DNA of 64,000 nucleotides, from IMG/VR virus record IMGVR_UViG_3300041409_000458; one strand, 5' to 3'. The notes beneath the pieces are model-generated. The model was not told the origin of the DNA. It made no database searches and saw only the letters and a list, made by a program, of their open reading frames with translations. This stretch comes from a virus. Lineage: Duplodnaviria; Heunggongvirae; Uroviricota; Caudoviricetes. Numbering within the stretch: position 1 is the stretch's first letter; every line of letters begins with the position of its first letter. Positions 1 to 64,000 of the stretch are shown here, piece after piece. Both the position numbers and the translations under genes were made by a program.

Positions 1-152
1 TCTTAACGTATAATTCGAGTCCTTCTTTACCTTCTTTAAATGTAAAGTGGTCGTTAAATTTCTCCTTGAATGACTTTGCAAATTCTGCAACATTATCAAT
101 GTTACCATCGAATATGTGGTAATCAATTATTACTGGTTTCTTTTGTGCTCTC
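1..152 (-). CDS. hypothetical protein, partial (N-terminus at 152, continues past window start)
   Basis: Minus-strand open frame from ATG at 152 (MRAQKKPVIIDYHIFDGNIDNVAEFAKSFKEKFNDHF...) with no stop before position 1; protein-like composition. Confidence 0.35.
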
Positions 153-548
153 ATTTTCTTGTTTTATAGTGTTAACTAATAATCTTAAATCGTTATACAT
201 GGAAATTAATCCTGCACGGTCATCAAGTAATGCAGAGAAGAAAGGTTTTTTACTTTCCCAAGGTAATGGAATACCTCCATCATTAATTGCATCAAAAGGT
301 AAATCATTTTTCTCAAGAAATTCTGCAACATACCCTAAATCTTTGTAAGCTGTCCAGCATACAAGTTTACAATCAATTGATTTCAAATCCTTCAGTAGTT
401 GCTTTACCAGAGGATATGTGTGACCAGTCCCATGATAGTCATGAATGGTATCATCAAAATCATAAGCTACAGTAATACTACCATATCTTTTATACTCAGA
501 TAATAATCTATTAAAGTTTGCTGTTGGTTCTAAATATTTATCACTCAT
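123..548 (-). CDS. HAD-superfamily phosphatase, 5'(3')-deoxyribonucleotidase-like
   Basis: 141 aa; N-terminal motif AYDFDDTIHDY matches HAD motif I DxDx(T/V); size typical of phage deoxyribonucleotidases. Confidence 0.55.
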   Translation of the reverse strand: MSDKYLEPTANFNRLLSEYKRYGSITVAYDFDDTIHDYHGTGHTYPLVKQLLKDLKSIDCKLVCWTAYKDLGYVAEFLEKNDLPFDAINDGGIPLPWESKKPFFSALLDDRAGLISMYNDLRLLVNTIKQENESTKETSNN

Positions 549-1366
549 ATTACTTTATATTGTGTTACATAATCGGTTACCGGAATACTTCCTCCAATTC
601 CAAATTCGAAAGTATTCAAATCATGATGAGAATTCGTACAGTAAATATGGTCAATTATCTTATGAAGTTCTATAAATCCTTTAGAGAAAAGTCCATGACT
701 CACATAGAGATAAACTTTCCGAGCTTTGTGTTCTCTTAGAGCTTTCCCTAATAACTCAAAAGTGTAACCTCCATCACATAAATCATCTACAATCAGACAA
801 TCTTTTCCTTCTACATCGTGAGTGAACATTAAAGTAATTTTTCCGTCCTTATCACGATGTTTCATAGCTCCCATAACTGGGAGATTTAATTTCTCTCCAA
901 ATTCAAAAACTTTCTTATAAGCTCCTGCATCTGGAGATACTAGTAATATATCATCCAATCCCGGAGAAAGCTGTTCATCACACATTTTCTGACGTATATC
1001 TGCAACAGCTTTCACAACGAACTCAAGAGAGCTTCTTTTCTTCGAGTTATTAATCAAAGCCAAGGTAACGTCACTGTGAGGGTCAAAGACTTCAACTTTC
1101 CAGAAGTTACAGCTATTAATTACATCTGTAATAATTTTTAAGTCAAAAGATTGGTCTGGACCAAATCTTCTATCACTCCTCTGTCCAAACATACAAGGAA
1201 TAAATAAATCATAATTTTCATGCTTATTCTTTCCTATTTCTCCTATTGCTGCTAAGAACATTAAATCCTCATAAGAGTTTAGTCTTTGTCTTATTACATG
1301 ACTATTGTCACCTTGTACCCATTTGGCAGATATCTGACCGTCAGGAAATCGTATCCTTTCAAACAT
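545..1366 (-). CDS. ribose-phosphate pyrophosphokinase (PRPP synthetase)-like protein; possible ADP-ribose pyrophosphate synthetase analog
   Basis: 273 aa; PRPP-binding motif DCLIVDDLCDGGYTF (type I PRTase/Prs signature); start/stop overlap with neighbours. Confidence 0.65.
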   Translation of the reverse strand: MFERIRFPDGQISAKWVQGDNSHVIRQRLNSYEDLMFLAAIGEIGKNKHENYDLFIPCMFGQRSDRRFGPDQSFDLKIITDVINSCNFWKVEVFDPHSDVTLALINNSKKRSSLEFVVKAVADIRQKMCDEQLSPGLDDILLVSPDAGAYKKVFEFGEKLNLPVMGAMKHRDKDGKITLMFTHDVEGKDCLIVDDLCDGGYTFELLGKALREHKARKVYLYVSHGLFSKGFIELHKIIDHIYCTNSHHDLNTFEFGIGGSIPVTDYVTQYKVI

Positions 1367-1369
1367 AAT

Positions 1370-1969
1370 TTAATATTTTATAAATGATAAAATTACCCTT
1401 AATTTCTCTAATTGTTTATTTTTGTTAGCACAGTTCCAAACATGACTTTTTGCTAACTTGTAAAATTCTGCAAAATCTTTTACAGATTTCCATTCTTTAA
1501 CAAATTTATTAGAGGAAGAGTATTCATATACCTTTTTCGGTACATATTTTCTATTCCATTTTGAAACATCTCTCTTTACTCCTCTTTTACTATCAGATAT
1601 TTTTTTTCTTGTCTCTTCTGAATAAGTTTTAAGATGAGTATTATAGAATGCTATTTTTCTTTTTGCTTCTTCTGTATGCTTCCTTCCAGCACAATTACCT
1701 GCAATCTTACAGATGTTGTACTGAGAAGGAGTATTATCTATCCACCATTGCTCTCTTGGAATTAAATTTTCTTCAGTGTCAAGCTTCTCTAAAATGAGGA
1801 ACTCAAAATTAGATTCTCCATATTTATTCCATGAGTTTTGAAGATAGGAATTGTCATGATTTCCATTCCTTAACTTAGAAATATGATAGTTCTTCCGTCT
1901 GTTAAATTTAACAGCAGAGCCAATGTACCTTTTCAGGTTTATTTTGTTTAGTATAGAGTATATTACCAT
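1370..1969 (-). CDS. GIY-YIG homing endonuclease
   Basis: 199 aa; N-terminal IYSILNKINLKRYIGSA ... RRKNYH ... NSW..YGE..FEF matches GIY-YIG catalytic motif; basic C-terminal DNA-binding tail. Confidence 0.75.
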   Translation of the reverse strand: MVIYSILNKINLKRYIGSAVKFNRRKNYHISKLRNGNHDNSYLQNSWNKYGESNFEFLILEKLDTEENLIPREQWWIDNTPSQYNICKIAGNCAGRKHTEEAKRKIAFYNTHLKTYSEETRKKISDSKRGVKRDVSKWNRKYVPKKVYEYSSSNKFVKEWKSVKDFAEFYKLAKSHVWNCANKNKQLEKLRVILSFIKY

Positions 1970-2037
1970 AATACTAATATACTAAATTATCCCGACATCA
2001 CCAAATTTAATCCGGATATTTTATTCTTTCAAACATA

Positions 2038-2508
2038 TTAACATTGATTTAGCTTAAGCTCATCTCTTACTCTCATAAGAATGATACCTAATTGATTTTG
2101 CCCTACTCCTCTACAAACTCCCCAGTAAGTGTCATTCCACCAGTTTGTTTCTTCAAGGTATTTATCTCCCGTTTCAAGCAGTTTAACTGCTAATTCCGGA
2201 TTTCTGCAGAATTTATCTTTGAGAATGTTATACATTATTTGTAATTTGACTTCTTCCCAATCATGTCTTAAAGTAAGTTCTTTTCCAGCTCTTTTAGCTT
2301 TACCAGCTTCCATAATTTGGAAAGGTTCTCTTTCAACAAGGAATTTGGTCTTAGCTGCCTGAAAGGCTGCCTCACTGTTTTTGAATTCCATGTCTTCAAA
2401 TACAATAACACAAGGCCAAAAGTTACTTAGCCATCTGTTTTCTCCTGCAAATCCTTTTATAGATGTACCGTTATTGACGTATTCATCTGTGTTTTGGTCC
2501 CATTTCAT
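2038..2508 (-). CDS. NADAR (YbiA-like) domain protein
   Basis: 156 aa; FLSNF, SEAAFQAAK, MYNILKDKF..NPELAVKLLETGDKYLEE and YWGV..G.N.LG motifs characteristic of the NADAR/DUF1768 family. Confidence 0.7.
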   Translation of the reverse strand: MKWDQNTDEYVNNGTSIKGFAGENRWLSNFWPCVIVFEDMEFKNSEAAFQAAKTKFLVEREPFQIMEAGKAKRAGKELTLRHDWEEVKLQIMYNILKDKFCRNPELAVKLLETGDKYLEETNWWNDTYWGVCRGVGQNQLGIILMRVRDELKLNQC

Positions 2509-2509
2509 A

Positions 2510-2986
2510 TTATACTTTTTTATTGCTTTTTTGACCTAATTTAAAGAAATATTCAAACAATCCTTCAAAACGCTGGTATATCCAATTCCACAAATCTCCT
2601 AAGAGGTCAGAGATTGCCCAATATATTAAAGATATCGGCCAGATAAACCACCACCTAAATACATTACCTTTTAGCTCATTAATAGCCCTTGTGGTGTAAT
2701 AAGAGCTTGAATCGTCTGATTTTGTATTTCGTCCATAAAAATAAACCCGAATTACAGCATAAATGAAGCCTACTCCGAGATATGCAAAAACATTAATCCA
2801 AGTAACAAATCGGAGAAGAGGAATATTTCCCCAAAAATGATTTACCAGAACAAAAGCAACTACTGCAACGAATGCAATACTTCCTTCCTCAGCACCTTCT
2901 GACCAGAAGAATGCAATAATTAGTGCTGCAAGGAATATGCAGAACCATACAAAGCTACCAAAGATAGTCAAAGATAATAAATCCAT
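2510..2986 (-). CDS. membrane protein (multiple predicted TM helices)
   Basis: 158 aa; hydrophobic segments FVWFCIFLAALIIAFF, IAFVAVVAFVLV, VFAYLGVGFIYAVI. Confidence 0.4.
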   Translation of the reverse strand: MDLLSLTIFGSFVWFCIFLAALIIAFFWSEGAEEGSIAFVAVVAFVLVNHFWGNIPLLRFVTWINVFAYLGVGFIYAVIRVYFYGRNTKSDDSSSYYTTRAINELKGNVFRWWFIWPISLIYWAISDLLGDLWNWIYQRFEGLFEYFFKLGQKSNKKV

Positions 2987-3300
2987 TATTCGTAATTTTT
3001 AATTGTTACCTCTTCTGCAATTAGATAATACATAATTGCTTTCTGAGAATAGTATTCAGCAGTTATATCTGCTATTTTTTCAATTTGTTCCTTAGTACAA
3101 GCTATTCTCACAGGAATCATCCTTTCTTTAAAAAGTTCTCCTGCAGATGAAACCCATTGACCTTTGATAGGTGGTATTATTGTTAATCCACCTGTAATCT
3201 TCCTTACTTTCGAATCCCACACCTTGTGATATCTCGTTCGAAAGGGTTTTCCTTCATTACTTATTGTTGGAACTAATATTTCATAGAAGAGCATTTTCAT
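2986..3300 (-). CDS. hypothetical protein
   Basis: 104 aa ORF, stop-start overlap with flanking genes (operon-like packing). Confidence 0.35.
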   Translation of the reverse strand: MKMLFYEILVPTISNEGKPFRTRYHKVWDSKVRKITGGLTIIPPIKGQWVSSAGELFKERMIPVRIACTKEQIEKIADITAEYYSQKAIMYYLIAEEVTIKNYE

Positions 3301-3704
3301 TCACAGTGCTTTTTATAGTTTTCAAGATAACTTTTGATGTTATGCAAACCCACATCATTCATAGAATGAATAAAATACTTTGGAAGAGGTTTCTTGTGCT
3401 CCATACAATACTCAACCAGCCATTTGGCACAATCCAAACCTGTCATCTCTCTATTCTCCTGCTTATTATATGTTTCCCAATCCATTGTATCTATCACAGA
3501 ATAGTGCTCATCTGCCAAATCATGGTCAAATGCAATCCATTCAGGTAGTCCAGTATTGCTAATTAAGTTGACGAATTCCTTGTAATCCTTACACGTAATC
3601 CACTTCATATTAAGAAGCATATCAGCATAATCAGGATGCATATAAGAAGCTGCTACTTTCGGTGTACGAATGTCATCTAAAAATAAATTATAGGCCATTA
3701 TCAA
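3297..3704 (-). CDS. hypothetical protein
   Basis: 135 aa ORF, tightly packed with neighbours. Confidence 0.35.
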   Translation of the reverse strand: MIMAYNLFLDDIRTPKVAASYMHPDYADMLLNMKWITCKDYKEFVNLISNTGLPEWIAFDHDLADEHYSVIDTMDWETYNKQENREMTGLDCAKWLVEYCMEHKKPLPKYFIHSMNDVGLHNIKSYLENYKKHCE

Positions 3705-4251
3705 AAAGTTTAATCAAGTAATCTCTCATTTCAGGATACATATCGGCATTTACACTTTTGAGAAAGTGAGGGTTTTCCTCCTTATATTTCTCAACCATTC
3801 TGCTTTTAGTCAATTTTCCCCATTGAACATTTGCTATTCTATCACAAAGTTTTACAAAGGTAGCACCTTTTGTATTACGAATTCCTTCATAGTACTTTTC
3901 ATTTGCTTTTTCTGCTCTGTTTTTTCCTTTTTCATTAGAGACTGCATAAATAATATCTGCAACTTCCTGACCTAACATTTGTTTGATATCATTGTAGGAG
4001 CATCTGGCATCCTCATAAAGGTCATGTCCCCAACATGCATCTTCAATTGTTGAATGAGTAATATCTACTATTTGAAAAGAGTTGTGGTAGCAAGACTCTT
4101 CTGTTGTTATAAAATTCTTTGGTAAGAGATGTTTGAAATCATTATAGACCTGAACAACCATTCTCAAGTGCATCTCATATGGTAGGTATTTATCATAATA
4201 ATGATTTGTTTTTTGGTGTCGTTCAATACACCAGCTTTGTGCTGTTTGCAT
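3688..4251 (-). CDS. HD-domain phosphohydrolase-like protein
   Basis: 187 aa; H...HD motif (CYHNSFQ ... CWGHDLYED ... KLCDRIANV) resembles HD metal-dependent phosphohydrolases (e.g. 5'-deoxynucleotidase type). Confidence 0.4.
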   Translation of the reverse strand: MQTAQSWCIERHQKTNHYYDKYLPYEMHLRMVVQVYNDFKHLLPKNFITTEESCYHNSFQIVDITHSTIEDACWGHDLYEDARCSYNDIKQMLGQEVADIIYAVSNEKGKNRAEKANEKYYEGIRNTKGATFVKLCDRIANVQWGKLTKSRMVEKYKEENPHFLKSVNADMYPEMRDYLIKLFDNGL

Positions 4252-4407
4252 CTTATTTAGGTTTATAGTGTTTAAGAAAAACAGAAAGTAGAACTAGGAT
4301 TGTTCCAATTACTCCTGTTAATACTTGGTCCTTAGCTATTGCATAGCCAATAAGTACACCTCCAACACAGTCTCCTGTATCTTCAATGAATTCTAACCAA
4401 TTTGATT

Positions 4408-4809
4408 TCATGTTTGCTTTTTTAAATACTGTGAGAATTGAAAGAGAGCTTCAAATATAGCTTCTTTCTTATTTGGAAACCTATGCTGAGTTCCATTCCA
4501 GACAGATGGTGTAGATATTGTTCCGTTACTCTTTATTACAACATCAGTCTTAACGATGTATATAGGATGACCCCGAGCTTCAATCCACTCAAGAGCATAG
4601 AATTGCCAGTTAGCATCAGAGTCATATTTTGCATGACGACCAAGCGTTTCAAGGCATTCATCTTTATCTTTCATTCCACAGCACCAATCTCCTTCTATTA
4701 AAGGATTATATATTGTTCCCTTGTAATATGGTTGTTGAATTTCTAACCAAGGTTCCACCTTAGCTCCTAGCATTTCAGCTATGGCTAAGTTCTTTTCTTG
4801 TGTTGTCAT
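4408..4809 (-). CDS. phage ABA-sandwich-domain-like protein
   Basis: 133 aa; N-terminal NLAIAEMLGAKVEPW resembles the conserved start of phage ABA sandwich domain proteins. Confidence 0.3.
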   Translation of the reverse strand: MTTQEKNLAIAEMLGAKVEPWLEIQQPYYKGTIYNPLIEGDWCCGMKDKDECLETLGRHAKYDSDANWQFYALEWIEARGHPIYIVKTDVVIKSNGTISTPSVWNGTQHRFPNKKEAIFEALFQFSQYLKKQT

Positions 4810-4820
4810 ATTCTATTGAT

Positions 4821-5087
4821 TTAGGGGTGATTGAGTACATCTGCAACTAAATCATCTATGTGAACAGTTGTTCCACCAGATTTAGCAGCTTCAGATAATT
4901 CTTTAATTAGATATATCATATCTATTTCAAGAGGTATAACTTGTCCATTTTGACAATTTTCCTCAAGAGAGTTTTGAGCTTTCTTCAGATTATCAAAAAT
5001 AAGTGGCTCTCCACTTCCATCGTCTTTACAAACAATGGACAGATTACCATTGAAGTTATCAAGTTGTATGTATGTCATTATATTCAA
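4821..5087 (-). CDS. hypothetical protein
   Basis: 88 aa acidic ORF. Confidence 0.3.
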   Translation of the reverse strand: MNIMTYIQLDNFNGNLSIVCKDDGSGEPLIFDNLKKAQNSLEENCQNGQVIPLEIDMIYLIKELSEAAKSGGTTVHIDDLVADVLNHP

Positions 5088-5742
5088 TTTTAATTGGTGT
5101 TATTGTATTAGTTTCAGTATTAGTGATTTTAAATTGCCAACCTTGCTTTCCTCCTTTCATAGAACTTGCTATGTTATTGTACTCATACTCTAATTCTACA
5201 CTTATAGGTACTTTTTGTAGAGATTTGATATATGATTCTTCAAAATTTATAAAAGCTTTATCCCATGAATTAGTTACTGAACTAAGCATTGATTTGGCTC
5301 TTGCCCCAGCTTTAAAAGCTTTTCTTACATCAGCTTCTGTGTATTGTTTTTGATTATTTGTACCTTTTATCCAATTTGGCAATATTTCTAAATGAGTGTA
5401 TGGTTTACAAAAATTAATAGCATCTTGTTCATCTATAAAAGTACAAACATGTATTCTTGAATTAGCTTTTTCACCAGCTTTTGGATTGTATACCTCAAAT
5501 ACATGTATATCTGGTAATGGTTCTTCAATTAAAGGAACTCCTTCAATACGAATACCTATAGAAGCTATTACTTTAAAATCAATATTATTTAATAATTCAT
5601 AATCCATTGCTGGACCATAAACACATTCATTAACAATATTATAAAAATAATCACCTTTTTTAGCTTCTTTATCAACTACTACATATCCTCCATCTATAGG
5701 AATAATAGAGTCTTGTTTAAATATTTTTGTCATTTTTGCCAA
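5059..5742 (-). CDS. hypothetical protein
   Basis: 227 aa ORF, no recognisable motif. Confidence 0.35.
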   Translation of the reverse strand: MAKMTKIFKQDSIIPIDGGYVVVDKEAKKGDYFYNIVNECVYGPAMDYELLNNIDFKVIASIGIRIEGVPLIEEPLPDIHVFEVYNPKAGEKANSRIHVCTFIDEQDAINFCKPYTHLEILPNWIKGTNNQKQYTEADVRKAFKAGARAKSMLSSVTNSWDKAFINFEESYIKSLQKVPISVELEYEYNNIASSMKGGKQGWQFKITNTETNTITPIKIEYNDIHTT

Positions 5743-6209
5743 GTTTTATTATTGACAATAGATGATATATTAGCAGATGTTATATTAAATTGTTGTGCTA
5801 ATTTATATCCATTACCATATTTGTAATTTTGTTTTATATAGATTATATCCTCTAAAGATAATTTAGCATTAGGATTATGTCCTATACCTCTTTTGATATT
5901 ACCAGATTTTAGAGCATGTGCTATATTCTCCACACCTGTAGACCATTCTAGATTCCAATCATTATTATTTAGTTTATTGCTATCTAGATGGTTAATTTGT
6001 GGTTTATTAAAACGATTAGCAACAAAATGTTTTCCTACAAGCGTGTGAACTAAAACACTTTTACCTCTAAGTCGTATTTGATAATACCCACTTGTATTAA
6101 TACCAGCACTTAATATCTTCTTCTTTTTACTAATTAGGCTCTTTACCTTACCAGTATTACTAATCTGATATTCACCTTCATATCCCATTACATCTTTCCA
6201 AATTTCCAT
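5730..6209 (-). CDS. HNH homing endonuclease (NUMOD4 + HNH_3 type)
   Basis: 159 aa; W..V.GYEGEYQISNTGKV ... VHTLVGKHFV ... INHLDSNKLNNNDWNLEWST..EN matches the HNH_3 homing endonuclease signature. Confidence 0.7.
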   Translation of the reverse strand: MEIWKDVMGYEGEYQISNTGKVKSLISKKKKILSAGINTSGYYQIRLRGKSVLVHTLVGKHFVANRFNKPQINHLDSNKLNNNDWNLEWSTGVENIAHALKSGNIKRGIGHNPNAKLSLEDIIYIKQNYKYGNGYKLAQQFNITSANISSIVNNKTWQK

Positions 6210-6210
6210 G

Positions 6211-6423
6211 TTATTTTATATTTTCTAAACTATAAGCATTTAATATAGAATCTTTATCTATAGGTTGATAAGAATAACCATTAGAAGCATCTTTCCAATC
6301 TTTGGATTTCTCCAGTATAGCTTCAGCTTGTGCTTCTACATGAAGTTTAGCAAATTCTCTTGCCATACTACCATAATCATCCCACTCGCCAGACATTTCC
6401 ATTTCTTCCCAAGTTTGTATCAT
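6211..6423 (-). CDS. hypothetical small acidic protein
   Basis: 70 aa ORF. Confidence 0.3.
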   Translation of the reverse strand: MIQTWEEMEMSGEWDDYGSMAREFAKLHVEAQAEAILEKSKDWKDASNGYSYQPIDKDSILNAYSLENIK

Positions 6424-6692
6424 AGTAAGTCTTTTAATGCTTGTTTAGGCTCAAAATGATTTAAAGTTTCTGAACTATTACTACGGATTAGATATTCTAT
6501 AGCTTTTGCTTCTATATCTTCTTCATCGAGAGATATTTGTTTATGAGTTAGTATGTTTTCGAGGACTTCTGTAGCTGTATCCAGTTTATCCCAGCTACTG
6601 TTTCTTAATCGTCTTTCGACAGAATCCAGATATCTTCTGTTATTCTCTATCTCCTTCTTAAGGCTCTCTAGAGGTATTAATAAATGTGTCAT
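6420..6692 (-). CDS. hypothetical protein
   Basis: 90 aa ORF. Confidence 0.3.
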   Translation of the reverse strand: MTHLLIPLESLKKEIENNRRYLDSVERRLRNSSWDKLDTATEVLENILTHKQISLDEEDIEAKAIEYLIRSNSSETLNHFEPKQALKDLL

Positions 6693-7465
6693 TTGCTGAA
6701 TTTTGCCTCAAGAGCTTGTATGAGTTTTGACATATTACCATCATAGAAGCCTGAGCAGTTTATACAATTGATTTCCAACACTTTATACTCATCTTCAGAT
6801 AGACAAATATCTAATACGAAGGCATCTGCAGGACAATATAAATCACAAATTTGCTGAGCAAATATCTGAGCTTCCTGATTATTGTCCATGTTCAGGTAAT
6901 TAACTCTTCTACCAATTTTGTATTGACTAATTGTCACAGGTTTACCGTCAACAATCCAACAGCGTATCTCCTGTTGAATTTCCTTTAGAGGAGCTATGAG
7001 AATCTGTGTTTCTGCTGTTAAAGTTTGTTTAAGTGAGCTATCCTCAATTTCCTGACTCCATTCATTCCAGCTTTCATGGGTAAATATTTGTCCACTGAAT
7101 TGCTTCGTATCCTTTGTAGGACGAGCAAAGAACAAATGCGGATAATCTTCTGGAACTTTATCTCCAAAATTGATGACTTTACCATCAGAGTTAAGCATGT
7201 GATTGCCATAATGAGCTCCATAAACAGTCAAATCATGGTTTTCATTATACATTGAGCCCGGATACCAGTCATATTTCTTAGCTACAACAGCTAAATTTGT
7301 GGACCCGAAAGCCCAAACGTTTTTACGGTCCGTTTTGAACTCAAGTTCATCAGTAAATGGACGGAAGGGTATAACTTCATAGTCCATATTATATCTCTTC
7401 AAATGCTCTATTAGAGTATTGAAGTGGTGCTCTCTAAAGAGATTCTCTTGAATGATGTAATACAT
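6689..7465 (-). CDS. ATP-grasp fold enzyme
   Basis: 258 aa; C-terminal EIRCWIVDGKPVTISQYK ... FVLDICLSEDEYKVLEINCINCSGFYDG typical of ATP-grasp ATP-binding/catalytic lobes. Confidence 0.55.
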   Translation of the reverse strand: MYYIIQENLFREHHFNTLIEHLKRYNMDYEVIPFRPFTDELEFKTDRKNVWAFGSTNLAVVAKKYDWYPGSMYNENHDLTVYGAHYGNHMLNSDGKVINFGDKVPEDYPHLFFARPTKDTKQFSGQIFTHESWNEWSQEIEDSSLKQTLTAETQILIAPLKEIQQEIRCWIVDGKPVTISQYKIGRRVNYLNMDNNQEAQIFAQQICDLYCPADAFVLDICLSEDEYKVLEINCINCSGFYDGNMSKLIQALEAKFSK

Positions 7466-8020
7466 TACTTCTGTTTTTGTAGCTTCTTAATAAATTTTTC
7501 AGCATCAGATATAAGTTTTGCTGACTTTTTATCTTCAGCTATTTGAGCTTGCCTGTTGGCTTCATGCTTTTCGAGGTTTTCACCATTATAGATGTCCTCA
7601 GCTATTCTTTTACCTTCAGTGGAGTTTTCTGCTCTGTAGGCATTTGGAGATTTGTACTTCTTAGAACTTCTGCTTTCTCGTAAGTCTTGAACATAGGTTC
7701 CAGATACATGAAAGGAGCACCATTCTTTTTGTTCTTTAATCCATCCTTCCCAACCTCCCATTCGGTGTTTCCAAGTTATTCCTCTCATATTACTTGTTTT
7801 CTCCAAGCATATCACCATTTCTCATGGCAATAACCTCGGCTGTTGGATGATTACCTTTCATACCGCTAATAAGTATAGCAGCTTTAAGGAATTCTCTAGG
7901 ATTTTTCCTGTAAAACTTACTGTCTTTAGCCCATAAATTCTTCATCTGTGACCTGTGACAGTTGTCTCCTTTTGCCTTACCTGCTGTTGAGGAAGGTCTT
8001 TCTTTTCTACTTTTTGGCAT
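7465..8020 (-). pseudogene. possible disrupted HNH-AP2 homing endonuclease (two overlapping ORFs 7790..8020 and 7465..7818)
   Basis: Downstream ORF has AP2-like RGITWKHRMGGWEGWI motif; upstream basic ORF has degenerate H-N-N-like residues (CHRSQMKNLWAK); the pair overlaps in different frames. Confidence 0.3.
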
Positions 8021-8190
8021 AATATTTGGTTTAAATAAGAGAATTTGGCTCTATTTCACTGCCCCATTTCTGGGATTCTTTTCAAACCAAGAGAGCAGAC
8101 GTGACTATCACACGCTGTGGTCGGTCTTTCCAGTGCCCTTTACCTGCTCATGGTTCCATTTTCTCTTAAGGTTTAATTCACAAACCTAGT

Positions 8191-10242
8191 TTAAAATAAT
8201 GTTAATTGTTGTGTTCCTGAAAGTGACTCTACAAATGCTTTTGCCTTCTTACTCTTCTCAAGAGAGTCTATACGTTCTAAGACTTCCAGAATATACTGGT
8301 CATAATCAATATGATAGTTCTCTGATGTAAAAAACTTGTTAAAGTAGGTTATTAAAGGTTGTCCAAGTAAATTAGGAGCGTTGACATGATTATTCATTGC
8401 TTTTCCAAAGTTGTTATAGCCTCTTTTCCAAAGGACTGAGCCTTTAGTTGAAAGGAAATATCGTACTAATTTCTTATGTACTTTCTTTGTTACCCCTGTT
8501 TCATCACTCCATTGTTCTTCATAGTGCATTTTACCAGATGCTTTTTTAGCTATACAGAAATCAAAGATATTTTTATGCTCCCTAATAAAAGCTTCCGGAC
8601 TCTTTCCTTCTATAAAGTATGCCTCTAGAGCCAATGGAATAATTCTAGCAGATTTATTTTTGTTGATTTCAAATTCAGTCATGAATCTACCTTTCTTCTT
8701 AACACCTCCATCTTTCTTTTTGCCAATGTAGGAGTTAATAGAATCCTGCCATAAACCTTCAAAATCAACATATTCTAGCTTACCATTCTCAAAGTTTCCT
8801 ACCTGAGTTTCCCACTTAGCACAAATTTCATTGTACAAAGGCTCTTTATCCTTTGGAAACATAGTTACAATACCATCAGTGTTTCCACTAACTACTTGAA
8901 AACCAGCTTCTTCCATCATTTCAATGAGCATCAAAATCTCAATCTCATTGCCCATACAAACCCTCAGCAAACCTTCCGGGTATTCAAGGAATGAACCTTT
9001 CTGTCCTAGCTTACCAAAGAGACCACCATTATTACAAAGTTTAAGCATTTCCTGCAATCCCATCAAAGGTCTTGCTTCATCATGCTTACCCTCTGCTTTA
9101 AGTCTATTAGCTTCCTTTTTGTAAACTGACCTATTCTTTACATTCCTATCAGCAATCTTAATGATAGTAATCTTCAAGTGTGGAGGACAAACTGGTTCTT
9201 TAATGATGAAATTTGGATATTGACCACCAACGTCAGCATCTCTCAAGAGGTAGCCAATCAAAGCTTTGAGCTTTCTATTCTTCTCATTTGAGTGCAATCC
9301 TCCTTTAGCAACTGTGTAAACAGTATTTCCAATAGTAATAGGAAACTCCTGCTTTTCAGCTAATACAAAGGTTTCTCCAAGTTCTTTTATGAATTTCTTA
9401 AGCTTTGGAGTAGTAAATTTCATACTCTTAGGAAAGAACTCCTTAAACTTTTTACCATAAGGATAAACAACCTTCTTTGGGAAGATACTCTTCTCATCAG
9501 CTATTCTTTCCTCTTTGATATAGTTCAATTTGTTCCATTCTTCACCAATCTTAACGTCACTCCAATTCAAGCATTGCATACCTGTTTCTTTCTGAACATC
9601 AAAACGGTCCTGAATCTTGTTTTTACCTTTGTAATCCTTAAGCTCAGGTAGGTCAACATTTCCTAATATGAGATTAAATACTCCTTCAGTAACTTCTACG
9701 TCATTACGACGGTAATTCTGAATCAATTGCACATCTTCTTCTGTTAATCCCAGCCTTGTGTGATGAATTGGCATTTCTTCCACGTCCATGTTCAGTATAA
9801 AGGCACACCATTTCAATGATGTTCTTCTGGCCTCATTATCAAAGTGAAGGATTTTGAACACATCTAAAGGTGGAATTGTGAATTGGTGTTCTTTACAGGC
9901 TGGAAATAAGCCATAATTACTATCTTCAATTACCTTTTGAGCGTAATCAGAGATTTTCTTACAAATCTGGAGATTTTCCAAATCAAACCATTTCTGATGA
10001 TTATCAACTATATATTCCATGACCTGTTGGTCAAAGTTGATTCCGTTGAACGTAACTAAATAATCATATTCTCCAGAGGTGTAATGCTTAACGAACTCGA
10101 AAAGCTCATTCTTGTACTTTGACACTTGAAATTCGTGCCATTCTTTGGTATCTGGATTGTAGAAACCTGCGTCGAATAGTTCAACCATGGTCTCAATATC
10201 ACAAATACCAATCTTTTTGTCTGTGTTATGTGCAATTAACAT
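8191..10242 (-). CDS. family B DNA polymerase with 3'-5' exonuclease domain
   Basis: 683 aa; Exo I GICDIETMVE, Exo II FNGINFDQQVMEY; Pol motif A DADVGGQYPNFI (DxxSLYPS-like), motif B KLCNNGGLFGKLG (KxxxNSxYG-like), motif C VSGNTDGIV (YGDTDS-like). Confidence 0.8.
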   Translation of the reverse strand: MLIAHNTDKKIGICDIETMVELFDAGFYNPDTKEWHEFQVSKYKNELFEFVKHYTSGEYDYLVTFNGINFDQQVMEYIVDNHQKWFDLENLQICKKISDYAQKVIEDSNYGLFPACKEHQFTIPPLDVFKILHFDNEARRTSLKWCAFILNMDVEEMPIHHTRLGLTEEDVQLIQNYRRNDVEVTEGVFNLILGNVDLPELKDYKGKNKIQDRFDVQKETGMQCLNWSDVKIGEEWNKLNYIKEERIADEKSIFPKKVVYPYGKKFKEFFPKSMKFTTPKLKKFIKELGETFVLAEKQEFPITIGNTVYTVAKGGLHSNEKNRKLKALIGYLLRDADVGGQYPNFIIKEPVCPPHLKITIIKIADRNVKNRSVYKKEANRLKAEGKHDEARPLMGLQEMLKLCNNGGLFGKLGQKGSFLEYPEGLLRVCMGNEIEILMLIEMMEEAGFQVVSGNTDGIVTMFPKDKEPLYNEICAKWETQVGNFENGKLEYVDFEGLWQDSINSYIGKKKDGGVKKKGRFMTEFEINKNKSARIIPLALEAYFIEGKSPEAFIREHKNIFDFCIAKKASGKMHYEEQWSDETGVTKKVHKKLVRYFLSTKGSVLWKRGYNNFGKAMNNHVNAPNLLGQPLITYFNKFFTSENYHIDYDQYILEVLERIDSLEKSKKAKAFVESLSGTQQLTLF

Positions 10243-10296
10243 GTCTATGTGTTATCATGCTGATACAATATCGTACCCGAGGGCTGACAAGGCCAC

Positions 10297-10698
10297 TTAA
10301 GGAATATCTTCCGTTGATAATACTTTTTCTGCATAGTGATTATCAATATAGTTGTGAATTCTATATGTAATCTCCTCTCTATCATAAGAAACTCCTATTT
10401 CATTATGTGGATGGTCCTCAAACTCACAACTGTATTTTATGAAATAGTCAGAGATTGCTGTCCAAAACTCATGTATATAGAATTCTCTGAATTCACTTGG
10501 TATATCATTATATGATTTATCATGTAACTTGTTATTCTCTCTATACCATGATAATCCTGCTGCTGTTGGTCTCCATCTCTGAACTACCCTTCTAAAAGTC
10601 CATACCTTACAATTTCTATAGGTATGTTCCTCAACATCAAGAGGTTTTGCTGTACGAGATAAATATATCTCCGCAACATTTCTGAACTCTTCTGTCAT
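10297..10698 (-). CDS. hypothetical protein
   Basis: 133 aa ORF. Confidence 0.35.
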   Translation of the reverse strand: MTEEFRNVAEIYLSRTAKPLDVEEHTYRNCKVWTFRRVVQRWRPTAAGLSWYRENNKLHDKSYNDIPSEFREFYIHEFWTAISDYFIKYSCEFEDHPHNEIGVSYDREEITYRIHNYIDNHYAEKVLSTEDIP

Positions 10699-11045
10699 CT
10701 TCCATTAAAGTTAGGGGTTAAGTAATGACCTCCAGCATTAGAAGGACAGTTTAAATACTCACATACTTCTTCTCTAGTAAGTCTTTTGGCTTTATTCCAG
10801 TTATTTCGTTCCATTACGTCCATGCTTAAGCCATCTACTTTAGTCATATAAAACCCTTGCTCTTTTGAGTCGAATTTTATTATAGTACAAAAGTTGTCCA
10901 TTCTGGTAACAATAAGATTTGGAACTATATCTTTCGGTACCCATTTACGAGGAACTCTTTTGGTCACCTCAGCTGATGCTGGAATAAGTTTACCTATTAA
11001 AGGTAATACAAATAATCCAGCTAAAAAATTACGTCTATTCATATT
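10695..11045 (-). CDS. secreted protein with twin-arginine (Tat) signal peptide; start adjusted to internal Met
   Basis: Internal MNRRNFLAGLFVLPLIGKLIPASA has RRxFL Tat motif plus hydrophobic core and ASA-E cleavage site; using this Met removes the overlap with the upstream gene. Confidence 0.45.
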   Translation of the reverse strand, partial: NMNRRNFLAGLFVLPLIGKLIPASAEVTKRVPRKWVPKDIVPNLIVTRMDNFCTIIKFDSKEQGFYMTKVDGLSMDVMERNNWNKAKRLTREEVCEYLNCPSNAGGHYLTPNFNGR

Positions 11046-11052
11046 ATATAAT

Positions 11053-11679
11053 TTATAATAATAACAATCTATCAACTCCAAAAGCAAATCCGACTCCTCC
11101 TTTATATTCTCCTCCTCCACATACCTGTTTTTGAGCACCTAAGTTATTACAGCTTATTTCAAAGCCCTTTCCGTCCTTGTAGTAATCCAAACCTCTCTTT
11201 ACATCACTTCTAAGCTCAAATGAGCCCGGAATGCTCTTATAAAGGCTTACAGCTAAATCCTTCAGATATCCAAGGTAATCTTTTGTAGGGTTAAGTATTT
11301 CAACCCCTAATTGAGTAAATTGACGATATCTTCCAGATTGAGGTCGTTCTCCTCTGAAACATTCCTGAATGTAGAATAATTTGACGTCCTTTTTATGTTT
11401 GAAAGTTGTAGACGCAAGTTTTTGGACTATTGCCGTATATTCTGGAGCCAAACATATATCTCTTCCTCCTCTGTCTTGAAAATTGAACATGAGATTGTTG
11501 TTTTCCTCTCCTACTTTTCCTTTAAAGGTCTCCTGAAGCTGAATTATTGGAATCGACATTTCTGTGAATCCTTCCGTAATGAGTCTTTGAACTGATTGTT
11601 CAATAAAGTCTCGTTTTCTGTTGCCAAAGAGGATTCGGGTACCTTTATAGCAGGTTTCTTTGATTTCAATGTCTTTCAT
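11053..11679 (-). CDS. class II aminoacyl-tRNA synthetase-like core (HisRS/HisZ-like), lacks anticodon-binding domain
   Basis: YKGTRILFGNRKRDFIE ... FQDRGGRDICLAPEYTA (HisRS N-terminal pattern); motif 2 FRGERPQSGRYRQFTQLGVEI; motif 3 GGGEYKGGVGFAFGVDRL; only about 210 aa. Confidence 0.6.
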   Translation of the reverse strand: MKDIEIKETCYKGTRILFGNRKRDFIEQSVQRLITEGFTEMSIPIIQLQETFKGKVGEENNNLMFNFQDRGGRDICLAPEYTAIVQKLASTTFKHKKDVKLFYIQECFRGERPQSGRYRQFTQLGVEILNPTKDYLGYLKDLAVSLYKSIPGSFELRSDVKRGLDYYKDGKGFEISCNNLGAQKQVCGGGEYKGGVGFAFGVDRLLLL

Positions 11680-11681
11680 AG

Positions 11682-12068
11682 TTATTTTCTTTCTTCTGGT
11701 TGTCCACAATAAATGCAGGAATCTTGCTCTGTATCATCTTCATGATAGTCACATTTGCCATCTGGTGAGTCTCCATTGCAATCCCAACGGTCATCAATTT
11801 CTTCACGTAATCTTGTACCTGAGTAACCCTCAAGCTCAGGAACTTCTTTTAGAGGATATTTACCAAGATAATGAGGTTTAAAACTGTCTCTAGAGTGAAG
11901 TAGGATTGGGTCAGTATATAGAGAAGCAATATAATCAATACTTTGACTCCATTTTTCATTGCTTTTAGGGATATCCATCAATTTATGGATTATCACCCTT
12001 TCTCTGGTAAAGACATTACGTATCATTCTCACTCTATCCTGAAAGCTATAGGGATTTCTTTTATCCAT
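11682..12068 (-). CDS. hypothetical protein
   Basis: 128 aa ORF; Cys/His-rich C-terminus (CDYHEDD...CIYCGQPE). Confidence 0.35.
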   Translation of the reverse strand: MDKRNPYSFQDRVRMIRNVFTRERVIIHKLMDIPKSNEKWSQSIDYIASLYTDPILLHSRDSFKPHYLGKYPLKEVPELEGYSGTRLREEIDDRWDCNGDSPDGKCDYHEDDTEQDSCIYCGQPEERK

Positions 12069-12077
12069 AATTTCAAT

Positions 12078-12110
12078 TTAAAAAGGAGGTCCACGATTGT
12101 GAACCTCCTC
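12078..12110 (-). terminator. rho-independent terminator downstream of OMP gene
   Basis: Hairpin ggaggtccacgattgtgaacctcc with T-tract in minus sense (A-tract on plus). Confidence 0.5.
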
Positions 12111-12120
12111 ATTTAATAAT

Positions 12121-12594
12121 TTAGAAGCTAAAAGTAAGCCCCGATGTTGCAAAGGGAACACTTCCTGATGTGGTTGAACCTGTAAAGTAAAACCCACCAA
12201 GTCCAGCTGATAGCTGAAGGTTCTTGGCAATGTTATAACCAACTGAAGCTCCATACTCTGTCATGAAGTTCCTGCTGGTCCAAACAATTCCACCTCCCAG
12301 TGAGCCATTCACTGAAAAATTGCCACTTTCCCAAAGGGTAGGCGTAACTCTTACTGTGGTGTAACAATTCCCTTTTGACAGAGAAGTTGAGCCAACTGCT
12401 ACACCAAATTTCACTTTTTTCACCTTAATACCTAATTCCCCGGAAGCTAATGATTTGTTGTCAAAAGTGCCAGATGTTAATAAAGGTGAAACTGAAGCAG
12501 TTACGTACAATTGTGGTACGTCTAACTTCTTTGTTTGTGCCATTGCTGTCAATGACAAGCAAATAAGCGTTAATCCTACTAAAACCTTTTTCAT
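12121..12594 (-). CDS. outer-membrane beta-barrel protein (OmpA/OmpW-like small porin) with signal peptide
   Basis: 157 aa; signal peptide MKKVLVGLTLICLSLTAMAQ; alternating amphipathic beta-strands rich in G/S/T; C-terminal aromatic ...GLTFSF typical of OMP beta-barrels. Confidence 0.6.
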   Translation of the reverse strand: MKKVLVGLTLICLSLTAMAQTKKLDVPQLYVTASVSPLLTSGTFDNKSLASGELGIKVKKVKFGVAVGSTSLSKGNCYTTVRVTPTLWESGNFSVNGSLGGGIVWTSRNFMTEYGASVGYNIAKNLQLSAGLGGFYFTGSTTSGSVPFATSGLTFSF

Positions 12595-13047
12595 AAATAT
12601 TTATTTGTTTAAAGATTAGCACCCTCCTGTTAACTAAACCTAGTAGGATTCGCACCTAAATGGGTTGGGGTCACATAGTTATCCGAGCCTACCTCCACCA
12701 CAGCCACCCATTTCTGAGTGCGAATGATAACTACTTGCTGAGAACTCATTTGTGTTGTCTGTACTGTTGAATCTACTCCAAAGGAGCATACTATTCATTC
12801 ATAGCGTCTGTTCAGTCCTATCTTTCTCAAGGATAGCAACACATTTCGACTTTCATCGAATATTCTTATTTAGAGTCGTGTCAATGTTTTCCGACTATAG
12901 CTTTTAGTATTATTGTATTAAGAGGCTCGTTCTAATCCCAAAGGATTTAATCTCTATTACTCATACTCAGGTCAACTGTTACATGTGTCAAGAATTACTT
13001 CGGAATCACGTCATAACATATCTATCTATTGCTCCTGTTTAGCAAAT

Positions 13048-13359
13048 TTAGCCCTTTTCTATCAATCTTTTGGCTTTTGCCACAAAATATTTCCCAATTC
13101 CCATATTTTTAACAACATGGTCAGAAAGAGTTACTTTTGTTTTGATATCAAGGTTCTTTAAAGCCAACTTCCTACCTGTCTCTTTAGAGAAAGAATCTTC
13201 TCTGCTACAAACAGCTATTCCGAATGTTATTGTATCTCCCTCCAAGACACCAGCAACGGTGTAGCTTGGTTGGGTTTGTTTTCGTTCTCTACCAGTCATT
13301 TTCCGGTAGGATTTACGGTTTACATGATTATTAACATGTACATAAAGTGTGTTGCTCAT
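13048..13359 (-). CDS. hypothetical protein
   Basis: 103 aa basic ORF. Confidence 0.35.
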   Translation of the reverse strand: MSNTLYVHVNNHVNRKSYRKMTGRERKQTQPSYTVAGVLEGDTITFGIAVCSREDSFSKETGRKLALKNLDIKTKVTLSDHVVKNMGIGKYFVAKAKRLIEKG

Positions 13360-13540
13360 TATCTTAATTTTTGCTGTGATGCAATTATCAACTGTAGAGC
13401 CTCTTCTCTGGTAAAACCTTGAGCCATAAAGAAATCAAGCAGTTGCTTGGCATATTTTGCCTGCAGTTCTGCAATCCTTGGACTATCAGTAATACTTGAT
13501 AAAATCTCTGTTAGCATTTCAACGGTCTCATTCATAATAA

Positions 13541-14392
13541 TTAATTTGCAATTGACAATCTTGATTTCTTGTACTGTTCAATTAAGGCAGCACCTTCCTG
13601 AGCATTCAAGGTTCTCTCTGTTGAATTACTACTCATCTTAGGAAGAACATTTCTCCTAAAATCTTCAATATCAGCAGTATATGAATCAAGAGAAGCATCA
13701 ATTTGCTTCAATGACTCATTAAATGCTACCATCTCAGTAGAGTTTTTCATCCAATTTGAAGCATTGGCTGTAGCTTTAGCCATTTGCTTGTACAGTTCGT
13801 ACTCCTGAGCTTTGCCATCCAAGTTTATTTTGAGAATCTGTGTATCAGCTACTCTGTTTTCATAGTAGTCAATCAAATCTTTCTCCAGTTGCTCAGCAGC
13901 TAAAACCTTTGGTTCAATGTTCTTAAACTGTTGGTCAAGCATTTTCACTTTAACTTCCAGAACCCTCCTTTGAGTAGGATTAGTCTCCAGTTCATGGAGT
14001 TTTGAAGCTGTAGTAGCATCAGAAGCTATTGACTGAAGTGTTTTCTGAGATTGAATACGTGAAGCTGTTATGGCTTTAAGGTCCTGTGCCATTTTGTCAT
14101 TCTCACCTAAGAGGTAATTATAACCTTGCCAAAGATACCAAAGCTTATCAGAAGATATCATTTTCTTCGTCATATTCCATGATAATCGTTTGAATAGGCT
14201 CCAAAAAGCTTCATAACTATATATCAGGAAGAGCATCGGAACTGCAAGTGCTATAAGTATCCAAATGTTAGCAAATATTGTGATAAGTGGTGGTAAAAGG
14301 AACCACAGAATCACCAAAACAGCACCAACCATTAGAAGAGCTACACCTTTCTGAAACGGATTGGTTAAATCCGCTGATTTTACGTTTAGCAT
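13541..14392 (-). CDS. membrane protein with N-terminal TM helices and C-terminal coiled coil
   Basis: 283 aa; hydrophobic stretches VALLMVGAVLVILWFLLPPLITIFANIWILIALAVPMLFLIY followed by helical, charged region. Confidence 0.4.
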   Translation of the reverse strand: MLNVKSADLTNPFQKGVALLMVGAVLVILWFLLPPLITIFANIWILIALAVPMLFLIYSYEAFWSLFKRLSWNMTKKMISSDKLWYLWQGYNYLLGENDKMAQDLKAITASRIQSQKTLQSIASDATTASKLHELETNPTQRRVLEVKVKMLDQQFKNIEPKVLAAEQLEKDLIDYYENRVADTQILKINLDGKAQEYELYKQMAKATANASNWMKNSTEMVAFNESLKQIDASLDSYTADIEDFRRNVLPKMSSNSTERTLNAQEGAALIEQYKKSRLSIAN

Positions 14393-14396
14393 GTTA

Positions 14397-15374
14397 TTAG
14401 TTTAGATTTAATAAAAATCCAACGGTGAAGTTGGCATCCCAATCGAATATGAAGGTATTACATTTAGTTCCATCCTCCAATCCTCGGTAAATATTTAATC
14501 CTGAACGAAGTTTTACATCATCTCCGGCACTATAAAAATCAGAGGGTTTCAACAAAGTAAATCTTTCATTACCAGTTCTTACCTTACTCGCCAGTTGAAA
14601 GGGTACTCCTCCAATAATGAAGCAGTTTTCCCTTTTGGGTACAGGTATACTTTGTAATGCTTCTACAATTTCATTATATACATCTGCATCTTTCTTACCA
14701 TCCTGATAATATTTGGCACCTGAGCATTCAATTGTTCTGGATTTTCCGTTTTCATACCACGAAATTTTGGTATTTCCACTTCCAATATCAACCACAAAAG
14801 AATTATCAAAATAAGCCTTAGGTAAAAGTGCCTTTAGAGCGTATTTACCTTCTTGCTCTGGAGTAACTCGATTTACCACATAACCCATCTTTTCAATGGC
14901 AGAGGCTATCAGCTTTGTCTTCTCATTCTTAAGTGCTCCAGAGGACATTACAAAATGAATATTTCTCCCAGCAACCCCTTTGGTTGAGATAGAGGAGATA
15001 TAATCCTTCAATCCTTTTTTCACATCTTCTTCTGTTATAAAGCCTTCATAAGCAAGTGATTTTCCAAATTCCTTACTTACGAGTTCCCAATTCTTATTGG
15101 CATCCATATTGATAACGAAAGAATTGAAGCCGGAAGCTCCAACTTCAATAACACCTTTGTAGACACCGTTGATAGGTACTTCAGTGGTTACATTAATGGA
15201 AGAACCTTTTGGATTAGAGGCTGGTTCTGTAGTTGCTGTCCCGTCCTTTGTGCTCACGGTTTGTTCCGTTGGATGAGCTACTACTGGTTTCGGGTGCTTG
15301 TAATCATAGAACTTGTATCCTACAAGTCCTAGAAATATTATTCCTAATATAATAGGAAGGCTTTTCTTTGTCAT
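14397..15374 (-). CDS. membrane-anchored Ppx/GppA-like (actin-like ASKHA fold) phosphatase-family protein
   Basis: 325 aa; N-terminal TM anchor LPIILGIIFLGLVGYKF; IEVGASGFNSFVINM and VVDIGSGNTKIS resemble Ppx/GppA phosphate-binding motifs. Confidence 0.45.
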   Translation of the reverse strand: MTKKSLPIILGIIFLGLVGYKFYDYKHPKPVVAHPTEQTVSTKDGTATTEPASNPKGSSINVTTEVPINGVYKGVIEVGASGFNSFVINMDANKNWELVSKEFGKSLAYEGFITEEDVKKGLKDYISSISTKGVAGRNIHFVMSSGALKNEKTKLIASAIEKMGYVVNRVTPEQEGKYALKALLPKAYFDNSFVVDIGSGNTKISWYENGKSRTIECSGAKYYQDGKKDADVYNEIVEALQSIPVPKRENCFIIGGVPFQLASKVRTGNERFTLLKPSDFYSAGDDVKLRSGLNIYRGLEDGTKCNTFIFDWDANFTVGFLLNLN

Positions 15375-15625
15375 GTGTTTTCTAAATTAAATTGTTCAAG
15401 ATTTGCTCTCAATGTTTTATGAGCTATAGTTAATACAGCTGATATGAAAGCTTTTTCGGTTGGTTGTTCTTCGAATATGGCTTTTCTGACTCGGGCGTAC
15501 TTAAATTTACTGACACGATACATGTGAGTGGGCTTTACATAGCCACTTTTCTTAATGTAACAATTGAAGATTTTAACTTCATGAACACCGGGTTTTGCCG
15601 AGGCAATTAATCTGGGAGTCTTCAT
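15371..15625 (-). CDS. hypothetical protein
   Basis: 84 aa ORF. Confidence 0.3.
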   Translation of the reverse strand: MKTPRLIASAKPGVHEVKIFNCYIKKSGYVKPTHMYRVSKFKYARVRKAIFEEQPTEKAFISAVLTIAHKTLRANLEQFNLENT

Positions 15626-15656
15626 TCTTTTTTCAGTTTTAAGTGAGTCAAATTAG

Positions 15657-16103
15657 TTATTCTTTGTCCTTTGCCAACTCCTCCTTAGCACTCTTAAGTG
15701 CTTCAGCGTACCCTTCGTTCCTTACATCCCTTTCGGAGATAGTTTTCTTGAAATTGTTCACTGCTTCAGTAAACTCTTTCTTTTTCTGCTGTTCCTTTTG
15801 TTCCAGCTCTTTCTTAGCCTTACTCATTTCATCCATGAATAAGAAATACTTTTTGAGAAGGGTTTTTAGCTCTTCAAGAGCTTTCTTTTCAAATTCTTCC
15901 TGTTCATCTTTGAAAAGGAGAGCAACAACATTAGCTGTTCCCTCTGTTCCAAGACTCTTTCGAGGAAGTAAGGCTTCATCTCCTCCTAAGAGTGTTTTGA
16001 CAAAATCCAACGCAGCTGCATGATTTTTGGAAATTTTGTCCTTTTTGTCCTGTTCGGACTCTAGTTGTTGACCTTCTTTCAGGTCTTCGGTTGTGTCTGA
16101 CAT
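15657..16103 (-). CDS. hypothetical acidic coiled-coil protein
   Basis: 148 aa; K/E-rich helical composition. Confidence 0.35.
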   Translation of the reverse strand: MSDTTEDLKEGQQLESEQDKKDKISKNHAAALDFVKTLLGGDEALLPRKSLGTEGTANVVALLFKDEQEEFEKKALEELKTLLKKYFLFMDEMSKAKKELEQKEQQKKKEFTEAVNNFKKTISERDVRNEGYAEALKSAKEELAKDKE

Positions 16104-16112
16104 GTTATAGTT

Positions 16113-16568
16113 TTAAAATTTGATAGAATCAATTGCTGAGAATGATACAAAGAAGAATGGGTCAAATTCAAGCTTCTTTTCTGAATATCCCAGTTCCTTG
16201 TAGTCATTTGGGTTATATTTCAAGGATTCATAATTCATAAAACGTAACACTTCAGCTACTGTATTATAAATCTTATAATATTCTCCACTGGAAGACAGAA
16301 AAATACCTGAAATATATGCTTCTTCAGAGTCTACATTTACGACCATACCTCTGAATATCATATCAGCCTCTCTGTATCCAATTACCCCTCGTAGTAGACG
16401 GACAATCCAATTACGAGCTAATCCGGTTATTTCTGAATGAGAGAAGGTAAGTTGAATTTTACCTTTTTTGATACCTCTTGTCCATTCATAGAGATTTCTG
16501 TTAACATGAGTAATGGCTTCTCTAATACCATTAATCAGTGTCTCTTTCGAGACAATTTGTTGGTCCAT
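16113..16568 (-). CDS. hypothetical protein
   Basis: 151 aa ORF. Confidence 0.35.
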   Translation of the reverse strand: MDQQIVSKETLINGIREAITHVNRNLYEWTRGIKKGKIQLTFSHSEITGLARNWIVRLLRGVIGYREADMIFRGMVVNVDSEEAYISGIFLSSSGEYYKIYNTVAEVLRFMNYESLKYNPNDYKELGYSEKKLEFDPFFFVSFSAIDSIKF

Positions 16569-16571
16569 ATG

Positions 16572-16787
16572 TTAATTTTTACGGGTGTAGCTGACATTAA
16601 AACTGTCAACATAGGTAAATCTGTAACCTTTGAACTTCTTAAGGAAGTCAATTTTACCTCTACTCTTCTTGCCAATATCACCTTTTGATGCTGGTGGTAG
16701 TAATTCCTGAATTGTGTTTCCTACCACACGTAAATCGTGCTTTTTCCCTAGTTGTTCAACAACCAAATGTTCTGCATACTCTGCCAT
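16572..16787 (-). CDS. hypothetical protein
   Basis: 71 aa ORF. Confidence 0.3.
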   Translation of the reverse strand: MAEYAEHLVVEQLGKKHDLRVVGNTIQELLPPASKGDIGKKSRGKIDFLKKFKGYRFTYVDSFNVSYTRKN

Positions 16788-16807
16788 TCTGTTAATTTTT
16801 AAGTAAT

Positions 16808-16841
16808 AAAAAAGCCTCTACATTTCTGCAGAGGCTTTTTG
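16808..16841 (-). terminator. bidirectional rho-independent terminator
   Basis: aaaaaagcctctacatttctgcagaggcttttt: 6 bp GC-containing stem flanked by A-tract and T-tract. Confidence 0.5.
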
Positions 16842-17163
16842 TAAATACCCGATGTTACTCTGTAATTTCTTTTCTTATTAGAATCTTATCTTGGGCTCGT
16901 CTTTTTCCAGATGTTACCCTTTTCATCCATTTCTTTGCATGTTTGGCCCATTCTCCATTTAACTTGGAATTGGCTGCATGCCCTACTCTTAATTTTGACA
17001 TAATTATAAATGTTTGATTCATTTACCAATGTTGTCATTATTAGATTACCTCCATGAACCCTCTCAGGAACAGCTGGGATTTGCACCCGCATCACTGGCT
17101 TGGCAAGCTCTTAGTGAGGTTAACTTATCTCTAATAAGTTTGAGACACATCCTTATTCCCGGA

Positions 17164-17439
17164 TTAGGATTTAGTTAGTAAATAATCTTCTTTCTTGGTC
17201 TTTTTCTTGAAATTGTACCCTCGTGCAACTCGAGCATTGTATAGCTCTTTTACATCTCTCCTCTTTTGTTTGTAAGCATTGAGTTCCCAATGTGTTTCAG
17301 CATTTAAGCCGAAGATTTTATCGAAGAGTCTTTGCTTTTCCTCTAGAGTGAAACTGTCTATGTTTCTTTTGTAAAGGGTTATTCTTATCTGATTGTACAC
17401 TCTGGTTTTCATAGCTAGAGTTTTATTTGCTACTGACAT
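17164..17439 (-). CDS. hypothetical basic protein
   Basis: 91 aa ORF. Confidence 0.3.
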   Translation of the reverse strand: MSVANKTLAMKTRVYNQIRITLYKRNIDSFTLEEKQRLFDKIFGLNAETHWELNAYKQKRRDVKELYNARVARGYNFKKKTKKEDYLLTKS

Positions 17440-17444
17440 GTTAA

Positions 17445-17747
17445 TTAGTTTTTATCTTTAAGTAATAGTGGTATTTTACGTACCAACTTTTGGGTTAATG
17501 ATGATGGCTCAATAGCCACTGCTGTAATCTGATTGCCAATATCTGGCTCTCTAAATACAGTGTAACACAGTTGATTTCGTTCACAATTTGCAATCAATAA
17601 ACGAAGCTGGGCTTCATTTTGAACTTCCAACTGAACTAAAGTGTTACTTTCATTAAACCAAGGACTCGCTCGTCCCGGATGCTCAAAGATAAAATTAATT
17701 GCTGCATGACAGCTTTGTACAGACTTATACCCGTCTGCAAGGTCCAT
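17445..17747 (-). CDS. peptidyl-tRNA hydrolase, PTH2 family
   Basis: 100 aa; GYKSVQSCHAAINF (PTH2 GK..AQCSHAA motif) and TVFREPDIGNQITAVAIEPSSL (DAG.T.I..GS.TVLAIGP-like). Confidence 0.6.
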   Translation of the reverse strand: MDLADGYKSVQSCHAAINFIFEHPGRASPWFNESNTLVQLEVQNEAQLRLLIANCERNQLCYTVFREPDIGNQITAVAIEPSSLTQKLVRKIPLLLKDKN

Positions 17748-17829
17748 TCTAGTGACTGTGACAAGTTTACCTTGTCTCTACATCAAATCTATGTCTTTCA
17801 TATTTGTAAATACCATGTTTTGTCATGGT

Positions 17830-17905
17830 TGGAGCTCCCTCTATGATTCGAACATAGGGTCCCTTCCTTTGCGGGGAAGTGCTTTACCAACTCAGCTAAG
17901 GGAGC
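17830..17905 (-). tRNA. tRNA, anticodon GCA (Cys-like) with atypical C32-C33 anticodon loop; CCA encoded
   Basis: Hand-folded cloverleaf: acceptor GCTCCCT/AGGGAGC, D-loop AGTTGGTA, anticodon stem CTTCC/GGAAG with loop CCGCAAA, T-arm CTATG-TTCGAAT-CATAG, 3' T-CCA. Confidence 0.55.
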
Positions 17906-17911
17906 TTCTTA

Positions 17912-18130
17912 TTATTTGATTTTTGCTACTATTCCGGATTCATCCTCAACTATCTCTAAAGTGCCTCTAAATTGGAGAGCTCCTTTGGTGTGTGGAGAAT
18001 CAGGAGTTTCTTTTGTTGAAAAACCAACTTCTGAATCTAGGTGGTTTACATAAAATGTCTGACCTTTTGTCTTAACAATCCACTGAGGAATTGTTGAATC
18101 TTCGTTGTGCTTCTTGTTAAAGTGGAACAC
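17912..18130 (-). CDS. hypothetical protein
   Basis: 72 aa ORF. Confidence 0.3.
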   Translation of the reverse strand: MFHFNKKHNEDSTIPQWIVKTKGQTFYVNHLDSEVGFSTKETPDSPHTKGALQFRGTLEIVEDESGIVAKIK

Positions 18131-18183
18131 AATTCTTTCTGTTTGTTCATTTTTGAATATCTAGCTCATATTTAATCTTTTAG

Positions 18184-18255
18184 TGCAGATAAAGAGAATC
18201 GAACTCTTGACAAAAGCTTTTAGAGAGCCATGTTCTACCCCTGAACTATATCTGC
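18184..18255 (-). tRNA. suppressor-like tRNA with anticodon CUA (amber-reading)
   Basis: Hand-folded: acceptor GCAGATA/TATCTGC (7 bp), D-arm GTTC-AGGGGTA-GAAC, anticodon loop CTCTAAA (C32 U33 CUA A37 A38), T-arm AAGAG-TTCGATT-CTCTT; anticodon stem has only 3 WC + 1 GU pairs. Confidence 0.55.
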
Positions 18256-18461
18256 AGGTAATTTAATTATTCCAGCATGTAATTTCCTGTGACAATTTGC
18301 ACATAAGATTATACACTTATTAATTTCTTCTTCAACTTTTAATAGTGAACCTTTATTGTGACCCTGACTCATTAAAAATTTCTTATCTCTAAGATGATGG
18401 TAATCCAGACATACTTTTTCAGATTCATTACATAAAATACAGAATGTTTTAGAGTCTTGAA

Positions 18462-18650
18462 TTAGCTTTTTAAGTGATTGCCTTTTTTCTCATTCCTCTT
18501 ATAAAAAGCTGGTTTATTTTTGTAGTAATGTTTTCTTTTATATTCTCTTTGACATAAGCTACAAACTGTGTGCTTTATTCCTTTAGCTTTATTTTCATAA
18601 ACAAAATCATCTTCTTTTTTGATTACTTTACATTTTATACATTGTTTCAT
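18462..18650 (-). CDS. small Cys-rich (zinc-ribbon-like) protein
   Basis: 62 aa; CIKC ... CSLC pairs. Confidence 0.3.
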   Translation of the reverse strand: MKQCIKCKVIKKEDDFVYENKAKGIKHTVCSLCQREYKRKHYYKNKPAFYKRNEKKGNHLKS

Positions 18651-18826
18651 GATACAATATACAAATAAATCTCTAAATAATCAAAGATTTATTTTAGAGA
18701 TTATAGAGAAAACGAAGGTCTACTATGAATTCCCTTTCATAATAAAGATAAAGACTTTCATCTTATTACAACGTTAATGCATTGTTAAAAAAGGAGCCTG
18801 ACCATTCAGAAACTCCCTAAACCTAG

Positions 18827-19615
18827 CTATTTCAAAGTGTCATACTTGCTAACAGGCAGATTTTCTCTTCTTGTAGCAAATACTTCCACTGTTTTATCAC
18901 TGGTAAATCCGTATTTGTAATCAACATGTGGTCGTCTGAGGAAGACGTTATAAAAGTTATTAGGATAAATATCCAGCAACGTATTATTAACATTTGCCAA
19001 CTGCTGACATTCAACCTCTAGCTGATAGTAACCTTCTCTCTGAGTCTCTACATAATTGGACAGGTCCTTCCACATACTTGTAAACTCCTCAAAAGGAATA
19101 ACTTTCTGTTCAGATAACCATTTCCATGCCAATTGAGCACCATCCTTTTTGTTATCCATTACAATGGTAGTAATTTGCCTGAACTGGTCAAAATTGATGA
19201 AGGATATCTCTTTTTTTTGATAGTAGCTTTTGCACATCTTATCGAAATACACACCTCTTTGTTGACTCTTTTGAGTGAAAGCATTATATGAAACAACACT
19301 CTCATTAAACATTTTCTTAGGACCATTTACTGGCACCAAGGCTGCAATGAATATAATGATAAGCCATATTCTGAACCATTTAAAGGCAGGTAAGATATTA
19401 TCTTCCGCTTTGGCTAAATCATCGTCTACTGCATAGGCAAATGTTAAGATAATCATTGCAAGACTGGTTAAGCCCAATATCCAGCACATTCCATCGCCAA
19501 GGTTGAAAGTTTGAACTACGAGGTAAGACGTCGTAGGCATTAATAATAAAGTTAAAATGAATAACTTCAGATAATTTTTGTTCATGTTTTTTGGTTTTTT
19601 AGTTAACCCTCCCAT
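18827..19615 (-). CDS. membrane protein
   Basis: 262 aa; several hydrophobic helices (LFILTLLLMPTTSYLVV, ILGLTSLAMIILTFAYAV, IWLIIIFIAALV). Confidence 0.4.
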   Translation of the reverse strand: MGGLTKKPKNMNKNYLKLFILTLLLMPTTSYLVVQTFNLGDGMCWILGLTSLAMIILTFAYAVDDDLAKAEDNILPAFKWFRIWLIIIFIAALVPVNGPKKMFNESVVSYNAFTQKSQQRGVYFDKMCKSYYQKKEISFINFDQFRQITTIVMDNKKDGAQLAWKWLSEQKVIPFEEFTSMWKDLSNYVETQREGYYQLEVECQQLANVNNTLLDIYPNNFYNVFLRRPHVDYKYGFTSDKTVEVFATRRENLPVSKYDTLK

Positions 19616-20220
19616 TTTAAGGAAGAAAGTGAGTTATTTTTATACAATCTGTAGACTTTTCCATAGTCTATCTTTAACTTTTCAGCTATTCTCCTAAGAG
19701 AATAAGATATACCATTTCTTTGTATACATATTGTATTTGAGCGATTTGCTGCTTGTTCATTTAATTCAATCCACTTACAATTCTCCTTGTAATAACCTTT
19801 CTCAATTTCCAACCTCTCAATTGATGAGGTTTGAGTAGGTAATTCTCCCATATCTTCCAAGAAATTCTCAAAAGACATCCACCTTTCACAAACTGTAATT
19901 CCTTTACCTCCATAGTACTTATAGTTCTGCGTAGCTGGGTTATAGCAACGCTTTTTCATATCACACCATATACTATATATCTTGGAATTTCTCATTCCAT
20001 GAGTTTTAGCTGGTGGATTTTCTATACTTATGCATCCACATGATGCTATTTTTCCACTCTTTAAATGGTCTAATCTAACAGTCTTACTATTACCACAATC
20101 ACATAAACACTTATAGTAATTCTGATAAGCATTGTTTTTGTGTGAAAATTCGATAATAGTAAGTCTGTTAAATTTATCTCCTAGTTTAATTGTCTTTTTC
20201 ATGATGTGAAGATACAACAA
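19603..20220 (-). CDS. putative HNH-like homing endonuclease / zinc-binding phage nuclease
   Basis: 205 aa; Cys cluster CLCDCG...SCGC and RCYNPATQNYKYYGGKGITVCERWMSFENFLEDMG, a pattern common in phage HNH-type endonucleases. Confidence 0.4.
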   Translation of the reverse strand: MLYLHIMKKTIKLGDKFNRLTIIEFSHKNNAYQNYYKCLCDCGNSKTVRLDHLKSGKIASCGCISIENPPAKTHGMRNSKIYSIWCDMKKRCYNPATQNYKYYGGKGITVCERWMSFENFLEDMGELPTQTSSIERLEIEKGYYKENCKWIELNEQAANRSNTICIQRNGISYSLRRIAEKLKIDYGKVYRLYKNNSLSSLKWEG

Positions 20221-20249
20221 TTAATTGATATTACCAAATAAAAGAGTAT

Positions 20250-21500
20250 TTAGTCACGCCACTCGATTGCTGGGCAATTGTTTTTGAGCATCTGTACCAC
20301 AAAGATACCAGCATTCCTGATACTTTTACAGAATTTGGATATAATTTCATAGATGAAAGAGAGTACATTAAGTACTGGGTCTAAGATATACTTGTCTATA
20401 AAAGCCTTTCTTTTTAATCTCCTTTGTTTTCTTAAGTTTCGTACCTCAGCCTCTTTAGTCCAACTATATTCCTTTTTTGGAAAATAATTATAAAATGTAA
20501 GAACTTTTGGCCAGTGAAATTTTGATGATGCTATCTTAAGAATGAGTTCACGGACAAAGAATACTAATAATAAAAAGACAGCTATAATAAGTAGTACTAG
20601 TCCAACTTTACCAAGTATATTTCCCATATCAACATAAGTTGTATGTTTTACACTAGTAAATCCTTCATAAGACCAATAGATAAATTGCCAAACATAGTAT
20701 AAAGCTACTAAAACAGCTGCACTTCCGAGAGTATAAGCTAAAAATGCTGTGATTGGTTTTGTCATCTTAAGAATATGATTAATCCGGGCTTTATTAGCAC
20801 GTAATCTTGCAGCTTCAGCTTCAATTTGAGCTTGTTTCTTCTCCTTTTCATACTTCCGTAAAACAACTTCAAAGCTTCCATCACTCAAGAGAGCTTCAGT
20901 ATCATCACCTTTATAAAAGGATAGAAATTGTTTTTTCTTCTCTTCCAAATATTGAGCAGCTTTTATTCTAGCTTCTTCAGCTTCTTTTATCCATTCATCA
21001 TCAGCTAGCTTTTCTGCAACCTTATGAACTTTGTGTGATATATCTCTCCAATCGTCATAACGCCATTGTCTCAGTTTCTGTGTTATTCTTTCATAGGCTG
21101 ATTCTTGCTTATTTTTGAGTTCAAGCAACTTTTCCGGATGTGCTTTATAATATGCACTCCATTTATCCCAGATTGCTTTTTCTTTCCGTCTTTTTATCTC
21201 TTGTTTGGCTTCCCAACGTATTTCTCTCTTTTTATTACCTTCTTCAATCCATATCATAATGGACTTATATACAGGTTTTAGAGCCATACCTAATCCAATG
21301 TATACAAGTTTTAGGATATATTTAAGTAACCTAAAACCTTCTTTAATTGGGGCCACGAAGAGGATGGCAAAGTGATTGAAGACAGATAACCACCAGTACG
21401 GACACATGTGACTAAAGTCAGTGGGGTCCAGCTTCCATAAGTATCTCATCAATTTTGCGTGATAAGAGCTTTTCTTTAAAACAAAGACGTCTTTAAACAT
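20250..21500 (-). CDS. membrane protein with K/E/W-rich coiled-coil region
   Basis: 416 aa; TM segments near residues 35-60, 235-260, 285-310; long charged helical middle. Confidence 0.4.
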   Translation of the reverse strand: MFKDVFVLKKSSYHAKLMRYLWKLDPTDFSHMCPYWWLSVFNHFAILFVAPIKEGFRLLKYILKLVYIGLGMALKPVYKSIMIWIEEGNKKREIRWEAKQEIKRRKEKAIWDKWSAYYKAHPEKLLELKNKQESAYERITQKLRQWRYDDWRDISHKVHKVAEKLADDEWIKEAEEARIKAAQYLEEKKKQFLSFYKGDDTEALLSDGSFEVVLRKYEKEKKQAQIEAEAARLRANKARINHILKMTKPITAFLAYTLGSAAVLVALYYVWQFIYWSYEGFTSVKHTTYVDMGNILGKVGLVLLIIAVFLLLVFFVRELILKIASSKFHWPKVLTFYNYFPKKEYSWTKEAEVRNLRKQRRLKRKAFIDKYILDPVLNVLSFIYEIISKFCKSIRNAGIFVVQMLKNNCPAIEWRD

Positions 21501-21514
21501 AGCGTTTGATTTAA

Positions 21515-21700
21515 TTATGATTCATTTTTGTCCTTCAGCGTAATAATTATATTGTCTGAATTAGGGACAGTTTCTATTGTTGCAAGTCCTCCAACGAACA
21601 ATTCACTAAAGAATTGTCTTTCAAGTGTATTAGTTGGCTCTATTATTAATTTTAGCTCCTTTTTACCCTTTGTAGATGAGTTGCACATGGTATAATCCAT
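21515..21700 (-). CDS. hypothetical protein
   Basis: 61 aa ORF. Confidence 0.25.
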   Translation of the reverse strand: MDYTMCNSSTKGKKELKLIIEPTNTLERQFFSELFVGGLATIETVPNSDNIIITLKDKNES

Positions 21701-21896
21701 ATTACTCTTTTTTAGTTAACATAAAGATGAATTCTGCTCTTACATGCTTTGCCCATTTTTCACAATAACTATAAGCTTCTTTTATACTCAACTTAAGACC
21801 TCGTGCAATGTAATTTAGAGTCTTATCATGATTATCATCAATATAATCATAAATTTCTGCTGCTTTCTTCTCATCCATGATTTTGATTTGAAGTAA

Positions 21897-21930
21897 TAAA
21901 AAAAGGGCTCCTCATTTCTGAAGAGCCCTG
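21897..21930 (-). terminator. rho-independent terminator after 21952..23841 gene
   Basis: aaaaaaagggctcctcatttctgaagagccctg hairpin with T-tract in minus sense. Confidence 0.5.
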
Positions 21931-21951
21931 TTATAGTTGGTCTGAAAAGCC

Positions 21952-23841
21952 TTAAATTGTGTTCTTTCTCACCAGTTCATATCTGTTTGACCTGTGGAAT
22001 GATTGCAATGGTGTATAAACATCCATTACATCCATATCCTTAAAGTTTGTTAACAGTTGCTCAATCTGAGCTGGATTTGGTGGAACAAACATGAAATTGT
22101 CAATACCTGAGAATCTGTCAGCCTTAGCTGAAGATGCCCCGGCAACATCAATGGCGATGATAAATGGTCTGAAGCCAAAGTATTTCTCACATCTCTTCAT
22201 AAAGTCATTGATTGAGCTCTCTGGAGAAGGCATGTTATTCCAGTTTCCATCGGAAATGATGGTCCAAACAGGGAAATGCTGTAATTGTTCAGTCATTGTT
22301 AAATCTCCCTGCAATTGCTGGTTCAGGTATTCCGGAATAGAACTAATATTCGTACCGTTTCCTGTCTGTACAGCATGACTAAACTCTCTTATTCTCTTGA
22401 GGTTATCAAGGAAATGAAGATTTGGGTCCAGTAATGGCTGACTTACCTTCTGTGCAGTTGTACGCAGAATTGAATTACCTGTTAAAGGAGCTCTGGCTGT
22501 CATTGTATTATACAACCTTGCATGACTTGAATAAAATCCAAGTAATGACCTTCCTTCTTCAGATGGGTTCTTTGTAAGACAGATTGTAGCCATGAAAGCA
22601 GCAAAATCAAAGGCTGTAATACCATTGGTTTTGTAAGTAGTCATTGAACGTGAATCATCCACAAACACCAGATTGTTGAATTCCAGCTTAATCTTATCAA
22701 GGAATGGCTGTAGTTTTAACTTATCAACAGTTCCAAGGATTATTTCTGTGAATAATTTCTCAAATTCAACAGCACCAACAGTAACTTTAGCTTCTTTCTT
22801 CAGCTTTACCACGTTTTCCTTTTCTTCTTCAGTAGCTGTTCCCTGACGAACCTTTTCTTCTACTACACGTACCTCGGTCTGCTTTGCTTCCTTAAACTTC
22901 TCCCAAGCTAAGAACCAGTTACCAATATCACCCCATTTCTCCTTGCACTTGTTATCCTTATCCAGAACCCTGCAACGAACTCTATAACGAGCAGTTGCTG
23001 GCAGTTTGTCAAGAAATAACAGGAAACTATCCTTATCAAATTCTCTCACCTTACCTGAGGCAAACATTACACTTTCCAGTTCACCAATGTATTCCTTTCT
23101 CCAGTTAATGTAACCAGTGAATTCAACATGTGTTGTTTTCTTCACATATGGCAGATTGGCTTTATCACACACCAATTTCAGGAAGTGTTGTTTTGCACCC
23201 ATGTTTGCTTTCGTTTCCAGAAGCATGGTTTTGTGATTCTTCCTCTTACTTAACCTTGGTCTTGTAAGGAATTTTGCCAACAGATGCTTATCAGAAGGAT
23301 TTCTTCTTTTAATAACACCTGCACAAAAGTCAGCAAGGTCATTCAGATATTCATCTGTACCATCAAAACTGGAAGTAACTGATACAACTTTCTTGGTCTT
23401 TTTGGTTGTTTTTACCCTGTTCTTAAGTAATGTATCAAATGAAGTAAATTCATTGAACAAGTTTGCAAACAGGAACTTCTTGAATTGTGGATAGTTCGTC
23501 TTTTTAAGCCATTCGAAGGCTAACAGAAATGGTTCCCTTTGTGATGAACCACCACTATCCGTTTTCACTCCTTTAAAGATATTGTGCTGACGAGCAGTAA
23601 TATCTCCAATAGAGAATAATAAGGAGAAGAACATCTCTCTTCCTTCTTTACTTTTCTGAGCTTCAGCCCAGCTTCTGTCGAGCATACCTTGGTTGATTGT
23701 CCCTTTCGAGGCATTCTGATAGAACTCGAGAGTGTTTCTCATTCCGTAGAATGGATTGTCTGTCTTTTTGTTCACTTGAACTGCTAAATTTGCCATGTTG
23801 ATGGTTTTGTAGGACACTTTTTCCTTTTGATTAACATTCAA
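21952..23841 (-). CDS. large protein with C-terminal von Willebrand factor A (vWA) domain
   Basis: 629 aa; MIDAS-like LVFVDDSRSMTT (DxSxS) and downstream WTIISDGNWN (DG motif). Confidence 0.5.
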   Translation of the reverse strand: MNVNQKEKVSYKTINMANLAVQVNKKTDNPFYGMRNTLEFYQNASKGTINQGMLDRSWAEAQKSKEGREMFFSLLFSIGDITARQHNIFKGVKTDSGGSSQREPFLLAFEWLKKTNYPQFKKFLFANLFNEFTSFDTLLKNRVKTTKKTKKVVSVTSSFDGTDEYLNDLADFCAGVIKRRNPSDKHLLAKFLTRPRLSKRKNHKTMLLETKANMGAKQHFLKLVCDKANLPYVKKTTHVEFTGYINWRKEYIGELESVMFASGKVREFDKDSFLLFLDKLPATARYRVRCRVLDKDNKCKEKWGDIGNWFLAWEKFKEAKQTEVRVVEEKVRQGTATEEEKENVVKLKKEAKVTVGAVEFEKLFTEIILGTVDKLKLQPFLDKIKLEFNNLVFVDDSRSMTTYKTNGITAFDFAAFMATICLTKNPSEEGRSLLGFYSSHARLYNTMTARAPLTGNSILRTTAQKVSQPLLDPNLHFLDNLKRIREFSHAVQTGNGTNISSIPEYLNQQLQGDLTMTEQLQHFPVWTIISDGNWNNMPSPESSINDFMKRCEKYFGFRPFIIAIDVAGASSAKADRFSGIDNFMFVPPNPAQIEQLLTNFKDMDVMDVYTPLQSFHRSNRYELVRKNTI

Positions 23842-23865
23842 ATGCTGGAATACCAGCTTTAATTT

Positions 23866-23884
23866 GATTGTAAGTGTCCAAAGT
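23866..23884 (-). promoter_or_regulatory. instance of recurring motif (minus sense TTAAG..ACTTACAA), here 25 nt upstream of the vWA gene start and just 3' of a tRNA
   Basis: Plus strand ttgattgtaagtgtccaaag; the same core ttgtaagt recurs about 10 times between 23.8 and 26.8 kb. Confidence 0.4.
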
Positions 23885-23893
23885 TAATAATTG

Positions 23894-23967
23894 TGTAGAA
23901 GGTAGGAGTCGAACCTACGACTTCTGATACCGGGTATCAGCACTCTAGCCAACTGAGTTACTTCTAC
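23894..23967 (-). tRNA. tRNA with canonical cloverleaf but atypical anticodon loop ACCCGGU (possible CCG, Arg-like)
   Basis: Acceptor GTAGAAG/CTTCTAC, D-arm ACTC-AGTTGGCTA-GAGT, anticodon stem CTGAT/ATCAG, T-arm GTAGG-TTCGACT-CCTAC, discriminator A; no U33. Confidence 0.55.
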
Positions 23968-23968
23968 A

Positions 23969-24026
23969 TGGTGAGGAACAGGTCTGAATCTTTCAAGCTT
24001 TCGCCAGCTAACTCAGTTGTTCCTCA
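23969..24026 (-). ncRNA. tRNA-like minihelix ending in CCA (9 bp helix TGAGGAACA/TGTTCCTCA + CCA) immediately 5' of the 23894..23967 tRNA
   Basis: Minus sense TGAGGAACA-N37-TGTTCCTCA-CCA-T followed directly by the tRNA 5' end; internal CTGA..TCAG helix and GCGAAAGC GNRA hairpin; no D or T loop. Confidence 0.35.
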
Positions 24027-24267
24027 TTTAAAGATACTTGGTTTTGTTGACATTATCATAAAATGTTGCGTCTACCAATTTCGCCACCCCACCATTTACT
24101 CAACAGTTACTCCTTTTGAGAGACTGAAGAGTTAATCACATACAAAGGGAACGTATCGTACGAGCCGTTCATGTCTACGTACAGTATTCGGGTATGTGAG
24201 CCCATTGTGGTGGGGCTAGGAATCGAACCTAGAAGTACCCTTTCGGGAGATTGTCTAGTAAGTATCT
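24027..24267 (-). tRNA. candidate circularly permuted / two-piece type II (Leu-like) tRNA gene
   Basis: In minus sense the 3' half (variable hairpin CCCGAAAGGG, T-arm CTAGG-TTCGATT-CCTAG, acceptor CCCCACC) at 24208..24245 lies upstream of the 5' half (GGTGGGG-TG-GCGAAATTGGTAGACGC-A-ACATT-TTATGAT-AATGT) at 24050..24093; 114 nt linker; flanked by inverted repeats agatactt (24260..24267 / 24031..24039). Confidence 0.4.
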
Positions 24268-24335
24268 TAATATTTTGCTAAGCACTATTTGGTCATTGTT
24301 GCAAAATGGTGTCCCACTGAAGGAACTTGATTTGT

Positions 24336-24352
24336 TTGTAAGTGCTTAAAAG
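24336..24352 (-). promoter_or_regulatory. recurring ttgtaagtgcttaaaag motif instance
   Basis: Plus tttgtaagtgcttaaaag; same motif family as 23866, 24659, 24794, 25906, 26716. Confidence 0.35.
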
Positions 24353-24355
24353 TTT

Positions 24356-24541
24356 TTACATATGTTGTCCTAATTCCTTATACGCTTCAGCTAATGCATT
24401 AATCGCTTCACGTATTTTTTGTTTGGCTTTAGGAATATTCTTAACTGCTTTGTTTTTGGCTACATAATCTTCAAGGTTGTTAGTTATGATAGAAGTTCTA
24501 TCCATAGCTTCATGAAGGTAACCTTTGTCTACTTTTGCCAT
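24356..24541 (-). CDS. hypothetical small protein embedded in tRNA array
   Basis: 61 aa ORF MAKVDKGYLHEAMDRTSII...; helical, K-rich. Confidence 0.3.
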   Translation of the reverse strand: MAKVDKGYLHEAMDRTSIITNNLEDYVAKNKAVKNIPKAKQKIREAINALAEAYKELGQHM

Positions 24542-24576
24542 TGGTTTTATTTTAAAAATGAAAGACGCTTATCATA

Positions 24577-24647
24577 TTACAATTGTGGGAATTGAACCCA
24601 CGAGTTTTTATCCAGATTAAAATGCAGAACCACTCTGCAAATTGTTA
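24577..24647 (-). tRNA. tRNA-like element with anticodon CUG (Gln-like) but poorly paired acceptor stem
   Basis: D-arm GCAG-AGTGGTT-CTGC, anticodon stem TTTTA/TAAAA with loop ATCTGGA (U33, CUG), T-arm GTGGG-TTCAATT-CCCAC; 5' TAACAAT vs 3' AATTGTA pairs at only 4 of 7 positions. Confidence 0.4.
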
Positions 24648-24670
24648 GATTGATTTGATTGTAAGTGTCT

Positions 24671-24810
24671 TAATAAATTGAGGATACTTATTTTTTGATT
24701 TCGTGAAAAGAAATTGCACTACCAACTATGCTACCCCTCCATTAACCGACGTGAAACTTGCGGAGGGGGCTGGATTCGAACCAACGTATATTTTGATGGT
24801 CTTGTAAGTA
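24671..24810 (-). tRNA. candidate circularly permuted / two-piece tRNA gene (anticodon UUC)
   Basis: Minus sense order: leader AGGATACTT (24799..24807) - T-arm GTTGG-TTCGAAT-CCAGC (24762..24778) - acceptor 3' CCCCTCC-G (24754..24761) - 20 nt linker - acceptor 5' GGAGGGG (24727..24733) - TA - D-arm GCAT-AGTTGGTA-GTGC - A - anticodon arm ATTTC-TTTTCAC-GAAAT (24691..24707) - trailer AAGTATCCT (24674..24682); acceptor halves perfectly complementary (7/7); leader/trailer 9 bp complementary. Confidence 0.45.
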
Positions 24811-25059
24811 TCCTAAAAAGGTGATATAGTTAGGGGACCCTCTTATCAGGAGGACCTGCCAGCTTATGAGGCCAACAGTTAAAATTTTATTATAAGTAGC
24901 AACTCCAGACCATCTGGATTTTCGACTACTACCGGAGACTCCCCTCGTATGTTATCTACTCCGTGGCTTGTGAAGCTTCGGGAGCGTATTTAATATTTTT
25001 ACTATAGCTTCATTCTTTGCATGAATGTGTGCTGGTAGAAAATGTGATTTTGCAAGATA

Positions 25060-25551
25060 CTATTTATGCTGTAACCAGCTACCATAATCCAAATTTCCTC
25101 TCTTCTTGTTACACTTCTTACATGCTGTAAGTAGGTTTGATGGATGACTTGCACCTCCTGATTCCCATGTGATAATATGGTCTACAGTCAAAGGTACATT
25201 ATCTATTCCACAATACCTACAACAATAATTATCCCTACGGAATACTTGCCATGAAATCTTTTGGTCAATTTGTCTCTGACCTTTACGAAGCAGTTTTCCT
25301 TCTTCGCCTTCAATGTTACACTTGTCAAGCTGGTCTTGTAAAGTATACCATTGCTCAGATGTTGGTGTGATTATAATCAACTCACCTTTCACTTTCTCTA
25401 GAGGTAAATTGACAAGGTAAACCTCATCATCCTTACCCTCCATCAAAAGACCTTTTATTTGAATATCATTACCCCATGAGAGTAATGGGATTTCGTTAAA
25501 CCCTAGAACTTTCGTCATAAGAGTAATTTTAAATGTTAAAAAAGAAGTCAC
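25060..25551 (-). CDS. HNH endonuclease
   Basis: 163 aa; C-terminal CRYCGIDNVPLTVDHIITWESGGASHPSNLLTACKKCNKKRGN is a canonical HNH motif. Confidence 0.7.
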   Translation of the reverse strand: MTSFLTFKITLMTKVLGFNEIPLLSWGNDIQIKGLLMEGKDDEVYLVNLPLEKVKGELIIITPTSEQWYTLQDQLDKCNIEGEEGKLLRKGQRQIDQKISWQVFRRDNYCCRYCGIDNVPLTVDHIITWESGGASHPSNLLTACKKCNKKRGNLDYGSWLQHK

Positions 25552-25658
25552 TAAATCAATACGACAAATTGGTGGGCCGAAACCCTAAGTGTTAGTAAGT
25601 GACTTATAATCTTCAATGTAGCGGAGTGTTTAAGTTTCCGTGCCAATTGAGATATTTG

Positions 25659-25767
25659 TGGGGGAGATAGGAGTTGAACCTATTATCTGTACATTGTAAG
25701 TGTATTGCTTTAACCTTTGAATTTCTTATAAGTAACAAACTATTACTTTTTCTTTAGCTTCTCCCCC
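25659..25767 (-). ncRNA. tRNA-like element: 7 bp acceptor (GGGGGAG/CTCCCCC) and T-arm (ATAGG-TTCAACT-CCTAT) enclosing a 75 nt insert without recognisable D/anticodon arms
   Basis: Perfect 7 bp G-rich acceptor complementarity 100 nt apart; canonical T-loop; insert contains the recurring ACTTACAA motif (25693..25715). Confidence 0.3.
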
Positions 25768-25803
25768 TATTTTACCATTTTTCTAAACGGTACCAAAATA
25801 AAA

Positions 25804-25919
25804 GCTACTAATTTTTTTGTCAAATTACAAGTTTGATGCTCAACCGCTGAGCCAAGATTCCAATGAAGGATTCTATTGGATTCGAACCAATGTTATTTTA
25901 ATTTTCTTGTAAGTAGCTT
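25804..25919 (-). tRNA. candidate circularly permuted / two-piece tRNA gene (anticodon UGU, Thr-like)
   Basis: Minus sense order: leader AAGCTACTT (25911..25919) - T-arm ATTGG-TTCGAAT-CCAAT (25875..25891) - acceptor 3' AGAATCC-T (25867..25874) - 5 nt linker - acceptor 5' GGAATCT (25855..25861; 6/7 complementary) - TG - D-arm GCTC-AGCGGTT-GAGC - A - anticodon arm TCAAA-CTTGTAA-TTTGA (25820..25836) - trailer TAGTAGCT (25804..25811; 8 bp complementary to leader). Confidence 0.45.
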
Positions 25920-26044
25920 AAAAGTTTGATGTAGCACCCTCATAAAGAAAGGGGTCATGTTGACTTACTCTTCCCACAATGCTACCACATCGTTTACCAC
26001 CGCACAACCATCCGTAGTAAACTAGGCTCCTCCGCTAAGAGCAA

Positions 26045-26569
26045 TTATGAGGGTGCTTCATCTTTAATTATTTTATAACCATAATGTTCAAGTACTTCCT
26101 TGCAAGTATCTATGAATTCCTTATCGGTTAAATTGTGTTTCATCTTGTTTATCGTAGCATCAGATAACCCTAAATTTCCAAGCGAATTATCTCCACCTCT
26201 TGATACAGGAATAATATGGTCAAAGTGGTAAGACCTAGAGTCATTAATATCTATTTTGCGTCCAGATAGATAGCAGGTATAGTTATCTCCTATCTTCTCT
26301 CTGAGCTCTTCTAATGTAAACAGAGGAAGGGCTTTTCCCTTCTTATTTGGAAGACCTCTTCTTGCAAACTGAGATTTTTTACAATAGAATTGTTCTCTTT
26401 TCCTAACTAAGGTACTCTTTCCTCGACTTGTTTTTGTTCTCTGCCGTGTCTTTTGCTTCTGTCCTTGTCCACAATGGTAAGAAATATTTCCCTTCGAACA
26501 CCCAACAATTGCTTGGATTTCATCGTAGGATTTTCCTTCTGCTCTTAAACTTAATATTTGCTCTTTCAT
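26045..26569 (-). CDS. HNH endonuclease with N-terminal helix-turn-helix
   Basis: 174 aa; HFDHIIPVSRGGDNSLGNLGL...N..K HNH motif; N-terminal LSLRAEGKSYDEIQAIVGCSKGNISYH HTH. Confidence 0.7.
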   Translation of the reverse strand: MKEQILSLRAEGKSYDEIQAIVGCSKGNISYHCGQGQKQKTRQRTKTSRGKSTLVRKREQFYCKKSQFARRGLPNKKGKALPLFTLEELREKIGDNYTCYLSGRKIDINDSRSYHFDHIIPVSRGGDNSLGNLGLSDATINKMKHNLTDKEFIDTCKEVLEHYGYKIIKDEAPS

Positions 26570-26639
26570 AATTAGTAGTTCAATACAAATGTATGGAAAA
26601 TGTATTGAACTACCAAATTTATTTTCAAAGAAACTTTAA

Positions 26640-26709
26640 TCACAATGTGAGAGTTGAACTCACTACCCTTTTGTTTGAAAAAATGCTCTACCAAGTGAGC
26701 TAATTGTAT
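26640..26709 (-). tRNA. tRNA-like element (canonical D- and T-arms, weak acceptor and ambiguous anticodon loop, possibly CAA)
   Basis: D-arm GCTC-ACTTGGTAG-AGC, T-arm GTGAG-TTCAACT-CTCAC; 5' ATACAAT vs 3' ATTGTGA pairs at 5 of 7 positions plus one GU wobble; anticodon region TTTTTTCAAACAAAAGG ambiguous; preceded by motif at 26716..26735. Confidence 0.35.
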
Positions 26710-26715
26710 AAGTTG

Positions 26716-26735
26716 TTTTGTAAGTTTCTTAATAC
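26716..26735 (-). promoter_or_regulatory. recurring ttttgtaagtttcttaatac motif upstream (minus sense) of tRNA-like element and HNH gene
   Basis: Same ttgtaagt..cttaa core as other instances. Confidence 0.35.
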
Positions 26736-26739
26736 TTTG

Positions 26740-27183
26740 TTATACTTCTACAGCTAATGGGCCAGCAGCAATTTTATCTTCCAGTTCCTTGATACGTGCT
26801 TCTGGTGTCATTGTTTCCTTTTTAAGGGTATCTAGTTGAGCTTTTAGTTCCTTCACTGTTGCTTTTGTATTAGCATCTTCTTCAGTCTTTCTTTTGAAAC
26901 CAATCAAAAGATTGATGAGTTCCTGCATTTTCTTCAAGCCATCAGCTTTCCTTTGTTGGTAATCAGTTAAACTCCATTCATCCAAATTCTCAATGGATGC
27001 AATTTCGTTTTTGATGTTTCCATGAATTCGGCTCAGGGTTCCAATGTTCACATTATGAAATAAATCATAAATGTTGTTTGTGGTTCCAGTGCTTCCTTTG
27101 AATGTTGCTCCACTTATCAGGGCTTCTCCTGCAAGTGCCATGAGCTTATCTCTGTGCTCTTTTGTGAAATTAATTGTTGCCAT
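26740..27183 (-). CDS. hypothetical protein (C-terminal coiled coil)
   Basis: 147 aa ORF. Confidence 0.35.
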   Translation of the reverse strand: MATINFTKEHRDKLMALAGEALISGATFKGSTGTTNNIYDLFHNVNIGTLSRIHGNIKNEIASIENLDEWSLTDYQQRKADGLKKMQELINLLIGFKRKTEEDANTKATVKELKAQLDTLKKETMTPEARIKELEDKIAAGPLAVEV

Positions 27184-27240
27184 GTTTTTATTTTTAGCAA
27201 AGATAGGAATAAAGTTTAGAATATTCCTATCTTTAAATTG

Positions 27241-27714
27241 TTAATAATATGTTAATCCATACTTTTTGTAATGAGATTGGTCTTGTGCTAAAGGAAAATG
27301 TTGTTCTCTTATAGTTTCAAACCGTTCTGGATTCAGTTCTTCATAGGGGAATTTAAAACCGGGCCTTTGGTCCATACAAGTTATGTGAAGGTTCTTTGGA
27401 TGATTAAAGGAGAATGTATTATCACATTGAATGGCATAATTTAAGAGTCCAGTATCAATTTCTCCATATCTGAATACTCCTTGCCAATTCCCTGTTGTAT
27501 TAATTTCCTCTTGAGTGTTAACTAATGCTACGTGATTTTCGATAACGGTATTTTCACTTGACATCCACCCATTACCATGCCCAATAGATATACCTGCATC
27601 CTGAAAAGGATAACCTACCCTTTTGAGAGCTCTGGTAATAGCACAATCACAAGAATCCTCATAATTCGTGGTTCTTATATCCTCTGCAAGGATAGTTCCT
27701 TTTATTTGTCCCAT
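27241..27714 (-). CDS. hypothetical protein
   Basis: 157 aa ORF. Confidence 0.35.
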   Translation of the reverse strand: MGQIKGTILAEDIRTTNYEDSCDCAITRALKRVGYPFQDAGISIGHGNGWMSSENTVIENHVALVNTQEEINTTGNWQGVFRYGEIDTGLLNYAIQCDNTFSFNHPKNLHITCMDQRPGFKFPYEELNPERFETIREQHFPLAQDQSHYKKYGLTYY

Positions 27715-27732
27715 TTTAGTTACTTAAAAGTT

Positions 27733-27764
27733 AAAAATAGGGGTTACCCAAATTGAGCAACCCC
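27733..27764 (-). terminator. terminator-like hairpin in 180 nt intergenic region
   Basis: ggggttacccaaattgagcaacccc stem-loop with T-tract in minus sense (TATTTTT). Confidence 0.35.
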
Positions 27765-27892
27765 TCGAGTTCATTTGTGGAATTCTGCCGAGGTCATCCA
27801 CTGAATCTTGTAGTTTTTCTGTAGCAGACTCCCAAGCCTTAAACCTGAGAGTCCTAAGCAATCTGTACAAAGAGTTTAAACATAGTATTACA

Positions 27893-28417
27893 TTAAGGAA
27901 TTATTAATACGAAGTCGAAAAATGCCAGCATTAAAGCTGTAATTGCCTTTTTCTTCCTTGATTGAATATCATATCTGTAGTTAAATTCTACATCCATCTG
28001 AAGCTCTTCCTCAGCTCTGATGTTTAACCAGTCATTATTTGCTATTCCAAGTAACTGGAATCTGTCACCATCACGATACCACCATCTTCCTGTTGTAGAG
28101 GCATTATCAATCTCCCTCTGAGTAGGAATACTTCCACTCAAGGATATAAACGTAGCCACGTTAAGAAATCGTTCCAGATTACTCTGAAATTGCTCCTTAG
28201 TTCTACCTGTAATTCTTACCTCTAACTTCTGAGCTGCAGTTGGCATTCCAGTTATCCGGACATATACAGAAGGGCGTCCTCCGGAATGTTCCTCCAATTC
28301 TTCCTGTGCTTTCCTATTTTGCTCAGCATCCTGCTCATCGTAAGTGGTATAAAGAAAATCAGGTCTGTCCCTCGAAAGGACTACATAAAGTGTTTTCATA
28401 TTAAGTTTATTTCCCAA
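27893..28417 (-). CDS. hypothetical protein
   Basis: 174 aa ORF. Confidence 0.35.
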   Translation of the reverse strand: MGNKLNMKTLYVVLSRDRPDFLYTTYDEQDAEQNRKAQEELEEHSGGRPSVYVRITGMPTAAQKLEVRITGRTKEQFQSNLERFLNVATFISLSGSIPTQREIDNASTTGRWWYRDGDRFQLLGIANNDWLNIRAEEELQMDVEFNYRYDIQSRKKKAITALMLAFFDFVLIIP

Positions 28418-28968
28418 AGTTTAAGATAATCGGTTCGTGCATCTTCCTTAGTAAATTTACCTTTATCAATTATAACGCACAGGTTATTAGCCATGTTTCT
28501 AAGCGTGTTACTTTTATAAGGATAATCATACTCAAAACAGTTTCCTTCATAGATATTTTCCATATCTTCTAATTCCTCCTGAGTAAAAGGTTTAGCTGCT
28601 CCTTTACTACCATCTGAAGTGCCTACATCAGTTGGAGATATGGTGTTACCAATCCTGATTTTGCTTATCATTAACATTCCTCTTTCACACACTTCACAGG
28701 TTTGAGGTAAGTTTTCGAGGAGATTTTTCTGGAAATTTTTAGGATTAAGTGATTTAATGGCTAAATTATTAAGTTCCCAATTAACCCAGTAACCATTTCG
28801 GAAGGTTTCACCTTTATGGTGACCTCCAGCAGGTCTTATCCTGTCCTTTATAATCAAGTTCAAAGCATCAAGTGCTATCTCCCTTCTTTTATTTCTTGGA
28901 GTGAGGGTTTGATAAAGAGTATTCTTCTTAGAAGTTATACCCTTTAATTGTGTTTTATATGGAATCAT
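28396..28968 (-). CDS. hypothetical protein
   Basis: 190 aa ORF. Confidence 0.35.
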   Translation of the reverse strand: MIPYKTQLKGITSKKNTLYQTLTPRNKRREIALDALNLIIKDRIRPAGGHHKGETFRNGYWVNWELNNLAIKSLNPKNFQKNLLENLPQTCEVCERGMLMISKIRIGNTISPTDVGTSDGSKGAAKPFTQEELEDMENIYEGNCFEYDYPYKSNTLRNMANNLCVIIDKGKFTKEDARTDYLKLWEINLI

Positions 28969-29042
28969 TGCTTTTAATTTTAAAAACTCTCCTTTGAGCT
29001 GAATAGAAATTCGACTCTCTAGAGAGAAAGATGAAAGGTAAT

Positions 29043-29504
29043 TTAAACCAGTTCTGTATCCTTTACTTCAGCATAAGTTTTTGCAAACTCATCCTTTTGA
29101 ATACGGTAGGCTTCAGTAATTTCCTTGTTCGGAGATACCAGCATATCCCCTTCTTCAATCAGCATACCTTCCGGGCTGTTCCATGATGCAGGTGCTTCAA
29201 ATCTTTGAGTTTCACCTGTATAAGGAATTCCCCAACATTCTCTTTTGGCTTTTGCAGTTTTTTCGTCAACAATATCATACCTTTTTACAAAGGTTTCAGC
29301 TTTTACCACATACTGCTCACCTGCCAAACCTGTCAAAATGTAATCACCGGGTTTTGCTGTGTTCGAAACTTCTTCTTTCCCATTCAGAGTTGTTTTAACA
29401 TCTTCTTCAGTCTCAACGAGCCTGTAGGAAAATATACCGGACTTTTTGTAATGAACGGGACTGCCTGCCAGTAATAAGGCAATCATTTGCGATTGTGTTT
29501 GCAT
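29043..29504 (-). CDS. hypothetical protein
   Basis: 153 aa ORF. Confidence 0.35.
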   Translation of the reverse strand: MQTQSQMIALLLAGSPVHYKKSGIFSYRLVETEEDVKTTLNGKEEVSNTAKPGDYILTGLAGEQYVVKAETFVKRYDIVDEKTAKAKRECWGIPYTGETQRFEAPASWNSPEGMLIEEGDMLVSPNKEITEAYRIQKDEFAKTYAEVKDTELV

Positions 29505-29637
29505 ATATTGATTTGTTTTTTACGAGGAACGAACAGGCATTTTTCTACCAAATTCACGGGTTCGTACAGTGGGTAAACCACCTTTTTTGCTTGAAAACCT
29601 TGGGTCAGGAGTCGAAACAAAGATAGTATCAATTAAG

Positions 29638-29898
29638 TCATCTGTTAACATTCCTACGAGTCTTCCCCTCTTTTTTGGAACCTTGTCCCAAAGATTTGTT
29701 TCTGGTTGATGCGTTCTTTTCATTGAAATATTTTTTAAACTGTTTTTCGTATGCTTGTTTGTAAGTTTTTCGACCTTGCATCAGCTCTTTTAGTGCTGTT
29801 TCTTCTGCCAAACTTTTACTGTATATCCTAGAATCATCAGATTGTGAATAATACCAGTCATGATTGGCTAATCTCGTCTTAAATTCTTTTAAATTCAT
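29638..29898 (-). CDS. hypothetical basic protein
   Basis: 86 aa ORF; preferred over overlapping 29520..29723 ORF. Confidence 0.3.
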   Translation of the reverse strand: MNLKEFKTRLANHDWYYSQSDDSRIYSKSLAEETALKELMQGRKTYKQAYEKQFKKYFNEKNASTRNKSLGQGSKKEGKTRRNVNR

Positions 29899-30791
29899 CG
29901 TACAAATCCAATTTTATCCCTTTTCTTACTGTAAGATTTGATATCCATGATTTTATCAACACAGAATTGCTTAATAATATCTAAAGTTTGACCTTTTAGT
30001 TCATTTGCAAATGTGTCAATATCATCATCTGAGAAGTTATTTTTTAACATACCTTTAATGATAGTTTTAACATCCTCTACTCCCTGAATACCTTCAATAT
30101 TAAGACAATATTTGAATCTGGAAGGTCTATCTTTAATAGCTTCTGGGATATCGGCAATGTAATTAGTAGTTGAAAAGAATATACAGTTATCAATGCTCAT
30201 ATTACCATCCAAGGCCGTTTTCAGAAAGGCTTCTTGTCTGTTCTCTATAAGCTCATCGAATTCCTCAAAAATAACAACAATTGGAGTTTCCTGTACTCTT
30301 CTTACATCCATAACCACATCCCAACATTTGCTAATATTTGCAGTTAAACACTCCATATAGAAAATGATAGCACCTTGCTCTTCAATTAATCTCTTACAAT
30401 AATGTTTTATAATAGTAGATTTCCCTGTGCCTTCTTTTCCATATAATAAGACACCTACTTTATGGTAAAAACCAAGTTCAGTCATTTCATTAATAACTCT
30501 CTTCTCAAAGAATGACGTAATTAAATCATCTATCTTTTCTTTATCGGGGAAATCATGAATTTTCACCATTTCTTTGTCTCTATTTACTTTTAAGACAACT
30601 CTGCTACTTGGATATGCTTCTAACCAAGATAGCTTGTAAGAACCAGACTCCAGCTTTTTAACACTTTTGATAGTATCAAATACTGAGAATGATACCTCAC
30701 CATTTTCCAAGTAATGGAAAGATTTTAGGTCAGTTGTTGTCATATTAACAGAAATCATATTTTGAATCATATTCTGGGCGAACAATGCCAT
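29895..30791 (-). CDS. AAA+ family ATPase
   Basis: 298 aa; Walker A GVLLYGKEGTGKST, Walker B-like VVIFEEFDEL. Confidence 0.6.
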   Translation of the reverse strand: MALFAQNMIQNMISVNMTTTDLKSFHYLENGEVSFSVFDTIKSVKKLESGSYKLSWLEAYPSSRVVLKVNRDKEMVKIHDFPDKEKIDDLITSFFEKRVINEMTELGFYHKVGVLLYGKEGTGKSTIIKHYCKRLIEEQGAIIFYMECLTANISKCWDVVMDVRRVQETPIVVIFEEFDELIENRQEAFLKTALDGNMSIDNCIFFSTTNYIADIPEAIKDRPSRFKYCLNIEGIQGVEDVKTIIKGMLKNNFSDDDIDTFANELKGQTLDIIKQFCVDKIMDIKSYSKKRDKIGFVR

Positions 30792-31074
30792 CAGCTCCTA
30801 CCCAACCGAGAAATCCCCTTTGCTCCTGTCTTTTAAAATCAGGAAAGAAGCATTCTAAAATATCAGCATCTGTATATTTAGATTTTACAATGTACCGTAA
30901 ATATGCTCCTCCACACGTAATACCTAAACTTTTACATTTACTATAAGGTTGCAAAAAGCTTCCATAAGGAGTTGCCTTCAGTTCATCATAGATTTTCTTG
31001 AAGATTTCTTCGGATACATTAAAAGAGACTTTATCAAACCTTCCTTTGATGGCTTCCTGTAATTGTTTTAGCAT
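30745..31074 (-). CDS. hypothetical protein
   Basis: 109 aa ORF. Confidence 0.3.
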   Translation of the reverse strand: MLKQLQEAIKGRFDKVSFNVSEEIFKKIYDELKATPYGSFLQPYSKCKSLGITCGGAYLRYIVKSKYTDADILECFFPDFKRQEQRGFLGWVGADGIVRPEYDSKYDFC

Positions 31075-31083
31075 AATTAAAAT

Positions 31084-31482
31084 TTAAGTGTCAAAATTTT
31101 GTTGTCTTGTTACCTCGTGAGGTGATATTTCAAGGATTTTACGGAAATCTACATGAGGATTAAAGAGGATAACATTATCAAACATAAATCCTTCCATAAC
31201 CTCGTGATGTACAACAGCTTGTGCAGCAGCCCAAGCTTTTTTAACTATTTCATCATCAGTCATATGCTCAGAAAGGTAATATTTTCCACCTCTCCACTCT
31301 TTTATTTCTCCCGTTTTTGAACATGGTGCATGATAGAACCATTGAAGATATAATCTTTTACCATATTTCTTATCCTCCTGAACTGAAAGGAAGAATATTT
31401 GTCCGAACACGCTGAATGATATATGTGATGTTAGTTCTTTAACAGATTCTATTGTTTGCATGATATTTGTTTTAAAATCCAT
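31084..31482 (-). CDS. hypothetical protein
   Basis: 132 aa ORF. Confidence 0.35.
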   Translation of the reverse strand: MDFKTNIMQTIESVKELTSHISFSVFGQIFFLSVQEDKKYGKRLYLQWFYHAPCSKTGEIKEWRGGKYYLSEHMTDDEIVKKAWAAAQAVVHHEVMEGFMFDNVILFNPHVDFRKILEISPHEVTRQQNFDT

Positions 31483-31531
31483 TGGGTGAGGAATTTCTCC
31501 CTCACCCTTTAGATTTGCTTGCCTGCTAAAA

Positions 31532-32455
31532 TTATTGCTTCATTAAATATGAAGTTCCACTTCCTAATATGGTTGAAGGGACACGGGGGACATTATCACC
31601 TGCATTAGACCATTTAATATATTCCACATATGTTGGTGATAATTCCTTGGTCTTCAATTCGATAACCTTAGCATCTGCTAAAGCATTAATCACTTTTTCT
31701 GCTGAATCACCACGGGCATTTGCCATCTTTGTTTGAGCATCAGCTATAGCTGTTATTTTTTGTAATTCAGCCTTCTGAGCATTCTGAACAGCATTAGTTT
31801 TATCTATGATAACTTGTTTAAGCTCTGGAGGTGCTACAGTTCCGGGATTTATCTGTGTAACATAGAAATATGCTGACAGTTCCCTATTTAGTTCATTCTC
31901 AACGGCTTTATTGTAACCTGCCTTATTATTAAAGATACTATCAATAGGATAATAGTTACTGGCATTATTCAATGAAAGCATTGTAGCTGTCTTGAGGTAA
32001 TTTTCCTCTAGAGAGCTAAAGTTAGTACCTTTCAAGAGGTGTATGTACAAATCAGCCACTCTTTCCGGCTTTAATGCATAGTTAAATGAAGGAGTTACAT
32101 CCATTGGGAATCCTCCTTTACATGTAACTGAGAAAGCTGCATAAGCTACGTGATTTTGCCTGATTGGATATTCTACGATATCACTAAACCAAGCATTGTA
32201 GAATACCCAGCCTTTTACCGGGACAGCAACGGGAATACCTTTATTGTTTCCTGCTCTATCAATTTTTAAACCTACTGAACCCGCATCAATTCTTTCTACC
32301 TTAATTGGTTCAAAGCAGAATACCAAAATGGCCAAAAGTGCAACTACAAATGCTCTGACCTTATATTTGGTCTCGTCATAGTTTGAAATTCTAAGTACGC
32401 CCAGAGGGCCACCAATTAATAGCACTACTAAGAGTGCAAAACCTAAACCCATCAT
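31532..32455 (-). CDS. SPFH (band 7/prohibitin-like) domain membrane protein
   Basis: 307 aa; N-terminal TM helix; central beta-rich region followed by long helical A/Q/K-rich segment (QNAQKAELQKITAIADAQTKMANARGD...) typical of SPFH proteins. Confidence 0.45.
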   Translation of the reverse strand: MMGLGFALLVVLLIGGPLGVLRISNYDETKYKVRAFVVALLAILVFCFEPIKVERIDAGSVGLKIDRAGNNKGIPVAVPVKGWVFYNAWFSDIVEYPIRQNHVAYAAFSVTCKGGFPMDVTPSFNYALKPERVADLYIHLLKGTNFSSLEENYLKTATMLSLNNASNYYPIDSIFNNKAGYNKAVENELNRELSAYFYVTQINPGTVAPPELKQVIIDKTNAVQNAQKAELQKITAIADAQTKMANARGDSAEKVINALADAKVIELKTKELSPTYVEYIKWSNAGDNVPRVPSTILGSGTSYLMKQ

Positions 32456-32605
32456 AATTTTGTCTTTTTAATTGTAAAGTAAATAACTGCTATCAGTATA
32501 ACAGCAGCACCTACAAAAGCTAAAGTATTAGCCATTGTAGCAAGCCATCCTGCAAATGACAATAGTGCCAATATCAGGATAAAAGTTAACAAATTCTTTG
32601 TCATA
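32456..32605 (-). CDS. small membrane protein (49 aa, below ORF-track cutoff)
   Basis: Minus-strand ORF MTKNLLTFILILALLSFAGWLATMANTLAFVGAAVILIAVIYFTIKKTK, two TM helices, directly upstream of SPFH gene. Confidence 0.3.
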
Positions 32606-32909
32606 TAATTAAATTGAAAAGCTCCCACCACAAGGATGGGAGCAGTTTGCCCCGTTGTAGCTAGGGGCGAATCTCATTAGGCAGCTGCTCTTAGGCGGCT
32701 ACCAAACATGTTGTATACATTGTTATGTATGTTTCTGATAATCTCTTTTTGCTACTATCCTGCTGTCAAAACCGGTCACCCCCACCACATCGACCCTAAA
32801 GTCAATGTAGTTCATTGTGCCACAGCTCTTTGACGAAGATGTGGTGGAGGTGCCGAGAATCGCAAAAAGTAAATTTGTTACTCTCCACTATTTTATGTAT
32901 ATTTGATAC

Positions 32910-33422
32910 ATGAAAACAATAGAATGTATATGTAATAACTGTAATAAGTCTTTTACAAAACCACTAAAGGAACATACGAGGTCCCAAAAAGTAGGGAGGT
33001 CTTCATTTTGCTCCTTGGCTTGTGCTAGTAAATTCAACCCAAATAGATTTGGAGGGAAAGTAGGTAATAGAATTCCACCTAGAAATCCCACTAATCCATT
33101 CAAGTATTATCTAAGAAATATAATGAGGAGACATCATAAATGGGATGTCACTCTTGAGTACCTAAAGCAAATCTGGGATGAGCAAGAAGGAATATGTCCT
33201 TATACTAAAATTAAACTTGTTCTAAATACACATAGTCATAGAAATACTGACATACGATTTACTGCCTCTTTAGACAGAATTAATTCTTCAATAGGTTATA
33301 TTAAAGGAAATGTTCAATTTGTCTCAATGGCAATAAATTATATGAAATCTTCTATGTCTCATAGTGATACTACAGAATTCTTACAAATTATAACAAAGAA
33401 CTTGAATCCACTACTTTCATAA
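32910..33422 (+). CDS. HNH_3-type homing endonuclease, free-standing on the opposite strand
   Basis: 170 aa; N-terminal Cys cluster CICNNC...CSLAC; C-terminal CPYTKIKLVL ... ASLDRINSSIGYIKGNVQFVSMAIN matches the HNH_3 motif; lone plus-strand gene in minus-strand block. Confidence 0.55.
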   Translation: MKTIECICNNCNKSFTKPLKEHTRSQKVGRSSFCSLACASKFNPNRFGGKVGNRIPPRNPTNPFKYYLRNIMRRHHKWDVTLEYLKQIWDEQEGICPYTKIKLVLNTHSHRNTDIRFTASLDRINSSIGYIKGNVQFVSMAINYMKSSMSHSDTTEFLQIITKNLNPLLS

Positions 33423-33682
33423 TGGCGTGGACTATATCTTCACCCGTTCTGGGTGTTGGATGCTCTGGGCTCACCGTAGTGTCCCTAGTCTCTGAACCTT
33501 CCTCAATCTTCCCTGAGGCTCGGCTGCTGATTGCCTACGTCTTTACGTTTAGGGTTCCAGCAATTCTTCCAATTTTTTCATCTGTATTCCTACAAAGCGA
33601 GTCCGATTTTATTCAACTCGGGTCCAAACAGGTGTCTTTCAAAAAATCAATCCTTACGAACTTTGGGCGATTACCATTTATT

Positions 33683-33982
33683 TTAAGCTCTTCTGGCAGG
33701 ACTACTCCTATGTTTTATAGGAGATTGTGGTCCACCGGGCTCTTTTATTACTTCTTTCTTAGGTACCGGTAATACATAAGGTTTTGAACCTTTAATTACT
33801 TCCAAACGATTTTCATCTATCTGTCTGGCTTCTCTTGGTTCACCTTTTTCATCTAAATCCTCAGGTTGGACACCATATTGGTTACAACCAGTAAGATATT
33901 GAGCTCTGTATGATATTACACCTTTAAAACCTGTTAAGGTATCTTTGACCTTTGTTCCAAGGTCGAACTTAAATTCACTCAT
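33683..33982 (-). CDS. hypothetical protein
   Basis: 99 aa ORF. Confidence 0.3.
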   Translation of the reverse strand: MSEFKFDLGTKVKDTLTGFKGVISYRAQYLTGCNQYGVQPEDLDEKGEPREARQIDENRLEVIKGSKPYVLPVPKKEVIKEPGGPQSPIKHRSSPARRA

Positions 33983-34296
33983 AATTTTTCTTTGTTTTGT
34001 AAAGTTACTAAATATTCCTGAATTTCAAAATCTACAAGCTCAAATTTTATGGTATGAGGTCCACTTACCTTCTCAAAAGTGCCACTCTTGAGGTAATTGA
34101 TGAGGGTTTCCTTTCTATACCACTTCGACCCGTGAATACTTGTATGAACAAATGCCTTGCTTTTTGAATTCAGGACGTAATGACCAGAAGGTAAATGTAC
34201 GGCTTTCCAATAGCGATAATATACTTTTGGTTTCATTTCTTCTTCTTTTTCTTTTTCTTTTTTTAGGGAAAACAGTGAATCCGGGATTAACTCCAA
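33979..34296 (-). CDS. hypothetical protein
   Basis: 105 aa ORF. Confidence 0.3.
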   Translation of the reverse strand: MELIPDSLFSLKKEKEKEEEMKPKVYYRYWKAVHLPSGHYVLNSKSKAFVHTSIHGSKWYRKETLINYLKSGTFEKVSGPHTIKFELVDFEIQEYLVTLQNKEKL

Positions 34297-34373
34297 CTCT
34301 TATTGGAATTCCAAGCTCTTTCTCTTCCCTTACAAGAACTGCAACTGAATATCTATTGAACATATTAATGTTT

Positions 34374-34670
34374 TTACAGGTTTAACAGAATTTTCATTTT
34401 ATTAATCCGGAGCTCAAAGAGTTTAACTACAGTTTCCAACGATTCCTTAATGGGAGTATTATACCAATACTGTGTATTATGTTCACAGTTACCTTTTATC
34501 CAAGATTCATCACGAATAATGGTGTTAAATTTGTCCTCTGCACATTTACATATACCAAAAGCAGTATTTGTCTCAAAGAGAATATCGGTAATGCTCTTAC
34601 CTTCATCAGCTAAGATTCTTGCCAATGTATCCTCATAATGAGGTATTAAAAGGGCTAAAATTTGTTTCAT
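34374..34670 (-). CDS. hypothetical protein
   Basis: 98 aa ORF. Confidence 0.3.
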   Translation of the reverse strand: MKQILALLIPHYEDTLARILADEGKSITDILFETNTAFGICKCAEDKFNTIIRDESWIKGNCEHNTQYWYNTPIKESLETVVKLFELRINKMKILLNL

Positions 34671-34672
34671 AT

Positions 34673-34924
34673 TTATTGTTTAATGATTGTTGTATCCTTT
34701 TGAAGGTACTCAATGATTTCATCCTTGGTAAAGCTTTTCACTTTATCCATGAATTCATCCTTCTTTGTTTGTACCCCCAACTCTTTTTTGGTTTCCGTAC
34801 CCAAATCGTTCAGCTCTGCATTAAGCTTTAGATGCAAATATTTTGTTAAATCTGCAGGTAAAGCCCTTGATGAGCTATCTGATGTAATAAATGAGCCAAC
34901 TGAACCACCTGCAATGATTAACAT
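34673..34924 (-). CDS. hypothetical protein
   Basis: 83 aa ORF. Confidence 0.3.
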   Translation of the reverse strand: MLIIAGGSVGSFITSDSSSRALPADLTKYLHLKLNAELNDLGTETKKELGVQTKKDEFMDKVKSFTKDEIIEYLQKDTTIIKQ

Positions 34925-34951
34925 GCAATCCTTCTTCGAGGGTATAAATAC

Positions 34952-35218
34952 TCAAAGTGAAGATGCTATAAAGCAAGTGATAATACTCGCAGTAAATATT
35001 CTTTTCCAAGCTTTTAACCAAACCATCCATTCATTATATGGAGTAGATTGATTTTCAGGTGTGCCTTGTCTGGCAGCATCTGAAACATTAGTTGTTGAAA
35101 TAAAATACCCAACTATAGAGGCTATTAAACCTATTAGAGTAAGGATTGCTATAGTTCCAAAGACCAGTTTTACTGAGTCTGCTATTGACATCCAGTAAAA
35201 TACTTTATACCAATTCAT
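34952..35218 (-). CDS. small membrane protein
   Basis: 88 aa; two hydrophobic helices. Confidence 0.3.
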   Translation of the reverse strand: MNWYKVFYWMSIADSVKLVFGTIAILTLIGLIASIVGYFISTTNVSDAARQGTPENQSTPYNEWMVWLKAWKRIFTASIITCFIASSL

Positions 35219-35292
35219 AGTTATTATTTAAAAGTTTAATAAAAGGAGGAGGACCGTCTTAAAACGAATGCCAACGACCCCCTCCAGTTTCT

Positions 35293-35748
35293 TTATGCTT
35301 TACGGTACATTCTTACAGCCGTGTTGTTTCCAGCAATATTGGTAAAACCAAATTTATGCCGGGGAAATCTTTGAGTTGCAACTTCCATTGCAGCTACTTT
35401 ATCAGCTCTGTGAATATTCAAAGCATATCTTCCAACTTCCATCTTCCTCATGCTCGGAACCAGTTTCTCCATATTTGCTATCCTTAAAGCCTTATCATTC
35501 CTTGCGGAAATGATTATATCTTCAAGGATATACAGGACTACACCTTGTGGTTTTGATACCGGTTTATTCTTACCTAAGGGTCTTTCCTTCTTTTTCAAAC
35601 GGTAGTTCCAAATTGCATATAATTTGGGATATGTTGTACCCCATTGCTTTGCCAAGGCTTCAAGTTTAACTTTAGAGCCTTCGTCTCTCTTAATTACATC
35701 AAGATACGTTCCTTGCGTTTTGGAAAGCTTAAATGTTTGTTTTGACAT
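35293..35748 (-). CDS. hypothetical protein
   Basis: 151 aa ORF. Confidence 0.35.
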   Translation of the reverse strand: MSKQTFKLSKTQGTYLDVIKRDEGSKVKLEALAKQWGTTYPKLYAIWNYRLKKKERPLGKNKPVSKPQGVVLYILEDIIISARNDKALRIANMEKLVPSMRKMEVGRYALNIHRADKVAAMEVATQRFPRHKFGFTNIAGNNTAVRMYRKA

Positions 35749-35771
35749 TGTTTTAATTTATGGTTAGATAA

Positions 35772-36038
35772 TTAGGTGACGGGGTTGGTATTTATTGTCC
35801 TTGCAATTGCTTCAGGGTCAGGATTGTCTCTCAATTTGGCTATATCTTCAACCAAATCTGCACTGCTGTAATGCCCTTCTAGATTATGTGTGATATCACG
35901 GTTTAAATCAAATAGAGCAGAATATCCAGCTCTGATATCTGGATTATTTAATGCCTCTTGAGAGGCTTTAGCAAGAGGGCAATTCTTATCATCAAAGTAA
36001 TTTGCCCCAAGATGCTTTTTACGTATTATTATTTCCAT
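35772..36038 (-). CDS. hypothetical protein (start moved to internal Met downstream of terminator hairpin)
   Basis: ORF-track start at 36074 is a GTG inside a hairpin/T-tract; MEIIIRKKHLG at 36038 is a more plausible start. Confidence 0.3.
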   Translation of the reverse strand: MEIIIRKKHLGANYFDDKNCPLAKASQEALNNPDIRAGYSALFDLNRDITHNLEGHYSSADLVEDIAKLRDNPDPEAIARTINTNPVT

Positions 36039-36055
36039 GATTGTTATTTTAAAGT

Positions 36056-36100
36056 TAAAAAATGCATCCTTCACTGTTTCTCAAACCAGTAGAAGGATGC
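36056..36100 (-). terminator. rho-independent terminator
   Basis: gcatccttcactgtttctcaaaccagtagaaggatgc (9 bp stem) followed by T-tract in minus sense. Confidence 0.45.
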
Positions 36101-36378
36101 ATCAAGAGAATTCAGTGAGCATTCAAACACCATTCTGTTTACACTGTCACCGTGGTTCAACCACATAGAGCCTGAGAGCCCTATCCCCATCTTTCCTAAC
36201 TTCTCAGGGTCAGTTATATGGGCTTTTGTGTGTCACAACTATTTAAAACATCTATACTTGGGTTTTCTGCACCTACAGATTTACTCCGGAGTAGACTAGC
36301 GAGCTCCAATATTCGTACACCGATTAACCAAGAGCAACCAAGGACAGCGGAATACTTCCATCTTACAGGATATAGATA

Positions 36379-36663
36379 TTAATCTTCTTTATTTCTCTCT
36401 TTCCATTCTTCATAAGCTTTCAGAAATGGAACGTATGCTATTTTAGCATCTTCACCAAATTCTGCAATCATCCAGTTTTTCTGTTCCTCCTGACTCTTTG
36501 CTCTTTCTGGATATTCTTCATCTAAAGGTGGGTATCTGGTAGCATTATATGGATTAGATACAGCTATATATGACATACTTGCCAGATACAAGGGATTTCT
36601 GTCTTTAAATTCTACCTGTAGGACAGTTCTTGCACTATCAGGTATTTCTATTACATGTTTCAT
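36379..36663 (-). CDS. hypothetical protein
   Basis: ORF 36379..36690; start trimmed to internal Met MKHVIE to avoid overlap with tRNA-like element. Confidence 0.3.
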   Translation of the reverse strand: MKHVIEIPDSARTVLQVEFKDRNPLYLASMSYIAVSNPYNATRYPPLDEEYPERAKSQEEQKNWMIAEFGEDAKIAYVPFLKAYEEWKERNKED

Positions 36664-36681
36664 TTTAGTTGATTTATTTTG

Positions 36682-36750
36682 TAGAGGCACCGAGATTCGA
36701 ACTCAGATTTCTCCCTCGCAGGAGCGTCCTAGCCATTAAACTATACCTCT
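36682..36750 (-). ncRNA. tRNA-like element lacking an anticodon loop (anticodon arm replaced by a GCGA tetraloop hairpin)
   Basis: Acceptor AGAGGTA/TGCCTCT (6 WC + 1 GU), D-arm GTTT-AATGGCTA-GGAC, T-arm CTGAG-TTCGAAT-CTCGG; middle arm CTCCT-GCGA-GGGAG is a 5 bp stem (4 WC + 1 GU) with GNRA tetraloop. Confidence 0.4.
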
Positions 36751-36808
36751 GTTTTAGAAGAAACCCCTCACTGCCAGCGCATATATTGGGGTTTCAACTA
36801 AAAAGTAT

Positions 36809-37171
36809 TTATCGTTCTTCAAATGAGAACAGGAATCTATGACCTTTTGAGCCATCCGGATAAGTATTTTGAGGATATGCTACTGGCATATCAAGCACAG
36901 GCATTACTCTCATTACCATGTGGAATTTCTCCCTATCCGCTAACTCAATATCATTTAACTTACTAAACCATGTAGCAGTTACAGTCTGTGCCTGTATTGC
37001 TAATGCATTCGGTTCGTTGATTTGCTTGAGTGCAGAAACAAGGTCAGTACAATCCTTAACCTTTATTATTGGGTCAAACATTGCTTCTATTACAACTCCA
37101 TCCTTGTCTTGGACTATTGTTGCGATTCCTACTTGTATTTTTATTTTCTTCTTTTCTATTATCGCTTCCAT
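36809..37171 (-). CDS. hypothetical protein
   Basis: 120 aa ORF. Confidence 0.3.
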   Translation of the reverse strand: MEAIIEKKKIKIQVGIATIVQDKDGVVIEAMFDPIIKVKDCTDLVSALKQINEPNALAIQAQTVTATWFSKLNDIELADREKFHMVMRVMPVLDMPVAYPQNTYPDGSKGHRFLFSFEER

Positions 37172-37176
37172 TCTTT

Positions 37177-38091
37177 TTAGTTTATAAAGTTATAGGGACG
37201 GTTATCTTTGTACTGTAGCTCATATCCAGCAGCAATTGCATCTTTCTTGTGGATTGTAACAAAATCTCCATTTTCCAATAATAATGCAGCGTGCCAAGGT
37301 GAATGTTTGGCTTTACCCTGTTTTGAAGGTATTAGCTGAAATGAGTACTTTGCTCCACTGTTGACAGAAGGATGCATTGATAAACGTATGTGTTGCTTAA
37401 ACTCCTGTCTCACAAGTCCTGAATAAGCTTCATTACGTAACATCATCTCTCTTGTCAAAGCTTTTGCTGCTTTCTGCCTTTGGTTATTCGAAGGATATTC
37501 TTTGATAGCTTCCTCTTGTTGCATGAATATTGTCATACCTTTGTACAAGTAATTCACATCATTATCAAATAATATTCTTCTCTGTAATTCCTCTGGAGAG
37601 ATTCCGAATTGGGCTACTATCTTCTCCCTGATGGTAGATTTAGTCAACTTCTTGCTATAGAAGTGAGTCATATCAAACCATGTCATTGGAGCAACTTTAC
37701 TCATATCTATTGACATTTCTTCATATTGTTCAACGGTCCTGTCTTCAATACTCAGAATATCATTAAAAATGAACCCATCAGAAACAATTGTCATATTTAC
37801 TCCCGGAGGATACAAAGCACGAATGCAAGCATCAAAGTTAGCAAAGTTTTGAAAGGCTACCTGCTCAGCCATATCTGGTAGAGTTCCTAATACTTTATCA
37901 CGGTCATTCTTGCTTTTCATAGGAAAACCAAGCATAACAAATGATATTGGAAGATTCTTTGAAATAAACCAAAGAATTTTCTCGTACAGAACAGCTTTAC
38001 CAGTTTGCTCATATTGGTCATCAGCCATTGGAGCCATCTTGAATGCTTCGAAAGCACTGAGAATAGCAGTAGTTAAAAGTATGTGTTCCAT
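37177..38091 (-). CDS. Dit1/PvcA-like (isonitrile-synthase family) protein, tentative
   Basis: 304 aa; segment ISFVMLGFPMKSKNDRDKVLGTLPDMAEQVAFQNF...LYPPGVNMTIVSDGFIFNDILSIEDRTVEQYEEM resembles the conserved FPFKSPN...LPD.gE...YpPG...SDG.vf.D..gv.D core of the Dit1/PvcA family; recalled from memory. Confidence 0.35.
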   Translation of the reverse strand: MEHILLTTAILSAFEAFKMAPMADDQYEQTGKAVLYEKILWFISKNLPISFVMLGFPMKSKNDRDKVLGTLPDMAEQVAFQNFANFDACIRALYPPGVNMTIVSDGFIFNDILSIEDRTVEQYEEMSIDMSKVAPMTWFDMTHFYSKKLTKSTIREKIVAQFGISPEELQRRILFDNDVNYLYKGMTIFMQQEEAIKEYPSNNQRQKAAKALTREMMLRNEAYSGLVRQEFKQHIRLSMHPSVNSGAKYSFQLIPSKQGKAKHSPWHAALLLENGDFVTIHKKDAIAAGYELQYKDNRPYNFIN

Positions 38092-38093
38092 AT

Positions 38094-38594
38094 TTAAGCT
38101 GTTTTAGAGGTTAAATATTCAACTTTCCTTCCTTCTACCTTCATCTCATTAAATGCATGAAAAGCATCACGTAAACGTGGGCTTAAATGCAATAGAATGG
38201 TACCATTCATTGGTTCAAACAAATCCAATAAACTATAACCATTTGGAGATGCTGCTATAGCCATGGTTTCTGGTCTTACCCCATGCTCCTTGTTGGTAAT
38301 TGGTCCAGATATTATCACAAAATGGTCTCCCATAGTTGTAACATTCTCCGAACGTACCATTAAGACTTCACCAATGCGTAAATAATTGGCCTCAAATGTG
38401 GTCAATTGCTTAACATCTTCGACAGTCATATAATTCACATCTTCAAAATACTGTGTTTTGAAAGATATCACTTTGTCATGAGCAAGAGGGTGCAAATCCG
38501 TCTTTTTGTCAGTAAACTGTCTCATGATACTAACTGGGAAGTGCATAGAGCCAAGTCCTCCCAGTTTTCCGAAATGCAGGTAATGTGTATGCAT
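38094..38594 (-). CDS. hypothetical protein (possible small cupin-like metalloenzyme)
   Basis: 166 aa; His-rich N-terminus MHTHYLHFG and HPLAHD motif; beta-rich. Confidence 0.25.
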   Translation of the reverse strand: MHTHYLHFGKLGGLGSMHFPVSIMRQFTDKKTDLHPLAHDKVISFKTQYFEDVNYMTVEDVKQLTTFEANYLRIGEVLMVRSENVTTMGDHFVIISGPITNKEHGVRPETMAIAASPNGYSLLDLFEPMNGTILLHLSPRLRDAFHAFNEMKVEGRKVEYLTSKTA

Positions 38595-38647
38595 AATAGG
38601 TTTTGTTTTACGTCCTCCTACAGACGCTTTTTAGTTGAAAATAGTAT

Positions 38648-39286
38648 TTAATTCTCCTTCAGATACATTTTATATGTCTTCCCGGTCTTTTTGCTCATTT
38701 TAACTACATATCTCTTCCCTTCATAAGTTTGATACACTCTATATACTAACCCTTTTGAGTCAGTATAAGTATACTTTGTTGGTATATCAGGCTTTTTAGC
38801 AGGTGTAACAGATATGTAATTACCAAGACTGTCTCTTTTTACATTCTGAGAGAAAGCTGGAAGAGATAACATTAGTACAAGCATTACAATCAAGGTTTTA
38901 ATTTGATTAAAGTATTTCTTGTATAATTTACCTGTATTACCATTAATTCTCCATATATATGTTCCTCCATCAGGACCTTCTATTAGATTATTTGGAGTAA
39001 CAGATTCAGTGTGAGAAGAAGCAACCTTAATATGAGTCAATCTTGGAGCTGCTACATACAGCTTATTTCTCATATCAATCGCTTTTTTACGAGTATACTC
39101 GTCTTCAGTTTGTATTTTTGCCAGAGGAATAGTTAAATTCTTTTGCATGGCATATATCGTTGTAATCATAATTTCTTTTTTAGTTGTGAAGAAAAAAGAG
39201 GAGAGCATAGAAATGCTCCCCGTTACCAAAACTAACTGCTTGTGAAAACGTATTTTAAGGTAAAGGAACCTCCTCCAAAGGCTCAA
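38648..39286 (-). CDS. membrane-anchored hypothetical protein
   Basis: 212 aa; N-terminal and central hydrophobic helices. Confidence 0.35.
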   Translation of the reverse strand: MSLWRRFLYLKIRFHKQLVLVTGSISMLSSFFFTTKKEIMITTIYAMQKNLTIPLAKIQTEDEYTRKKAIDMRNKLYVAAPRLTHIKVASSHTESVTPNNLIEGPDGGTYIWRINGNTGKLYKKYFNQIKTLIVMLVLMLSLPAFSQNVKRDSLGNYISVTPAKKPDIPTKYTYTDSKGLVYRVYQTYEGKRYVVKMSKKTGKTYKMYLKEN

Positions 39287-39482
39287 GGGCTATAATTTTA
39301 TAATTACGCCATTCTCCCAGTCTCAAGTTGTGCAGAAACCAACTTAAGTCATCATGCTTATTACCAGCATCATCAACCAAACCTTTAACTTCTACATCAA
39401 GTCCACCAAAGGTCTCTTCTGATGTAACAACACCTTTGTGTTCCTTACCATCAATTTCAATTGTGATTCTTTGTTTTTTCAT
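39255..39482 (-). CDS. hypothetical protein
   Basis: 75 aa ORF. Confidence 0.3.
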   Translation of the reverse strand: MKKQRITIEIDGKEHKGVVTSEETFGGLDVEVKGLVDDAGNKHDDLSWFLHNLRLGEWRNYKIIALEPLEEVPLP

Positions 39483-39498
39483 TTTTGTATTTTTTGAT

Positions 39499-40137
39499 TT
39501 AAGATACTATTTGAAATGCTCCCTGCAAAGTTTCTTCAAGATTACTGAAGGTTGTAATATCAATAAGTCCCAAATTCTTAATTTTAGGGGGATTTTGCCT
39601 GACTGCTGCAAAAAATACATCAATGTACTCTATATCGTTATATATATATGCACTTAACAATTCAGCTATTCCCCCAGTTCTTGGTATTGCTATAACAGGT
39701 ATTCCATTCTGTAATAACATAACAGCTTCATGAAGCGTACCAATCCCACCATTCATAACAATAGCAATATCAACCGATTTAGCTAAGAATTCTCTTCTTT
39801 CAGCCATATTATTACCTGCTGAAATTACCTGTATGGTCTTCTTTGTTAGCTTAGATACAATTTGATATGCTTCAGGTAAATGGTATGGAGTATTGATTAC
39901 CTCTTTATTCTTACCTATACTTTGAGTTTGTTTGGGAATGATACATTCAAAAGTGCCTTTTGAGGGTGTAAGACCAAATCCTGTAAATACATCAAGACCT
40001 ACTCCTTCTACTCCTCCGGTGATTAATACATCACCTTTTTTCATCATCTTTGCGATGATATTACCTACTCTTATACCCATTGACGAGTCATAAGAATAGT
40101 CAGGTACCTGAGCACCAATTACTACTATTCTACTCAT
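39499..40137 (-). CDS. LOG-family (SLOG / TIGR00730-like) Rossmann-fold nucleotide-binding protein
   Basis: Start placed at MSRIVVIGAQ; motif ERREFLAKSVDIAIVMNGGIGTLHEAVMLL matches the LOG-family PGGxGTxxE signature; N-terminal VVIGA...ITGGVEGVG Rossmann glycine loop. Confidence 0.55.
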   Translation of the reverse strand: MSRIVVIGAQVPDYSYDSSMGIRVGNIIAKMMKKGDVLITGGVEGVGLDVFTGFGLTPSKGTFECIIPKQTQSIGKNKEVINTPYHLPEAYQIVSKLTKKTIQVISAGNNMAERREFLAKSVDIAIVMNGGIGTLHEAVMLLQNGIPVIAIPRTGGIAELLSAYIYNDIEYIDVFFAAVRQNPPKIKNLGLIDITTFSNLEETLQGAFQIVS

Positions 40138-40927
40138 ATAAATGGAAATTTTCAGTTGAGGTAATTTGGTTAAGGTCATTCGGATTGTCATTGTAAATAC
40201 ATGAACCCCATATTTTCAGTGCTCCAAGACTACGAACATAATCCATAGCTTTTGTCATTGAAACACCGTATTGTACGCAGTCATCTATTACTAATACACT
40301 CTTGAGGTTAATAGATTGAGCTATTTCTTCAGCCTTGAAATCAAGAACTGTAACTCTGTCATCACTTCTACGCTTAGAATAGCGTATAAACTGTAGTTCA
40401 TTACCTGTAATACCAGCCAAAGCCATGGCAGGTTCAGATGCACTTGCTGCAATACCAATTATGGTATCATAGTTAACTGAATCACCAGCTTCTTGCAGGT
40501 AATATGCTACATTTGATGCTTCTACAAGGGAGCCAAAATTACCCCGGCTTTTGTAACGATAATCATCATCGTAATTTTTGAGTATTTGCAGAGATGGTAA
40601 CAGATTAGTAACAGTTTCAATTTTACCCTGTCCTAAATAGAAGGATGAGTAGAAATCAATACCAGTTCTAACTATTCTGTCATACAACTCTTCTATTGCA
40701 GGAATTGTGTGATTCTGCAAAAGGTCATATACTCCCTGAAATATACAATGCATAGCATGTCGTGCTTCATTCAGGTCTTTTATATTCTCAGCATAAATGA
40801 GTAGGTCAGTGAAGCTGCTGAAGGACTTGTTATAATAAACACCGTCCGTTGGAATCACGACCCTTGATTTTACAAGCATAAGCTTTCTTTTTAGGCGTTT
40901 GAAAAGTAGTTTTAGTTTTATTTTCAT
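40130..40927 (-). CDS. type I phosphoribosyltransferase-domain protein
   Basis: 265 aa; PRPP-binding motif SVLVIDDCVQYGVSMTKA in C-terminal half; about 130 aa N-terminal extension of unknown function. Confidence 0.55.
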   Translation of the reverse strand: MKIKLKLLFKRLKRKLMLVKSRVVIPTDGVYYNKSFSSFTDLLIYAENIKDLNEARHAMHCIFQGVYDLLQNHTIPAIEELYDRIVRTGIDFYSSFYLGQGKIETVTNLLPSLQILKNYDDDYRYKSRGNFGSLVEASNVAYYLQEAGDSVNYDTIIGIAASASEPAMALAGITGNELQFIRYSKRRSDDRVTVLDFKAEEIAQSINLKSVLVIDDCVQYGVSMTKAMDYVRSLGALKIWGSCIYNDNPNDLNQITSTENFHLYE

Positions 40928-41193
40928 TCAATTCTATTTAAAGAGAGTGTTACTTCATCACCAATCTTCACGTTCATCATATCAACATCAGAATATATCA
41001 TTGAGGTAGCAGATGTTTCAGATGTCATCTTTTCTGTAAACAACCCTGTTTTCATCATCCAACTTCTGTTTGTTATGTCCATTGAAGTCTCAGCCAATAA
41101 TCTGGCAAGAACTCTAGCACCCGGACAATCAAATGGATTCATCTTATTTCCTGTCAAGTCAGACGCAATTATTGTGGTTTTTACTGGGAACAT
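40924..41193 (-). CDS. hypothetical protein
   Basis: 89 aa ORF. Confidence 0.3.
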   Translation of the reverse strand: MFPVKTTIIASDLTGNKMNPFDCPGARVLARLLAETSMDITNRSWMMKTGLFTEKMTSETSATSMIYSDVDMMNVKIGDEVTLSLNRIE

Positions 41194-41546
41194 ATTACAT
41201 TGTTATTATAACGGTTAGTGTAATTGAAGTAAAAATCAATGATAATATCCCATATAATCTGTTCTTGTTAACATAACGATTATATAGAATAAATGCTAAT
41301 ATAGCTTGTGCAGATAGTAGTATTTTAATTAATATCATTGTTTTCTCTTTAGAGATTAAAAATAAACTCCCCATAGAAATGAGGTGTTTTCGCTTGACAT
41401 CACATCCCTGTGACCACCATTCGTCCAGTCCCCCAAACGAACAATTATTTATAGTAAATTCTGAGGATTATTAACTATGGTTTCCCGTGTCTTATCATCT
41501 CCAAAGGTCAATAATATAACCTTGAGTATTGCTCTGAATATTCTTT

Positions 41547-41822
41547 TCATGGTGTTAGCATTTTCTCCTCAAGCTCATCATATTCAGCTTTAGGGTATTT
41601 TAAATGGAGTATATCAAGTTGATAATCAAAGGAATCATCATTGCCTACATATTTGAGGACAGCATGAACGTACTCGCTTGGTTGAACTCCTTTGTATGGA
41701 CAAGTGGTCCATCTGCACTCATGTCCTGATTGAGGCACTTTAGAGCATCCAAATAGTAATAATACAAGTATTACTGCTATTGTAATGATATCTCCTGCTG
41801 TAAAAGTTTTTGTTATTTTCAT
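41547..41822 (-). CDS. lipoprotein
   Basis: 91 aa; signal peptide with lipobox LLLFGCS. Confidence 0.45.
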   Translation of the reverse strand: MKITKTFTAGDIITIAVILVLLLFGCSKVPQSGHECRWTTCPYKGVQPSEYVHAVLKYVGNDDSFDYQLDILHLKYPKAEYDELEEKMLTP

Positions 41823-41837
41823 CTCAATTTGATTTTA

Positions 41838-41876
41838 AAAAAGGAGCCAATAAATATTGACTCCTCTTCTTTTGTT
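41838..41876. terminator. bidirectional rho-independent terminator
   Basis: aaaaaaggagccaataaatattgactcctcttctttt: 9-10 bp stem flanked by A- and T-tracts. Confidence 0.5.
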
Positions 41877-41893
41877 AACCCCTAAAACTACTG

Positions 41894-42106
41894 TTAAACT
41901 TTTGGCCTCCAATGTGTCGGAGTATAATAAACTCTTGTCATATCACCATGTGCCCATATTCCTCCAACAACCATTAAATCTCTTGTGTTACGTACACCTT
42001 CAGTATCATCAATCTTGGTCTCAACTAACTGATAATCAATAGGTTGTTGGTCACTGAGCTTAATCCATTCAGGTAATATTGCAATTTTCCAATTACAATC
42101 CTCCAT
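41894..42106 (-). CDS. hypothetical protein
   Basis: 70 aa ORF. Confidence 0.25.
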   Translation of the reverse strand: MEDCNWKIAILPEWIKLSDQQPIDYQLVETKIDDTEGVRNTRDLMVVGGIWAHGDMTRVYYTPTHWRPKV

Positions 42107-42894
42107 GAATTTAATATATACATCCTCAGCGTATGTTCGGACCTAATAGGTAGAAGCTCCCAATACCGAGATTTAATCAACCCCTGTTCCTTCAAATAAG
42201 GATAATTCAAGGATTTCCAGCTCATTTGTTATGGCTGATGTTGCTGACAGTTCAAAGTAGATGTTCATTTTGGTATAGTTTTGGGATAAATAATCAGTTT
42301 AAAACCATTTGTAATAACCACAACCCTCTTATTAATCTTCCGAGAATTCCAATAAGGCTTAGGAACATCAACATATTCACTCCAACCAGAATGTGTCTTA
42401 TATCTGTATTGCCGGAAGTACTTGGCTTGATATATTACTGTCATATAATTCCATTTATAGTGTAGTTTTTATAATTACTATACATGTAACCAGAATAATA
42501 ATCACAGTTGATAAAGGATATAATGGTCCAAACCATGATATCAAACTAGCTAAAATAGCAATTCCCATTACTACACAAATAGATTTAATCCACTTACTAT
42601 TTAATATTCTCATGTTATTATGATTTAAGGATTGGTTATATTTTGTGGCTCAAAGCCGATGATTTATATTATAGCACTTTAGTTGAATCCCAAATAATAA
42701 CTCTCTCCTCACTATCCCAAACATGTGCCCAGTCATTCTCTATCTTCTTTATATTAGCCTTAGCACCAACAATAGCAGCTGAAACATTATTCCAACTACC
42801 AATAAAGTCATTCATTCCTCCCAAAGGATAGAAATTAGACCCTGCAAATATGAAATATCTCTCGTTCATAATGATAGATTATGTAACCATTCAG

Positions 42895-43254
42895 TCACAG
42901 ATTAGTAATAAGGTCAGCTCTTCCAAGATATGTTAAAGCTTCATTTTCACTCAATTCTTTATTATCAAGGACAAATACAACTTTTTCAAGATATATTGGA
43001 TTATCCAAGATATATAAGAGCTCATGACATGTCCAACTGTTGGTTGAACTATTAAAGGGAAACTTAATGCCATCTAATACAAAATAACACCTACTAAGAG
43101 CTAACTTAACAACTTCAAGAATCCCAGCTGTACCATTAACCAACTCAGCACTTAATACATCATTATCCCAAAAAGGATAAGTAGAAGCATTAAATCTCTT
43201 TTTTAACCCATATGAGTATATAGACATAAATAATCCAAGTATAATTGATTTCAT
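42895..43254 (-). CDS. secreted hypothetical protein
   Basis: 119 aa; N-terminal signal-peptide-like MKSIILGLFMSIYSYG. Confidence 0.3.
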   Translation of the reverse strand: MKSIILGLFMSIYSYGLKKRFNASTYPFWDNDVLSAELVNGTAGILEVVKLALSRCYFVLDGIKFPFNSSTNSWTCHELLYILDNPIYLEKVVFVLDNKELSENEALTYLGRADLITNL

Positions 43255-43714
43255 GTGATAGTATTATGTAGCCACTTGACTACAGATTAGTAATATATTC
43301 ACGACAAACGGATTTGAAATAATCATTACATTTTCCCTCCAGTCAATTGTTGAAAGGGAGAATAGTAACTCATCTCTCAGCTCTATTTCTTCAATTGTTT
43401 TGCAATAATAATCATTTTCAACTCAGATAACTCATTAGGAGTCAATCCTTTAGTGAGGTTTTGTAGTTTAACTGTCTGTTGGAGTTGAGCAGTTGTCTTA
43501 TCTTTGATGTACATGATTGAGTATTTAGTTTTGATTAAAGAAATGAGCAGCATAATACTGCCCATTTTTATTTCCGAGGTTTATATTTGTTGATTAACGA
43601 TAAATTACTAACGGTTGAATGTTGATATTTTCCGGGATTTAATAAATTGATATTCTTGATAACTTCTTGAGTGCCAATAGATTACAAGGATTATCTTCGT
43701 CTATCCCTAATTTG

Positions 43715-43786
43715 TGGTAAGAGTATGAATCGAACATACCCACAGAGCTTTTCAGACTCTTGCTCTACCTGCTGAGCTATCTTACC
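43715..43786 (-). tRNA. tRNA-Phe (GAA)
   Basis: Canonical cloverleaf: acceptor GGTAAGA/TCTTACC, D-arm GCTC-AGCAGGTA-GAGC, anticodon loop CTGAAAA (U33, GAA, A37), T-arm GTATG-TTCGATT-CATAC, discriminator A. Confidence 0.75.
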
Positions 43787-43928
43787 AGTTAAAAACTCTC
43801 TTGAGAACATGATACTTTGGCTGCTTATTGCACAACGGCTAATGCATATCATATTCTCAAGAGAGGTAAATAATAACACGTACTTCGGCTTGGGACCCGA
43901 AACTATTCGTTTCCCCCAAGCCTCGTAC

Positions 43929-43950
43929 GAAAAAAGGGGCTGAGCCCCTT
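43929..43950 (-). terminator. rho-independent terminator at end of minus-strand block
   Basis: aaaaaaggggctgagcccctt hairpin with T-tract in minus sense. Confidence 0.45.
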
Positions 43951-43952
43951 AA

Positions 43953-44402
43953 TTATGGTCCTACTACCACTTCAGTCTTAACCGCAGATTCCAGAGTATC
44001 AAAGGTGATACCAGATGGTTTACCAAATGAAATGTATTTAGCCCCTGTATAAGGATATTCTCCTTCAACATCACCTTCACCGAACTTGTTGCGAACATAA
44101 AACTCACCATCCAATAACCCATCAGGATTCTCATCCAGCTCTTCGCTGAAACCCCGGCTCATTGGAAATGCAACACGCTTGTCTTTGAATTCAAGCACCA
44201 GATTGGTTATCTCTGTGCCATCTTCCAATGCCTTCTTACCCACTGCAATGTCAATGAGCTTGCCATCATACTTAAGGTCAATGTCAACTAATGATTTACC
44301 ATCAAAGGATAAGAACTCCTTGATTGTCTCATCAGTTTGGTTGGCAAGGACATTCCTTTTGCCCCTTGCTTCTGCTCCCGGTTTTGCTTTAATTAAAGCC
44401 AT
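43953..44402 (-). CDS. hypothetical protein (last gene of minus-strand block)
   Basis: 149 aa acidic ORF. Confidence 0.4.
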   Translation of the reverse strand: MALIKAKPGAEARGKRNVLANQTDETIKEFLSFDGKSLVDIDLKYDGKLIDIAVGKKALEDGTEITNLVLEFKDKRVAFPMSRGFSEELDENPDGLLDGEFYVRNKFGEGDVEGEYPYTGAKYISFGKPSGITFDTLESAVKTEVVVGP

Positions 44403-44549
44403 AGTTGTAAAATTTAGTGTTTGAAATAATTTGATAGGGGGTACTCGGCATACCCTATTCCAAGTAGTTGTTTAAAGTGGAAGTGCTCTCCAGAATTCTG
44501 CTCATAAAAAATTTTACAAAAAAATTTTATACTAGATATTGTTAAAGCA

Positions 44550-44807
44550 TTGTTAACAAATGAAGAATTATTTGGAATAGGCAGAATGTCATCATATATT
44601 TGTGTCATGACATTCAGACAGTTAACAAATGATTTAATGCTACAGGGATGGAGGGCATATTACGTAGAGGATGTTGAGTCTCTGACTAGGGGGCACAAGT
44701 TAAATACGCTTGCTATACGGAATCTGATTGAGATTCAGGTATATGAGGGCAAGAACATTCTTTTCGTAAAGACGGTTCATCCACCAAAAACAGAAAGTAA
44801 TGGTTAA
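44550..44807 (+). CDS. hypothetical protein (first gene of plus-strand block)
   Basis: 85 aa ORF. Confidence 0.35.
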   Translation: MLTNEELFGIGRMSSYICVMTFRQLTNDLMLQGWRAYYVEDVESLTRGHKLNTLAIRNLIEIQVYEGKNILFVKTVHPPKTESNG

Positions 44808-45018
44808 AAAGTACATCAGCCAATCAGGCGTAACCATAGAGATTGGAGATTTCTATGGAGGAGGTCCAGATGAGCATGTTGTCTCTCTAGAGGAGAAAGA
44901 GAAGCAGCTTTATATCTCGACAAATCTTGACATTCATATTATTGACCTTAGAGCAGGGGATTATCTTGGTATGCAGGATGGTTCTGGCAAGTTAGTTAAA
45001 CCTAAAGAAAGTATATGA
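44800..45018 (+). CDS. hypothetical protein
   Basis: 72 aa ORF with start/stop overlap to neighbours. Confidence 0.35.
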   Translation: MVKKYISQSGVTIEIGDFYGGGPDEHVVSLEEKEKQLYISTNLDIHIIDLRAGDYLGMQDGSGKLVKPKESI

Positions 45019-45578
45019 ACGAAGTTTATACAGACTTAGAGAAGCAACCTTTTAAACAGGTAGTGGATGAGGTTGGGATAAAGGACCCAACTAAGCTTTT
45101 AAAGCTAGTTCCAAATAATCCAAGATATTTTACTCCTTCTCTAGAGGATATCAGGGTAGGATATGAATGTGAATGGTTACAAGACCCTGCATTTGAAAAA
45201 TGGATTCCTTTTACAGTAGCTTTGAGTAATATAGGATTATTACTAAAGAATGACCAATCTGGATTAAATTTCGGTATACGAGTTCCTTATCTCTCAAAAG
45301 AGCAGATAGAAGCAGAGGGTTGGGTTAAGCAGGATAATAACTTTAATGAAACTCAAAGGTTAGCTTGGATTCCAGATTATGAGTTGAAAACAGACTTTGG
45401 CTCCTTACGCTTGTACATCTCTAATAAGGACAAACCTTGGGAGAATATAACGATTGAAAAATATACAAAGTCAGATGTCAATGACGCATTTTCAATGTCC
45501 AGTAAATGGGTAGTTTACAGGGGGCAATGCAAAGACATAAACACATTTAGGTACATTTGTAAATTATTAAACATATAA
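45015..45578 (+). CDS. hypothetical protein carrying KDPTKLLKLVPNNPR motif shared with the putative major capsid protein C-terminus
   Basis: 187 aa; residues 21-37 GIKDPTKLLKLVPNNPR vs MCP C-terminus VKDPTKLLKLVPKNPR; nucleotide sequences differ at synonymous sites. Confidence 0.45.
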   Translation: MNEVYTDLEKQPFKQVVDEVGIKDPTKLLKLVPNNPRYFTPSLEDIRVGYECEWLQDPAFEKWIPFTVALSNIGLLLKNDQSGLNFGIRVPYLSKEQIEAEGWVKQDNNFNETQRLAWIPDYELKTDFGSLRLYISNKDKPWENITIEKYTKSDVNDAFSMSSKWVVYRGQCKDINTFRYICKLLNI

Positions 45579-45799
45579 GTGAAGAAACAACAGCAGTAGT
45601 TGAAGTTAAAAAAGATGCTCCTTCTCCAATCAAAGAGATTTGTGATGTTATTACAACTCTAGAAGATTTGCTGACGGCAGTTAAGCCCATGAAGAAGGAT
45701 GGGTTTCAGGAGGGAACAATTTGGATGCCAGCACTTTCGAGAGAAAGCCAGATTAAAATTGAAGAGAAGTTAATGTATTTTGTAGAAAAACTTAAATAA

Positions 45800-46468
45800 A
45801 TGAATATACACGTAAAAGACATACTAAAGAACAACCTTGGAATTCTTATTATAGGGATAGCATTCCTTATATTTTGGTTTGGTGGTTATGGGAAGAACAC
45901 AGGGAACCAGAAACCAGATACTCATGATACGGTTACAACGACTACACAGGTCCTGCAGCCTATGATTATCAATCCTCCTTACACACCTCAGCAGCAGGGG
46001 AACACAGTATTCCCAATTAATATCCCAGCACAATACAATGCTTCTGCAGATATAGCCAAATTGACAGCTCAGTATGAAGAATTAGTTAAGAATTTCTTGG
46101 CTTTAAAGAACTACAAGGACTCTATTACTCTAAAGGACACAGCTGGAAACAGGGTTGGAGTAGTTAATCTTGACCAAGTAGTATCAGAGAACACTCTAAA
46201 GTCTACACAGTCCTCATATCAGCTTTATTTTCCAAAGACAGTTACAACTATAACCAATACAATTTATCCTAAAATCAAGAATCAGTGGTTCTTGGGAGCT
46301 CAGGGTTCATCTACAGTTGGGAATCCGAATATAAATCTGGGATTGGGGTTATTATTAAAGAACAAGAAAGAAAACATCCTACAATTGGGTGTTGGATATA
46401 ACTTAACAAACAAACAACCTCAGGTATTTTTGGGTTATTACCAGAAGATACGCTTGGGTAAAAACTAA
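45800..46468 (+). CDS. membrane-anchored beta-rich protein
   Basis: 222 aa; N-terminal TM LGILIIGIAFLIFWFGG; G/N/T-rich C-terminus. Confidence 0.4.
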   Translation: MNIHVKDILKNNLGILIIGIAFLIFWFGGYGKNTGNQKPDTHDTVTTTTQVLQPMIINPPYTPQQQGNTVFPINIPAQYNASADIAKLTAQYEELVKNFLALKNYKDSITLKDTAGNRVGVVNLDQVVSENTLKSTQSSYQLYFPKTVTTITNTIYPKIKNQWFLGAQGSSTVGNPNINLGLGLLLKNKKENILQLGVGYNLTNKQPQVFLGYYQKIRLGKN

Positions 46469-46472
46469 AATT

Positions 46473-46910
46473 ATGTTAGAAGAACTATTTAAGTTTCCAG
46501 TTGTCATGGTTGATGGTGACAATGAAGAGAGAAAATTTAGGCAGAAGGCAAAGCTTGATGCATTGGGTATGAGTAATTCAGAGGAAGAGGATGAGGATTA
46601 TGATGTAATAGAAGTAGAGGCTGAGTATCCTTATTGGAATGTGGTAGGAATAGAAGACAGATGGTTACCAACTAGAAAATCCTTTACAAAAGCAATGGAG
46701 GGTAGATTTGAAGCTTGCCTTGTACGTTTTACACATGGTGTCTATACTGTACCTTGGACCAAGAAGAAGTTCAAAGCAGAGCTATTAAAGTTTGCTGAGG
46801 AATATAAAGCTGCAAACAAGGAAGAACAAATTGTCCCTAAGTTAGTTAAGATTAAAACTGTATCTAAGGAAGATTACGAAAAAATAGTGGGTGATGGAAC
46901 AGATAAATAA
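46473..46910 (+). CDS. hypothetical protein
   Basis: 145 aa ORF. Confidence 0.4.
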   Translation: MLEELFKFPVVMVDGDNEERKFRQKAKLDALGMSNSEEEDEDYDVIEVEAEYPYWNVVGIEDRWLPTRKSFTKAMEGRFEACLVRFTHGVYTVPWTKKKFKAELLKFAEEYKAANKEEQIVPKLVKIKTVSKEDYEKIVGDGTDK

Positions 46911-47445
46911 TTATTTTCATGTAACATATGAAAAAGAGGGATTGGATAGTACTAATCTGATTAACCAGATAGCCAAGAGTGGCTGGGTAGACAATGAGAT
47001 GACAATCATAAATTGTTCTCCGGATTATTCATCAAGGCTTACACAGATGGTGAATCACAAATTGTCCTATCTAAATGCCAATGAGACATTTGAGGTAATA
47101 GATTTACCAATGCCTTATCCTATAATGTTCCAGATTTGGGACACTCAGGAGAGGAAATTCATTCAGTTCGACAGATATCTGTTCGACTGGGTGAGGAAAT
47201 ATATCCTGCCAAATGGTAAGTACTTGTTCTTGGATAGTGGAACCTTAAGAGGTAAGAACTTCACGAAGGTTTATCAGGCTATTAAGGATAAGGTTGACAG
47301 GGATAAAATCAAGTTTGCATCACTTTACCTCGAGAGTGACAGCATATTCACACCTGATTTCTTCGTTCAGAAGTTTGACAAGGAGAAACAGGGAGGATTA
47401 TTATTTGAATGGGAAAACGTAAACAACCCGAATTGGGATTATTAA
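46891..47445 (+). CDS. hypothetical protein
   Basis: 184 aa ORF. Confidence 0.4.
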   Translation: MMEQINNYFHVTYEKEGLDSTNLINQIAKSGWVDNEMTIINCSPDYSSRLTQMVNHKLSYLNANETFEVIDLPMPYPIMFQIWDTQERKFIQFDRYLFDWVRKYILPNGKYLFLDSGTLRGKNFTKVYQAIKDKVDRDKIKFASLYLESDSIFTPDFFVQKFDKEKQGGLLFEWENVNNPNWDY

Positions 47446-47462
47446 TAAAACAAACAACAACA

Positions 47463-47789
47463 ATGGCAAAGCAAAATCAGGGTATTAACAATGTAGATAC
47501 CAAAGACATGGAACAAATGAGAACGAAAGTAGTAGAACAGGAGTTATCTGCTCGTTCATGGAAAGCTTACTACGAGAAGATGTATTATTCTCTGGAAGCA
47601 GAAAAGCTGGAGAAGCCTTATAAGGAGCTTCAGGAGAGAATGAATGAACGTATTAAGAAAGAGAAGGAAGAATACGAAGCATTCATTAAGAAGATGCAGG
47701 AAACTCTTAAGGATGTAAATGTTGACAATCCACTGGGTGAAGTAGCAATTGAGGAAAAAGAAACTACTCCAGTAATTCAAATGAACTAA
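47463..47789 (+). CDS. coiled-coil protein (start at Met preceded by conserved AACAACAACAATG motif)
   Basis: Internal MAKQNQ start sits behind the late-gene start motif; K/E-rich helical sequence. Confidence 0.35.
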   Translation: MAKQNQGINNVDTKDMEQMRTKVVEQELSARSWKAYYEKMYYSLEAEKLEKPYKELQERMNERIKKEKEEYEAFIKKMQETLKDVNVDNPLGEVAIEEKETTPVIQMN

Positions 47790-47791
47790 TT

Positions 47792-48241
47792 ATGCCAATA
47801 GATAAGAAATCACAACATGTTGGTAATCATGGTGGTGTGTACACTGACAATGATGGTCAAACCAAACAGTTTACCTATGTTGACCATGACAAGAAATCCA
47901 GAATATCTGCCCACATGTCCTCAAAAGAGTCTTTGGAGGAGTTAAAGAAGAAGTTAGATGAGTATACCCAAGATAGCATTGAATTTGTTCTACTCATGCC
48001 AGCTATTAATATAGTGGATGCATCAAGTGGTATATATAATCACCTTGTTAAAATGGAGGGTACAGAAGTAGTATGGATAGAAGAAGAGGTCAGAAAGCAC
48101 TTGACAGACAGTCCCAACAGTTTCTTACCAACTATGATATGGAGGAGAACAGTACCAGAAATTCATTGGTTTCATCCTGCGTGGATGAATAGTGAAAAGG
48201 ACTTTTTCAAAAAGGGAGAGTGGAAGAATTTACTCCCATAA
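47792..48241 (+). CDS. hypothetical protein
   Basis: 149 aa ORF. Confidence 0.4.
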   Translation: MPIDKKSQHVGNHGGVYTDNDGQTKQFTYVDHDKKSRISAHMSSKESLEELKKKLDEYTQDSIEFVLLMPAINIVDASSGIYNHLVKMEGTEVVWIEEEVRKHLTDSPNSFLPTMIWRRTVPEIHWFHPAWMNSEKDFFKKGEWKNLLP

Positions 48242-48249
48242 GTTATTTT

Positions 48250-48299
48250 AACTTTCCAAGTTTATAATTGAAATAAATTTGGAAAGTTAATTTATTTTT
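48250..48299 (+). terminator. rho-independent terminator
   Basis: aactttccaa-N19-ttggaaagtt 10 bp inverted repeat followed by aatttattttt. Confidence 0.45.
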
Positions 48300-48325
48300 A
48301 GTATATTATCTTTATAAAACCAACA

Positions 48326-48694
48326 ATGGTAATCAAATCATTTTTAGACAAGGTGTTATTGCCCGATAAGAGGGATGTTCTGAGGATACATTTGTATCTG
48401 AAGTTTTTGCAATATGGGGTTCATCCGTATGAGAATGACCTTAATATAGTAATAGAACTATATACATTTGGAGGATACACAAATTCTCAGAAGCAGGAGG
48501 AGTTCTTTGACTTATGTTTGGAGAAGAAGTACAAAAAGAGTAGGCAATCCATTAGGAATACCCTCTCGAAGTATACTAATCTAGGTGTATTTGAGAAACC
48601 AAGGAACACTTCGTTATCTGTTTCCTCTAAGTATATCCCTGCAATTGAATTTGATAGGTTACTACTACAGCACACGATAACACATGCAAACTAA
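48326..48694 (+). CDS. hypothetical protein
   Basis: 122 aa; preceded by ataaaaccaacaATG motif. Confidence 0.4.
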   Translation: MVIKSFLDKVLLPDKRDVLRIHLYLKFLQYGVHPYENDLNIVIELYTFGGYTNSQKQEEFFDLCLEKKYKKSRQSIRNTLSKYTNLGVFEKPRNTSLSVSSKYIPAIEFDRLLLQHTITHAN

Positions 48695-49106
48695 TCATCA
48701 GGATATATACTCGGCCTTGGCAAAAGAGAAGGATAAAAGTGAGCAAGTGTATAAAGATATTGGTTCATTCATTTTCCGTGAAACTGCAAGGATGCTCAAA
48801 GACCCTACATCTTTGATATTAAAGTTGAAAGGTGTAGGTTCTTGGCGTCTAAGAAAGAAGAGAATGGATATCATTATAAATGAATGTGCTGATAGAGGGT
48901 TAGTTCGTCCACGGGATGAGTTTCCTTCTGATGAATCTTACAACATTTACCTTGAAAAACATATTCAATACAATAACTTTAAGGAGAGATTGAAGGAATA
49001 TGACAAGTACATGACAATTAAGAAACAAATAAAAGAAAAAAGAAATGCGACTCAAGTATTATTGGAACCTAATTCAGGGGAAGACGAACGCTTTAAATCC
49101 AGCTAA
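48684..49106 (+). CDS. hypothetical protein
   Basis: 140 aa ORF. Confidence 0.4.
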   Translation: MQTNHQDIYSALAKEKDKSEQVYKDIGSFIFRETARMLKDPTSLILKLKGVGSWRLRKKRMDIIINECADRGLVRPRDEFPSDESYNIYLEKHIQYNNFKERLKEYDKYMTIKKQIKEKRNATQVLLEPNSGEDERFKSS

Positions 49107-49380
49107 GCTTAATTGGGAGAATATATATGCAGTAATTCAAAGCTGGGTACGTTCAATCTACACTAAGAAGCATATCAAAGAGCAAATAGCTTGGAGAAGG
49201 AAGCAGGTTGAGTTACTCTCTCCAGAGTGTATGAAACAGGGTCATTGTATTCAGTGTGGATGTGAGATTATGGGGAAGACTAAAGCTGATATGGGATGTG
49301 AAAATCCTCCTTATTGCTTTCCTGAGATGATGAACAAGAAAGATTGGAAAGATTTTAAGTTAACCCATCCATTATTATAA
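49045..49380 (+). CDS. hypothetical Cys-rich protein
   Basis: 111 aa; CIQCGCEIMG...GCENPPYC; overlaps upstream ORF by 62 nt so start uncertain. Confidence 0.3.
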   Translation: MRLKYYWNLIQGKTNALNPAKLNWENIYAVIQSWVRSIYTKKHIKEQIAWRRKQVELLSPECMKQGHCIQCGCEIMGKTKADMGCENPPYCFPEMMNKKDWKDFKLTHPLL

Positions 49381-49390
49381 AACCAACAAT

Positions 49391-49663
49391 ATGTTAGGAA
49401 GGAAAATAAAAACAGAATTAGAAGGTAAACGAGACCTTCTGTACAAAAAGCTCAAAGATTTGGATACTTCTCGTAATAGATTAGAATCAGACATTGAAGA
49501 GACTGTAGATAAGATAGCCAGAGAGGAAAGGAAGACTCTACAACCTAAGATGTATTACGATTTACTAGATGAGTATGTAACAGTAGAAGAGTTTATAGAG
49601 TATGAGGCATTTTTTAATCAAAGAATTCCAGATTTATCAACAGATTTAACTTCGATATGTTAA
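49391..49663 (+). CDS. hypothetical coiled-coil protein
   Basis: 90 aa; preceded by tataaaaccaacaatATG motif. Confidence 0.4.
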   Translation: MLGRKIKTELEGKRDLLYKKLKDLDTSRNRLESDIEETVDKIAREERKTLQPKMYYDLLDEYVTVEEFIEYEAFFNQRIPDLSTDLTSIC

Positions 49664-49959
49664 CAGCTAGTCCTACATCAATAAACCTTGGTAGTATTCC
49701 ATTCGGAAAACCACACAAGTTTCAGTTTACAGTTAAAAATGAAGGATGTGAACCTATACAAATAACAAAATTATGGGTTGGGTGCTCATCCTGCACTAAA
49801 GCTGAAGTTAAGAAAGCAATGCTCGCAGATGGAGAATGTACTACAGTAGATGTGACATTTACTCCCGGAAGTATTGGGATACAAAATAAGAATGTTCAAG
49901 TTCAATGGAATGAAGATAAAGTAATAAAGCTGTCATTTACAGCAGAATCATATGCATAA
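49657..49959 (+). CDS. DUF1573-like Ig-fold protein (Bacteroidota-typical)
   Basis: 100 aa; INLGSIPFGKPHKFQFTVKNEGCEPIQITKLWVGCSSCT...VDVTFTPGSIG...VQVQWNE matches the DUF1573 pattern. Confidence 0.5.
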   Translation: MLTASPTSINLGSIPFGKPHKFQFTVKNEGCEPIQITKLWVGCSSCTKAEVKKAMLADGECTTVDVTFTPGSIGIQNKNVQVQWNEDKVIKLSFTAESYA

Positions 49960-50752
49960 GGTAAAATTCATAGAGGAGAGCCATCAATACATTTCGGATG
50001 ATAATAGGGAATTAATCTCTGTGTCAGCCTTTACGGAACGCTTTAAGAATAAAGTGGACTGGAAAGCCGTTGCTACGAAGGTGGCAGCCAAGAAAACAAG
50101 ACAAGGAGAACCAACAACCACTGAGGAGGTCCTAGCTAAGTGGGAGAGAAAGAGGGATTTAGCTGCAGCTATTGGTACGAACTACCACAGCTTCAGAGAA
50201 ATGGATGCTCACGACACTCCCAACTTCTATGACATCAAATGTGATGTTGAATTTTGCCCTATTATTGAAAACAACAAATGGTCTATTCCCATTAATCAGT
50301 TGAAGAATAATACTGAGTATAGGGAATTGATGATATATGACATGGATTATATGATTTGTGGTCAGGCTGACAAGGTTATTGTGGTGAACAAAAAGATTAA
50401 TATCTGGGATTACAAGACAGATGCCAAGATTGATTTCAAAGCTTTCTCTTCTAAATGGGTGGAACCAGCTATGATGTTACATCCACTATCTCATCTAGAG
50501 GAATGTAATGCTAACATATACTCAATTAAGATGTCGATGTATATGTATCTTCTTTGGAAATCCAATAGGGGAATGCTCAAACCCGGAGATATTATCTTGG
50601 AGCACATTCATCTCCAGAGAGACCCTGATAATGATAATTTGCCCGTGCTGGACCAGAACAACAGACCTATCGTATTAAAAATTGAAAAGATAAAGCTTCC
50701 ATACAGAAAGAAAGAAGTGATGGATATGCTTGAAACATTAAAAACCAAGTAA
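49952..50752 (+). CDS. PD-(D/E)xK (RecB/Cas4-like) nuclease
   Basis: 266 aa; MICGQADKVIVVNKKINIWDYKTD carries the G.aD...(I/V)xDYKT nuclease motif. Confidence 0.5.
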   Translation: MHKVKFIEESHQYISDDNRELISVSAFTERFKNKVDWKAVATKVAAKKTRQGEPTTTEEVLAKWERKRDLAAAIGTNYHSFREMDAHDTPNFYDIKCDVEFCPIIENNKWSIPINQLKNNTEYRELMIYDMDYMICGQADKVIVVNKKINIWDYKTDAKIDFKAFSSKWVEPAMMLHPLSHLEECNANIYSIKMSMYMYLLWKSNRGMLKPGDIILEHIHLQRDPDNDNLPVLDQNNRPIVLKIEKIKLPYRKKEVMDMLETLKTK

Positions 50753-50982
50753 TGGAACATTACGAACGAAACCCTGATGACATGATATTTGAAGCAAACT
50801 CACCACTAATATTCGTAGGACAGAAGAAAGCTGAGTATCAGCCGGAACAGAAAATCTTTAAGATGCTAGATATTCCCAGATGTCTTGAAGAACCTATCAG
50901 AATGGACCTTGTAAACAAAGGGCTGAATCTGGATGACTATAAAATAACAGTTGAGGTAAAGATAACAGCAACAAAGCTATGA
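50752..50982 (+). CDS. hypothetical protein (possible small terminase-associated)
   Basis: 76 aa ORF immediately upstream of terminase. Confidence 0.3.
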   Translation: MEHYERNPDDMIFEANSPLIFVGQKKAEYQPEQKIFKMLDIPRCLEEPIRMDLVNKGLNLDDYKITVEVKITATKL

Positions 50983-51482
50983 TACCAAGAATATTAGAAT
51001 ATGAAGAAGGCAGGATTAAAGTAACAGCAGAGGCTTATGCCATACCAGAGATAAACAAAATTATCCAGAAGTATGATTATGAGAATTGTGAAGCGTATTT
51101 GACCTATGTTGCTTATTTATCATATCCTGATTCTCCTTATATTAATCTTCCGGAGAATGAAAGAACAGAGTCTGCTTTATTTGATGTGAAGGAGACCTTT
51201 GGAGAATTCGATGAAAATGATGCTTTAATACCTCCGGCAGTTGAAAAGCTACAGGGTTTATATAAATCTGCAGCTGTACTTGCAGCAGATGAAATGGAAC
51301 AGGAATTACACAGATGGAGAATATACCTCAGAGACACTCCAATGGGAGGAGAAATGAAAGACCGTATCTCTATAGTAGATAAATTCGAAAAAGTAGCAGC
51401 TTCCGCAGCCAATCTAAGAAAAATAGCCGATGATGAGATTGGAGGAGCTATGAAAGGTAATAATGAACTCGGTGCATATTAA
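50979..51482 (+). CDS. hypothetical protein (candidate terminase small subunit by position)
   Basis: 167 aa acidic ORF directly upstream of large terminase. Confidence 0.3.
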   Translation: MIPRILEYEEGRIKVTAEAYAIPEINKIIQKYDYENCEAYLTYVAYLSYPDSPYINLPENERTESALFDVKETFGEFDENDALIPPAVEKLQGLYKSAAVLAADEMEQELHRWRIYLRDTPMGGEMKDRISIVDKFEKVAASAANLRKIADDEIGGAMKGNNELGAY

Positions 51483-51484
51483 TT

Positions 51485-53761
51485 ATGTTTTGGAAATTTC
51501 CACTTAAAATACAGACGTATACCTCGGAGAACCAACAATGGGGAACTAGAATCTTTGAAACACCTGATGAATTTACTAATTATGTAGAGAGTCAGTTTAA
51601 GGAATCTCCAGAGCATTATAATTTGCATGATGTACAGAGCTTTCAGATAGAAGGTTTAAAGTACACTGTAGAAGATGAGAAATCTGGTAGACCAAACTTT
51701 GAGGGTGGAGTTTATACAAAAGCTCTTAAAGGTACACATCACAGAAAAAGATACTTTCAGAATGAGAAAGACAAGGTATTAAACGGAGTTATTGTAGATG
51801 AATTCTACATTCCTCCATTCTATTACTGGTATCTTAACTTCTGTCCTATCTATGATGCTGTTAAAAAGGTAACAAGACTCCCGGACGTGTGGGATGGTGA
51901 CTTGTGGTACATGCATTATTGTATGCTTGCCATATTAAAAGGAAGGCATATAGGTGGTGTAAAAGGAAGGCAGAAGGGTTATTCCTACAAGCACATGGCA
52001 ATTCTTTATTGGTCATACTGTTGGTTCGAAAGGTCCGTAAATACTATTGGTGCCTTTGATGAAAACTTAGTTAAGAAGAGTTGGAGATTCCTTGAAGGGT
52101 ATCGTAAGCACATAAATACAAAGACAGATTGGAAAAGAGGACCTGTTATCCCTAAAACTCTTGAGTGGCATGAGGTTACTATGGGTCAGGATAACAATAC
52201 TTATGGAAATCATGCAAAATTAAAAGGTGTAACCTTTAAACAAACACCATTTAATGATGTGGGTGGTGCTCAGACTTTCTTCAATTATGAAGAGCCGGGG
52301 GTATCTCCAACATTACTTGATACAATCGAAGCTACTCGACCTGCACTCGAAAGGGGTTCTCTGACAACAGGTATTATTATTGCCTGTGGTTCAGTGGGTG
52401 AACTGGATGATGCTGCTGGTATTAAAGCAATTTTCTATACTCCGGAGGATTATAACTTCCTGAGTGTCAAGAATATATGGGATAAGAATCCTGAAAGAGA
52501 AAGATGTTGCATATTTATCTCTGAAGCATACAATATGGATGGTGTGGATGATTTAACAGGTCAACCTTTCATGGATAAGAATGGTAACTCCAATGTCAAA
52601 TTGTCGTTAGAGTGGATAGCCAGAGTCGAAGAGAAGATTAAAAATTCTTCCAAAAGAGCTGACCTTAAGCAATTACAGTTATCTCAGAAGTGTATTTCTC
52701 CTGAACAAGCATTTGCTCAGAGAAAAATGTCAGAGTTCCCCGTGGAACTATTGAAAAAGCAACAGGAACGTATCAAGCTCAAAGAAGAAACCAATGCTTG
52801 GGAGTTCAAACCAAAGAAAGGTCTCTTTGCTGAAGGGGTGGATGGAAAGATTATACTTTCTGATTTCAGACTTCCGGAAGAGCACAGATATCCAATCAAT
52901 CCTGAGTGGGAAGACAAAAGAGGAGTTTGGACTATATATGAACCACCTGATGAGGATGCTGAATTCTTTACATATTTTGCCTGTGTCGATGCCATTGAGG
53001 TGGACCAGACAGACACATCTGCATCTATTGCTTCAGTGGATATATTCAAAACTTCAGTAGAGGTTACTTATAGAGATACAAATGGAAAGATATCAAAGCG
53101 TATAGAAGGCGATAAACTCGTTGCAACCTATAGGGGAAGGTTTGACACAGCCAGAAAGACAAACGAGCAGATATGGCTTGGTTTAAAGTTATACAATGCT
53201 TTTACCTATGCTGAGCGTAATAAGCCAAACTTTATCAATTACATGAGAGAAATAGGTAAGGCTGAAAAGTATTTGGCTAAGGAACAAGACGTTCCATTAT
53301 TCAAGGATTTGAATGTGAAGAGTGGAAATGGAGCAAATAACTCTAAGTTCGGTTTTCACAAGGGTGACAACACAGAGATATGGAAATATTTCAAGGCTTA
53401 TACCAAAGAGTATTTCCACACAGAATATAACAGAACCTCTTTTGAGGGTAAGGATGGTAACGAAAAGATAATAAAGTTATTCACAGGTATTGATAGGATT
53501 GATGATTATTGGCTACTTGAGGAATTTATAAGGTATGTGGAGGTGAAAGGAAAGATTGTAGGTAACTATGATAGACTGGTATCCTTTATGGGAGCTTTGT
53601 TTATCTGTAAGATATATCAACAGAATCGTTACATAAAAAGAAAATCAGAGATAGTTGAAGAAAAAAGGCCAGAATATAGGCCACCAAGGAGAACCGACAT
53701 GCTGGGGGGAACATTATACAAAACAATGGGTAAACCCCGTAAACCCCACTCAATGATATAA
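51485..53761 (+). CDS. terL: terminase large subunit
   Basis: 758 aa; deviant Walker A with terminase-typical RQ (GGVKGRQKGYS); acidic residues in C-terminal region consistent with RNase H-like nuclease domain; position upstream of portal. Confidence 0.65.
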   Translation: MFWKFPLKIQTYTSENQQWGTRIFETPDEFTNYVESQFKESPEHYNLHDVQSFQIEGLKYTVEDEKSGRPNFEGGVYTKALKGTHHRKRYFQNEKDKVLNGVIVDEFYIPPFYYWYLNFCPIYDAVKKVTRLPDVWDGDLWYMHYCMLAILKGRHIGGVKGRQKGYSYKHMAILYWSYCWFERSVNTIGAFDENLVKKSWRFLEGYRKHINTKTDWKRGPVIPKTLEWHEVTMGQDNNTYGNHAKLKGVTFKQTPFNDVGGAQTFFNYEEPGVSPTLLDTIEATRPALERGSLTTGIIIACGSVGELDDAAGIKAIFYTPEDYNFLSVKNIWDKNPERERCCIFISEAYNMDGVDDLTGQPFMDKNGNSNVKLSLEWIARVEEKIKNSSKRADLKQLQLSQKCISPEQAFAQRKMSEFPVELLKKQQERIKLKEETNAWEFKPKKGLFAEGVDGKIILSDFRLPEEHRYPINPEWEDKRGVWTIYEPPDEDAEFFTYFACVDAIEVDQTDTSASIASVDIFKTSVEVTYRDTNGKISKRIEGDKLVATYRGRFDTARKTNEQIWLGLKLYNAFTYAERNKPNFINYMREIGKAEKYLAKEQDVPLFKDLNVKSGNGANNSKFGFHKGDNTEIWKYFKAYTKEYFHTEYNRTSFEGKDGNEKIIKLFTGIDRIDDYWLLEEFIRYVEVKGKIVGNYDRLVSFMGALFICKIYQQNRYIKRKSEIVEEKRPEYRPPRRTDMLGGTLYKTMGKPRKPHSMI

Positions 53762-53763
53762 CT

Positions 53764-56544
53764 ATGGCAAAGACATTAATATGGGGCTCAGACCTCTACA
53801 AAGGATTCAAACTTGATAGAAACAAACTGTTAGGTGGTGCAATCGACGATATTCTCCCGTTCCAGATGCTCACTCTGGAGGAAAAAACAATTGACTGGAT
53901 TCAGGCAGTAGCTGACTACTATGAAGTAGCTGGCTGGAGAAATGTAGAGTTAAAAGCTCCGAAGATACAAAGGAACTATTGGATGAGATATGGTAAATTA
54001 AACCCATCTGATTACATTGACAATCCTACTGAGAATGATTATTATCAGGCTGTAGGCTGGATTGTTCCACCAGAATCACGTTCTCCATTACAACAGTTTT
54101 ATCCACTTGCTCCAAACTTCATAGACGTACTCCGTGGTGAATTCATCAAGAGAGACAACAAATGGAGTATTGATGCAATTGACCCTACTTCAGTGGCCGA
54201 GTCATTTGAAGACAAACGCTCCAACTTTGAAGAGATTGTATTACAGCAAGCAGCTATTGAAAAGCAACAAGCACTTGCTGAAATGGGATTGACCGAAGAA
54301 GTTGACCCTGAACAGTACCAGCAACAAATGGAACAGTTCATGCAGCAGATGAAGAATGTGGAAATGATTTCCCGTAACTTCCGTACAACTGGTGTTAAGT
54401 GGGCTCAAAAGGTCCTTGAGATACAGGATAAGAGATATAATCTGGCTGAGATAGAACCTGATGGTTTCGAGAGTGGATTAATTTGTGACAGAGAATTCTG
54501 GCACATTGACCTGATGGATGATGATTTCAAACTTGAACTATTGAATCCTAAGTGGTGTGATTACCACAAGGGTCCTAATATTAAGTACGTTTCCGATGGT
54601 GATTACTTCCTGTGGTTCGACTTCATGTCTGCTGGGGATATTGTAAATAAGTATGGAAGGAAGATGAAAGAAGAGGATATTCTTAAGTTAAAAGATATCT
54701 ACGTAAAAACTTCTAATATTATAGTTCCGGATTATCTAAAATCTCATCAAGGTTCATATTATGATTTATCTAAGCCTTGGCTGGAAGCAACTTCTCTTGA
54801 CCCTAAGATGAATGATGCTATGCTTGGTAAGGAATTGGCTTATAGTTATATGCGTTCTCCAAACTTTGACCATAATCAAGAGGTTGATATCCTTAACCCC
54901 GTTTGGGGAAGAAGGGTAACTGGTCATCCACAGATGTTCCGTGTAATGAGACTTTATTGGCGTTCTCTCAAAAGGATTGGATGGTTAACTAAGATTAACA
55001 GGGATGGTTCCGTTGAACAGCCAGACTGGGTTGATGAGAACTACAAAGTTACAATTGAGCCTCAGTATGACAAGTCTGTGGTTAAGGAAGAAACCAAAGA
55101 CAATCTTCTTTATGGAGAGCATATTGATTGGACATGGGTTCCGGAATGGAGACATGTTATGAAGATATCTCCAAACCAAAAACATACATTCTGGTTAAAT
55201 AATGCCAATACATTAGAATCTATATACATAGATGGTGGTCCTGTTAAGTTCCAATTCAAGGGTAGAACTAATCCATTTGATAGTTTACCTCCTGTTGAAG
55301 GATGTGAATATTCGTGGGTTAATACAGATACTCATGCATTTATGGACAGAATTAAACCTCTACAGATATTATATAATATTTGTATGAATCAGGTTCCAAA
55401 GAAATTCCTGAAGGATTATGGTAATAAGATTGCAGTTGATAGAAGAATCATAAACAATGGTAATCTTTCTACAAGTGGTCAGATTGACCAAGATGAAGCT
55501 TTTGAAGAATCACTTCGTGAATCTGACCTATTTAAGTATTCCGTATCGAGAGATGCAATGGAGGGAGCCGGACAGCCACACATGCCAGAGGTTATGAATT
55601 TATCTACTATTAACGAAGCCTCGTTATATTTCAATCTCGGCATGCAGATTAAGTGGGAAGCTGGTGAATTGATAGGTATTACTCGTAATCGTCTTGGACA
55701 GAATAAAGCATCTGAGACGGCAACTGGTATAAATCAAGCTATTGCTTACTCAGAAGCTCAGACTGAGAAATACTTTGAACAGCACTCAAACCTGATGCAG
55801 AGGGTTAGACAACGTATGTTGGATGCTGCCCAGTTCTACACCACATTTCAAGATGCCTCTAGAGCGACATACATGAACAGTAAAGATGAAACAGCTTTCG
55901 TTACAATCGAAGGTATGGATAATCTATTGCCTCACTATAACATCTTCTTAACAAGTAGAGCTAATGTGAGAGCAGCACTTCAAACTATTGCAGACTTCCT
56001 TAAGAATAATAACACATTGGAAATCAAGCCTTCAGCTCAAGTTCAGGCTTTAGTTGAACAGTCAGTTCCTAAGCTAATGGATTTAATCCGTCAGGGTGAA
56101 GTTGAAGCTGCAGAGAGAGAAGAAACTACAAGAGAACATGAGATGGCATTGGCTAAACAGCAGCAGGATGCTGAACAGGCTAAGATTGATGCTGAACATG
56201 CATTCAAATCTAAAGAAAATGCTCTTGATAGAGAGTCTGAAGAAGCACAGGCAGCATTAAGAGCCTTAGGAGGAAAAGAAAATACAGTTGCAGAAGACTT
56301 TCCAGAAGTTCAAGGTCAGCTGGATAACTACTTCCGTCAGCAGGAATTACATAATGCCACTCAGCATAATCATGATGCACTTCAACAGAAGCGTCAAGCT
56401 GACATGGATAAGAACTTAGTACAGAGAGAGAAGAATCAAATTGACCTCAAAAAGGCAAAGATTCAGGCAGATGCTTCAATCACTGTAGCAAGAGAAAATA
56501 AGACAGCAGCTGAATTAAAGAAGAAGGCGGCTAAGAAGAAATAA
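53764..56544 (+). CDS. portal protein
   Basis: 926 aa; size and position directly after terminase; long charged C-terminal coiled coil (AAEREETTREHEMALAKQQQDAEQAKIDAEH...) typical of large podovirus portals. Confidence 0.55.
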   Translation: MAKTLIWGSDLYKGFKLDRNKLLGGAIDDILPFQMLTLEEKTIDWIQAVADYYEVAGWRNVELKAPKIQRNYWMRYGKLNPSDYIDNPTENDYYQAVGWIVPPESRSPLQQFYPLAPNFIDVLRGEFIKRDNKWSIDAIDPTSVAESFEDKRSNFEEIVLQQAAIEKQQALAEMGLTEEVDPEQYQQQMEQFMQQMKNVEMISRNFRTTGVKWAQKVLEIQDKRYNLAEIEPDGFESGLICDREFWHIDLMDDDFKLELLNPKWCDYHKGPNIKYVSDGDYFLWFDFMSAGDIVNKYGRKMKEEDILKLKDIYVKTSNIIVPDYLKSHQGSYYDLSKPWLEATSLDPKMNDAMLGKELAYSYMRSPNFDHNQEVDILNPVWGRRVTGHPQMFRVMRLYWRSLKRIGWLTKINRDGSVEQPDWVDENYKVTIEPQYDKSVVKEETKDNLLYGEHIDWTWVPEWRHVMKISPNQKHTFWLNNANTLESIYIDGGPVKFQFKGRTNPFDSLPPVEGCEYSWVNTDTHAFMDRIKPLQILYNICMNQVPKKFLKDYGNKIAVDRRIINNGNLSTSGQIDQDEAFEESLRESDLFKYSVSRDAMEGAGQPHMPEVMNLSTINEASLYFNLGMQIKWEAGELIGITRNRLGQNKASETATGINQAIAYSEAQTEKYFEQHSNLMQRVRQRMLDAAQFYTTFQDASRATYMNSKDETAFVTIEGMDNLLPHYNIFLTSRANVRAALQTIADFLKNNNTLEIKPSAQVQALVEQSVPKLMDLIRQGEVEAAEREETTREHEMALAKQQQDAEQAKIDAEHAFKSKENALDRESEEAQAALRALGGKENTVAEDFPEVQGQLDNYFRQQELHNATQHNHDALQQKRQADMDKNLVQREKNQIDLKKAKIQADASITVARENKTAAELKKKAAKKK

Positions 56545-56648
56545 AAATTAGTAATATTGTCAAATTCTAATTAGCTATATTCACATTTATTTGGAAAATT
56601 AACTTAAAAGATTTATTATCAATTTATAGAACACTAAAAACCAACAAG

Positions 56649-57890
56649 ATGGACACAGAAGTACAGAACGTCAACCATGATGCGTTGATTGACCTTTTCC
56701 CCGGAATCGGTAACAATAATCCCTTAGGAGGGAAAGTAAATTTCGGAGGTTCACAGGACCAACCTGTAGATATCTTCGCAAGTAGCACGACGGATGATAC
56801 AACATTAGCTCCTTCTACGACAGATGATACCACATTGGCACCATCAACAACAGAAGAAACTACAGAATCAGCAACAGGAGAAACAACAATTCCACCAGAT
56901 GCTGACATTCTAGGAGCAGGAAAAGGACCACCTGAAGTTAAAACAAAGACAACTGCCCTGTCAGATTTACCTGCATATTACGAAGAACGTATCAAAAATG
57001 GTAAGTTCGTAGCAATACAAGAGGTGGATGACAAGGGAAATAAAGTAAATTTCATCCCTAAGACGGCTGAAGAATACGATGAGGTTCTGGAATTACAGAT
57101 TGATTATCGTGTTAATGAAGCCAAGAAGGACCTTGAGAAGAAATGGTTCGATTCAAAATCTCCAGCATGGAAGGCGATTAGTCAATATGCAGAGATGGTA
57201 GATGACCCAACTCAACTGATTCCTTTCCTTTCAGGAGTAAAGATGCTACAATCTGTAGCTGATTTGAATGAAGGAGAAATAGAAGGAGCTGAGGCCATTG
57301 TCCGCACAAGGATGGAACAGAGAGGTGACCCTGAAGAAGTAATTGCTTCTCAGATTGAAGCTCTTAAAACAACAGATAAATTACTTGCAACTGCTAAGCA
57401 GTATAAGCCAATCATTATTCAGCAGGAGCAGCAAGCTCTACAGCAGCAGATGAGACAGCAGCAGCAGTTACAGGAACAATACGTAAAAACTGTTAGTGAA
57501 GTTAGGAATAACGCAATAGCAGCTATAGAGAAGCCAATTTTTGGAAAGCAGGTTTTGAAGAAAGACGAGAAGTTTGCAATCTATGAGTTGATTGCTGAAC
57601 CCTCAGAAGAGGACAAAGGCTACGGAATCTACTCAGCAATAGATAGTCTGTTTGACAAGAAAGACTTTGAGACGTTGAAAGAGTTAGCATTCCTGATTGC
57701 AAAGAAGGAAGCTTTCTATAATTACCTTGGGACAACAGTACGAAATGATACTGTTGCTCAATTAACAAAGAAACTGATACTGGCTGGAGAGACCCATAAG
57801 GGTTCAGGAAATGACTTTGATGAAGATACGGACCGTCCAACAGTAACACGTAATCAATTTAATAAAAAGCCCTCATTTGGTAGAGGTTAA
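56649..57890 (+). CDS. acidic scaffold-like protein with tandem TTLAPSTTDD repeats and Q-rich coiled coil
   Basis: 413 aa; STTDDTTLAPSTTDDTTLAPSTTEETTE repeat; QQEQQALQQQMRQQQQLQEQ; located between portal and capsid gene; preceded by aaaaccaacaagATG motif. Confidence 0.4.
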   Translation: MDTEVQNVNHDALIDLFPGIGNNNPLGGKVNFGGSQDQPVDIFASSTTDDTTLAPSTTDDTTLAPSTTEETTESATGETTIPPDADILGAGKGPPEVKTKTTALSDLPAYYEERIKNGKFVAIQEVDDKGNKVNFIPKTAEEYDEVLELQIDYRVNEAKKDLEKKWFDSKSPAWKAISQYAEMVDDPTQLIPFLSGVKMLQSVADLNEGEIEGAEAIVRTRMEQRGDPEEVIASQIEALKTTDKLLATAKQYKPIIIQQEQQALQQQMRQQQQLQEQYVKTVSEVRNNAIAAIEKPIFGKQVLKKDEKFAIYELIAEPSEEDKGYGIYSAIDSLFDKKDFETLKELAFLIAKKEAFYNYLGTTVRNDTVAQLTKKLILAGETHKGSGNDFDEDTDRPTVTRNQFNKKPSFGRG

Positions 57891-57915
57891 TTTACCAGAG
57901 TAAAAACAAATATAT

Positions 57916-59625
57916 ATGCCAGAATTCATTCCCGGAACAGACACAAGAACGGGCTTAGGTACAATAGGTCACCCCGGTATTTTTATCGGTCAAGCACGTT
58001 CACTTGGTTTAAAAAACCATGTAGACATTCCTTATGTAACAGCTCTTGCACCACAACAGCCACTCGATTTTGGCGTATTAGATTTGTGGGCTTTAAGACA
58101 AAGGACTGACTCCCCATTATTAACATTAGCTATAGACAACGCTCAAGTTATCTATACTGATGCAGACTATTACACATTTGAGCTTCCGTCTGCTGCTGAT
58201 TCTACTACTCGTTTAGTTTCGGGTGGTCTTGACAAGGACAAGCAGGGTATGGATGGTGAAGAAATTCCATTTGTAGTTAGCAGACGTGACCTTGGTCCGG
58301 GCTCTATCTTCAAGTTTGACTTGACTTCACGTATCTCTTTCACTGTAGTTGACCGTCCTATCGAGCAGATGGGTGAGCACTATAAGGTGTGGGCAGTACT
58401 GAATACAAACGCACATGTTAAGTTTGTAACTAAAGCTGAGTTCCAGCCACAACGTCAGATTATCAAATTAGCTGATATGAGAGGTCTTGATTTCTCGTCT
58501 CACAAATCTGTATGGTCTATCAGTGGTGTGCCTTCTCTTGCTAAGTACAAGAACTACTTATCAAACATGATGCTACAGCAGTCTTATCGTGTAACATCAG
58601 GTGCTTGTGAGTATCTTAATACCAGCACAAGATTTGATGCTAAGCAGATTTCCATGATGGAGCAGACTGTATTACAGTTCTATCAAGTTCGTGGTATTGC
58701 TGACAACAAGGTAATTGACCTACGTAATCCAGAACATTACAAGTTATACTTCCAGAGATTACAGGAAGAAAAAATTAAGGGTAATGGTGAAGCTGCAATG
58801 GTAAACTTATTAGATAGTGTTGCTATCAATATGATGCAGAAGCAGAATAACGATATCATGATTTGGTCTGACCAGATTGATATCTTAAGAGATGGATATG
58901 ATACTCAGAGACTTGTTCCCGGTGTATGGTTCCAGCTTGATATGGCAGGTTTCAAGCATACTTATTCGCTTGACACCTTCTCTCTTGACACATTAACCGA
59001 TGCTATCAAGGACTTTGAATTTGGTAAAGTACCTTTAAGAGAGTCTATCTCTGACAATGTGTACATCATCAAGACAGGTCGTGGTGGTCAGGAATTAATC
59101 TACAAGGCATTTATGAAGAGTGGATTCCAGATTCCTGCACAGTTAAACAACGAACAGTTCAACTTCATTAGTGGTCCAAATGCTGCAAACCTGCAGTACA
59201 ATGCATCACGTTTCACATCCTTCCAGATACCAAACATTGGTTACATCAAGGTGGATTGGGAACCCGGCTTTGACCCAGTGAAGGCTGATGAGTTTGTTAA
59301 CCCAATTCTTGCAGGTGGTTACCGTCTATCTTCATACACAATGTTGATTGAAGATTACAACACATCAAGAGACAACATAGCTATCATCCGTAAGAATGGT
59401 ACTAAGATGAGAATGATTGTTGAGGCTGGTGATAACACTCACCCATTATTAAGGTCTTCTACAAACATCAATGGTCAGAACATTACCGTGTCTCAGGCTT
59501 CAGATGAGTTGACAGGTTATCAGGTTAAGTTTATTAGTAAGGCTGACACAGCGATTGTGAAAGACCCAACTAAGCTACTGAAACTGGTTCCGAAGAACCC
59601 AAGAACAGGAATAGCAGCCCTATAA
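57916..59625 (+). CDS. major capsid protein (putative)
   Basis: 569 aa; position after portal and scaffold; beta-rich; C-terminal KDPTKLLKLVPKNPR motif. Confidence 0.45.
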   Translation: MPEFIPGTDTRTGLGTIGHPGIFIGQARSLGLKNHVDIPYVTALAPQQPLDFGVLDLWALRQRTDSPLLTLAIDNAQVIYTDADYYTFELPSAADSTTRLVSGGLDKDKQGMDGEEIPFVVSRRDLGPGSIFKFDLTSRISFTVVDRPIEQMGEHYKVWAVLNTNAHVKFVTKAEFQPQRQIIKLADMRGLDFSSHKSVWSISGVPSLAKYKNYLSNMMLQQSYRVTSGACEYLNTSTRFDAKQISMMEQTVLQFYQVRGIADNKVIDLRNPEHYKLYFQRLQEEKIKGNGEAAMVNLLDSVAINMMQKQNNDIMIWSDQIDILRDGYDTQRLVPGVWFQLDMAGFKHTYSLDTFSLDTLTDAIKDFEFGKVPLRESISDNVYIIKTGRGGQELIYKAFMKSGFQIPAQLNNEQFNFISGPNAANLQYNASRFTSFQIPNIGYIKVDWEPGFDPVKADEFVNPILAGGYRLSSYTMLIEDYNTSRDNIAIIRKNGTKMRMIVEAGDNTHPLLRSSTNINGQNITVSQASDELTGYQVKFISKADTAIVKDPTKLLKLVPKNPRTGIAAL

Positions 59626-59732
59626 GGCTTAAAAATATAGGAGAGCCCGTAAGCTCTCTTGGCACTAAGAAGACGCCTCCCCGTGGCAGTGCTGGATATC
59701 CAACTAAGTCTCAAATCTAAAAAACCAACTAT

Positions 59733-60728
59733 ATGTCATTAAAATTCGCAATTAGAAACACGGCTGACAAAGCCAAGAAAGAGGGTGACCTCGTATTAAG
59801 GTACTCTGGAACTGGTGAACCTTTTGATAGAGCTGACGAAAGAGCTAACATAGCTGTAGAAACTGACTCTAGAGGAACTCCAATCAAATGGAGATTTGCT
59901 ACTGGTCTTGATGAAGCCAAAGTTGAATTCTATGATTGGCTTTCAGAAGATGAAAAACCGGTTGTAAGAGAGACAATCAAGTCTTTAAAACCTCTGATAA
60001 CAAGATATTACGGAGGAGAGAAGAATCTGAATGCTGAAAATTATGCCTTCTGGAAAGCCAGAAAGGATATAAACAATTTGAAAGTTACTCATGACACAAT
60101 TGATGTGTTCTATGATACAGATAAGCCAGAACATGCATTATTGTATTTATCTATTTTAGGTGGTGCTTTTGCAGGTGTGGTTGCTCCAAATAAAGATTGG
60201 GCAGAAAGATATCAGATTCCTCATTACTTAGCTCTTGAGATTGAGACTGGAGATTTTGGAGAAGAAGAAGACATCACACGTTCAGATGCTCATGGAGAGT
60301 TAGCTCTTCTGAGAAAAGAGTTTGGTAAAGATGCTTTATATATCCTTGCTTGGTGTATTCAATATGACACAAATGCATTTGGAGCTTACAGTTACTCTAC
60401 TGCAGAAAAGGATTTAATCAACTATCACATCAAATTTATTGATGGTAAGTTGCAGACAAAGAAAAAGAAGAACTGTCCTAAGACGTTCATTGAATATGCT
60501 GAGAAGTGGAGAACTCCACAAACAAGGCAATTACTTTACACAGAAGCTTATGTTAAGGCTGGAGAATACTTCAACTACATAAACCAGAGAGAGAAGAAAT
60601 TTGTTACCTCAGAAGGTACAATTCTTGGAAACACTGTAAAAGAAGCTGTGGAAAGTTTACAGAAGCCAAAGTTCAGAGTGGACTTTGATAATTTGAAGAA
60701 TGCCGTTGAGGCGAAATGGAAAGAATAA
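59733..60728 (+). CDS. structural/hypothetical protein
   Basis: 331 aa; preceded by aaaaaccaactatATG motif. Confidence 0.4.
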   Translation: MSLKFAIRNTADKAKKEGDLVLRYSGTGEPFDRADERANIAVETDSRGTPIKWRFATGLDEAKVEFYDWLSEDEKPVVRETIKSLKPLITRYYGGEKNLNAENYAFWKARKDINNLKVTHDTIDVFYDTDKPEHALLYLSILGGAFAGVVAPNKDWAERYQIPHYLALEIETGDFGEEEDITRSDAHGELALLRKEFGKDALYILAWCIQYDTNAFGAYSYSTAEKDLINYHIKFIDGKLQTKKKKNCPKTFIEYAEKWRTPQTRQLLYTEAYVKAGEYFNYINQREKKFVTSEGTILGNTVKEAVESLQKPKFRVDFDNLKNAVEAKWKE

Positions 60729-61387
60729 TGACTTTAACCCAAGCATCCACGAAGATTAACCTGAGAATGAATAAGAGTGATTCCTCTGATTATGACAATC
60801 TTTGGAATTATGTGAAGTCAGAAGCCCTTAATAAGGCAGTTACTGAGTGGGTGAGGAGACAATATAGAGGCAATAATCAAAGCCGAGAGGGAGATGAGGA
60901 ATCTACAACGAGAGTCGATGATTTACAGATTCTTCTCAAGAGAGACGGAATGACAATAAGAGATAAAGGGGTATATGTTGAGACTAATAAGTTACCATCA
61001 GATTACCTTTATTTCAAAAGACTCACTCCTTATGTAAGTAATGGCAATTGCAAAAGTATTGCAATCAAGTCTCACTTAAGAGAAGAAGCTAATGTAGATG
61101 ATTTATTACCTTTACTGCCTTCTTTCCAGTTTGAAGAAACATTTCACACACTAATAGGAAATAAAGCTCATGTTTACCACAATAAGAAATTTGATATTGA
61201 AAAGGTAGAGCTTACTTACTACAGGAAACCAATCACTTATGATTTTAAAAAGTTATCAACAGTGATGGAATTCAAAGATGATGAGTGTGATATTATTATA
61301 GATGAGGCTTGTAAGATTATAGCTTCAGATATTGAATCATTAAATGCAAAAGCTCTGGCACAAGAGAGAGCAGAGAATAATAATTAA
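60716..61387 (+). CDS. structural/hypothetical protein
   Basis: 223 aa ORF with overlapping start. Confidence 0.4.
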   Translation: MERIMTLTQASTKINLRMNKSDSSDYDNLWNYVKSEALNKAVTEWVRRQYRGNNQSREGDEESTTRVDDLQILLKRDGMTIRDKGVYVETNKLPSDYLYFKRLTPYVSNGNCKSIAIKSHLREEANVDDLLPLLPSFQFEETFHTLIGNKAHVYHNKKFDIEKVELTYYRKPITYDFKKLSTVMEFKDDECDIIIDEACKIIASDIESLNAKALAQERAENNN

Positions 61388-61409
61388 TAACAATTAACAA
61401 CACAGTTTT

Positions 61410-63674
61410 ATGGAAAACAACAGTTATCACGTACCTTTTTATGTAGTTACAGGAGGTATTGCAACAAGTGGTCATTCAGCAGACCTTACCGCAGGTAAAG
61501 TCGGTTTATTTGACCGTGCAACCTTTTCAGTTGCTACAGGCATTGGAAACGGAAAAGAATTTTTCTTTGCTCAGGGAGCCACTGGTGGCTTGGACTGGTA
61601 CGGACAACCCGTAAGAAACAGTCACAAATCTGCCTTCTTCTTTGGCAATGATGTGGAAGATATGTATCTTTCTCGTCCTCAAACTCTTGAGAATGAAGAG
61701 TGGGTAATCGGATTCAATGGTGGCCCAAGCTCTAAGAGCTTATCTTACGAAACAGGAGTTCCTCTTCGTATTAAGTTTTACTTCCATGGACAGCCTATAT
61801 ATCGTTTCTTTAACGGTCCAAAGGAATATGTAGTTTCTTACACTCCAAAAGCGGATTGTGAAGAACCATGTTCTGGCTCAGATTGTCCAGAAGGAATCAC
61901 AGACTGTCTGACTCATACTCAGGCACTCATTGACCTAATTAATGGTCATACAGAATTGCGTAAATTTGGTGTAACAGCTAAATTAGTAACTGCTGATTAC
62001 TCAGCAACAGCAACAAATATGACAAAGTATTGTTTAACACTTTGTGACAATGGAGATGCACAAGCACTTAACAGTGTTATTGCACAGGCTCCAGTTGGAA
62101 GTAAGGTAGTTAGAACAGTGAGAAATGGTTCAATGTCAACTTACCAGATTTGCATCAGTGATGATGACGATGCTCCAGAAGATTTTACTCAGGCAGGTGC
62201 TATTGACTTAGCAATTTGTGGAGAATGTCCAGCTGGTTCAACATTAACAGCAGCACATGATACTTATATTGTTAATCGTCCTTTAGCAGGTACAGAAGAT
62301 TTGAATGACCCAACTGCTCGTCAGACTTATGCTGACCTTGTTGGTACTTCTTATGAAACTGCAGGTACAATTACATTTAATGGTGCAACAGCCGTTGAAG
62401 TAGTAGCTGCCTCAGATGCAATCACACTGACTGCTCATGGATTATCAACAGGTACTAAGGTGAACTACACCGATGGTGGTGGTACACAGATTGTAGGTTT
62501 AACAGATACCAACGATTACTATGTAATCAAGGTAGATGATAATATTATCAAATTAGCTACAACAGCTGCTAATGCTTATGCAGGTACAGCTATTGCCATC
62601 TCTGATGGTGTTGGTGCTGCTCACACTTTAGCTCCAGTAATCACAGCTGTATTCGTTGGAAACAACGGTGCTACTGCCTCAGTTAAGCTGAGTGTTGGAG
62701 AGGGTGTAGTGTTAAGCCCAGTATTAGCAGATAGTGTAATCTTTGCTAACTCAGTAGGTGCTACTTGTATATTCGCAGATGCTACACCAGTTGAGTGGGA
62801 TGAATGTGGTGCAGGTATTTCTTCTTCAAGAAACCTACGTATCTCAAACATTAACCGTCTGGATTGTACAGGTGGAAACAGGTTAGCAGACCTTACTGCA
62901 GCATTAGCTGGAGTTGTAGGTATTGACTTAACAACACTTGCAGTGGTTGCAGGAACAGATTGTATGGATGACTATACAGTTACTCAGAATTCACAGGATT
63001 GCCTTGATGAAGGATGTTTAACAAGTAATGTAACATTTACATATGACACATTACCAGCATTTGAAAACCAGTCATGGGTAGTAGTACCTCCAACTGTAGT
63101 AGCAGATGAAACAAGAAAATGTGGTATCCGTGTAACAGCAGGATATATTGACCCTAAATTTGGTGATTGTTCGTTCAATCCAATGGATTACTACGAAACT
63201 GAGCCAATTAAGATGGAAATCTCAATGCTACAGGAAGATGGAGATGTATGTGACGTGGCAAACTGGCCTACAGTAGCACAGAGCAGAATTGGTAGAATCT
63301 CTCGTCAGAGTGGTGAATATGTAGTAAGGGAGTTAATCATGAAAACTGATGCTTACCTGAAACATGTAGACCAGTTCTCTCTAGAGCCAAGAATGAGAGA
63401 AGCATTTGATATGCAGTTGCTGTCAAGTGTAGATAAGAACGCTTATTACAACCTGTACTATGTAAGGTTCAGAGCTTCTTACGGAGTTAATGGCTTCAGA
63501 AAGAAATCAGTTCAGGAAACATTCACAGCAGTATTTGCCTTCAAGGAAGGTGATGCTTCAGCTGCAGCATTTGAAACTCAGGTTCTGAATGTTATCACAG
63601 CCAAATCAGGAGTTGTACTTCATATCAATGAAGCCAACGTAGGTGGAAGCAGTGGTATGCAGGGAATAGGGTAA
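61410..63674 (+). CDS. large structural protein with T/A/G-rich Ig-like central region (capsid auxiliary or tail-associated)
   Basis: 754 aa; central low-complexity beta region (TAAHDTYIV...GTKVNYTDGGGTQIVGLTDTNDYYVIKVDD...); strong terminator downstream. Confidence 0.4.
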   Translation: MENNSYHVPFYVVTGGIATSGHSADLTAGKVGLFDRATFSVATGIGNGKEFFFAQGATGGLDWYGQPVRNSHKSAFFFGNDVEDMYLSRPQTLENEEWVIGFNGGPSSKSLSYETGVPLRIKFYFHGQPIYRFFNGPKEYVVSYTPKADCEEPCSGSDCPEGITDCLTHTQALIDLINGHTELRKFGVTAKLVTADYSATATNMTKYCLTLCDNGDAQALNSVIAQAPVGSKVVRTVRNGSMSTYQICISDDDDAPEDFTQAGAIDLAICGECPAGSTLTAAHDTYIVNRPLAGTEDLNDPTARQTYADLVGTSYETAGTITFNGATAVEVVAASDAITLTAHGLSTGTKVNYTDGGGTQIVGLTDTNDYYVIKVDDNIIKLATTAANAYAGTAIAISDGVGAAHTLAPVITAVFVGNNGATASVKLSVGEGVVLSPVLADSVIFANSVGATCIFADATPVEWDECGAGISSSRNLRISNINRLDCTGGNRLADLTAALAGVVGIDLTTLAVVAGTDCMDDYTVTQNSQDCLDEGCLTSNVTFTYDTLPAFENQSWVVVPPTVVADETRKCGIRVTAGYIDPKFGDCSFNPMDYYETEPIKMEISMLQEDGDVCDVANWPTVAQSRIGRISRQSGEYVVRELIMKTDAYLKHVDQFSLEPRMREAFDMQLLSSVDKNAYYNLYYVRFRASYGVNGFRKKSVQETFTAVFAFKEGDASAAAFETQVLNVITAKSGVVLHINEANVGGSSGMQGIG

Positions 63675-63695
63675 TAAAACCCAAAAATAGTAGAA

Positions 63696-63738
63696 AAGGG
63701 TGGTAGGGCAGTGACTCTGCCACCCTTTTTCTTTTTTA
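63696..63738 (+). terminator. strong rho-independent terminator
   Basis: gggtggtagggcagtgactctgccaccc nested GC-rich hairpin followed by tttttcttttttaa. Confidence 0.6.
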
Positions 63739-63797
63739 ACGCTCAGAATTATTTTAATTTCTCACATTTTTTAACTATATTATACTGTGGCAAGTAA

Positions 63798-64000
63798 CGA
63801 ATTATATATGGAAGTTTCAGATGCTCCGAACCTAAAAGTTCTGAGAGTTTTTGATACGTCCCATTATTGTGATGATGATATCACTAATTACCTAATAGAG
63901 GTCCTGCCAGTAAATAAGGACAAATGGTTGACCTTTCATGTTAAGAAGGGATTCTCTTTATCCCTAAATTCATCTAGCTTAGGATACAAAAAGGTAGCTG
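63798..64000 (+). CDS. hypothetical protein, partial (continues past window end)
   Basis: ATG at 63798; MEVSDAPNLKVLRVFDTSHYCDDDITNYLIEVLPVNKDKW... open to end of window. Confidence 0.35.

What the first reader, a model, noticed from the sequence alone, without database searches (positions are those of the whole stretch)
123..2508. HAD phosphatase + PRPP-synthetase-like + NADAR cluster: candidate NAD+/ADP-ribose metabolism or anti-defense module
Three adjacent minus-strand genes encode the following.
- A HAD-type deoxyribonucleotidase-like phosphatase.
- A short (273 aa) Prs-like pyrophosphokinase with a clear PRPP-binding loop.
- A NADAR domain protein (after a GIY-YIG endonuclease insertion).

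Prokaryotic Prs homologs in phages have been reported as ADP-ribose pyrophosphate synthetases in NAD+ reconstitution pathways that counter NAD-depleting defences. NADAR domains process ADP-ribose adducts, including reversal of DarT-mediated DNA ADP-ribosylation. Their co-localisation suggests a counter-defense or NAD salvage function rather than simple nucleotide synthesis. No Nampt/Namat-like gene is visible in this window.
Basis: partly seen in the sequence, partly recalled or inferred. Interest (0 to 1): 0.65.

Follow-up and report, generated by a model that had tools for sequence, protein, structure and literature searches.

The report
Phage NAD-rebuilding operon with extra phosphatase
These genes belong to a phage pathway (NARP1) that rebuilds the cofactor NAD+ after bacterial immunity destroys it. 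This version carries a small phosphatase that I found beside the pathway's genes in many phages and Bacteroidota genomes, and that none of the pathway papers I could search mentions.

Summary
All three calls hold: a HAD phosphatase (123-548), a Prs-like protein (545-1366) and a NADAR protein (2038-2508), with a GIY-YIG endonuclease gene between the last two.

**NARP1 core.** The Prs-like protein fits Adps, the ADP-ribose pyrophosphokinase of NARP1, not housekeeping Prs. The "missing" partner lies just off the window. The parent contig, identical over 11.4 kb, encodes a Namat-type transferase starting about 1.5 kb past the left edge, six genes downstream of Adps.

**Main new point.** The HAD phosphatase is not a bystander.
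- Both Adps and Namat flank it in 58 of 80 viral contigs and in 63 of 80 bacterial genome loci.
- It usually sits between them, the slot of the known Macro-domain phosphatase Adpp (NARP1-AP).
- HAD and Macro never co-occurred in 80 Adps-anchored loci.
- In Bacteroidota chromosomes the trio follows the ADP-ribose sensor NrtR.
- No NARP1 paper I could search mentions it.

**Inferred function (untested).** It probably turns a phosphorylated ADP-ribose or NAD(P) derivative into usable substrate.

**NADAR.** It is catalytically intact but only occasionally linked to NARP1. An independent role in reversing ADP-ribosylation is as likely.

**Verdict.** A known pathway in a new variant.

The parts
545..1366 (-). 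Adps-type Prs-like enzyme (273 aa), the predicted ADP-ribose pyrophosphokinase that makes ADPR-PP, the first step of NARP1
   Evidence: - **Family hits:** Pfam Pribosyltran and Pribosyl_synth.
- **Canonical Prs model TIGR01251:** 92.9 bits, below the cut-off of 113. E. coli Prs scores 422.7 and ICP1 Adps 98.3.
- **Residues named in the ICP1 Adps structure paper:** F18, R87, F92, H121, D161, K185, I194, D212, D213, C215, D216 and F221 are all conserved in alignment A2.
- **C terminus:** it lacks the roughly 26 C-terminal residues of E. coli Prs that the paper calls a family signature.
123..548 (-). Capless HAD-superfamily phosphatase (141 aa), overlapping the Adps stop by 4 nt; a candidate third component of NARP1
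   Evidence: - **Fold and motifs:** four invariant HAD motifs. The AF2 model has pLDDT 92. The top Foldseek hits are 2obb (BT0820) and 1xpj, then the Pnkp1 and T4 PNK phosphatase domains.
- **Viral loci:** both Adps and Namat lie within 8 kb in 58 of 80 loci, or 43 of 59 clusters after dereplication at 90%.
- **Bacterial genome loci:** both are present in 63 of 80.
- **Unrelated cultured phages:** it is also inside NARP1 in Bacillus phage Megatron, crAss-like cr126_1 and cr111_1, and Bacteroides phage DAC15.
2038..2508 (-). NADAR-domain protein (156 aa), a predicted ADP-ribosyl N-glycohydrolase
   Evidence: - **Family:** PF08719 at 3e-23. The best PDB relatives are E. coli YbiA (1.3e-13) and Phytophthora NADAR 8bau.
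- **Catalytic residues:** the Glu and Lys seven residues apart are present ('SEAAFQAAK'). So is the YbiA-type third Glu ('YLEETNWWND'), read.
- **Synteny:** it is conserved next to GIY-YIG and Adps in sister contig L105.
- **Elsewhere:** it is embedded in NARP1 in L259 and L239.
1370..1969 (-). GIY-YIG/NUMOD3 homing-endonuclease-like gene between NADAR and Adps
   Evidence: TIGR01453 scores 108.7 bits against a cut-off of 56. Pfam finds GIY-YIG and NUMOD3. The gene sits at the same position in L105. It is a selfish element, not part of the pathway.
1..154 (-). First 51 codons of a 91-aa ORF that overlaps the HAD 3' end and runs off the window; function unknown
   Evidence: On the parent contig this is L003:11213-11488, which matches phrog_419 (unknown function) at 8e-16. 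Beyond it, outside the window, lie four more genes:
- an NDT-like gene (PF15891);
- a 106-aa ORF;
- an endonuclease VII-like gene;
- Namat (L003:12839-14392).
3297..3704 (-). cREC_REC protein (predicted cyclic-phosphate processing); a possible further accessory, weakly linked
   Evidence: PF20274 at 6e-21. A cREC gene lies directly upstream of Adps in relatives L189 and L190. It lies within the flanks in 7 of 80 HAD-anchored loci and 6 of 80 Adps-anchored loci.

Best explanation
**What it is.** The window's left end holds the upstream half of an extended NARP1 (NAD+ reconstitution pathway 1) locus. It belongs to an uncultivated phage of about 170 kb whose terminase is distantly crAss-like.

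**Gene order** (transcribed towards coordinate 1 and beyond):
1. NADAR
2. GIY-YIG endonuclease
3. Adps
4. HAD phosphatase
5. 91-aa ORF (the window ends inside this gene)
6. NDT-like protein
7. 106-aa ORF
8. endonuclease VII-like gene
9. Namat

**How it works.**
- *Inferred from characterised homologues:* when host NADase effectors cleave NAD+ into ADP-ribose and nicotinamide, Adps uses ATP to pyrophosphorylate ADP-ribose to ADPR-PP. Namat then joins ADPR-PP to nicotinamide, restoring NAD+.
- *Inferred from conserved gene linkage and fold only:* the HAD phosphatase is a conserved third component. It removes a phosphate monoester from a phosphorylated ADP-ribose or NAD(P) derivative. The product can then enter NAD+ resynthesis. 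This is the role that the unrelated Macro-domain phosphatase Adpp plays in NARP1-AP.
- *Candidate HAD substrates:* ADPR-1''-phosphate made by RES-type defences, or 2'-phospho-ADPR from NADP+ cleavage.
- *NADAR:* an active-looking ADP-ribosyl glycohydrolase. It either reverses DarT-type DNA ADP-ribosylation on its own account, or releases ADP-ribose from a conjugate and feeds the pathway.

**Origin.** The Adps-HAD-Namat cassette closely resembles a Bacteroidota chromosomal operon controlled by the ADP-ribose sensor NrtR. The phage copy lacks that regulator.
For: **Adps identity**
- TIGR01251 scores are 92.9 for this protein, 98.3 for ICP1 Adps and 422.7 for E. coli Prs.
- The residues named in the ICP1 Adps structure paper are conserved, and the C-terminal module is lost.

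**Namat identity**
- L003 positions 1-11366 equal window positions 11366-1 at 100% identity.
- The 517-aa NAMPT-like protein matches the SpbetaL1 Namat crystal structures 9W5X/9W5W at 3e-151. It matches human NAMPT only at about 3e-72.
- It carries GSYTYQMNTRD, which fits the Namat-specific motif GSX-phi-X-phi-X-phi-TRD.
- It lies six genes from Adps, inside the published ten-gene criterion.

**HAD linkage to NARP1**
- In viral contigs, 58 of 80 HAD loci have both Adps and Namat on the same strand. HAD lies between them in 38. The published NARP1 background is 4.3% of phage genomes.
- In bacterial genome loci, 63 of 80 have both, and HAD lies between them in 56.
- An NrtR gene lies next to the cassette in 57 of 80 bacterial loci and in none of 80 viral loci.
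- The gene order differs between lineages (Adps-Namat-HAD in Bacillus phages, Namat-HAD-Adps in crAss-like phages), but adjacency is kept.
- In 80 Adps-anchored loci, HAD (14) and Macro (17) never co-occur. About 3.0 co-occurrences were expected; hypergeometric P = 0.025.

**Precedent for accessory feeder enzymes inside NARP1**
- Adpp and RyDEP are both published examples.

**HAD fold**
- It is a capless HAD nearest to polynucleotide kinase 2'/3'-phosphatase domains, so a ribose phosphate monoester is a plausible substrate.
Against: - No biochemistry exists for this HAD family, and its nearest solved structure (BT0820) has no known function.
- Eighteen of 80 viral HAD loci show neither Adps nor Namat. 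Neighbours in a sample of NARP1-less loci include RNA ligase, Thg1, thymidylate synthase and dUTPase (L008). The family may therefore be a general ribose-phosphate or nucleotide phosphatase.
- One locus has both Macro and HAD (L034), and two have HAD next to Macro without NARP1.
- One close relative pairs HAD with a NARP2-type NadM/Nudix plus Nampt pair and no Adps. The substrate is therefore not tied to Adps chemistry.
- The exclusivity test is weak. P is about 0.03, the set was not dereplicated, and a single Macro query was used.
- The Namat motif has Met, not an aromatic residue, at its seventh position.
- No formal Adps/Prs phylogeny was built.
- NADAR is near NARP1 in only 1 of 80 HAD-anchored and 3 of 80 Adps-anchored loci.
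Confidence: 0.8

Rival explanations
1. The HAD protein is a general nucleotide or RNA-end phosphatase (a nucleotide-pool or RNA-repair enzyme). It merely shares the accessory-gene region with NARP1 and has no role in NAD+ reconstitution.
For: - Eighteen of 80 viral HAD loci show neither Adps nor Namat.
- In L008 the gene precedes thymidylate synthase.
- Neighbours in NARP1-less loci include RNA_ligase (3), Thymidylat_synt (2), Metallophos (2), Thg1 and dUTPase.
- The nearest characterised folds are polynucleotide kinase phosphatase domains.
- Some GenBank records call it a polynucleotide kinase or a hydrolase.
Against: - About 72-79% of loci in two independent collections have Adps and Namat flanking it on the same strand, usually with HAD between them and often with overlapping reading frames.
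- The linkage survives rearrangement of gene order across Herelleviridae, Crassvirales and Bacteroidota chromosomes.
- In bacteria the trio follows the ADP-ribose-responsive regulator NrtR.
Confidence: 0.15
2. The classical annotation is right. The Prs-like enzyme makes PRPP and the NAMPT-like enzyme makes NMN, giving nucleotide and NMN synthesis or a NARP2-like route that relies on a host or phage NMN adenylyltransferase.
For: - Pfam and NCBIfam names are ribose-phosphate diphosphokinase and nicotinate/nicotinamide phosphoribosyltransferase.
- The catalytic K-x-R and DD residues shared with Prs are retained.
- Published work reports that Namat keeps NAM-PRPP catalysis in vitro (section title).
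Against: - The protein falls below the canonical Prs cut-off, at the same level as the structurally characterised ICP1 Adps.
- The Adps-specific Cys215 equivalent and the altered PP loop are present, and the C-terminal regulatory module is missing.
- The partner carries the Namat-only 11-residue motif and matches the Namat crystal structure far better than it matches NAMPT.
- No NMNAT-like gene was found by tblastn in the window or in L003. The only hit was an isolated Nudix-like segment about 10 kb away.
Confidence: 0.05
3. NADAR is an independent counter-defence gene, an orphan-antitoxin-type DNA ADP-ribosylglycohydrolase against DarT1-like toxins. Its position beside Adps is a coincidence of the accessory region, so the 'cluster' is two systems rather than one.
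For: - Phage NADARs from three lineages neutralise DarTG1.
- NADAR homologues occur in 473 phage records, most of them unrelated to NARP1, such as Xylella, N4-like and SPbeta phages.
- Only 1 of 80 HAD-anchored loci has NADAR nearby.
- Adps lies within 8 kb in 4 of 14 NADAR-anchored loci, and three of those four are near-identical contigs.
Against: - NADAR is embedded between Adps and Namat in L259 (18 bp from Namat) and in L239.
- NADAR, GIY-YIG and Adps keep the same order in sister contig L105.
- The third catalytic residue is the YbiA-type Glu, not the Asp of DarT1-associated NADARs or the His of T4-type AdfN.
- An earlier survey noted NADAR next to NAD+ salvage genes in phages.
Confidence: 0.5
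4. The cassette is a host-derived housekeeping NAD+ recycling operon, used as an auxiliary metabolic gene set to raise NAD+ supply during replication and not specifically to counter immunity.
For: - The closest Namat (57% identity) and HAD (46%) among the sequences compared are chromosomal Tenacibaculum genes.
- The nrtR-adps-HAD-namat operon is widespread in Bacteroidota chromosomes.
- The original NARP1 paper notes non-prophage bacterial NARP1 with a possible housekeeping role.
Against: - NARP1 acts only when ADP-ribose accumulates, and it has been shown to overcome Thoeris, DSR1/2, SIR2-HerA and SEFIR.
- Relatives carry Tad3, Tad2-like and Apyc1 anti-defence genes in the same region.
- The phage copy has lost the NrtR repressor.
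Confidence: 0.15

Closest known systems
NARP1 (Adps + Namat; Osterman et al. 2024, bioRxiv 10.1101/2024.02.11.579819)
   Same: - A Prs-like enzyme with Adps features, and a NAMPT-like enzyme with the Namat motif.
- Both genes lie on the same strand within ten genes of each other, in a phage.
   Different: - The two core genes are not adjacent. Five genes (about 2 kb) lie between them: a HAD phosphatase, a 91-aa ORF, an NDT-like gene, a 106-aa ORF and an endonuclease VII-like gene.
- Adps is only 34-39% identical to ICP1 Adps.
NARP1-AP (Adps-Adpp-Namat; Osterman et al. 2026, bioRxiv 10.64898/2026.01.28.702374)
   Same: A small phosphatase gene is embedded in the NARP1 operon, typically between Adps and Namat. 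The concept is the same: dephosphorylate a modified ADP-ribose so that NARP1 can use it.
   Different: - The phosphatase here is a capless HAD-superfamily enzyme, unrelated in fold to the Macro-domain Adpp.
- Its substrate is unknown.
- The HAD version is common in Bacteroidota chromosomes and their phages and in Bacillus Bastillevirinae phages.
RyDEP within NARP1 (Lopez Rivera et al. 2026, bioRxiv 10.64898/2026.05.28.727677)
   Same: An accessory enzyme inserted in a NARP1 operon converts an NAD+-derived molecule into linear ADP-ribose for the pathway.
   Different: RyDEP is a glycosidase acting on 2'/3'cADPR signals. No RyR-domain gene was seen here. NADAR or the NDT-like gene might play a comparable role, but that is untested.
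Bacterial nrtR-prs-nadV regulon (Rodionov et al. 2008, PMC2330246) and bacterial NARP1 (PMC12774641)
   Same: A Prs-like gene and a NadV-like gene form an operon under the ADP-ribose-responsive repressor NrtR. The Bacteroidota version is the closest relative of the phage cassette among those I compared.
   Different: The phage copy has no NrtR. The 2008 description lists prs-nadV only, and the HAD gene between them is not mentioned.
Phage NADAR counter-defence proteins (AdfN, NADAR-Bas32, NADAR-Bas60; PMC11257639)
   Same: A stand-alone phage NADAR domain with the catalytic Glu and Lys intact and no N-terminal extension.
   Different: The third catalytic position is the YbiA-type Glu, not His (T4 type) or Asp (DarG1 type). 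Activity on ADP-ribosylated DNA has not been shown for this clade.
T4 Pnkp / Pnkp1 phosphatase domains and BT0820 (PDB 2ia5, 4xru, 2obb)
   Same: The DxDxT capless HAD fold, which in Pnkp removes 2'/3'-phosphates from ribose.
   Different: - There is no kinase domain.
- Sequence similarity is marginal: 27% identity to BT0820 over 114 columns, with a Foldseek E-value of 2.5e-5.
- The genomic context is NAD+ salvage, not RNA ligase.

Membership tests
NARP1 - Adps | A Prs-superfamily protein that is distinct from housekeeping Prs (the Adps clade) | tested here: met
   - TIGR01251 gives 92.9 bits against a cut-off of 113. ICP1 Adps scores 98.3 and E. coli Prs 422.7.
- All top tblastn hits are phage proteins, and the two contexts I inspected (phi3, 4MG) have a NAMPT-like gene two genes downstream.
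- A formal tree with many canonical Prs sequences was not built.
- One NARP1-context protein (4MG) scores above the cut-off (163 bits), so this test is imperfect.
NARP1 - Adps | The ADPR/ATP-site residues defined in the ICP1 Adps structures (F18, R87, F92, H121, D161, K185, D212, D213, C215, D216, F221) | tested here: met
   All of these residues are conserved in alignment A2 (residues). PP-loop positions 218-220 are G-Y-T in place of A-A-S, and F223 is L.
NARP1 - Adps | Loss of the C-terminal alpha11-alpha12 filament and regulatory module of Prs | tested here: met
   In alignment A5 the protein ends about 26 residues before the E. coli Prs C terminus, so the '...AEAIRRISNEES...' segment is missing (criterion).
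NARP1 | A Namat homologue within ten genes of Adps | tested here: met
   It is absent from the window. On the identical parent contig it is the sixth gene downstream, at L003:12839-14392.
NARP1 - Namat | [quoted passage not shown] | tested here: inconclusive
   The sequence is GSYTYQMNTRD. Its length and pattern fit, with Y at position 3, T/Q/N at the phi positions and TRD at the end. Position 7 is Met, not an aromatic residue. The match to the Namat crystal structure 9W5X is 3e-151, against about 3e-72 for human NAMPT.
NARP1 | The enzymatic reactions ADPR + ATP -> ADPR-PP, then ADPR-PP + nicotinamide -> NAD+ | not testable with these tools
   This needs purified proteins and LC-MS.
NARP1-AP | A Macro-domain ADPR-1''-phosphate phosphatase (Adpp) associated with the operon | tested here: not met
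   No Macro domain was found among the window genes scanned or among the contig genes between Adps and Namat. A HAD phosphatase occupies that position instead.
HAD phosphatase superfamily | The four catalytic motifs (DxDxT/V; S/T; K/R; DD) on a Rossmannoid fold | tested here: met
   D30xD32xT34, T66, K101 and D109D110 are invariant. The AF2 model has pLDDT 92, and its best Foldseek hits are capless HADs. No Pfam model matches it.
   There is no Pfam or NCBIfam hit to such a family. The structural neighbours are BT0820, 1xpj and PNK phosphatase domains.
NADAR superfamily | The Pfam NADAR domain above its cut-off, with the catalytic Glu and Lys | tested here: met
   83.3 bits against a cut-off of 35.1. 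The Glu and Lys are seven residues apart in 'SEAAFQAAK', matching E36/K43 of T4 AdfN and E88/K95 of E. coli C7 NADAR.
DarT1-associated NADAR (DarG1) / T4 AdfN type | Asp (DarG1 type) or His (T4 phage type) at the third catalytic position, plus an N-terminal extension in DarG1 | tested here: not met
   The aligned position is Glu, as in the YbiA subfamily, and there is no N-terminal extension. This lowers the claim of membership in those clades. It does not exclude the same activity.
Housekeeping Prs (PRPP synthetase) | A score above the curated Prs model cut-offs and an intact DTGGT ribose-5-phosphate loop | tested here: not met
   Every Prs model scores below its cut-off. The loop reads DGGYT.

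The most novel reading that the evidence does not exclude
The HAD protein founds a second, non-homologous class of NARP1-associated phosphatase.

- It would extend NAD+ reconstitution to phosphorylated cleavage products that the two-enzyme pathway cannot use. Candidates are ADPR-1''-phosphate from RES-type defences and 2'-phospho-ADPR or NADP(H) from NADP+ attack.
- It is ancestral to a three-gene nrtR-controlled ADP-ribose recycling operon in Bacteroidota that phages captured.
- Together with NADAR, cREC and the very frequent NDT-like gene, it would make NARP1 the hub of a modular funnel in which interchangeable enzymes convert diverse NAD+-derived defence products into ADP-ribose.
Probability: 0.4. 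Interest if true: 0.7.

Novelty: new variant of a known kind. Interest (0 to 1): 0.55.

Why it matters
**Background.** NAD+ depletion is one of the commonest bacterial antiviral strategies, and NARP1 is the main known phage answer to it. Its weak point is that it accepts only plain ADP-ribose. Defences that leave a phosphate on ADP-ribose, such as aRES, defeat it unless the phage adds a phosphatase (Adpp).

**If the HAD protein is a second such phosphatase:**
- It would show convergent solutions to the same arms-race problem.
- It would predict which phages can resist which NAD(P)-degrading systems. That includes phages of Bacteroidota and Bacillus, where aRES is reported in 4.7% and 10.4% of genomes.
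- It would add a previously overlooked third gene to the long-known bacterial nrtR-prs-nadV regulon.

**Further leads.** The NDT-like gene (28 of 80 Adps-anchored loci) and the occasional NADAR and cREC neighbours are untested candidates for the same role.

Tried and rejected
- **Megablast of window 1-6000 against phage genomes.** No match. The major head protein also has no tblastn match, so no close cultured relative is available for annotation transfer.
- **Looking for Namat or Nampt inside the window.** None found.
- **The off-edge ORF as a second Prs-like gene.** The tblastn match to 4MG Adps had E = 1.1. Rejected: it is a 91-aa protein of unknown function (phrog_419).
- **The small gene between Adps and Namat in phi3 and 4MG as a HAD homologue.** Rejected. 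The phi3 gene is a Macro domain.
- **phrog_619 as a discriminator between Adps and Prs.** Rejected: E. coli Prs scores as well as the window protein (193 against 194 bits).
- **PDB search for an Adps structure.** The local copy returned only canonical Prs chains, so residues were mapped through the ICP1 sequence instead.
- **NADAR next to NARP1 in Bacillus phage SPbetaL3.** Not so; the neighbouring 275-aa gene is unrelated.
- **The HAD as a salvage enzyme for ADPR-cyclic-phosphate, the breakdown product of ADPR-PP.** Kept only as a minor option, because a close HAD relative sits with a NARP2-type pair that lacks Adps.
- **The HAD as an inorganic pyrophosphatase pulling the Namat reaction.** Judged unlikely for a capless HAD. 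This rests on my own knowledge of the superfamily, not on a test.
- **Promoter and terminator scan.** Uninformative: 24 promoter-like sites against 28 expected, and no intergenic terminator.
- **Literature.** Searches for NARP1 together with HAD, haloacid, phosphoheptose isomerase or Nuc_deoxyri_tr2 found nothing.

Full report
**Observation**

The left end of the window carries a tight run of minus-strand genes:
- NADAR (2038-2508)
- a GIY-YIG/NUMOD3 endonuclease (1370-1969)
- a 273-aa Prs-like protein (545-1366)
- a 141-aa protein (123-548) that overlaps the Prs-like stop codon by 4 nt

The domain calls are significant.
- NADAR scores 83.3 bits against a cut-off of 35.1, and Pribosyltran and Pribosyl_synth are just above their cut-offs.
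- The endonuclease scores 108.7 bits on TIGR01453 against a cut-off of 56.
- The 141-aa protein has no Pfam hit, but it is a genuine HAD phosphatase. The four catalytic motifs are invariant among 13 homologues: D30xD32xT34, T66, K101 and D109D110.
- Its AlphaFold2 model (pLDDT 92) best matches capless HADs: BT0820 (2obb), 1xpj, and the phosphatase domains of Pnkp1 and T4 polynucleotide kinase.
- Nothing supports the label 'deoxyribonucleotidase-like'.

**The Prs-like protein is Adps-like, not housekeeping Prs**

- On the canonical Prs model TIGR01251 it scores 92.9 bits, below the cut-off of 113. E. coli Prs scores 422.7, and the structurally characterised Adps of Vibrio phage ICP1 scores 98.3.
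- I aligned it to ICP1 ORF228. That protein's numbering matches the residues named in the Adps structure paper.
- In that alignment the window protein keeps F18, R87, F92, H121, D161, K185, I194, D212, D213, C215, D216 and F221.
- It lacks about 26 C-terminal residues of E. coli Prs. The paper calls the loss of that module a family signature.
- The loop that binds ribose-5-phosphate in Prs reads DGGYT in place of DTGGT.
- Two limits apply. phrog_619 does not separate Adps from Prs. One NARP1-context protein (phage 4MG) scores above the TIGR01251 cut-off, so the HMM test is imperfect. I did not build a full tree.

**The partner gene lies just outside the window**

- No Namat or Nampt is detectable in the 64 kb.
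- An exact-protein look-up found the parent contig. Its first 11,366 bases are 100% identical to window positions 11366-1, and it continues past the window's left edge.
- The gene order there is Adps, HAD, a 91-aa ORF (its first 51 codons are window 154-1), an NDT-like protein (PF15891), a 106-aa ORF, an endonuclease VII-like gene, and a 517-aa NAMPT-like protein.
- That protein matches the SpbetaL1 Namat crystal structures 9W5X/9W5W at 3e-151, but human NAMPT only at about 3e-72.
- It carries GSYTYQMNTRD, which fits the Namat-only motif GSX-phi-X-phi-X-phi-TRD. The one deviation is Met at position 7, where an aromatic residue is usual.
- It is the sixth gene from Adps, inside the ten-gene criterion used to define NARP1.
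- The locus is therefore NARP1, split by accessory genes and mobile endonuclease genes.

**The HAD phosphatase is a recurrent NARP1 component**

*Cultured phages.* In the annotated phage collection its homologues (82 records) sit inside NARP1 operons of unrelated phages.
- Bacillus phage Megatron has the order Prs-like, NAMPT-like, HAD.
- The crAss-like phages cr126_1 and cr111_1 and Bacteroides phage DAC15 have the order NAMPT-like, HAD, Prs-like, with overlapping reading frames.

*Viral contigs.* A profile scan of IMG/VR returned 259 relatives.
- Of the best 80 loci, 58 have both Adps and Namat within 8 kb on the same strand. HAD lies between them in 38.
- After dereplication at 90% HAD identity the figure is 43 of 59 clusters.
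- The published background is NARP1 in 4.3% of phage genomes.

*Bacterial genomes.* A scan of one genome per species returned 102 relatives, mostly Bacteroidota: Flavobacterium, Tenacibaculum, Mucilaginibacter, Niabella and Saprospiraceae.
- Of the best 80 loci, 63 have both genes, and HAD lies between them in 56.
- In Tenacibaculum and Flavobacterium cheniae the gene directly upstream is NrtR, the ADP-ribose-responsive repressor of NAD genes.
- An NrtR-like gene lies next to the cassette in 57 of 80 bacterial loci and in none of 80 viral loci.
- The nrtR-prs-nadV regulon was described in 2008 without the intervening gene.
- The phage Namat and HAD are most similar to the Tenacibaculum copies among the sequences I compared (57% and 46% identity).
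- This suggests the phage cassette and the Bacteroidota operon share a recent origin, and that the phage copy has lost the regulator.

**The HAD slot is the slot of the known accessory phosphatase**

- NARP1-AP is Adps, Adpp and Namat. Adpp is a Macro-domain enzyme that converts ADPR-1''-phosphate, the product of the aRES defence, to ADP-ribose. It accompanies 15% of NARP1 operons.
- The gene between Adps and Namat in Vibrio phage phi3 is such a Macro protein.
- In 80 viral loci anchored on relatives of the window's Adps, Namat is present in 77. Macro is present in 17, HAD in 14, and both in none. About 3.0 co-occurrences were expected; hypergeometric P = 0.025.
- This test is only suggestive. 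The set was not dereplicated, and a single Macro query was used.
- One HAD-anchored locus does have both genes (L034).
- A second published precedent, RyDEP, shows that enzymes embedded in NARP1 can feed it with ADP-ribose.
- None of the NARP papers, nor the supplementary tables of the aRES paper, mention a HAD protein.

**Mechanism**

*Inferred from characterised homologues:* Adps converts ADP-ribose plus ATP to ADPR-PP, and Namat joins ADPR-PP to nicotinamide to give NAD+.

*Inferred from context and fold:* the HAD enzyme removes a phosphate monoester from a phosphorylated ADP-ribose or NAD(P) species so that its product can re-enter NAD+ synthesis.

The candidate substrates, as I rank them, are:
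1. **ADPR-1''-phosphate.** aRES is reported in 4.7% of Bacteroidota genomes and 10.4% of Bacillota genomes. These are the host phyla where the HAD version is common.
2. **2'-phospho-ADPR or NADP(H).** The fold resembles 2'/3'-phosphatases that act on ribose.
3. **Monoesters derived from ADPR-cyclic phosphate**, the observed breakdown product of ADPR-PP.

Option 3 is weakened by a close relative (HAD 68% identical). There the HAD gene precedes a NadM/Nudix-like gene and a Nampt-like gene, with no Adps. That is a NARP2-type pair, and a Tad3 gene lies 4 kb upstream.

Against any NAD-specific role, 18 of 80 viral HAD loci show neither Adps nor Namat. Neighbours in a sample of NARP1-less loci include RNA ligase, Thg1, thymidylate synthase and dUTPase, as well as NADAR, Tad2-like and Apyc1. 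The family may therefore be a general ribose-phosphate phosphatase recruited to different tasks.

**NADAR**

- The protein has the catalytic Glu and Lys seven residues apart, and a YbiA-type Glu at the third catalytic position.
- Phage NADARs of three lineages are known to reverse DarT1 DNA ADP-ribosylation.
- Linkage to NARP1 is weak. It is present in 1 of 80 HAD-anchored loci and 3 of 80 Adps-anchored loci. Adps lies within 8 kb in 4 of 14 NADAR-anchored loci, three of which are near-identical contigs.
- The linkage is still not negligible.
  - In L259 the operon is Adps, NDT-like, NADAR, Namat, with NADAR 18 bp from Namat.
  - In L239 NADAR also lies between the core genes.
  - A sister contig keeps NADAR, GIY-YIG, Adps, a 167-aa ORF, HAD, an 81-aa ORF, NDT-like, endonuclease VII and Namat in the same order.
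- I rate an independent role in reversing ADP-ribosylation and a feeder role for NARP1 as about equally likely.

**The phage**

- No nucleotide match exists to sequenced phages.
- The terminase is 26-27% identical to those of crAss-like phages, the portal and terminase match PHROG families, and the major head protein has no tblastn match.
- The longest contig carrying the identical HAD protein is 169,883 bp.
- The host is probably a member of the Bacteroidota. This is inferred from the crAss-like terminase and from the bacterial relatives of the cassette.

**Verdict**

- The system is a known kind (NARP1) in a variant I could not find described. It has a HAD-family phosphatase in place of the Macro-domain Adpp, plus an NDT-like gene and nearby NADAR and cREC genes.
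- The functional claim for the HAD protein rests on gene linkage and fold only. It needs the assays listed under next steps.

Noticed in passing
L003:11493-11957 (outside the window, about 130-590 bp beyond its left edge): An NDT-like gene (PF15891, Nuc_deoxyri_tr2) lies between HAD and Namat. By tblastn it is the commonest NARP1 neighbour in my samples:
- 28 of 80 Adps-anchored viral loci;
- 13 of 80 HAD-anchored viral loci;
- 8 of the 104 neighbouring ORFs scanned around 36 dereplicated loci in a Pfam census.

Its nearest solved structure, 4mcj, is uncharacterised. None of the NARP papers I read mentions it.
   Followed up: partly
L108-L187 (bacterial genome loci), e.g. L118:6377-9872 and L124:6414-9844: Bacteroidota chromosomes carry a conserved nrtR-adps-HAD-namat operon. 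An NrtR-like gene lies next to the cassette in 57 of 80 bacterial loci and in none of 80 viral loci. The 2008 description of nrtR-prs-nadV regulons does not list the HAD gene.
   Followed up: partly
window 3297-3704 and 3688-4251 (minus strand): A cREC_REC protein (predicted cyclic-phosphate processing) overlaps an HD-domain phosphohydrolase that weakly resembles the RelA/SpoT hydrolase domain. A cREC gene lies directly upstream of Adps in relatives L189 and L190. Whether the pair acts on ADP-ribose cyclic phosphate is untested.
   Followed up: partly
L106:8001-10680 (relative, HAD 68% identical): Here HAD is followed by a NadM/NatV-like protein (weak cytidylyltransferase-like hit plus NUDIX) and a Nampt-like gene, with no Adps. 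This is a NARP2-type pair. A Tad3 (Thoeris anti-defence) homologue lies 4 kb upstream.
   Followed up: partly
viral loci L008-L087 (Pfam census, alignment A4): NAD synthase (NadE; 4 ORFs) and isochorismatase/nicotinamidase-like genes (4 ORFs) flank some HAD-NARP1 operons. This hints at a deamidated (nicotinate) route in some phages.
   Followed up: no
L259:5932-9253 and L239:5986-12761: NADAR genes are embedded between Adps and Namat. In L259 the order is Adps, NDT-like, NADAR, Namat. In L239 it is Adps, Macro, further genes, NADAR, Namat.
   Followed up: partly
window 1370-1969, 5730-6209; L003:12355-12870: Three mobile-endonuclease-like genes lie in or beside the locus: GIY-YIG/NUMOD3, a NUMOD4 protein, and an endonuclease VII-like gene just upstream of Namat. 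The GIY-YIG and endonuclease VII genes are conserved in sister contig L105.
   Followed up: partly
window 44000 (strand switch); 51485-59625: Coding strand and GC skew flip near 44 kb. Downstream lie a terminase only 26-27% identical to crAss-like phages, a portal gene, and a head protein with no tblastn match in the phage collection. This is a very divergent phage of about 170 kb.
   Followed up: partly
window 11796-12059 (minus strand): A Nudix-like segment was detected by tblastn with the L106 NadM/Nudix protein (E = 1.7e-6). It was not characterised.
   Followed up: no
window 6689-7465 (minus strand): An R2K_3/R2K_2 ATP-grasp-like protein (phrog_7313) is conserved at the same relative position in sister contig L105. 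Its function in this phage is unknown.
   Followed up: no
L033 and L036 (about 8001-8900): Here the HAD gene is immediately followed by a Macro-domain gene, with no Adps or Namat within 8 kb. That would be unexpected if HAD and Macro were strictly redundant.
   Followed up: no

What the first reader, a model, noticed from the sequence alone, without database searches (positions are those of the whole stretch)
11053..11679. Minimal HisRS-like class II synthetase core lacking anticodon-binding domain
The protein has HisRS-type N-terminal motifs (KGTR..F, DRGGR.I.LAPE.TA), class II motif 2 (FRGERPQSGRYRQFTQ) and motif 3 (GGGEYKGGVGFAFGVDRL), but in only about 210 residues. It has no insertion domain and no C-terminal anticodon-binding domain, so it resembles HisZ-like regulators or aminoacyl carrier ligases. 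In a genome with many tRNAs, a suppressor tRNA and PTH2, it could charge or sequester a specific (possibly phage) tRNA or act on non-tRNA substrates.
Basis: partly seen in the sequence, partly recalled or inferred. Interest (0 to 1): 0.55.

Follow-up and report, generated by a model that had tools for sequence, protein, structure and literature searches.

The report
Phage mini histidyl-tRNA synthetase, core only
A tailed phage encodes a 208-residue histidyl-tRNA synthetase reduced to its catalytic core, one member of a large phage-borne family that most likely charges histidine tRNA by reading only the acceptor end; if active it would be smaller than any natural tRNA synthetase I know of.

Summary
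Window 11053-11679 (minus strand) encodes a 208-aa protein that is clearly HisRS-derived (TIGR00442 4.8e-39; best PDB match Thermus/E. coli HisRS; AF2 model pLDDT 92, TM 0.85 to E. coli HisRS). It lacks the ~95-aa insertion domain, an 11-aa loop before motif 3 and the whole anticodon-binding domain.

It is not a one-off or a remnant. More than 2000 relatives of 200-225 aa exist, nearly all on phage contigs of up to 675 kb. One branch separates all sampled mini forms from all sampled full-length HisRS.

The family keeps every His/ATP catalytic residue. It also keeps most of the catalytic-domain residues that contact G-1, C73 and the CCA end in the HisRS-tRNAHis crystal structure. This includes the cross-subunit DRGGR pocket, so a dimer is likely.

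No protein partner gene is conserved nearby. The gene sits repeatedly in tRNA arrays and tRNA-repair islands, sometimes touching tRNA-His genes, and in four loci it lies next to a similarly shortened TrpRS.

Best reading (about 0.6): a stand-alone, anticodon-blind HisRS. The HisZ-like and carrier-protein-ligase readings are not supported. No paper describing this architecture was found; databases simply label it "histidyl-tRNA synthetase". Activity is untested.

The parts
11053..11679 (-). Complete mini-HisRS coding sequence (208 aa plus TAA stop)
   Evidence: ORF and translation. Pfam, NCBIfam and PDB matches. AF2 model with pLDDT 92.4 and pTM 0.88. Foldseek best match is E. coli HisRS at TMq 0.85-0.86.
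11635..11646 (-). N-terminal KGTR motif. K12 corresponds to Thermus HisRS Arg7, which contacts the acceptor-stem backbone.
   Evidence: Alignment to 4rdx/1adj. Role of Arg7, and its frequent replacement by Lys, from PMC4357726. K in 113 of 115 close relatives.
11536..11574 (-). Class II motif 1 region (EGFTEMSIPIIQL), a dimer-interface element
   Evidence: Alignment to HisRS structures. P44 is nearly invariant in the family.
11461..11475 (-). DRGGR, identical to Thermus 70-DRGGR-74, which forms the G-1 pocket from the opposite subunit of the dimer
   Evidence: Alignment. Function from PMC4357726. D69 and R73 are kept in 115/115 close relatives and G71 in 113/115; position 72 varies (D/N/G/E).
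11431..11451 (-). Histidine-binding loop LAPEYTA (E80 = E. coli E83, T82 = E. coli T85)
   Evidence: Mapping to E. coli HisRS 1kmm. E in 38/40 and T in 35/40 divergent mini forms. In relative P0121 an intein is inserted exactly here.
11299..11358 (-). Class II motif 2 with its loop (FRGERPQSGRYRQFTQLGVE). It carries the ATP arginine R109, the acceptor-end readers E111, R112, Q114, R117 and R119, and the histidine contacts Q123 and E127.
   Evidence: Mapping. Conservation. tRNA contacts of Thermus E114, R115, Q117, R120 and R122.
11221..11292 (-). Short helix-and-linker (NPTKDYLGYLKDLAVSLYKSIPGS) standing where full-length HisRS has its ~95-aa insertion domain
   Evidence: Query 136/137 joins Thermus residues 141 and 237. 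The model shows helix 136-146 followed by strand 154-158.
11179..11196 (-). HisRS-specific motif RGLDYY (R162 = catalytic R259 of E. coli HisRS; Y166/Y167 = Y263/Y264)
   Evidence: Mapping. R in 33/40 and Y in 31-33/40 divergent mini forms; G163 and Y167 in 115/115 close relatives.
11068..11118 (-). HisRS motif GGGxY joined directly to class II motif 3 (GVGFAFGVDR; R204 = E. coli R311). The usual 11-aa loop between them is deleted.
   Evidence: Alignment gaps against Thermus and E. coli HisRS. G189, G190, Y192 and R204 are at least 90% conserved.

Best explanation
The gene encodes a stand-alone, catalytically active histidyl-tRNA synthetase reduced to the class II catalytic core. The proposed mechanism has four steps:
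1. It binds histidine and ATP and makes histidyl-adenylate with the standard HisRS active site. The residues are shown to be conserved; the activity is inferred.
2. It works as a homodimer, because the G-1 pocket element DRGGR acts across subunits in HisRS (inferred).
3. It selects tRNAHis only through the extra G-1:C73 pair and the CCA end. It uses the motif 2 loop and DRGGR, with no contact to the anticodon (inferred from residue conservation and from published work that HisRS charges acceptor-stem helices).
4. It transfers histidine to A76.

For the phage it would be a compact, anticodon-independent way to keep histidine tRNA charged during infection. That pool includes the phages' own tRNA-His genes, some of them oddly shaped. 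It belongs to a tRNA supply and repair tool-kit. Why His in particular (and, in some of these phages, Trp) is not explained.
For: Identity as HisRS:
- Sequence matches.
- High-confidence model (pLDDT 92.4) that superposes best on E. coli HisRS (TMq 0.85-0.86).

Active site:
- The equivalents of E. coli E83, T85, R113, E115, R121, Q127, E131, R259, Y263/Y264, Y288 and R311 are all present in the query.
- Each is kept in roughly 75-98% of 40 divergent mini forms, against about 87-100% in 63 full-length HisRS.

tRNA-contact residues of the Thermus HisRS-tRNAHis structure (PMC4357726):
- Thermus R7, D70'RGGR74', E114, R115, Q117, R120, R122, G260, Y264 and A278 correspond to query K12, DRGGR 69-73, E111, R112, Q114, R117, R119, G163, Y167 and A182.
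- D69, R73, E111, Q114, R117, R119, G163 and Y167 are kept in 115/115 close relatives. R112 is mostly Lys (92/115), and position 72 varies.
- The same paper reports that the lost insertion-domain contacts (R197, R204, K209) are either not conserved or tolerate mutation. It also describes the anticodon as a weak determinant and mini- and microhelices as fair substrates.
- Designed HisRS urzymes containing only motifs 1 and 2 are reported to acylate tRNAHis (PMC11602164).

Selection:
- More than 2000 relatives were found; all 120 listed are 203-293 aa and 66-76% identical (apart from the query's own entry), sitting in otherwise unrelated flanks.
- About 46 clusters at 50% identity score below 1e-30.
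- An NJ tree puts all 41 mini forms on one side of a single branch and all 63 full-length HisRS on the other.
- One member carries a LAGLIDADG intein inside the histidine-binding loop.

Context:
- tRNAs lie within 6 kb in 11 of 26 distinct loci.
- tRNA-His lies 8-12 nt from the gene in L006 and L030, 276 nt away in Sinorhizobium phage Phosso, and within 1-2 kb in L012/13, L020 and L029.
- 10/10 of these tRNA-His have G-1 and 9/10 have C73, against 0/97 other tRNAs with both.
- Neighbours include a CCA-adding enzyme, a Pnkp-like kinase, RNA-ligase-like genes and PTH2.
- A similarly shortened TrpRS lies next to it in four loci.
Against: - No activity has been measured for any member.
- The window itself has no tRNA-His among its 7 tRNAs, although the window is only 64 kb of a contig of at least 170 kb.
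- The association with tRNA-His specifically is not statistically strong. His is present in 6 of the 11 tRNA-bearing loci (7 of 12 once L033 is added), but Arg and Ile are about as frequent. His is the nearest tRNA in only 3 of 11.
- Thermus Glu64, one of the two most mutation-sensitive tRNA-contact residues in PMC4357726, is Leu/Met/Gln here, and its loop is 3 residues shorter.
- The motif 3 helix is cut to about one turn, and the acceptor-clamping insertion domain is gone, so affinity for tRNA may be poor without a helper.
- The dimer is inferred, not modelled.
- The score is below the curated hisS cut-off (134.5 vs 286.75 bits).
Confidence: 0.6

Rival explanations
1. It is the catalytic subunit of a two-part synthetase. 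tRNA binding would be supplied in trans by another protein. Candidates are an unrecognised phage-encoded anticodon-binding or RNA-binding protein, or a heterodimer with the host's full-length HisRS that borrows its anticodon-binding domain.
For: The clamp-like insertion domain and the anticodon-binding domain are both missing. The cross-subunit DRGGR element shows that the enzyme depends on a dimer partner. Split or partner-dependent class II synthetases are known; GlyRS alpha/beta is discussed in PMC11602164.
Against: No protein gene is conserved next to it in 25 loci. Longer family members carry no additional recognisable domain. The family is 66-76% identical across very different phage genomes, including the one with a named host (Sinorhizobium phage Phosso). 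It is only about 30-45% identical to bacterial HisRS over the stretches that align. That pattern is hard to reconcile with a co-evolved interface to each host's HisRS.
Confidence: 0.15
2. It is an amino-acid ligase that makes His-AMP but passes histidine to a non-tRNA acceptor such as a carrier protein, small molecule, nucleotide or protein. This would resemble other truncated synthetase paralogues (aa:carrier-protein ligases, AsnA, PoxA/EpmA, YadB).
For: Many truncated synthetase paralogues without anticodon-binding domains have non-tRNA acceptors (review PMC9437257). A PP-binding carrier-protein gene lies about 0.8 kb downstream in one 354-kb contig. In the window the gene sits 2 nt after an NMN-adenylyltransferase-like ORF, in a genome region with NADAR and PRPP-synthase-like genes.
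Against: The carrier-protein and NAD-gene neighbours are each limited to one or a few of the loci examined, and no protein neighbour is conserved. Residues whose known role is to hold G-1, C73, C74 and A76 of tRNAHis are conserved as strictly as the catalytic ones. That would not be expected if the acceptor were not a tRNA acceptor end. The recurrent context is tRNA genes and tRNA repair.
Confidence: 0.12
3. It is a non-catalytic histidine- or nucleotide-binding protein. It could be a HisZ-like allosteric regulator of a phosphoribosyltransferase, a histidine sensor, or a sponge that binds a histidine-nucleotide conjugate or uncharged tRNAHis.
For: HisZ is the known precedent for a HisRS paralogue without an anticodon-binding domain, and hisZ models do match (TIGR00443 7.5e-22). 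The window encodes a PRPP-synthase-like protein and other NAD/ADP-ribose genes.
Against: HisZ lacks adenylation activity (PMC9437257), while this family keeps both class II arginines, the HisRS-specific catalytic arginine and the ATP and His contacts. hisS scores well above hisZ (134.5 vs 77.8 bits). HisZ ranks only 46th in the fold search, behind HisRS and PylRS. No HisG family was reported in any Pfam-annotated neighbourhood. A pure binder would not need the full catalytic set under this degree of conservation.
Confidence: 0.08
4. It is a decaying fragment of a captured host hisS gene with no function.
For: It is about half the length of HisRS and falls below the curated hisS cut-off. One related locus (L025) carries a broken copy of 66 + 68 aa.
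Against: There are thousands of intact copies of the same length. Identity is 66-76% across otherwise unrelated flanks. The deletion boundaries are precise and shared, and one branch separates all mini forms from all full-length HisRS. The predicted fold is compact and confident.
Confidence: 0.02

Closest known systems
Bacterial histidyl-tRNA synthetase (class IIa HisRS; E. coli 1KMM/1KMN, Thermus 1ADJ/4RDX)
   Same: Class II motifs 1-3, the two HisRS-specific motifs (RGLDYY, GGGxY), all His/ATP catalytic residues, the motif 2 loop and the cross-subunit DRGGR pocket that read G-1:C73. The core fold superposes at TMq 0.85.
   Different: It has 208 aa instead of about 420. It lacks the insertion domain that clamps the acceptor stem, the 11-aa loop before motif 3, most of the motif 3 helix and the whole anticodon-binding domain. 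The Glu64 equivalent is not kept. It falls below the curated hisS score cut-off.
Engineered HisRS fragments: the catalytic-domain fragment without the C-terminal domain (recalled from memory as Augustine and Francklyn 1997, not checked here) and the Carter-lab HisRS urzymes
   Same: Catalytic core without the anticodon-binding domain. Urzymes with motifs 1 and 2 alone are reported to activate histidine and acylate tRNAHis (PMC11602164). That makes an active 208-aa core plausible.
   Different: Those are laboratory constructs with low activity. This is a natural, strongly conserved, widespread gene that keeps motif 3 and both HisRS-specific motifs.
HisZ, the regulatory subunit of ATP phosphoribosyltransferase
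   Same: A HisRS paralogue without the C-terminal anticodon-binding domain. hisZ profiles give significant matches.
   Different: HisZ does not adenylate and works with HisG (PMC9437257). The HisZ models are about 280-430 positions long. Here the catalytic set is intact, no HisG was seen nearby, and the hisS score is much higher.
N-terminally truncated pyrrolysyl-tRNA synthetases (M. alvus and ISO4-G1 PylRS, about 273 aa)
   Same: Small class II enzymes. From general knowledge, not tested here, they charge their tRNA without reading the anticodon. They are the second-best structural class (TMq 0.70-0.74) and align end to end with the query by sequence (8.5e-7).
   Different: The amino-acid pocket and tRNA identity rules differ. 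The query has HisRS-specific motifs and is a further ~65 aa shorter.
Full-length aminoacyl-tRNA synthetases of huge phages (Al-Shayeb et al. 2020, PMC7162821)
   Same: Phage-encoded synthetases found with large tRNA sets. They are proposed to charge phage tRNA variants. Two of the genomes deposited with that work carry this mini-HisRS (LR756502, LR745206).
   Different: That work describes the phage synthetases as related to host enzymes. Its passages on tRNA synthetases do not describe core-only forms, and the word 'histidyl' does not occur in its main text.

Membership tests
Histidyl-tRNA synthetase (class IIa HisRS) | Class II motifs 1, 2 and 3 with the invariant motif 2 and motif 3 arginines | tested here: met
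   P44 (motif 1), R109 (motif 2) and R204 (motif 3) are present and at least 90% conserved in the family.
Histidyl-tRNA synthetase (class IIa HisRS) | HisRS-specific histidine-pocket motifs (RGLDYY and GGGxY) and the catalytic arginine (E. coli R259) | tested here: met
   RGLDYY at 162-167 and GGGEY at 188-192. R162 is kept in 33/40 divergent members and Y192 in 34/40.
Histidyl-tRNA synthetase (class IIa HisRS) | Catalytic-domain residues that recognise G-1:C73 and the CCA end (motif 2 loop and the cross-subunit DRGGR) | tested here: met
   All are present in the query except the Glu64 equivalent. E111, Q114, R117, R119, D69 and R73 are kept in 115/115 close relatives.
Histidyl-tRNA synthetase (class IIa HisRS) | HisRS insertion domain between motif 2 and the RGLDYY motif | tested here: not met
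   Query 136/137 bridges Thermus residues 141 and 237. Only a 24-aa helix-and-linker remains.
Histidyl-tRNA synthetase (class IIa HisRS) | C-terminal class IIa anticodon-binding domain | tested here: not met
   The protein ends 4 residues after the motif 3 arginine at a TAA stop. No anticodon-binding domain was detected by Pfam. The downstream ORF is a signal-peptide protein with no Pfam match.
Histidyl-tRNA synthetase (class IIa HisRS) | Score above curated family cut-offs | tested here: inconclusive
   Pfam tRNA-synt_His scores 58.4 bits against a cut-off of 25 (met). NCBIfam hisS TIGR00442 scores 134.5 against 286.75 (not met, as expected for half the length).
Histidyl-tRNA synthetase (class IIa HisRS) | Histidine activation and histidylation of tRNAHis | not testable with these tools
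   Needs ATP-PPi exchange and aminoacylation assays.
HisZ (ATP-PRT regulatory subunit) | Loss of adenylation chemistry (degenerate catalytic residues) | tested here: not met
   The catalytic set is fully retained. HisZ is described as lacking adenylation activity in PMC9437257.
HisZ (ATP-PRT regulatory subunit) | Partnership with a short HisG encoded in the same genome or operon | tested here: not met
   No HisG family appears in the Pfam-annotated neighbourhoods of six contigs. No protein neighbour is conserved in 25 loci. Whole phage genomes were not scanned.
HisZ (ATP-PRT regulatory subunit) | Score above the curated hisZ cut-off | tested here: not met
   TIGR00443 scores 77.8 bits against a cut-off of 271.65, and lower than hisS.
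Amino acid:carrier-protein ligases (synthetase-like) | Adjacent carrier protein (PP-binding) and related biosynthetic genes | tested here: not met
   A PP-binding gene lies near the homologue in only one contig. It is absent from the window and the other loci.
Pyrrolysyl-tRNA synthetase catalytic domain | Pyrrolysine-type amino-acid pocket and a PylS family score | tested here: not met
   PylS_Cterm TIGR02367 scores 21.4 bits against a cut-off of 178. The resemblance is one of size and fold only.

The most novel reading that the evidence does not exclude
The mini-HisRS, together with the similarly shortened TrpRS found beside it in several phages, is a natural 'operational-code' synthetase. 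It would be a ~208-aa dimeric enzyme that charges tRNA purely from acceptor-stem signals, and would then be smaller than any natural aminoacyl-tRNA synthetase I know of. Being blind to the rest of the tRNA, it would let large phages use non-standard tRNA-His genes that the host enzyme handles poorly. Examples are the recurrent 86-90-nt tRNA-His(GUG) with a long variable arm, and variants altered to escape host tRNA-cutting defences. This would amount to a phage-private charging channel.
Probability: 0.3. Interest if true: 0.8.

Novelty: new variant of a known kind. Interest (0 to 1): 0.62.

Why it matters
[quoted passage not shown] So far that idea has been tested mostly with engineered fragments (urzymes, minihelices). 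A natural, abundant, strongly conserved 208-aa HisRS core would give the field a ready-made, evolution-optimised minimal enzyme to assay and crystallise.

It would also extend what is known about how large phages take over translation. Besides full-length synthetases they would carry miniaturised, anticodon-independent ones, embedded in tRNA supply and repair islands.

A very small, anticodon-blind synthetase with a simple identity rule (G-1:C73) is also an attractive starting point for orthogonal pairs in genetic-code engineering.

If it turns out not to charge tRNA, a widespread phage enzyme that makes His-AMP for another purpose would be a new activity worth knowing.

Tried and rejected
- **Window suppressor tRNA as substrate.** I tested whether the amber-suppressor tRNA (18183-18255) could be the substrate of an anticodon-blind HisRS. 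It has U at -1 and A73, so this is rejected.
- **Conserved partner gene.** All-against-all comparison of ORFs in 25 loci found only the mini-HisRS itself shared, plus the mini-TrpRS in three loci.
- **PHROGs.** No match for the protein or either neighbour.
- **Split gene.** I checked whether the upstream 128-aa NMNAT-like ORF or the downstream ORF could supply missing HisRS domains. They cannot. The upstream ORF matches the middle part (profile positions 57-157 of 354) of an NMN-adenylyltransferase/Nudix model, and the downstream ORF is a signal-peptide protein.
- **Non-His tRNAs with His identity.** The one apparent case, L030 tRNA-Ser, was a misplaced tRNA start; it is a normal G73 tRNA-Ser.
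- **Cellular homologues.** Only 2 hits in 185,579 species genomes, both on MAG contigs. The one examined is a run of small co-directional unannotated ORFs typical of phage.
- **Literature.** Searches for a description of a truncated or mini phage HisRS found nothing relevant.
- **AFDB fold search.** The afdb50 library was not available.
- **tRNA-His enrichment.** Enrichment of tRNA-His among neighbouring tRNAs is only suggestive. His is the nearest tRNA in 3 of 11 loci, and Arg and Ile are equally common in the arrays.
Full report
**What is there.** The finding's coordinates hold a single ORF on the minus strand. It runs from ATG at 11679 to TAA at 11053-11055 and encodes 208 aa. It starts 2 nt after the stop of the upstream gene, and its 3' end is overlapped by the longest ORF reading of the downstream gene.

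The protein matches:
- Pfam tRNA-synt_His at 9.4e-16 and the class II core model tRNA-synt_2b at 8.5e-8.
- NCBIfam hisS at 4.8e-39, in two separated stretches.
- Solved HisRS structures at up to 2.4e-22.

The alignments show exactly what is missing. Query 11-136 matches Thermus HisRS 8-141 and query 137-207 matches 237-316. So about 95 aa, the HisRS insertion domain, are excised. An 11-aa loop between the GGGxY motif and motif 3 is also absent. The chain stops 4 residues after the motif 3 arginine, so the linker and the anticodon-binding domain are gone. The stop is TAA, so the window's amber suppressor cannot extend the protein.

An AlphaFold2 model built on 42 family sequences is confident (pLDDT 92.4, pTM 0.88). 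The two less confident stretches correspond to loops that PMC4357726 describes as disordered or mobile in HisRS: residues 51-60, and 161-170 containing the RGLDYY loop. Foldseek against the PDB ranks E. coli HisRS first (TMq 0.85-0.86). The small anticodon-blind PylRS enzymes of about 273 aa come next (TMq 0.70-0.74). HisZ appears only at rank 46.

**It is a family, not an accident.** The large protein collection holds 2023 relatives. All 120 listed are 203-293 aa long and, apart from the query's own entry, 66-76% identical to the query. In the 50%-identity representative library, 46 clusters score better than 1e-30 and are nearly all of mini size. Full-length HisRS of about 420 aa only begin to appear around 1e-30.

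A neighbour-joining tree on 198 shared core columns places all 41 sampled mini forms on one side of a single branch and all 63 full-length HisRS on the other. That fits one old origin followed by diversification.

The carriers are phages:
- Viral contigs of up to 675 kb.
- The 642-kb and 634-kb megaphage genomes LR756502 and LR745206, and the cultured 469-kb Sinorhizobium phage Phosso.
- The window itself, which encodes a large terminase, a portal, a major head protein and a DNA polymerase.

A scan of one genome for each of 185,579 bacterial and archaeal species found two copies, both on MAG contigs. The one I examined is a run of small co-directional unannotated genes typical of phage.

One member carries a LAGLIDADG intein inserted between the Tyr and Thr of LAPEY|TA, the histidine-binding loop. 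From general knowledge, inteins typically sit in the most constrained sites of functional enzymes.

**Active site and tRNA-contact residues.** I mapped the query onto E. coli HisRS. The equivalents of E83, T85, R113, E115, R121, Q127, E131, R259, Y263/Y264, Y288 and R311 are all present. Across 40 divergent mini forms each is conserved in roughly 75-98% of sequences, against about 87-100% in 63 full-length HisRS.

More telling are the residues that the Thermus HisRS-tRNAHis crystal structure shows holding the acceptor end (PMC4357726). They map as follows:
- R7 corresponds to K12.
- The cross-subunit 70'-DRGGR-74' element, which makes room for G-1, corresponds to an identical DRGGR at 69-73.
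- E114, R115, Q117, R120 and R122 correspond to E111, R112, Q114, R117 and R119.
- G260, Y264 and A278 correspond to G163, Y167 and A182.

In 115 close relatives D69, R73, E111, Q114, R117, R119, G163 and Y167 are invariant. R112 is mostly Lys, and the second Gly of DRGGR varies, as it also does in full-length HisRS. The one clear loss is the Glu64 equivalent, which is Leu/Met/Gln in a loop 3 residues shorter.

The same paper reports that the insertion-domain contacts (R197, R204, K209) are either not conserved or tolerate mutation. It describes the anticodon as a weak determinant and mini- and microhelices as fair substrates. Designed HisRS urzymes with only motifs 1 and 2 are reported to acylate tRNAHis (PMC11602164). 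The parts this protein has lost are therefore those HisRS can best do without, and the parts it keeps are those that read G-1:C73. Because DRGGR acts from the opposite subunit, its conservation implies a dimer.

**Genomic context.** Comparing all ORFs in 25 loci, the mini-HisRS is the only gene shared. The flanks are otherwise unrelated. That argues against a dedicated protein partner such as a carrier protein, HisG or a separate RNA-binding subunit.

What does recur is tRNA biology:
- tRNAs lie within 6 kb in 11 of 26 distinct loci.
- tRNA-His(GUG) genes lie 12 nt upstream (L006), 8 nt downstream (L030/31) and 276 nt upstream (Phosso). They lie within 1-2 kb in L012/13, L020 and L029.
- In three further contigs a CCA-adding enzyme lies 2.5-4 kb upstream. 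In two of them a Pnkp-like kinase, a Nudix and a NADAR gene lie downstream.
- In megaphage LR756502 the gene is flanked by two ORFs carrying the KxDG ligase motif and lies 4 kb from a tRNA-His.
- In the window, PTH2 and the tRNA cluster begin 6 kb away on the same strand.

All ten tRNA-His genes in these loci have an encoded G at -1 and nine have C73. None of 97 other tRNAs has both. The association with tRNA-His specifically is suggestive rather than significant: Arg and Ile tRNAs are as common in these arrays, and His is the nearest tRNA in only 3 of 11 loci.

A further pointer is a 238-247-aa TrpRS. It has HIGH and KMSKS motifs and matches only positions 6-224 of the 328-position trpS model. 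It sits next to the mini-HisRS in L006, L013 and L017, and 4 kb away in LR756502. These phages therefore carry more than one miniaturised synthetase.

**Interpretation.** The best-supported explanation, at confidence about 0.6, is a stand-alone, dimeric, anticodon-blind HisRS. It would make His-AMP and transfer histidine to tRNAHis recognised through G-1:C73 alone. It would be part of a phage tool-kit for keeping tRNAs supplied, repaired and charged.
- Shown: homology, the deleted parts, residue conservation, phage restriction and context.
- Inferred: catalysis, dimerisation, tRNA specificity and the benefit to the phage.

The rivals are:
- A core that needs a trans-acting tRNA-binding partner or the host HisRS (0.15).
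- A His-adenylating ligase with a non-tRNA acceptor (0.12).
- A non-catalytic HisZ-like binder or sponge (0.08).
- A decaying fragment (0.02).

**Comparison with known families.** The protein works like HisRS and descends from it. It fails two architectural features of the family (insertion domain, anticodon-binding domain) and the curated hisS score cut-off. I therefore describe it as a new architectural variant rather than an ordinary member.

It is not HisZ: the catalytic set is kept, the hisZ score is lower, and no HisG was seen. It is not an amino-acid:carrier-protein ligase, because there is no conserved carrier neighbour.

Phage-encoded synthetases are known (PMC7162821), and pipelines already label these proteins 'histidyl-tRNA synthetase'. 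I found no paper that describes the core-only architecture or its distribution. The viral structure library also contains other, unrelated 185-222-aa class-II-core-only phage proteins, including one from E. coli phage phAPEC8. Minimal class II cores in phages may therefore be a wider, unstudied phenomenon.

**Verdict.** I rate interest at 0.62: it is a natural minimal synthetase that makes the 'catalytic core plus operational code' idea directly testable, but its activity has not been demonstrated.

Noticed in passing
L006 6627-7358; L013 7266-8009; L017 4305-5021; L033 (LR756502) 12258-12977; also LR756501 204437-205147: A shortened TrpRS of 238-247 aa with HIGH and KMSKS motifs. It matches only positions 6-224 of the 328-position trpS model, which suggests that most of the C-terminal part of TrpRS is missing. 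It sits beside or within 4 kb of the mini-HisRS in four loci and also occurs in the 735-kb phage. It is not present in the window.
   Followed up: partly
L006 5820-5909; L029 4188-4276; L030 6713-6798: Recurrent 86-90-nt tRNA-His(GUG) genes with a long, base-paired variable arm, G-1 and C73. Each is paired with a normal 73-75-nt tRNA-His close to the mini-HisRS. A type-II-shaped tRNA-His is unusual. Other tRNAs in the same arrays (Lys, Asn, Trp, Glu, Ile) also come in 80-89-nt versions.
   Followed up: partly
window 11682-12068 (-): The 128-aa ORF immediately upstream matches only positions 57-157 of a 354-position NMN adenylyltransferase/Nudix model (7.8e-5). It lacks the N-terminal HxGH nucleotide-binding motif, and no such motif exists anywhere in the window. 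It ends in a Cys-rich tail (C..C....CxxC). It is either a truncated enzyme or a distinct small protein.
   Followed up: partly
window 33408-33624 (-): A full-length group I intron match (Rfam RF00028, 75.2 bits, 2.8e-17). I did not examine which gene it interrupts.
   Followed up: no
window 18183-18255 (-) and 17445-17747 (-): An amber-suppressor tRNA (anticodon CUA, U-1, A73) lies about 440 nt from an archaeo-eukaryotic-type peptidyl-tRNA hydrolase (PTH2) gene. Whether the phage reads TAG as sense was not examined. The mini-HisRS gene ends in TAA.
   Followed up: partly
window 36681-36750 (-); L012 6716-6790: tRNA-like genes with irregular anticodon loops: ARAGORN reports a 2-nt 'cg' anticodon in the window and a 4-nt 'taaa' anticodon in L012. 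The window copy passes the Rfam tRNA threshold (44.3 bits).
   Followed up: no
window 10695-11042 (-): The gene just downstream of the mini-HisRS begins MNRRNFLAGLFVLPLIG, which resembles a twin-arginine export signal. That is unexpected among phage early-region genes. It has no Pfam or PHROG match.
   Followed up: no
protein P0121 (564 aa, metagenomic relative): A mini-HisRS interrupted by a LAGLIDADG intein (Intein_splicing 2e-13) inserted between Y and T of the histidine-binding LAPEY|TA loop.
   Followed up: yes
L025 5992-6499: A relative on a 140-kb viral contig is split into 66-aa and 68-aa pieces. It may be a pseudogene, a sequencing frameshift or an unrecognised insertion.
   Followed up: no
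BFVD entries A0A292GIB7, A0A6J5M2P2, A0A141HRQ2, A0A2I7SAH4, K7QJG2 (E. coli phage phAPEC8): Other phage proteins of 185-222 aa have a class II synthetase core fold (TM 0.63-0.71 to the model) but only 11-18% identity. These are further uncharacterised core-only synthetase-like proteins in phages.
   Followed up: no
window 545-1366, 2038-2508, 6689-7465 (-); L029, L030: NAD/ADP-ribose genes recur in the wider neighbourhood of the mini-HisRS in several phages. They include a PRPP-synthase-like gene, NADAR, Nudix and an NMN transporter; an R2K ATP-grasp gene lies in the same region. Any functional link to the synthetase is untested.
   Followed up: no
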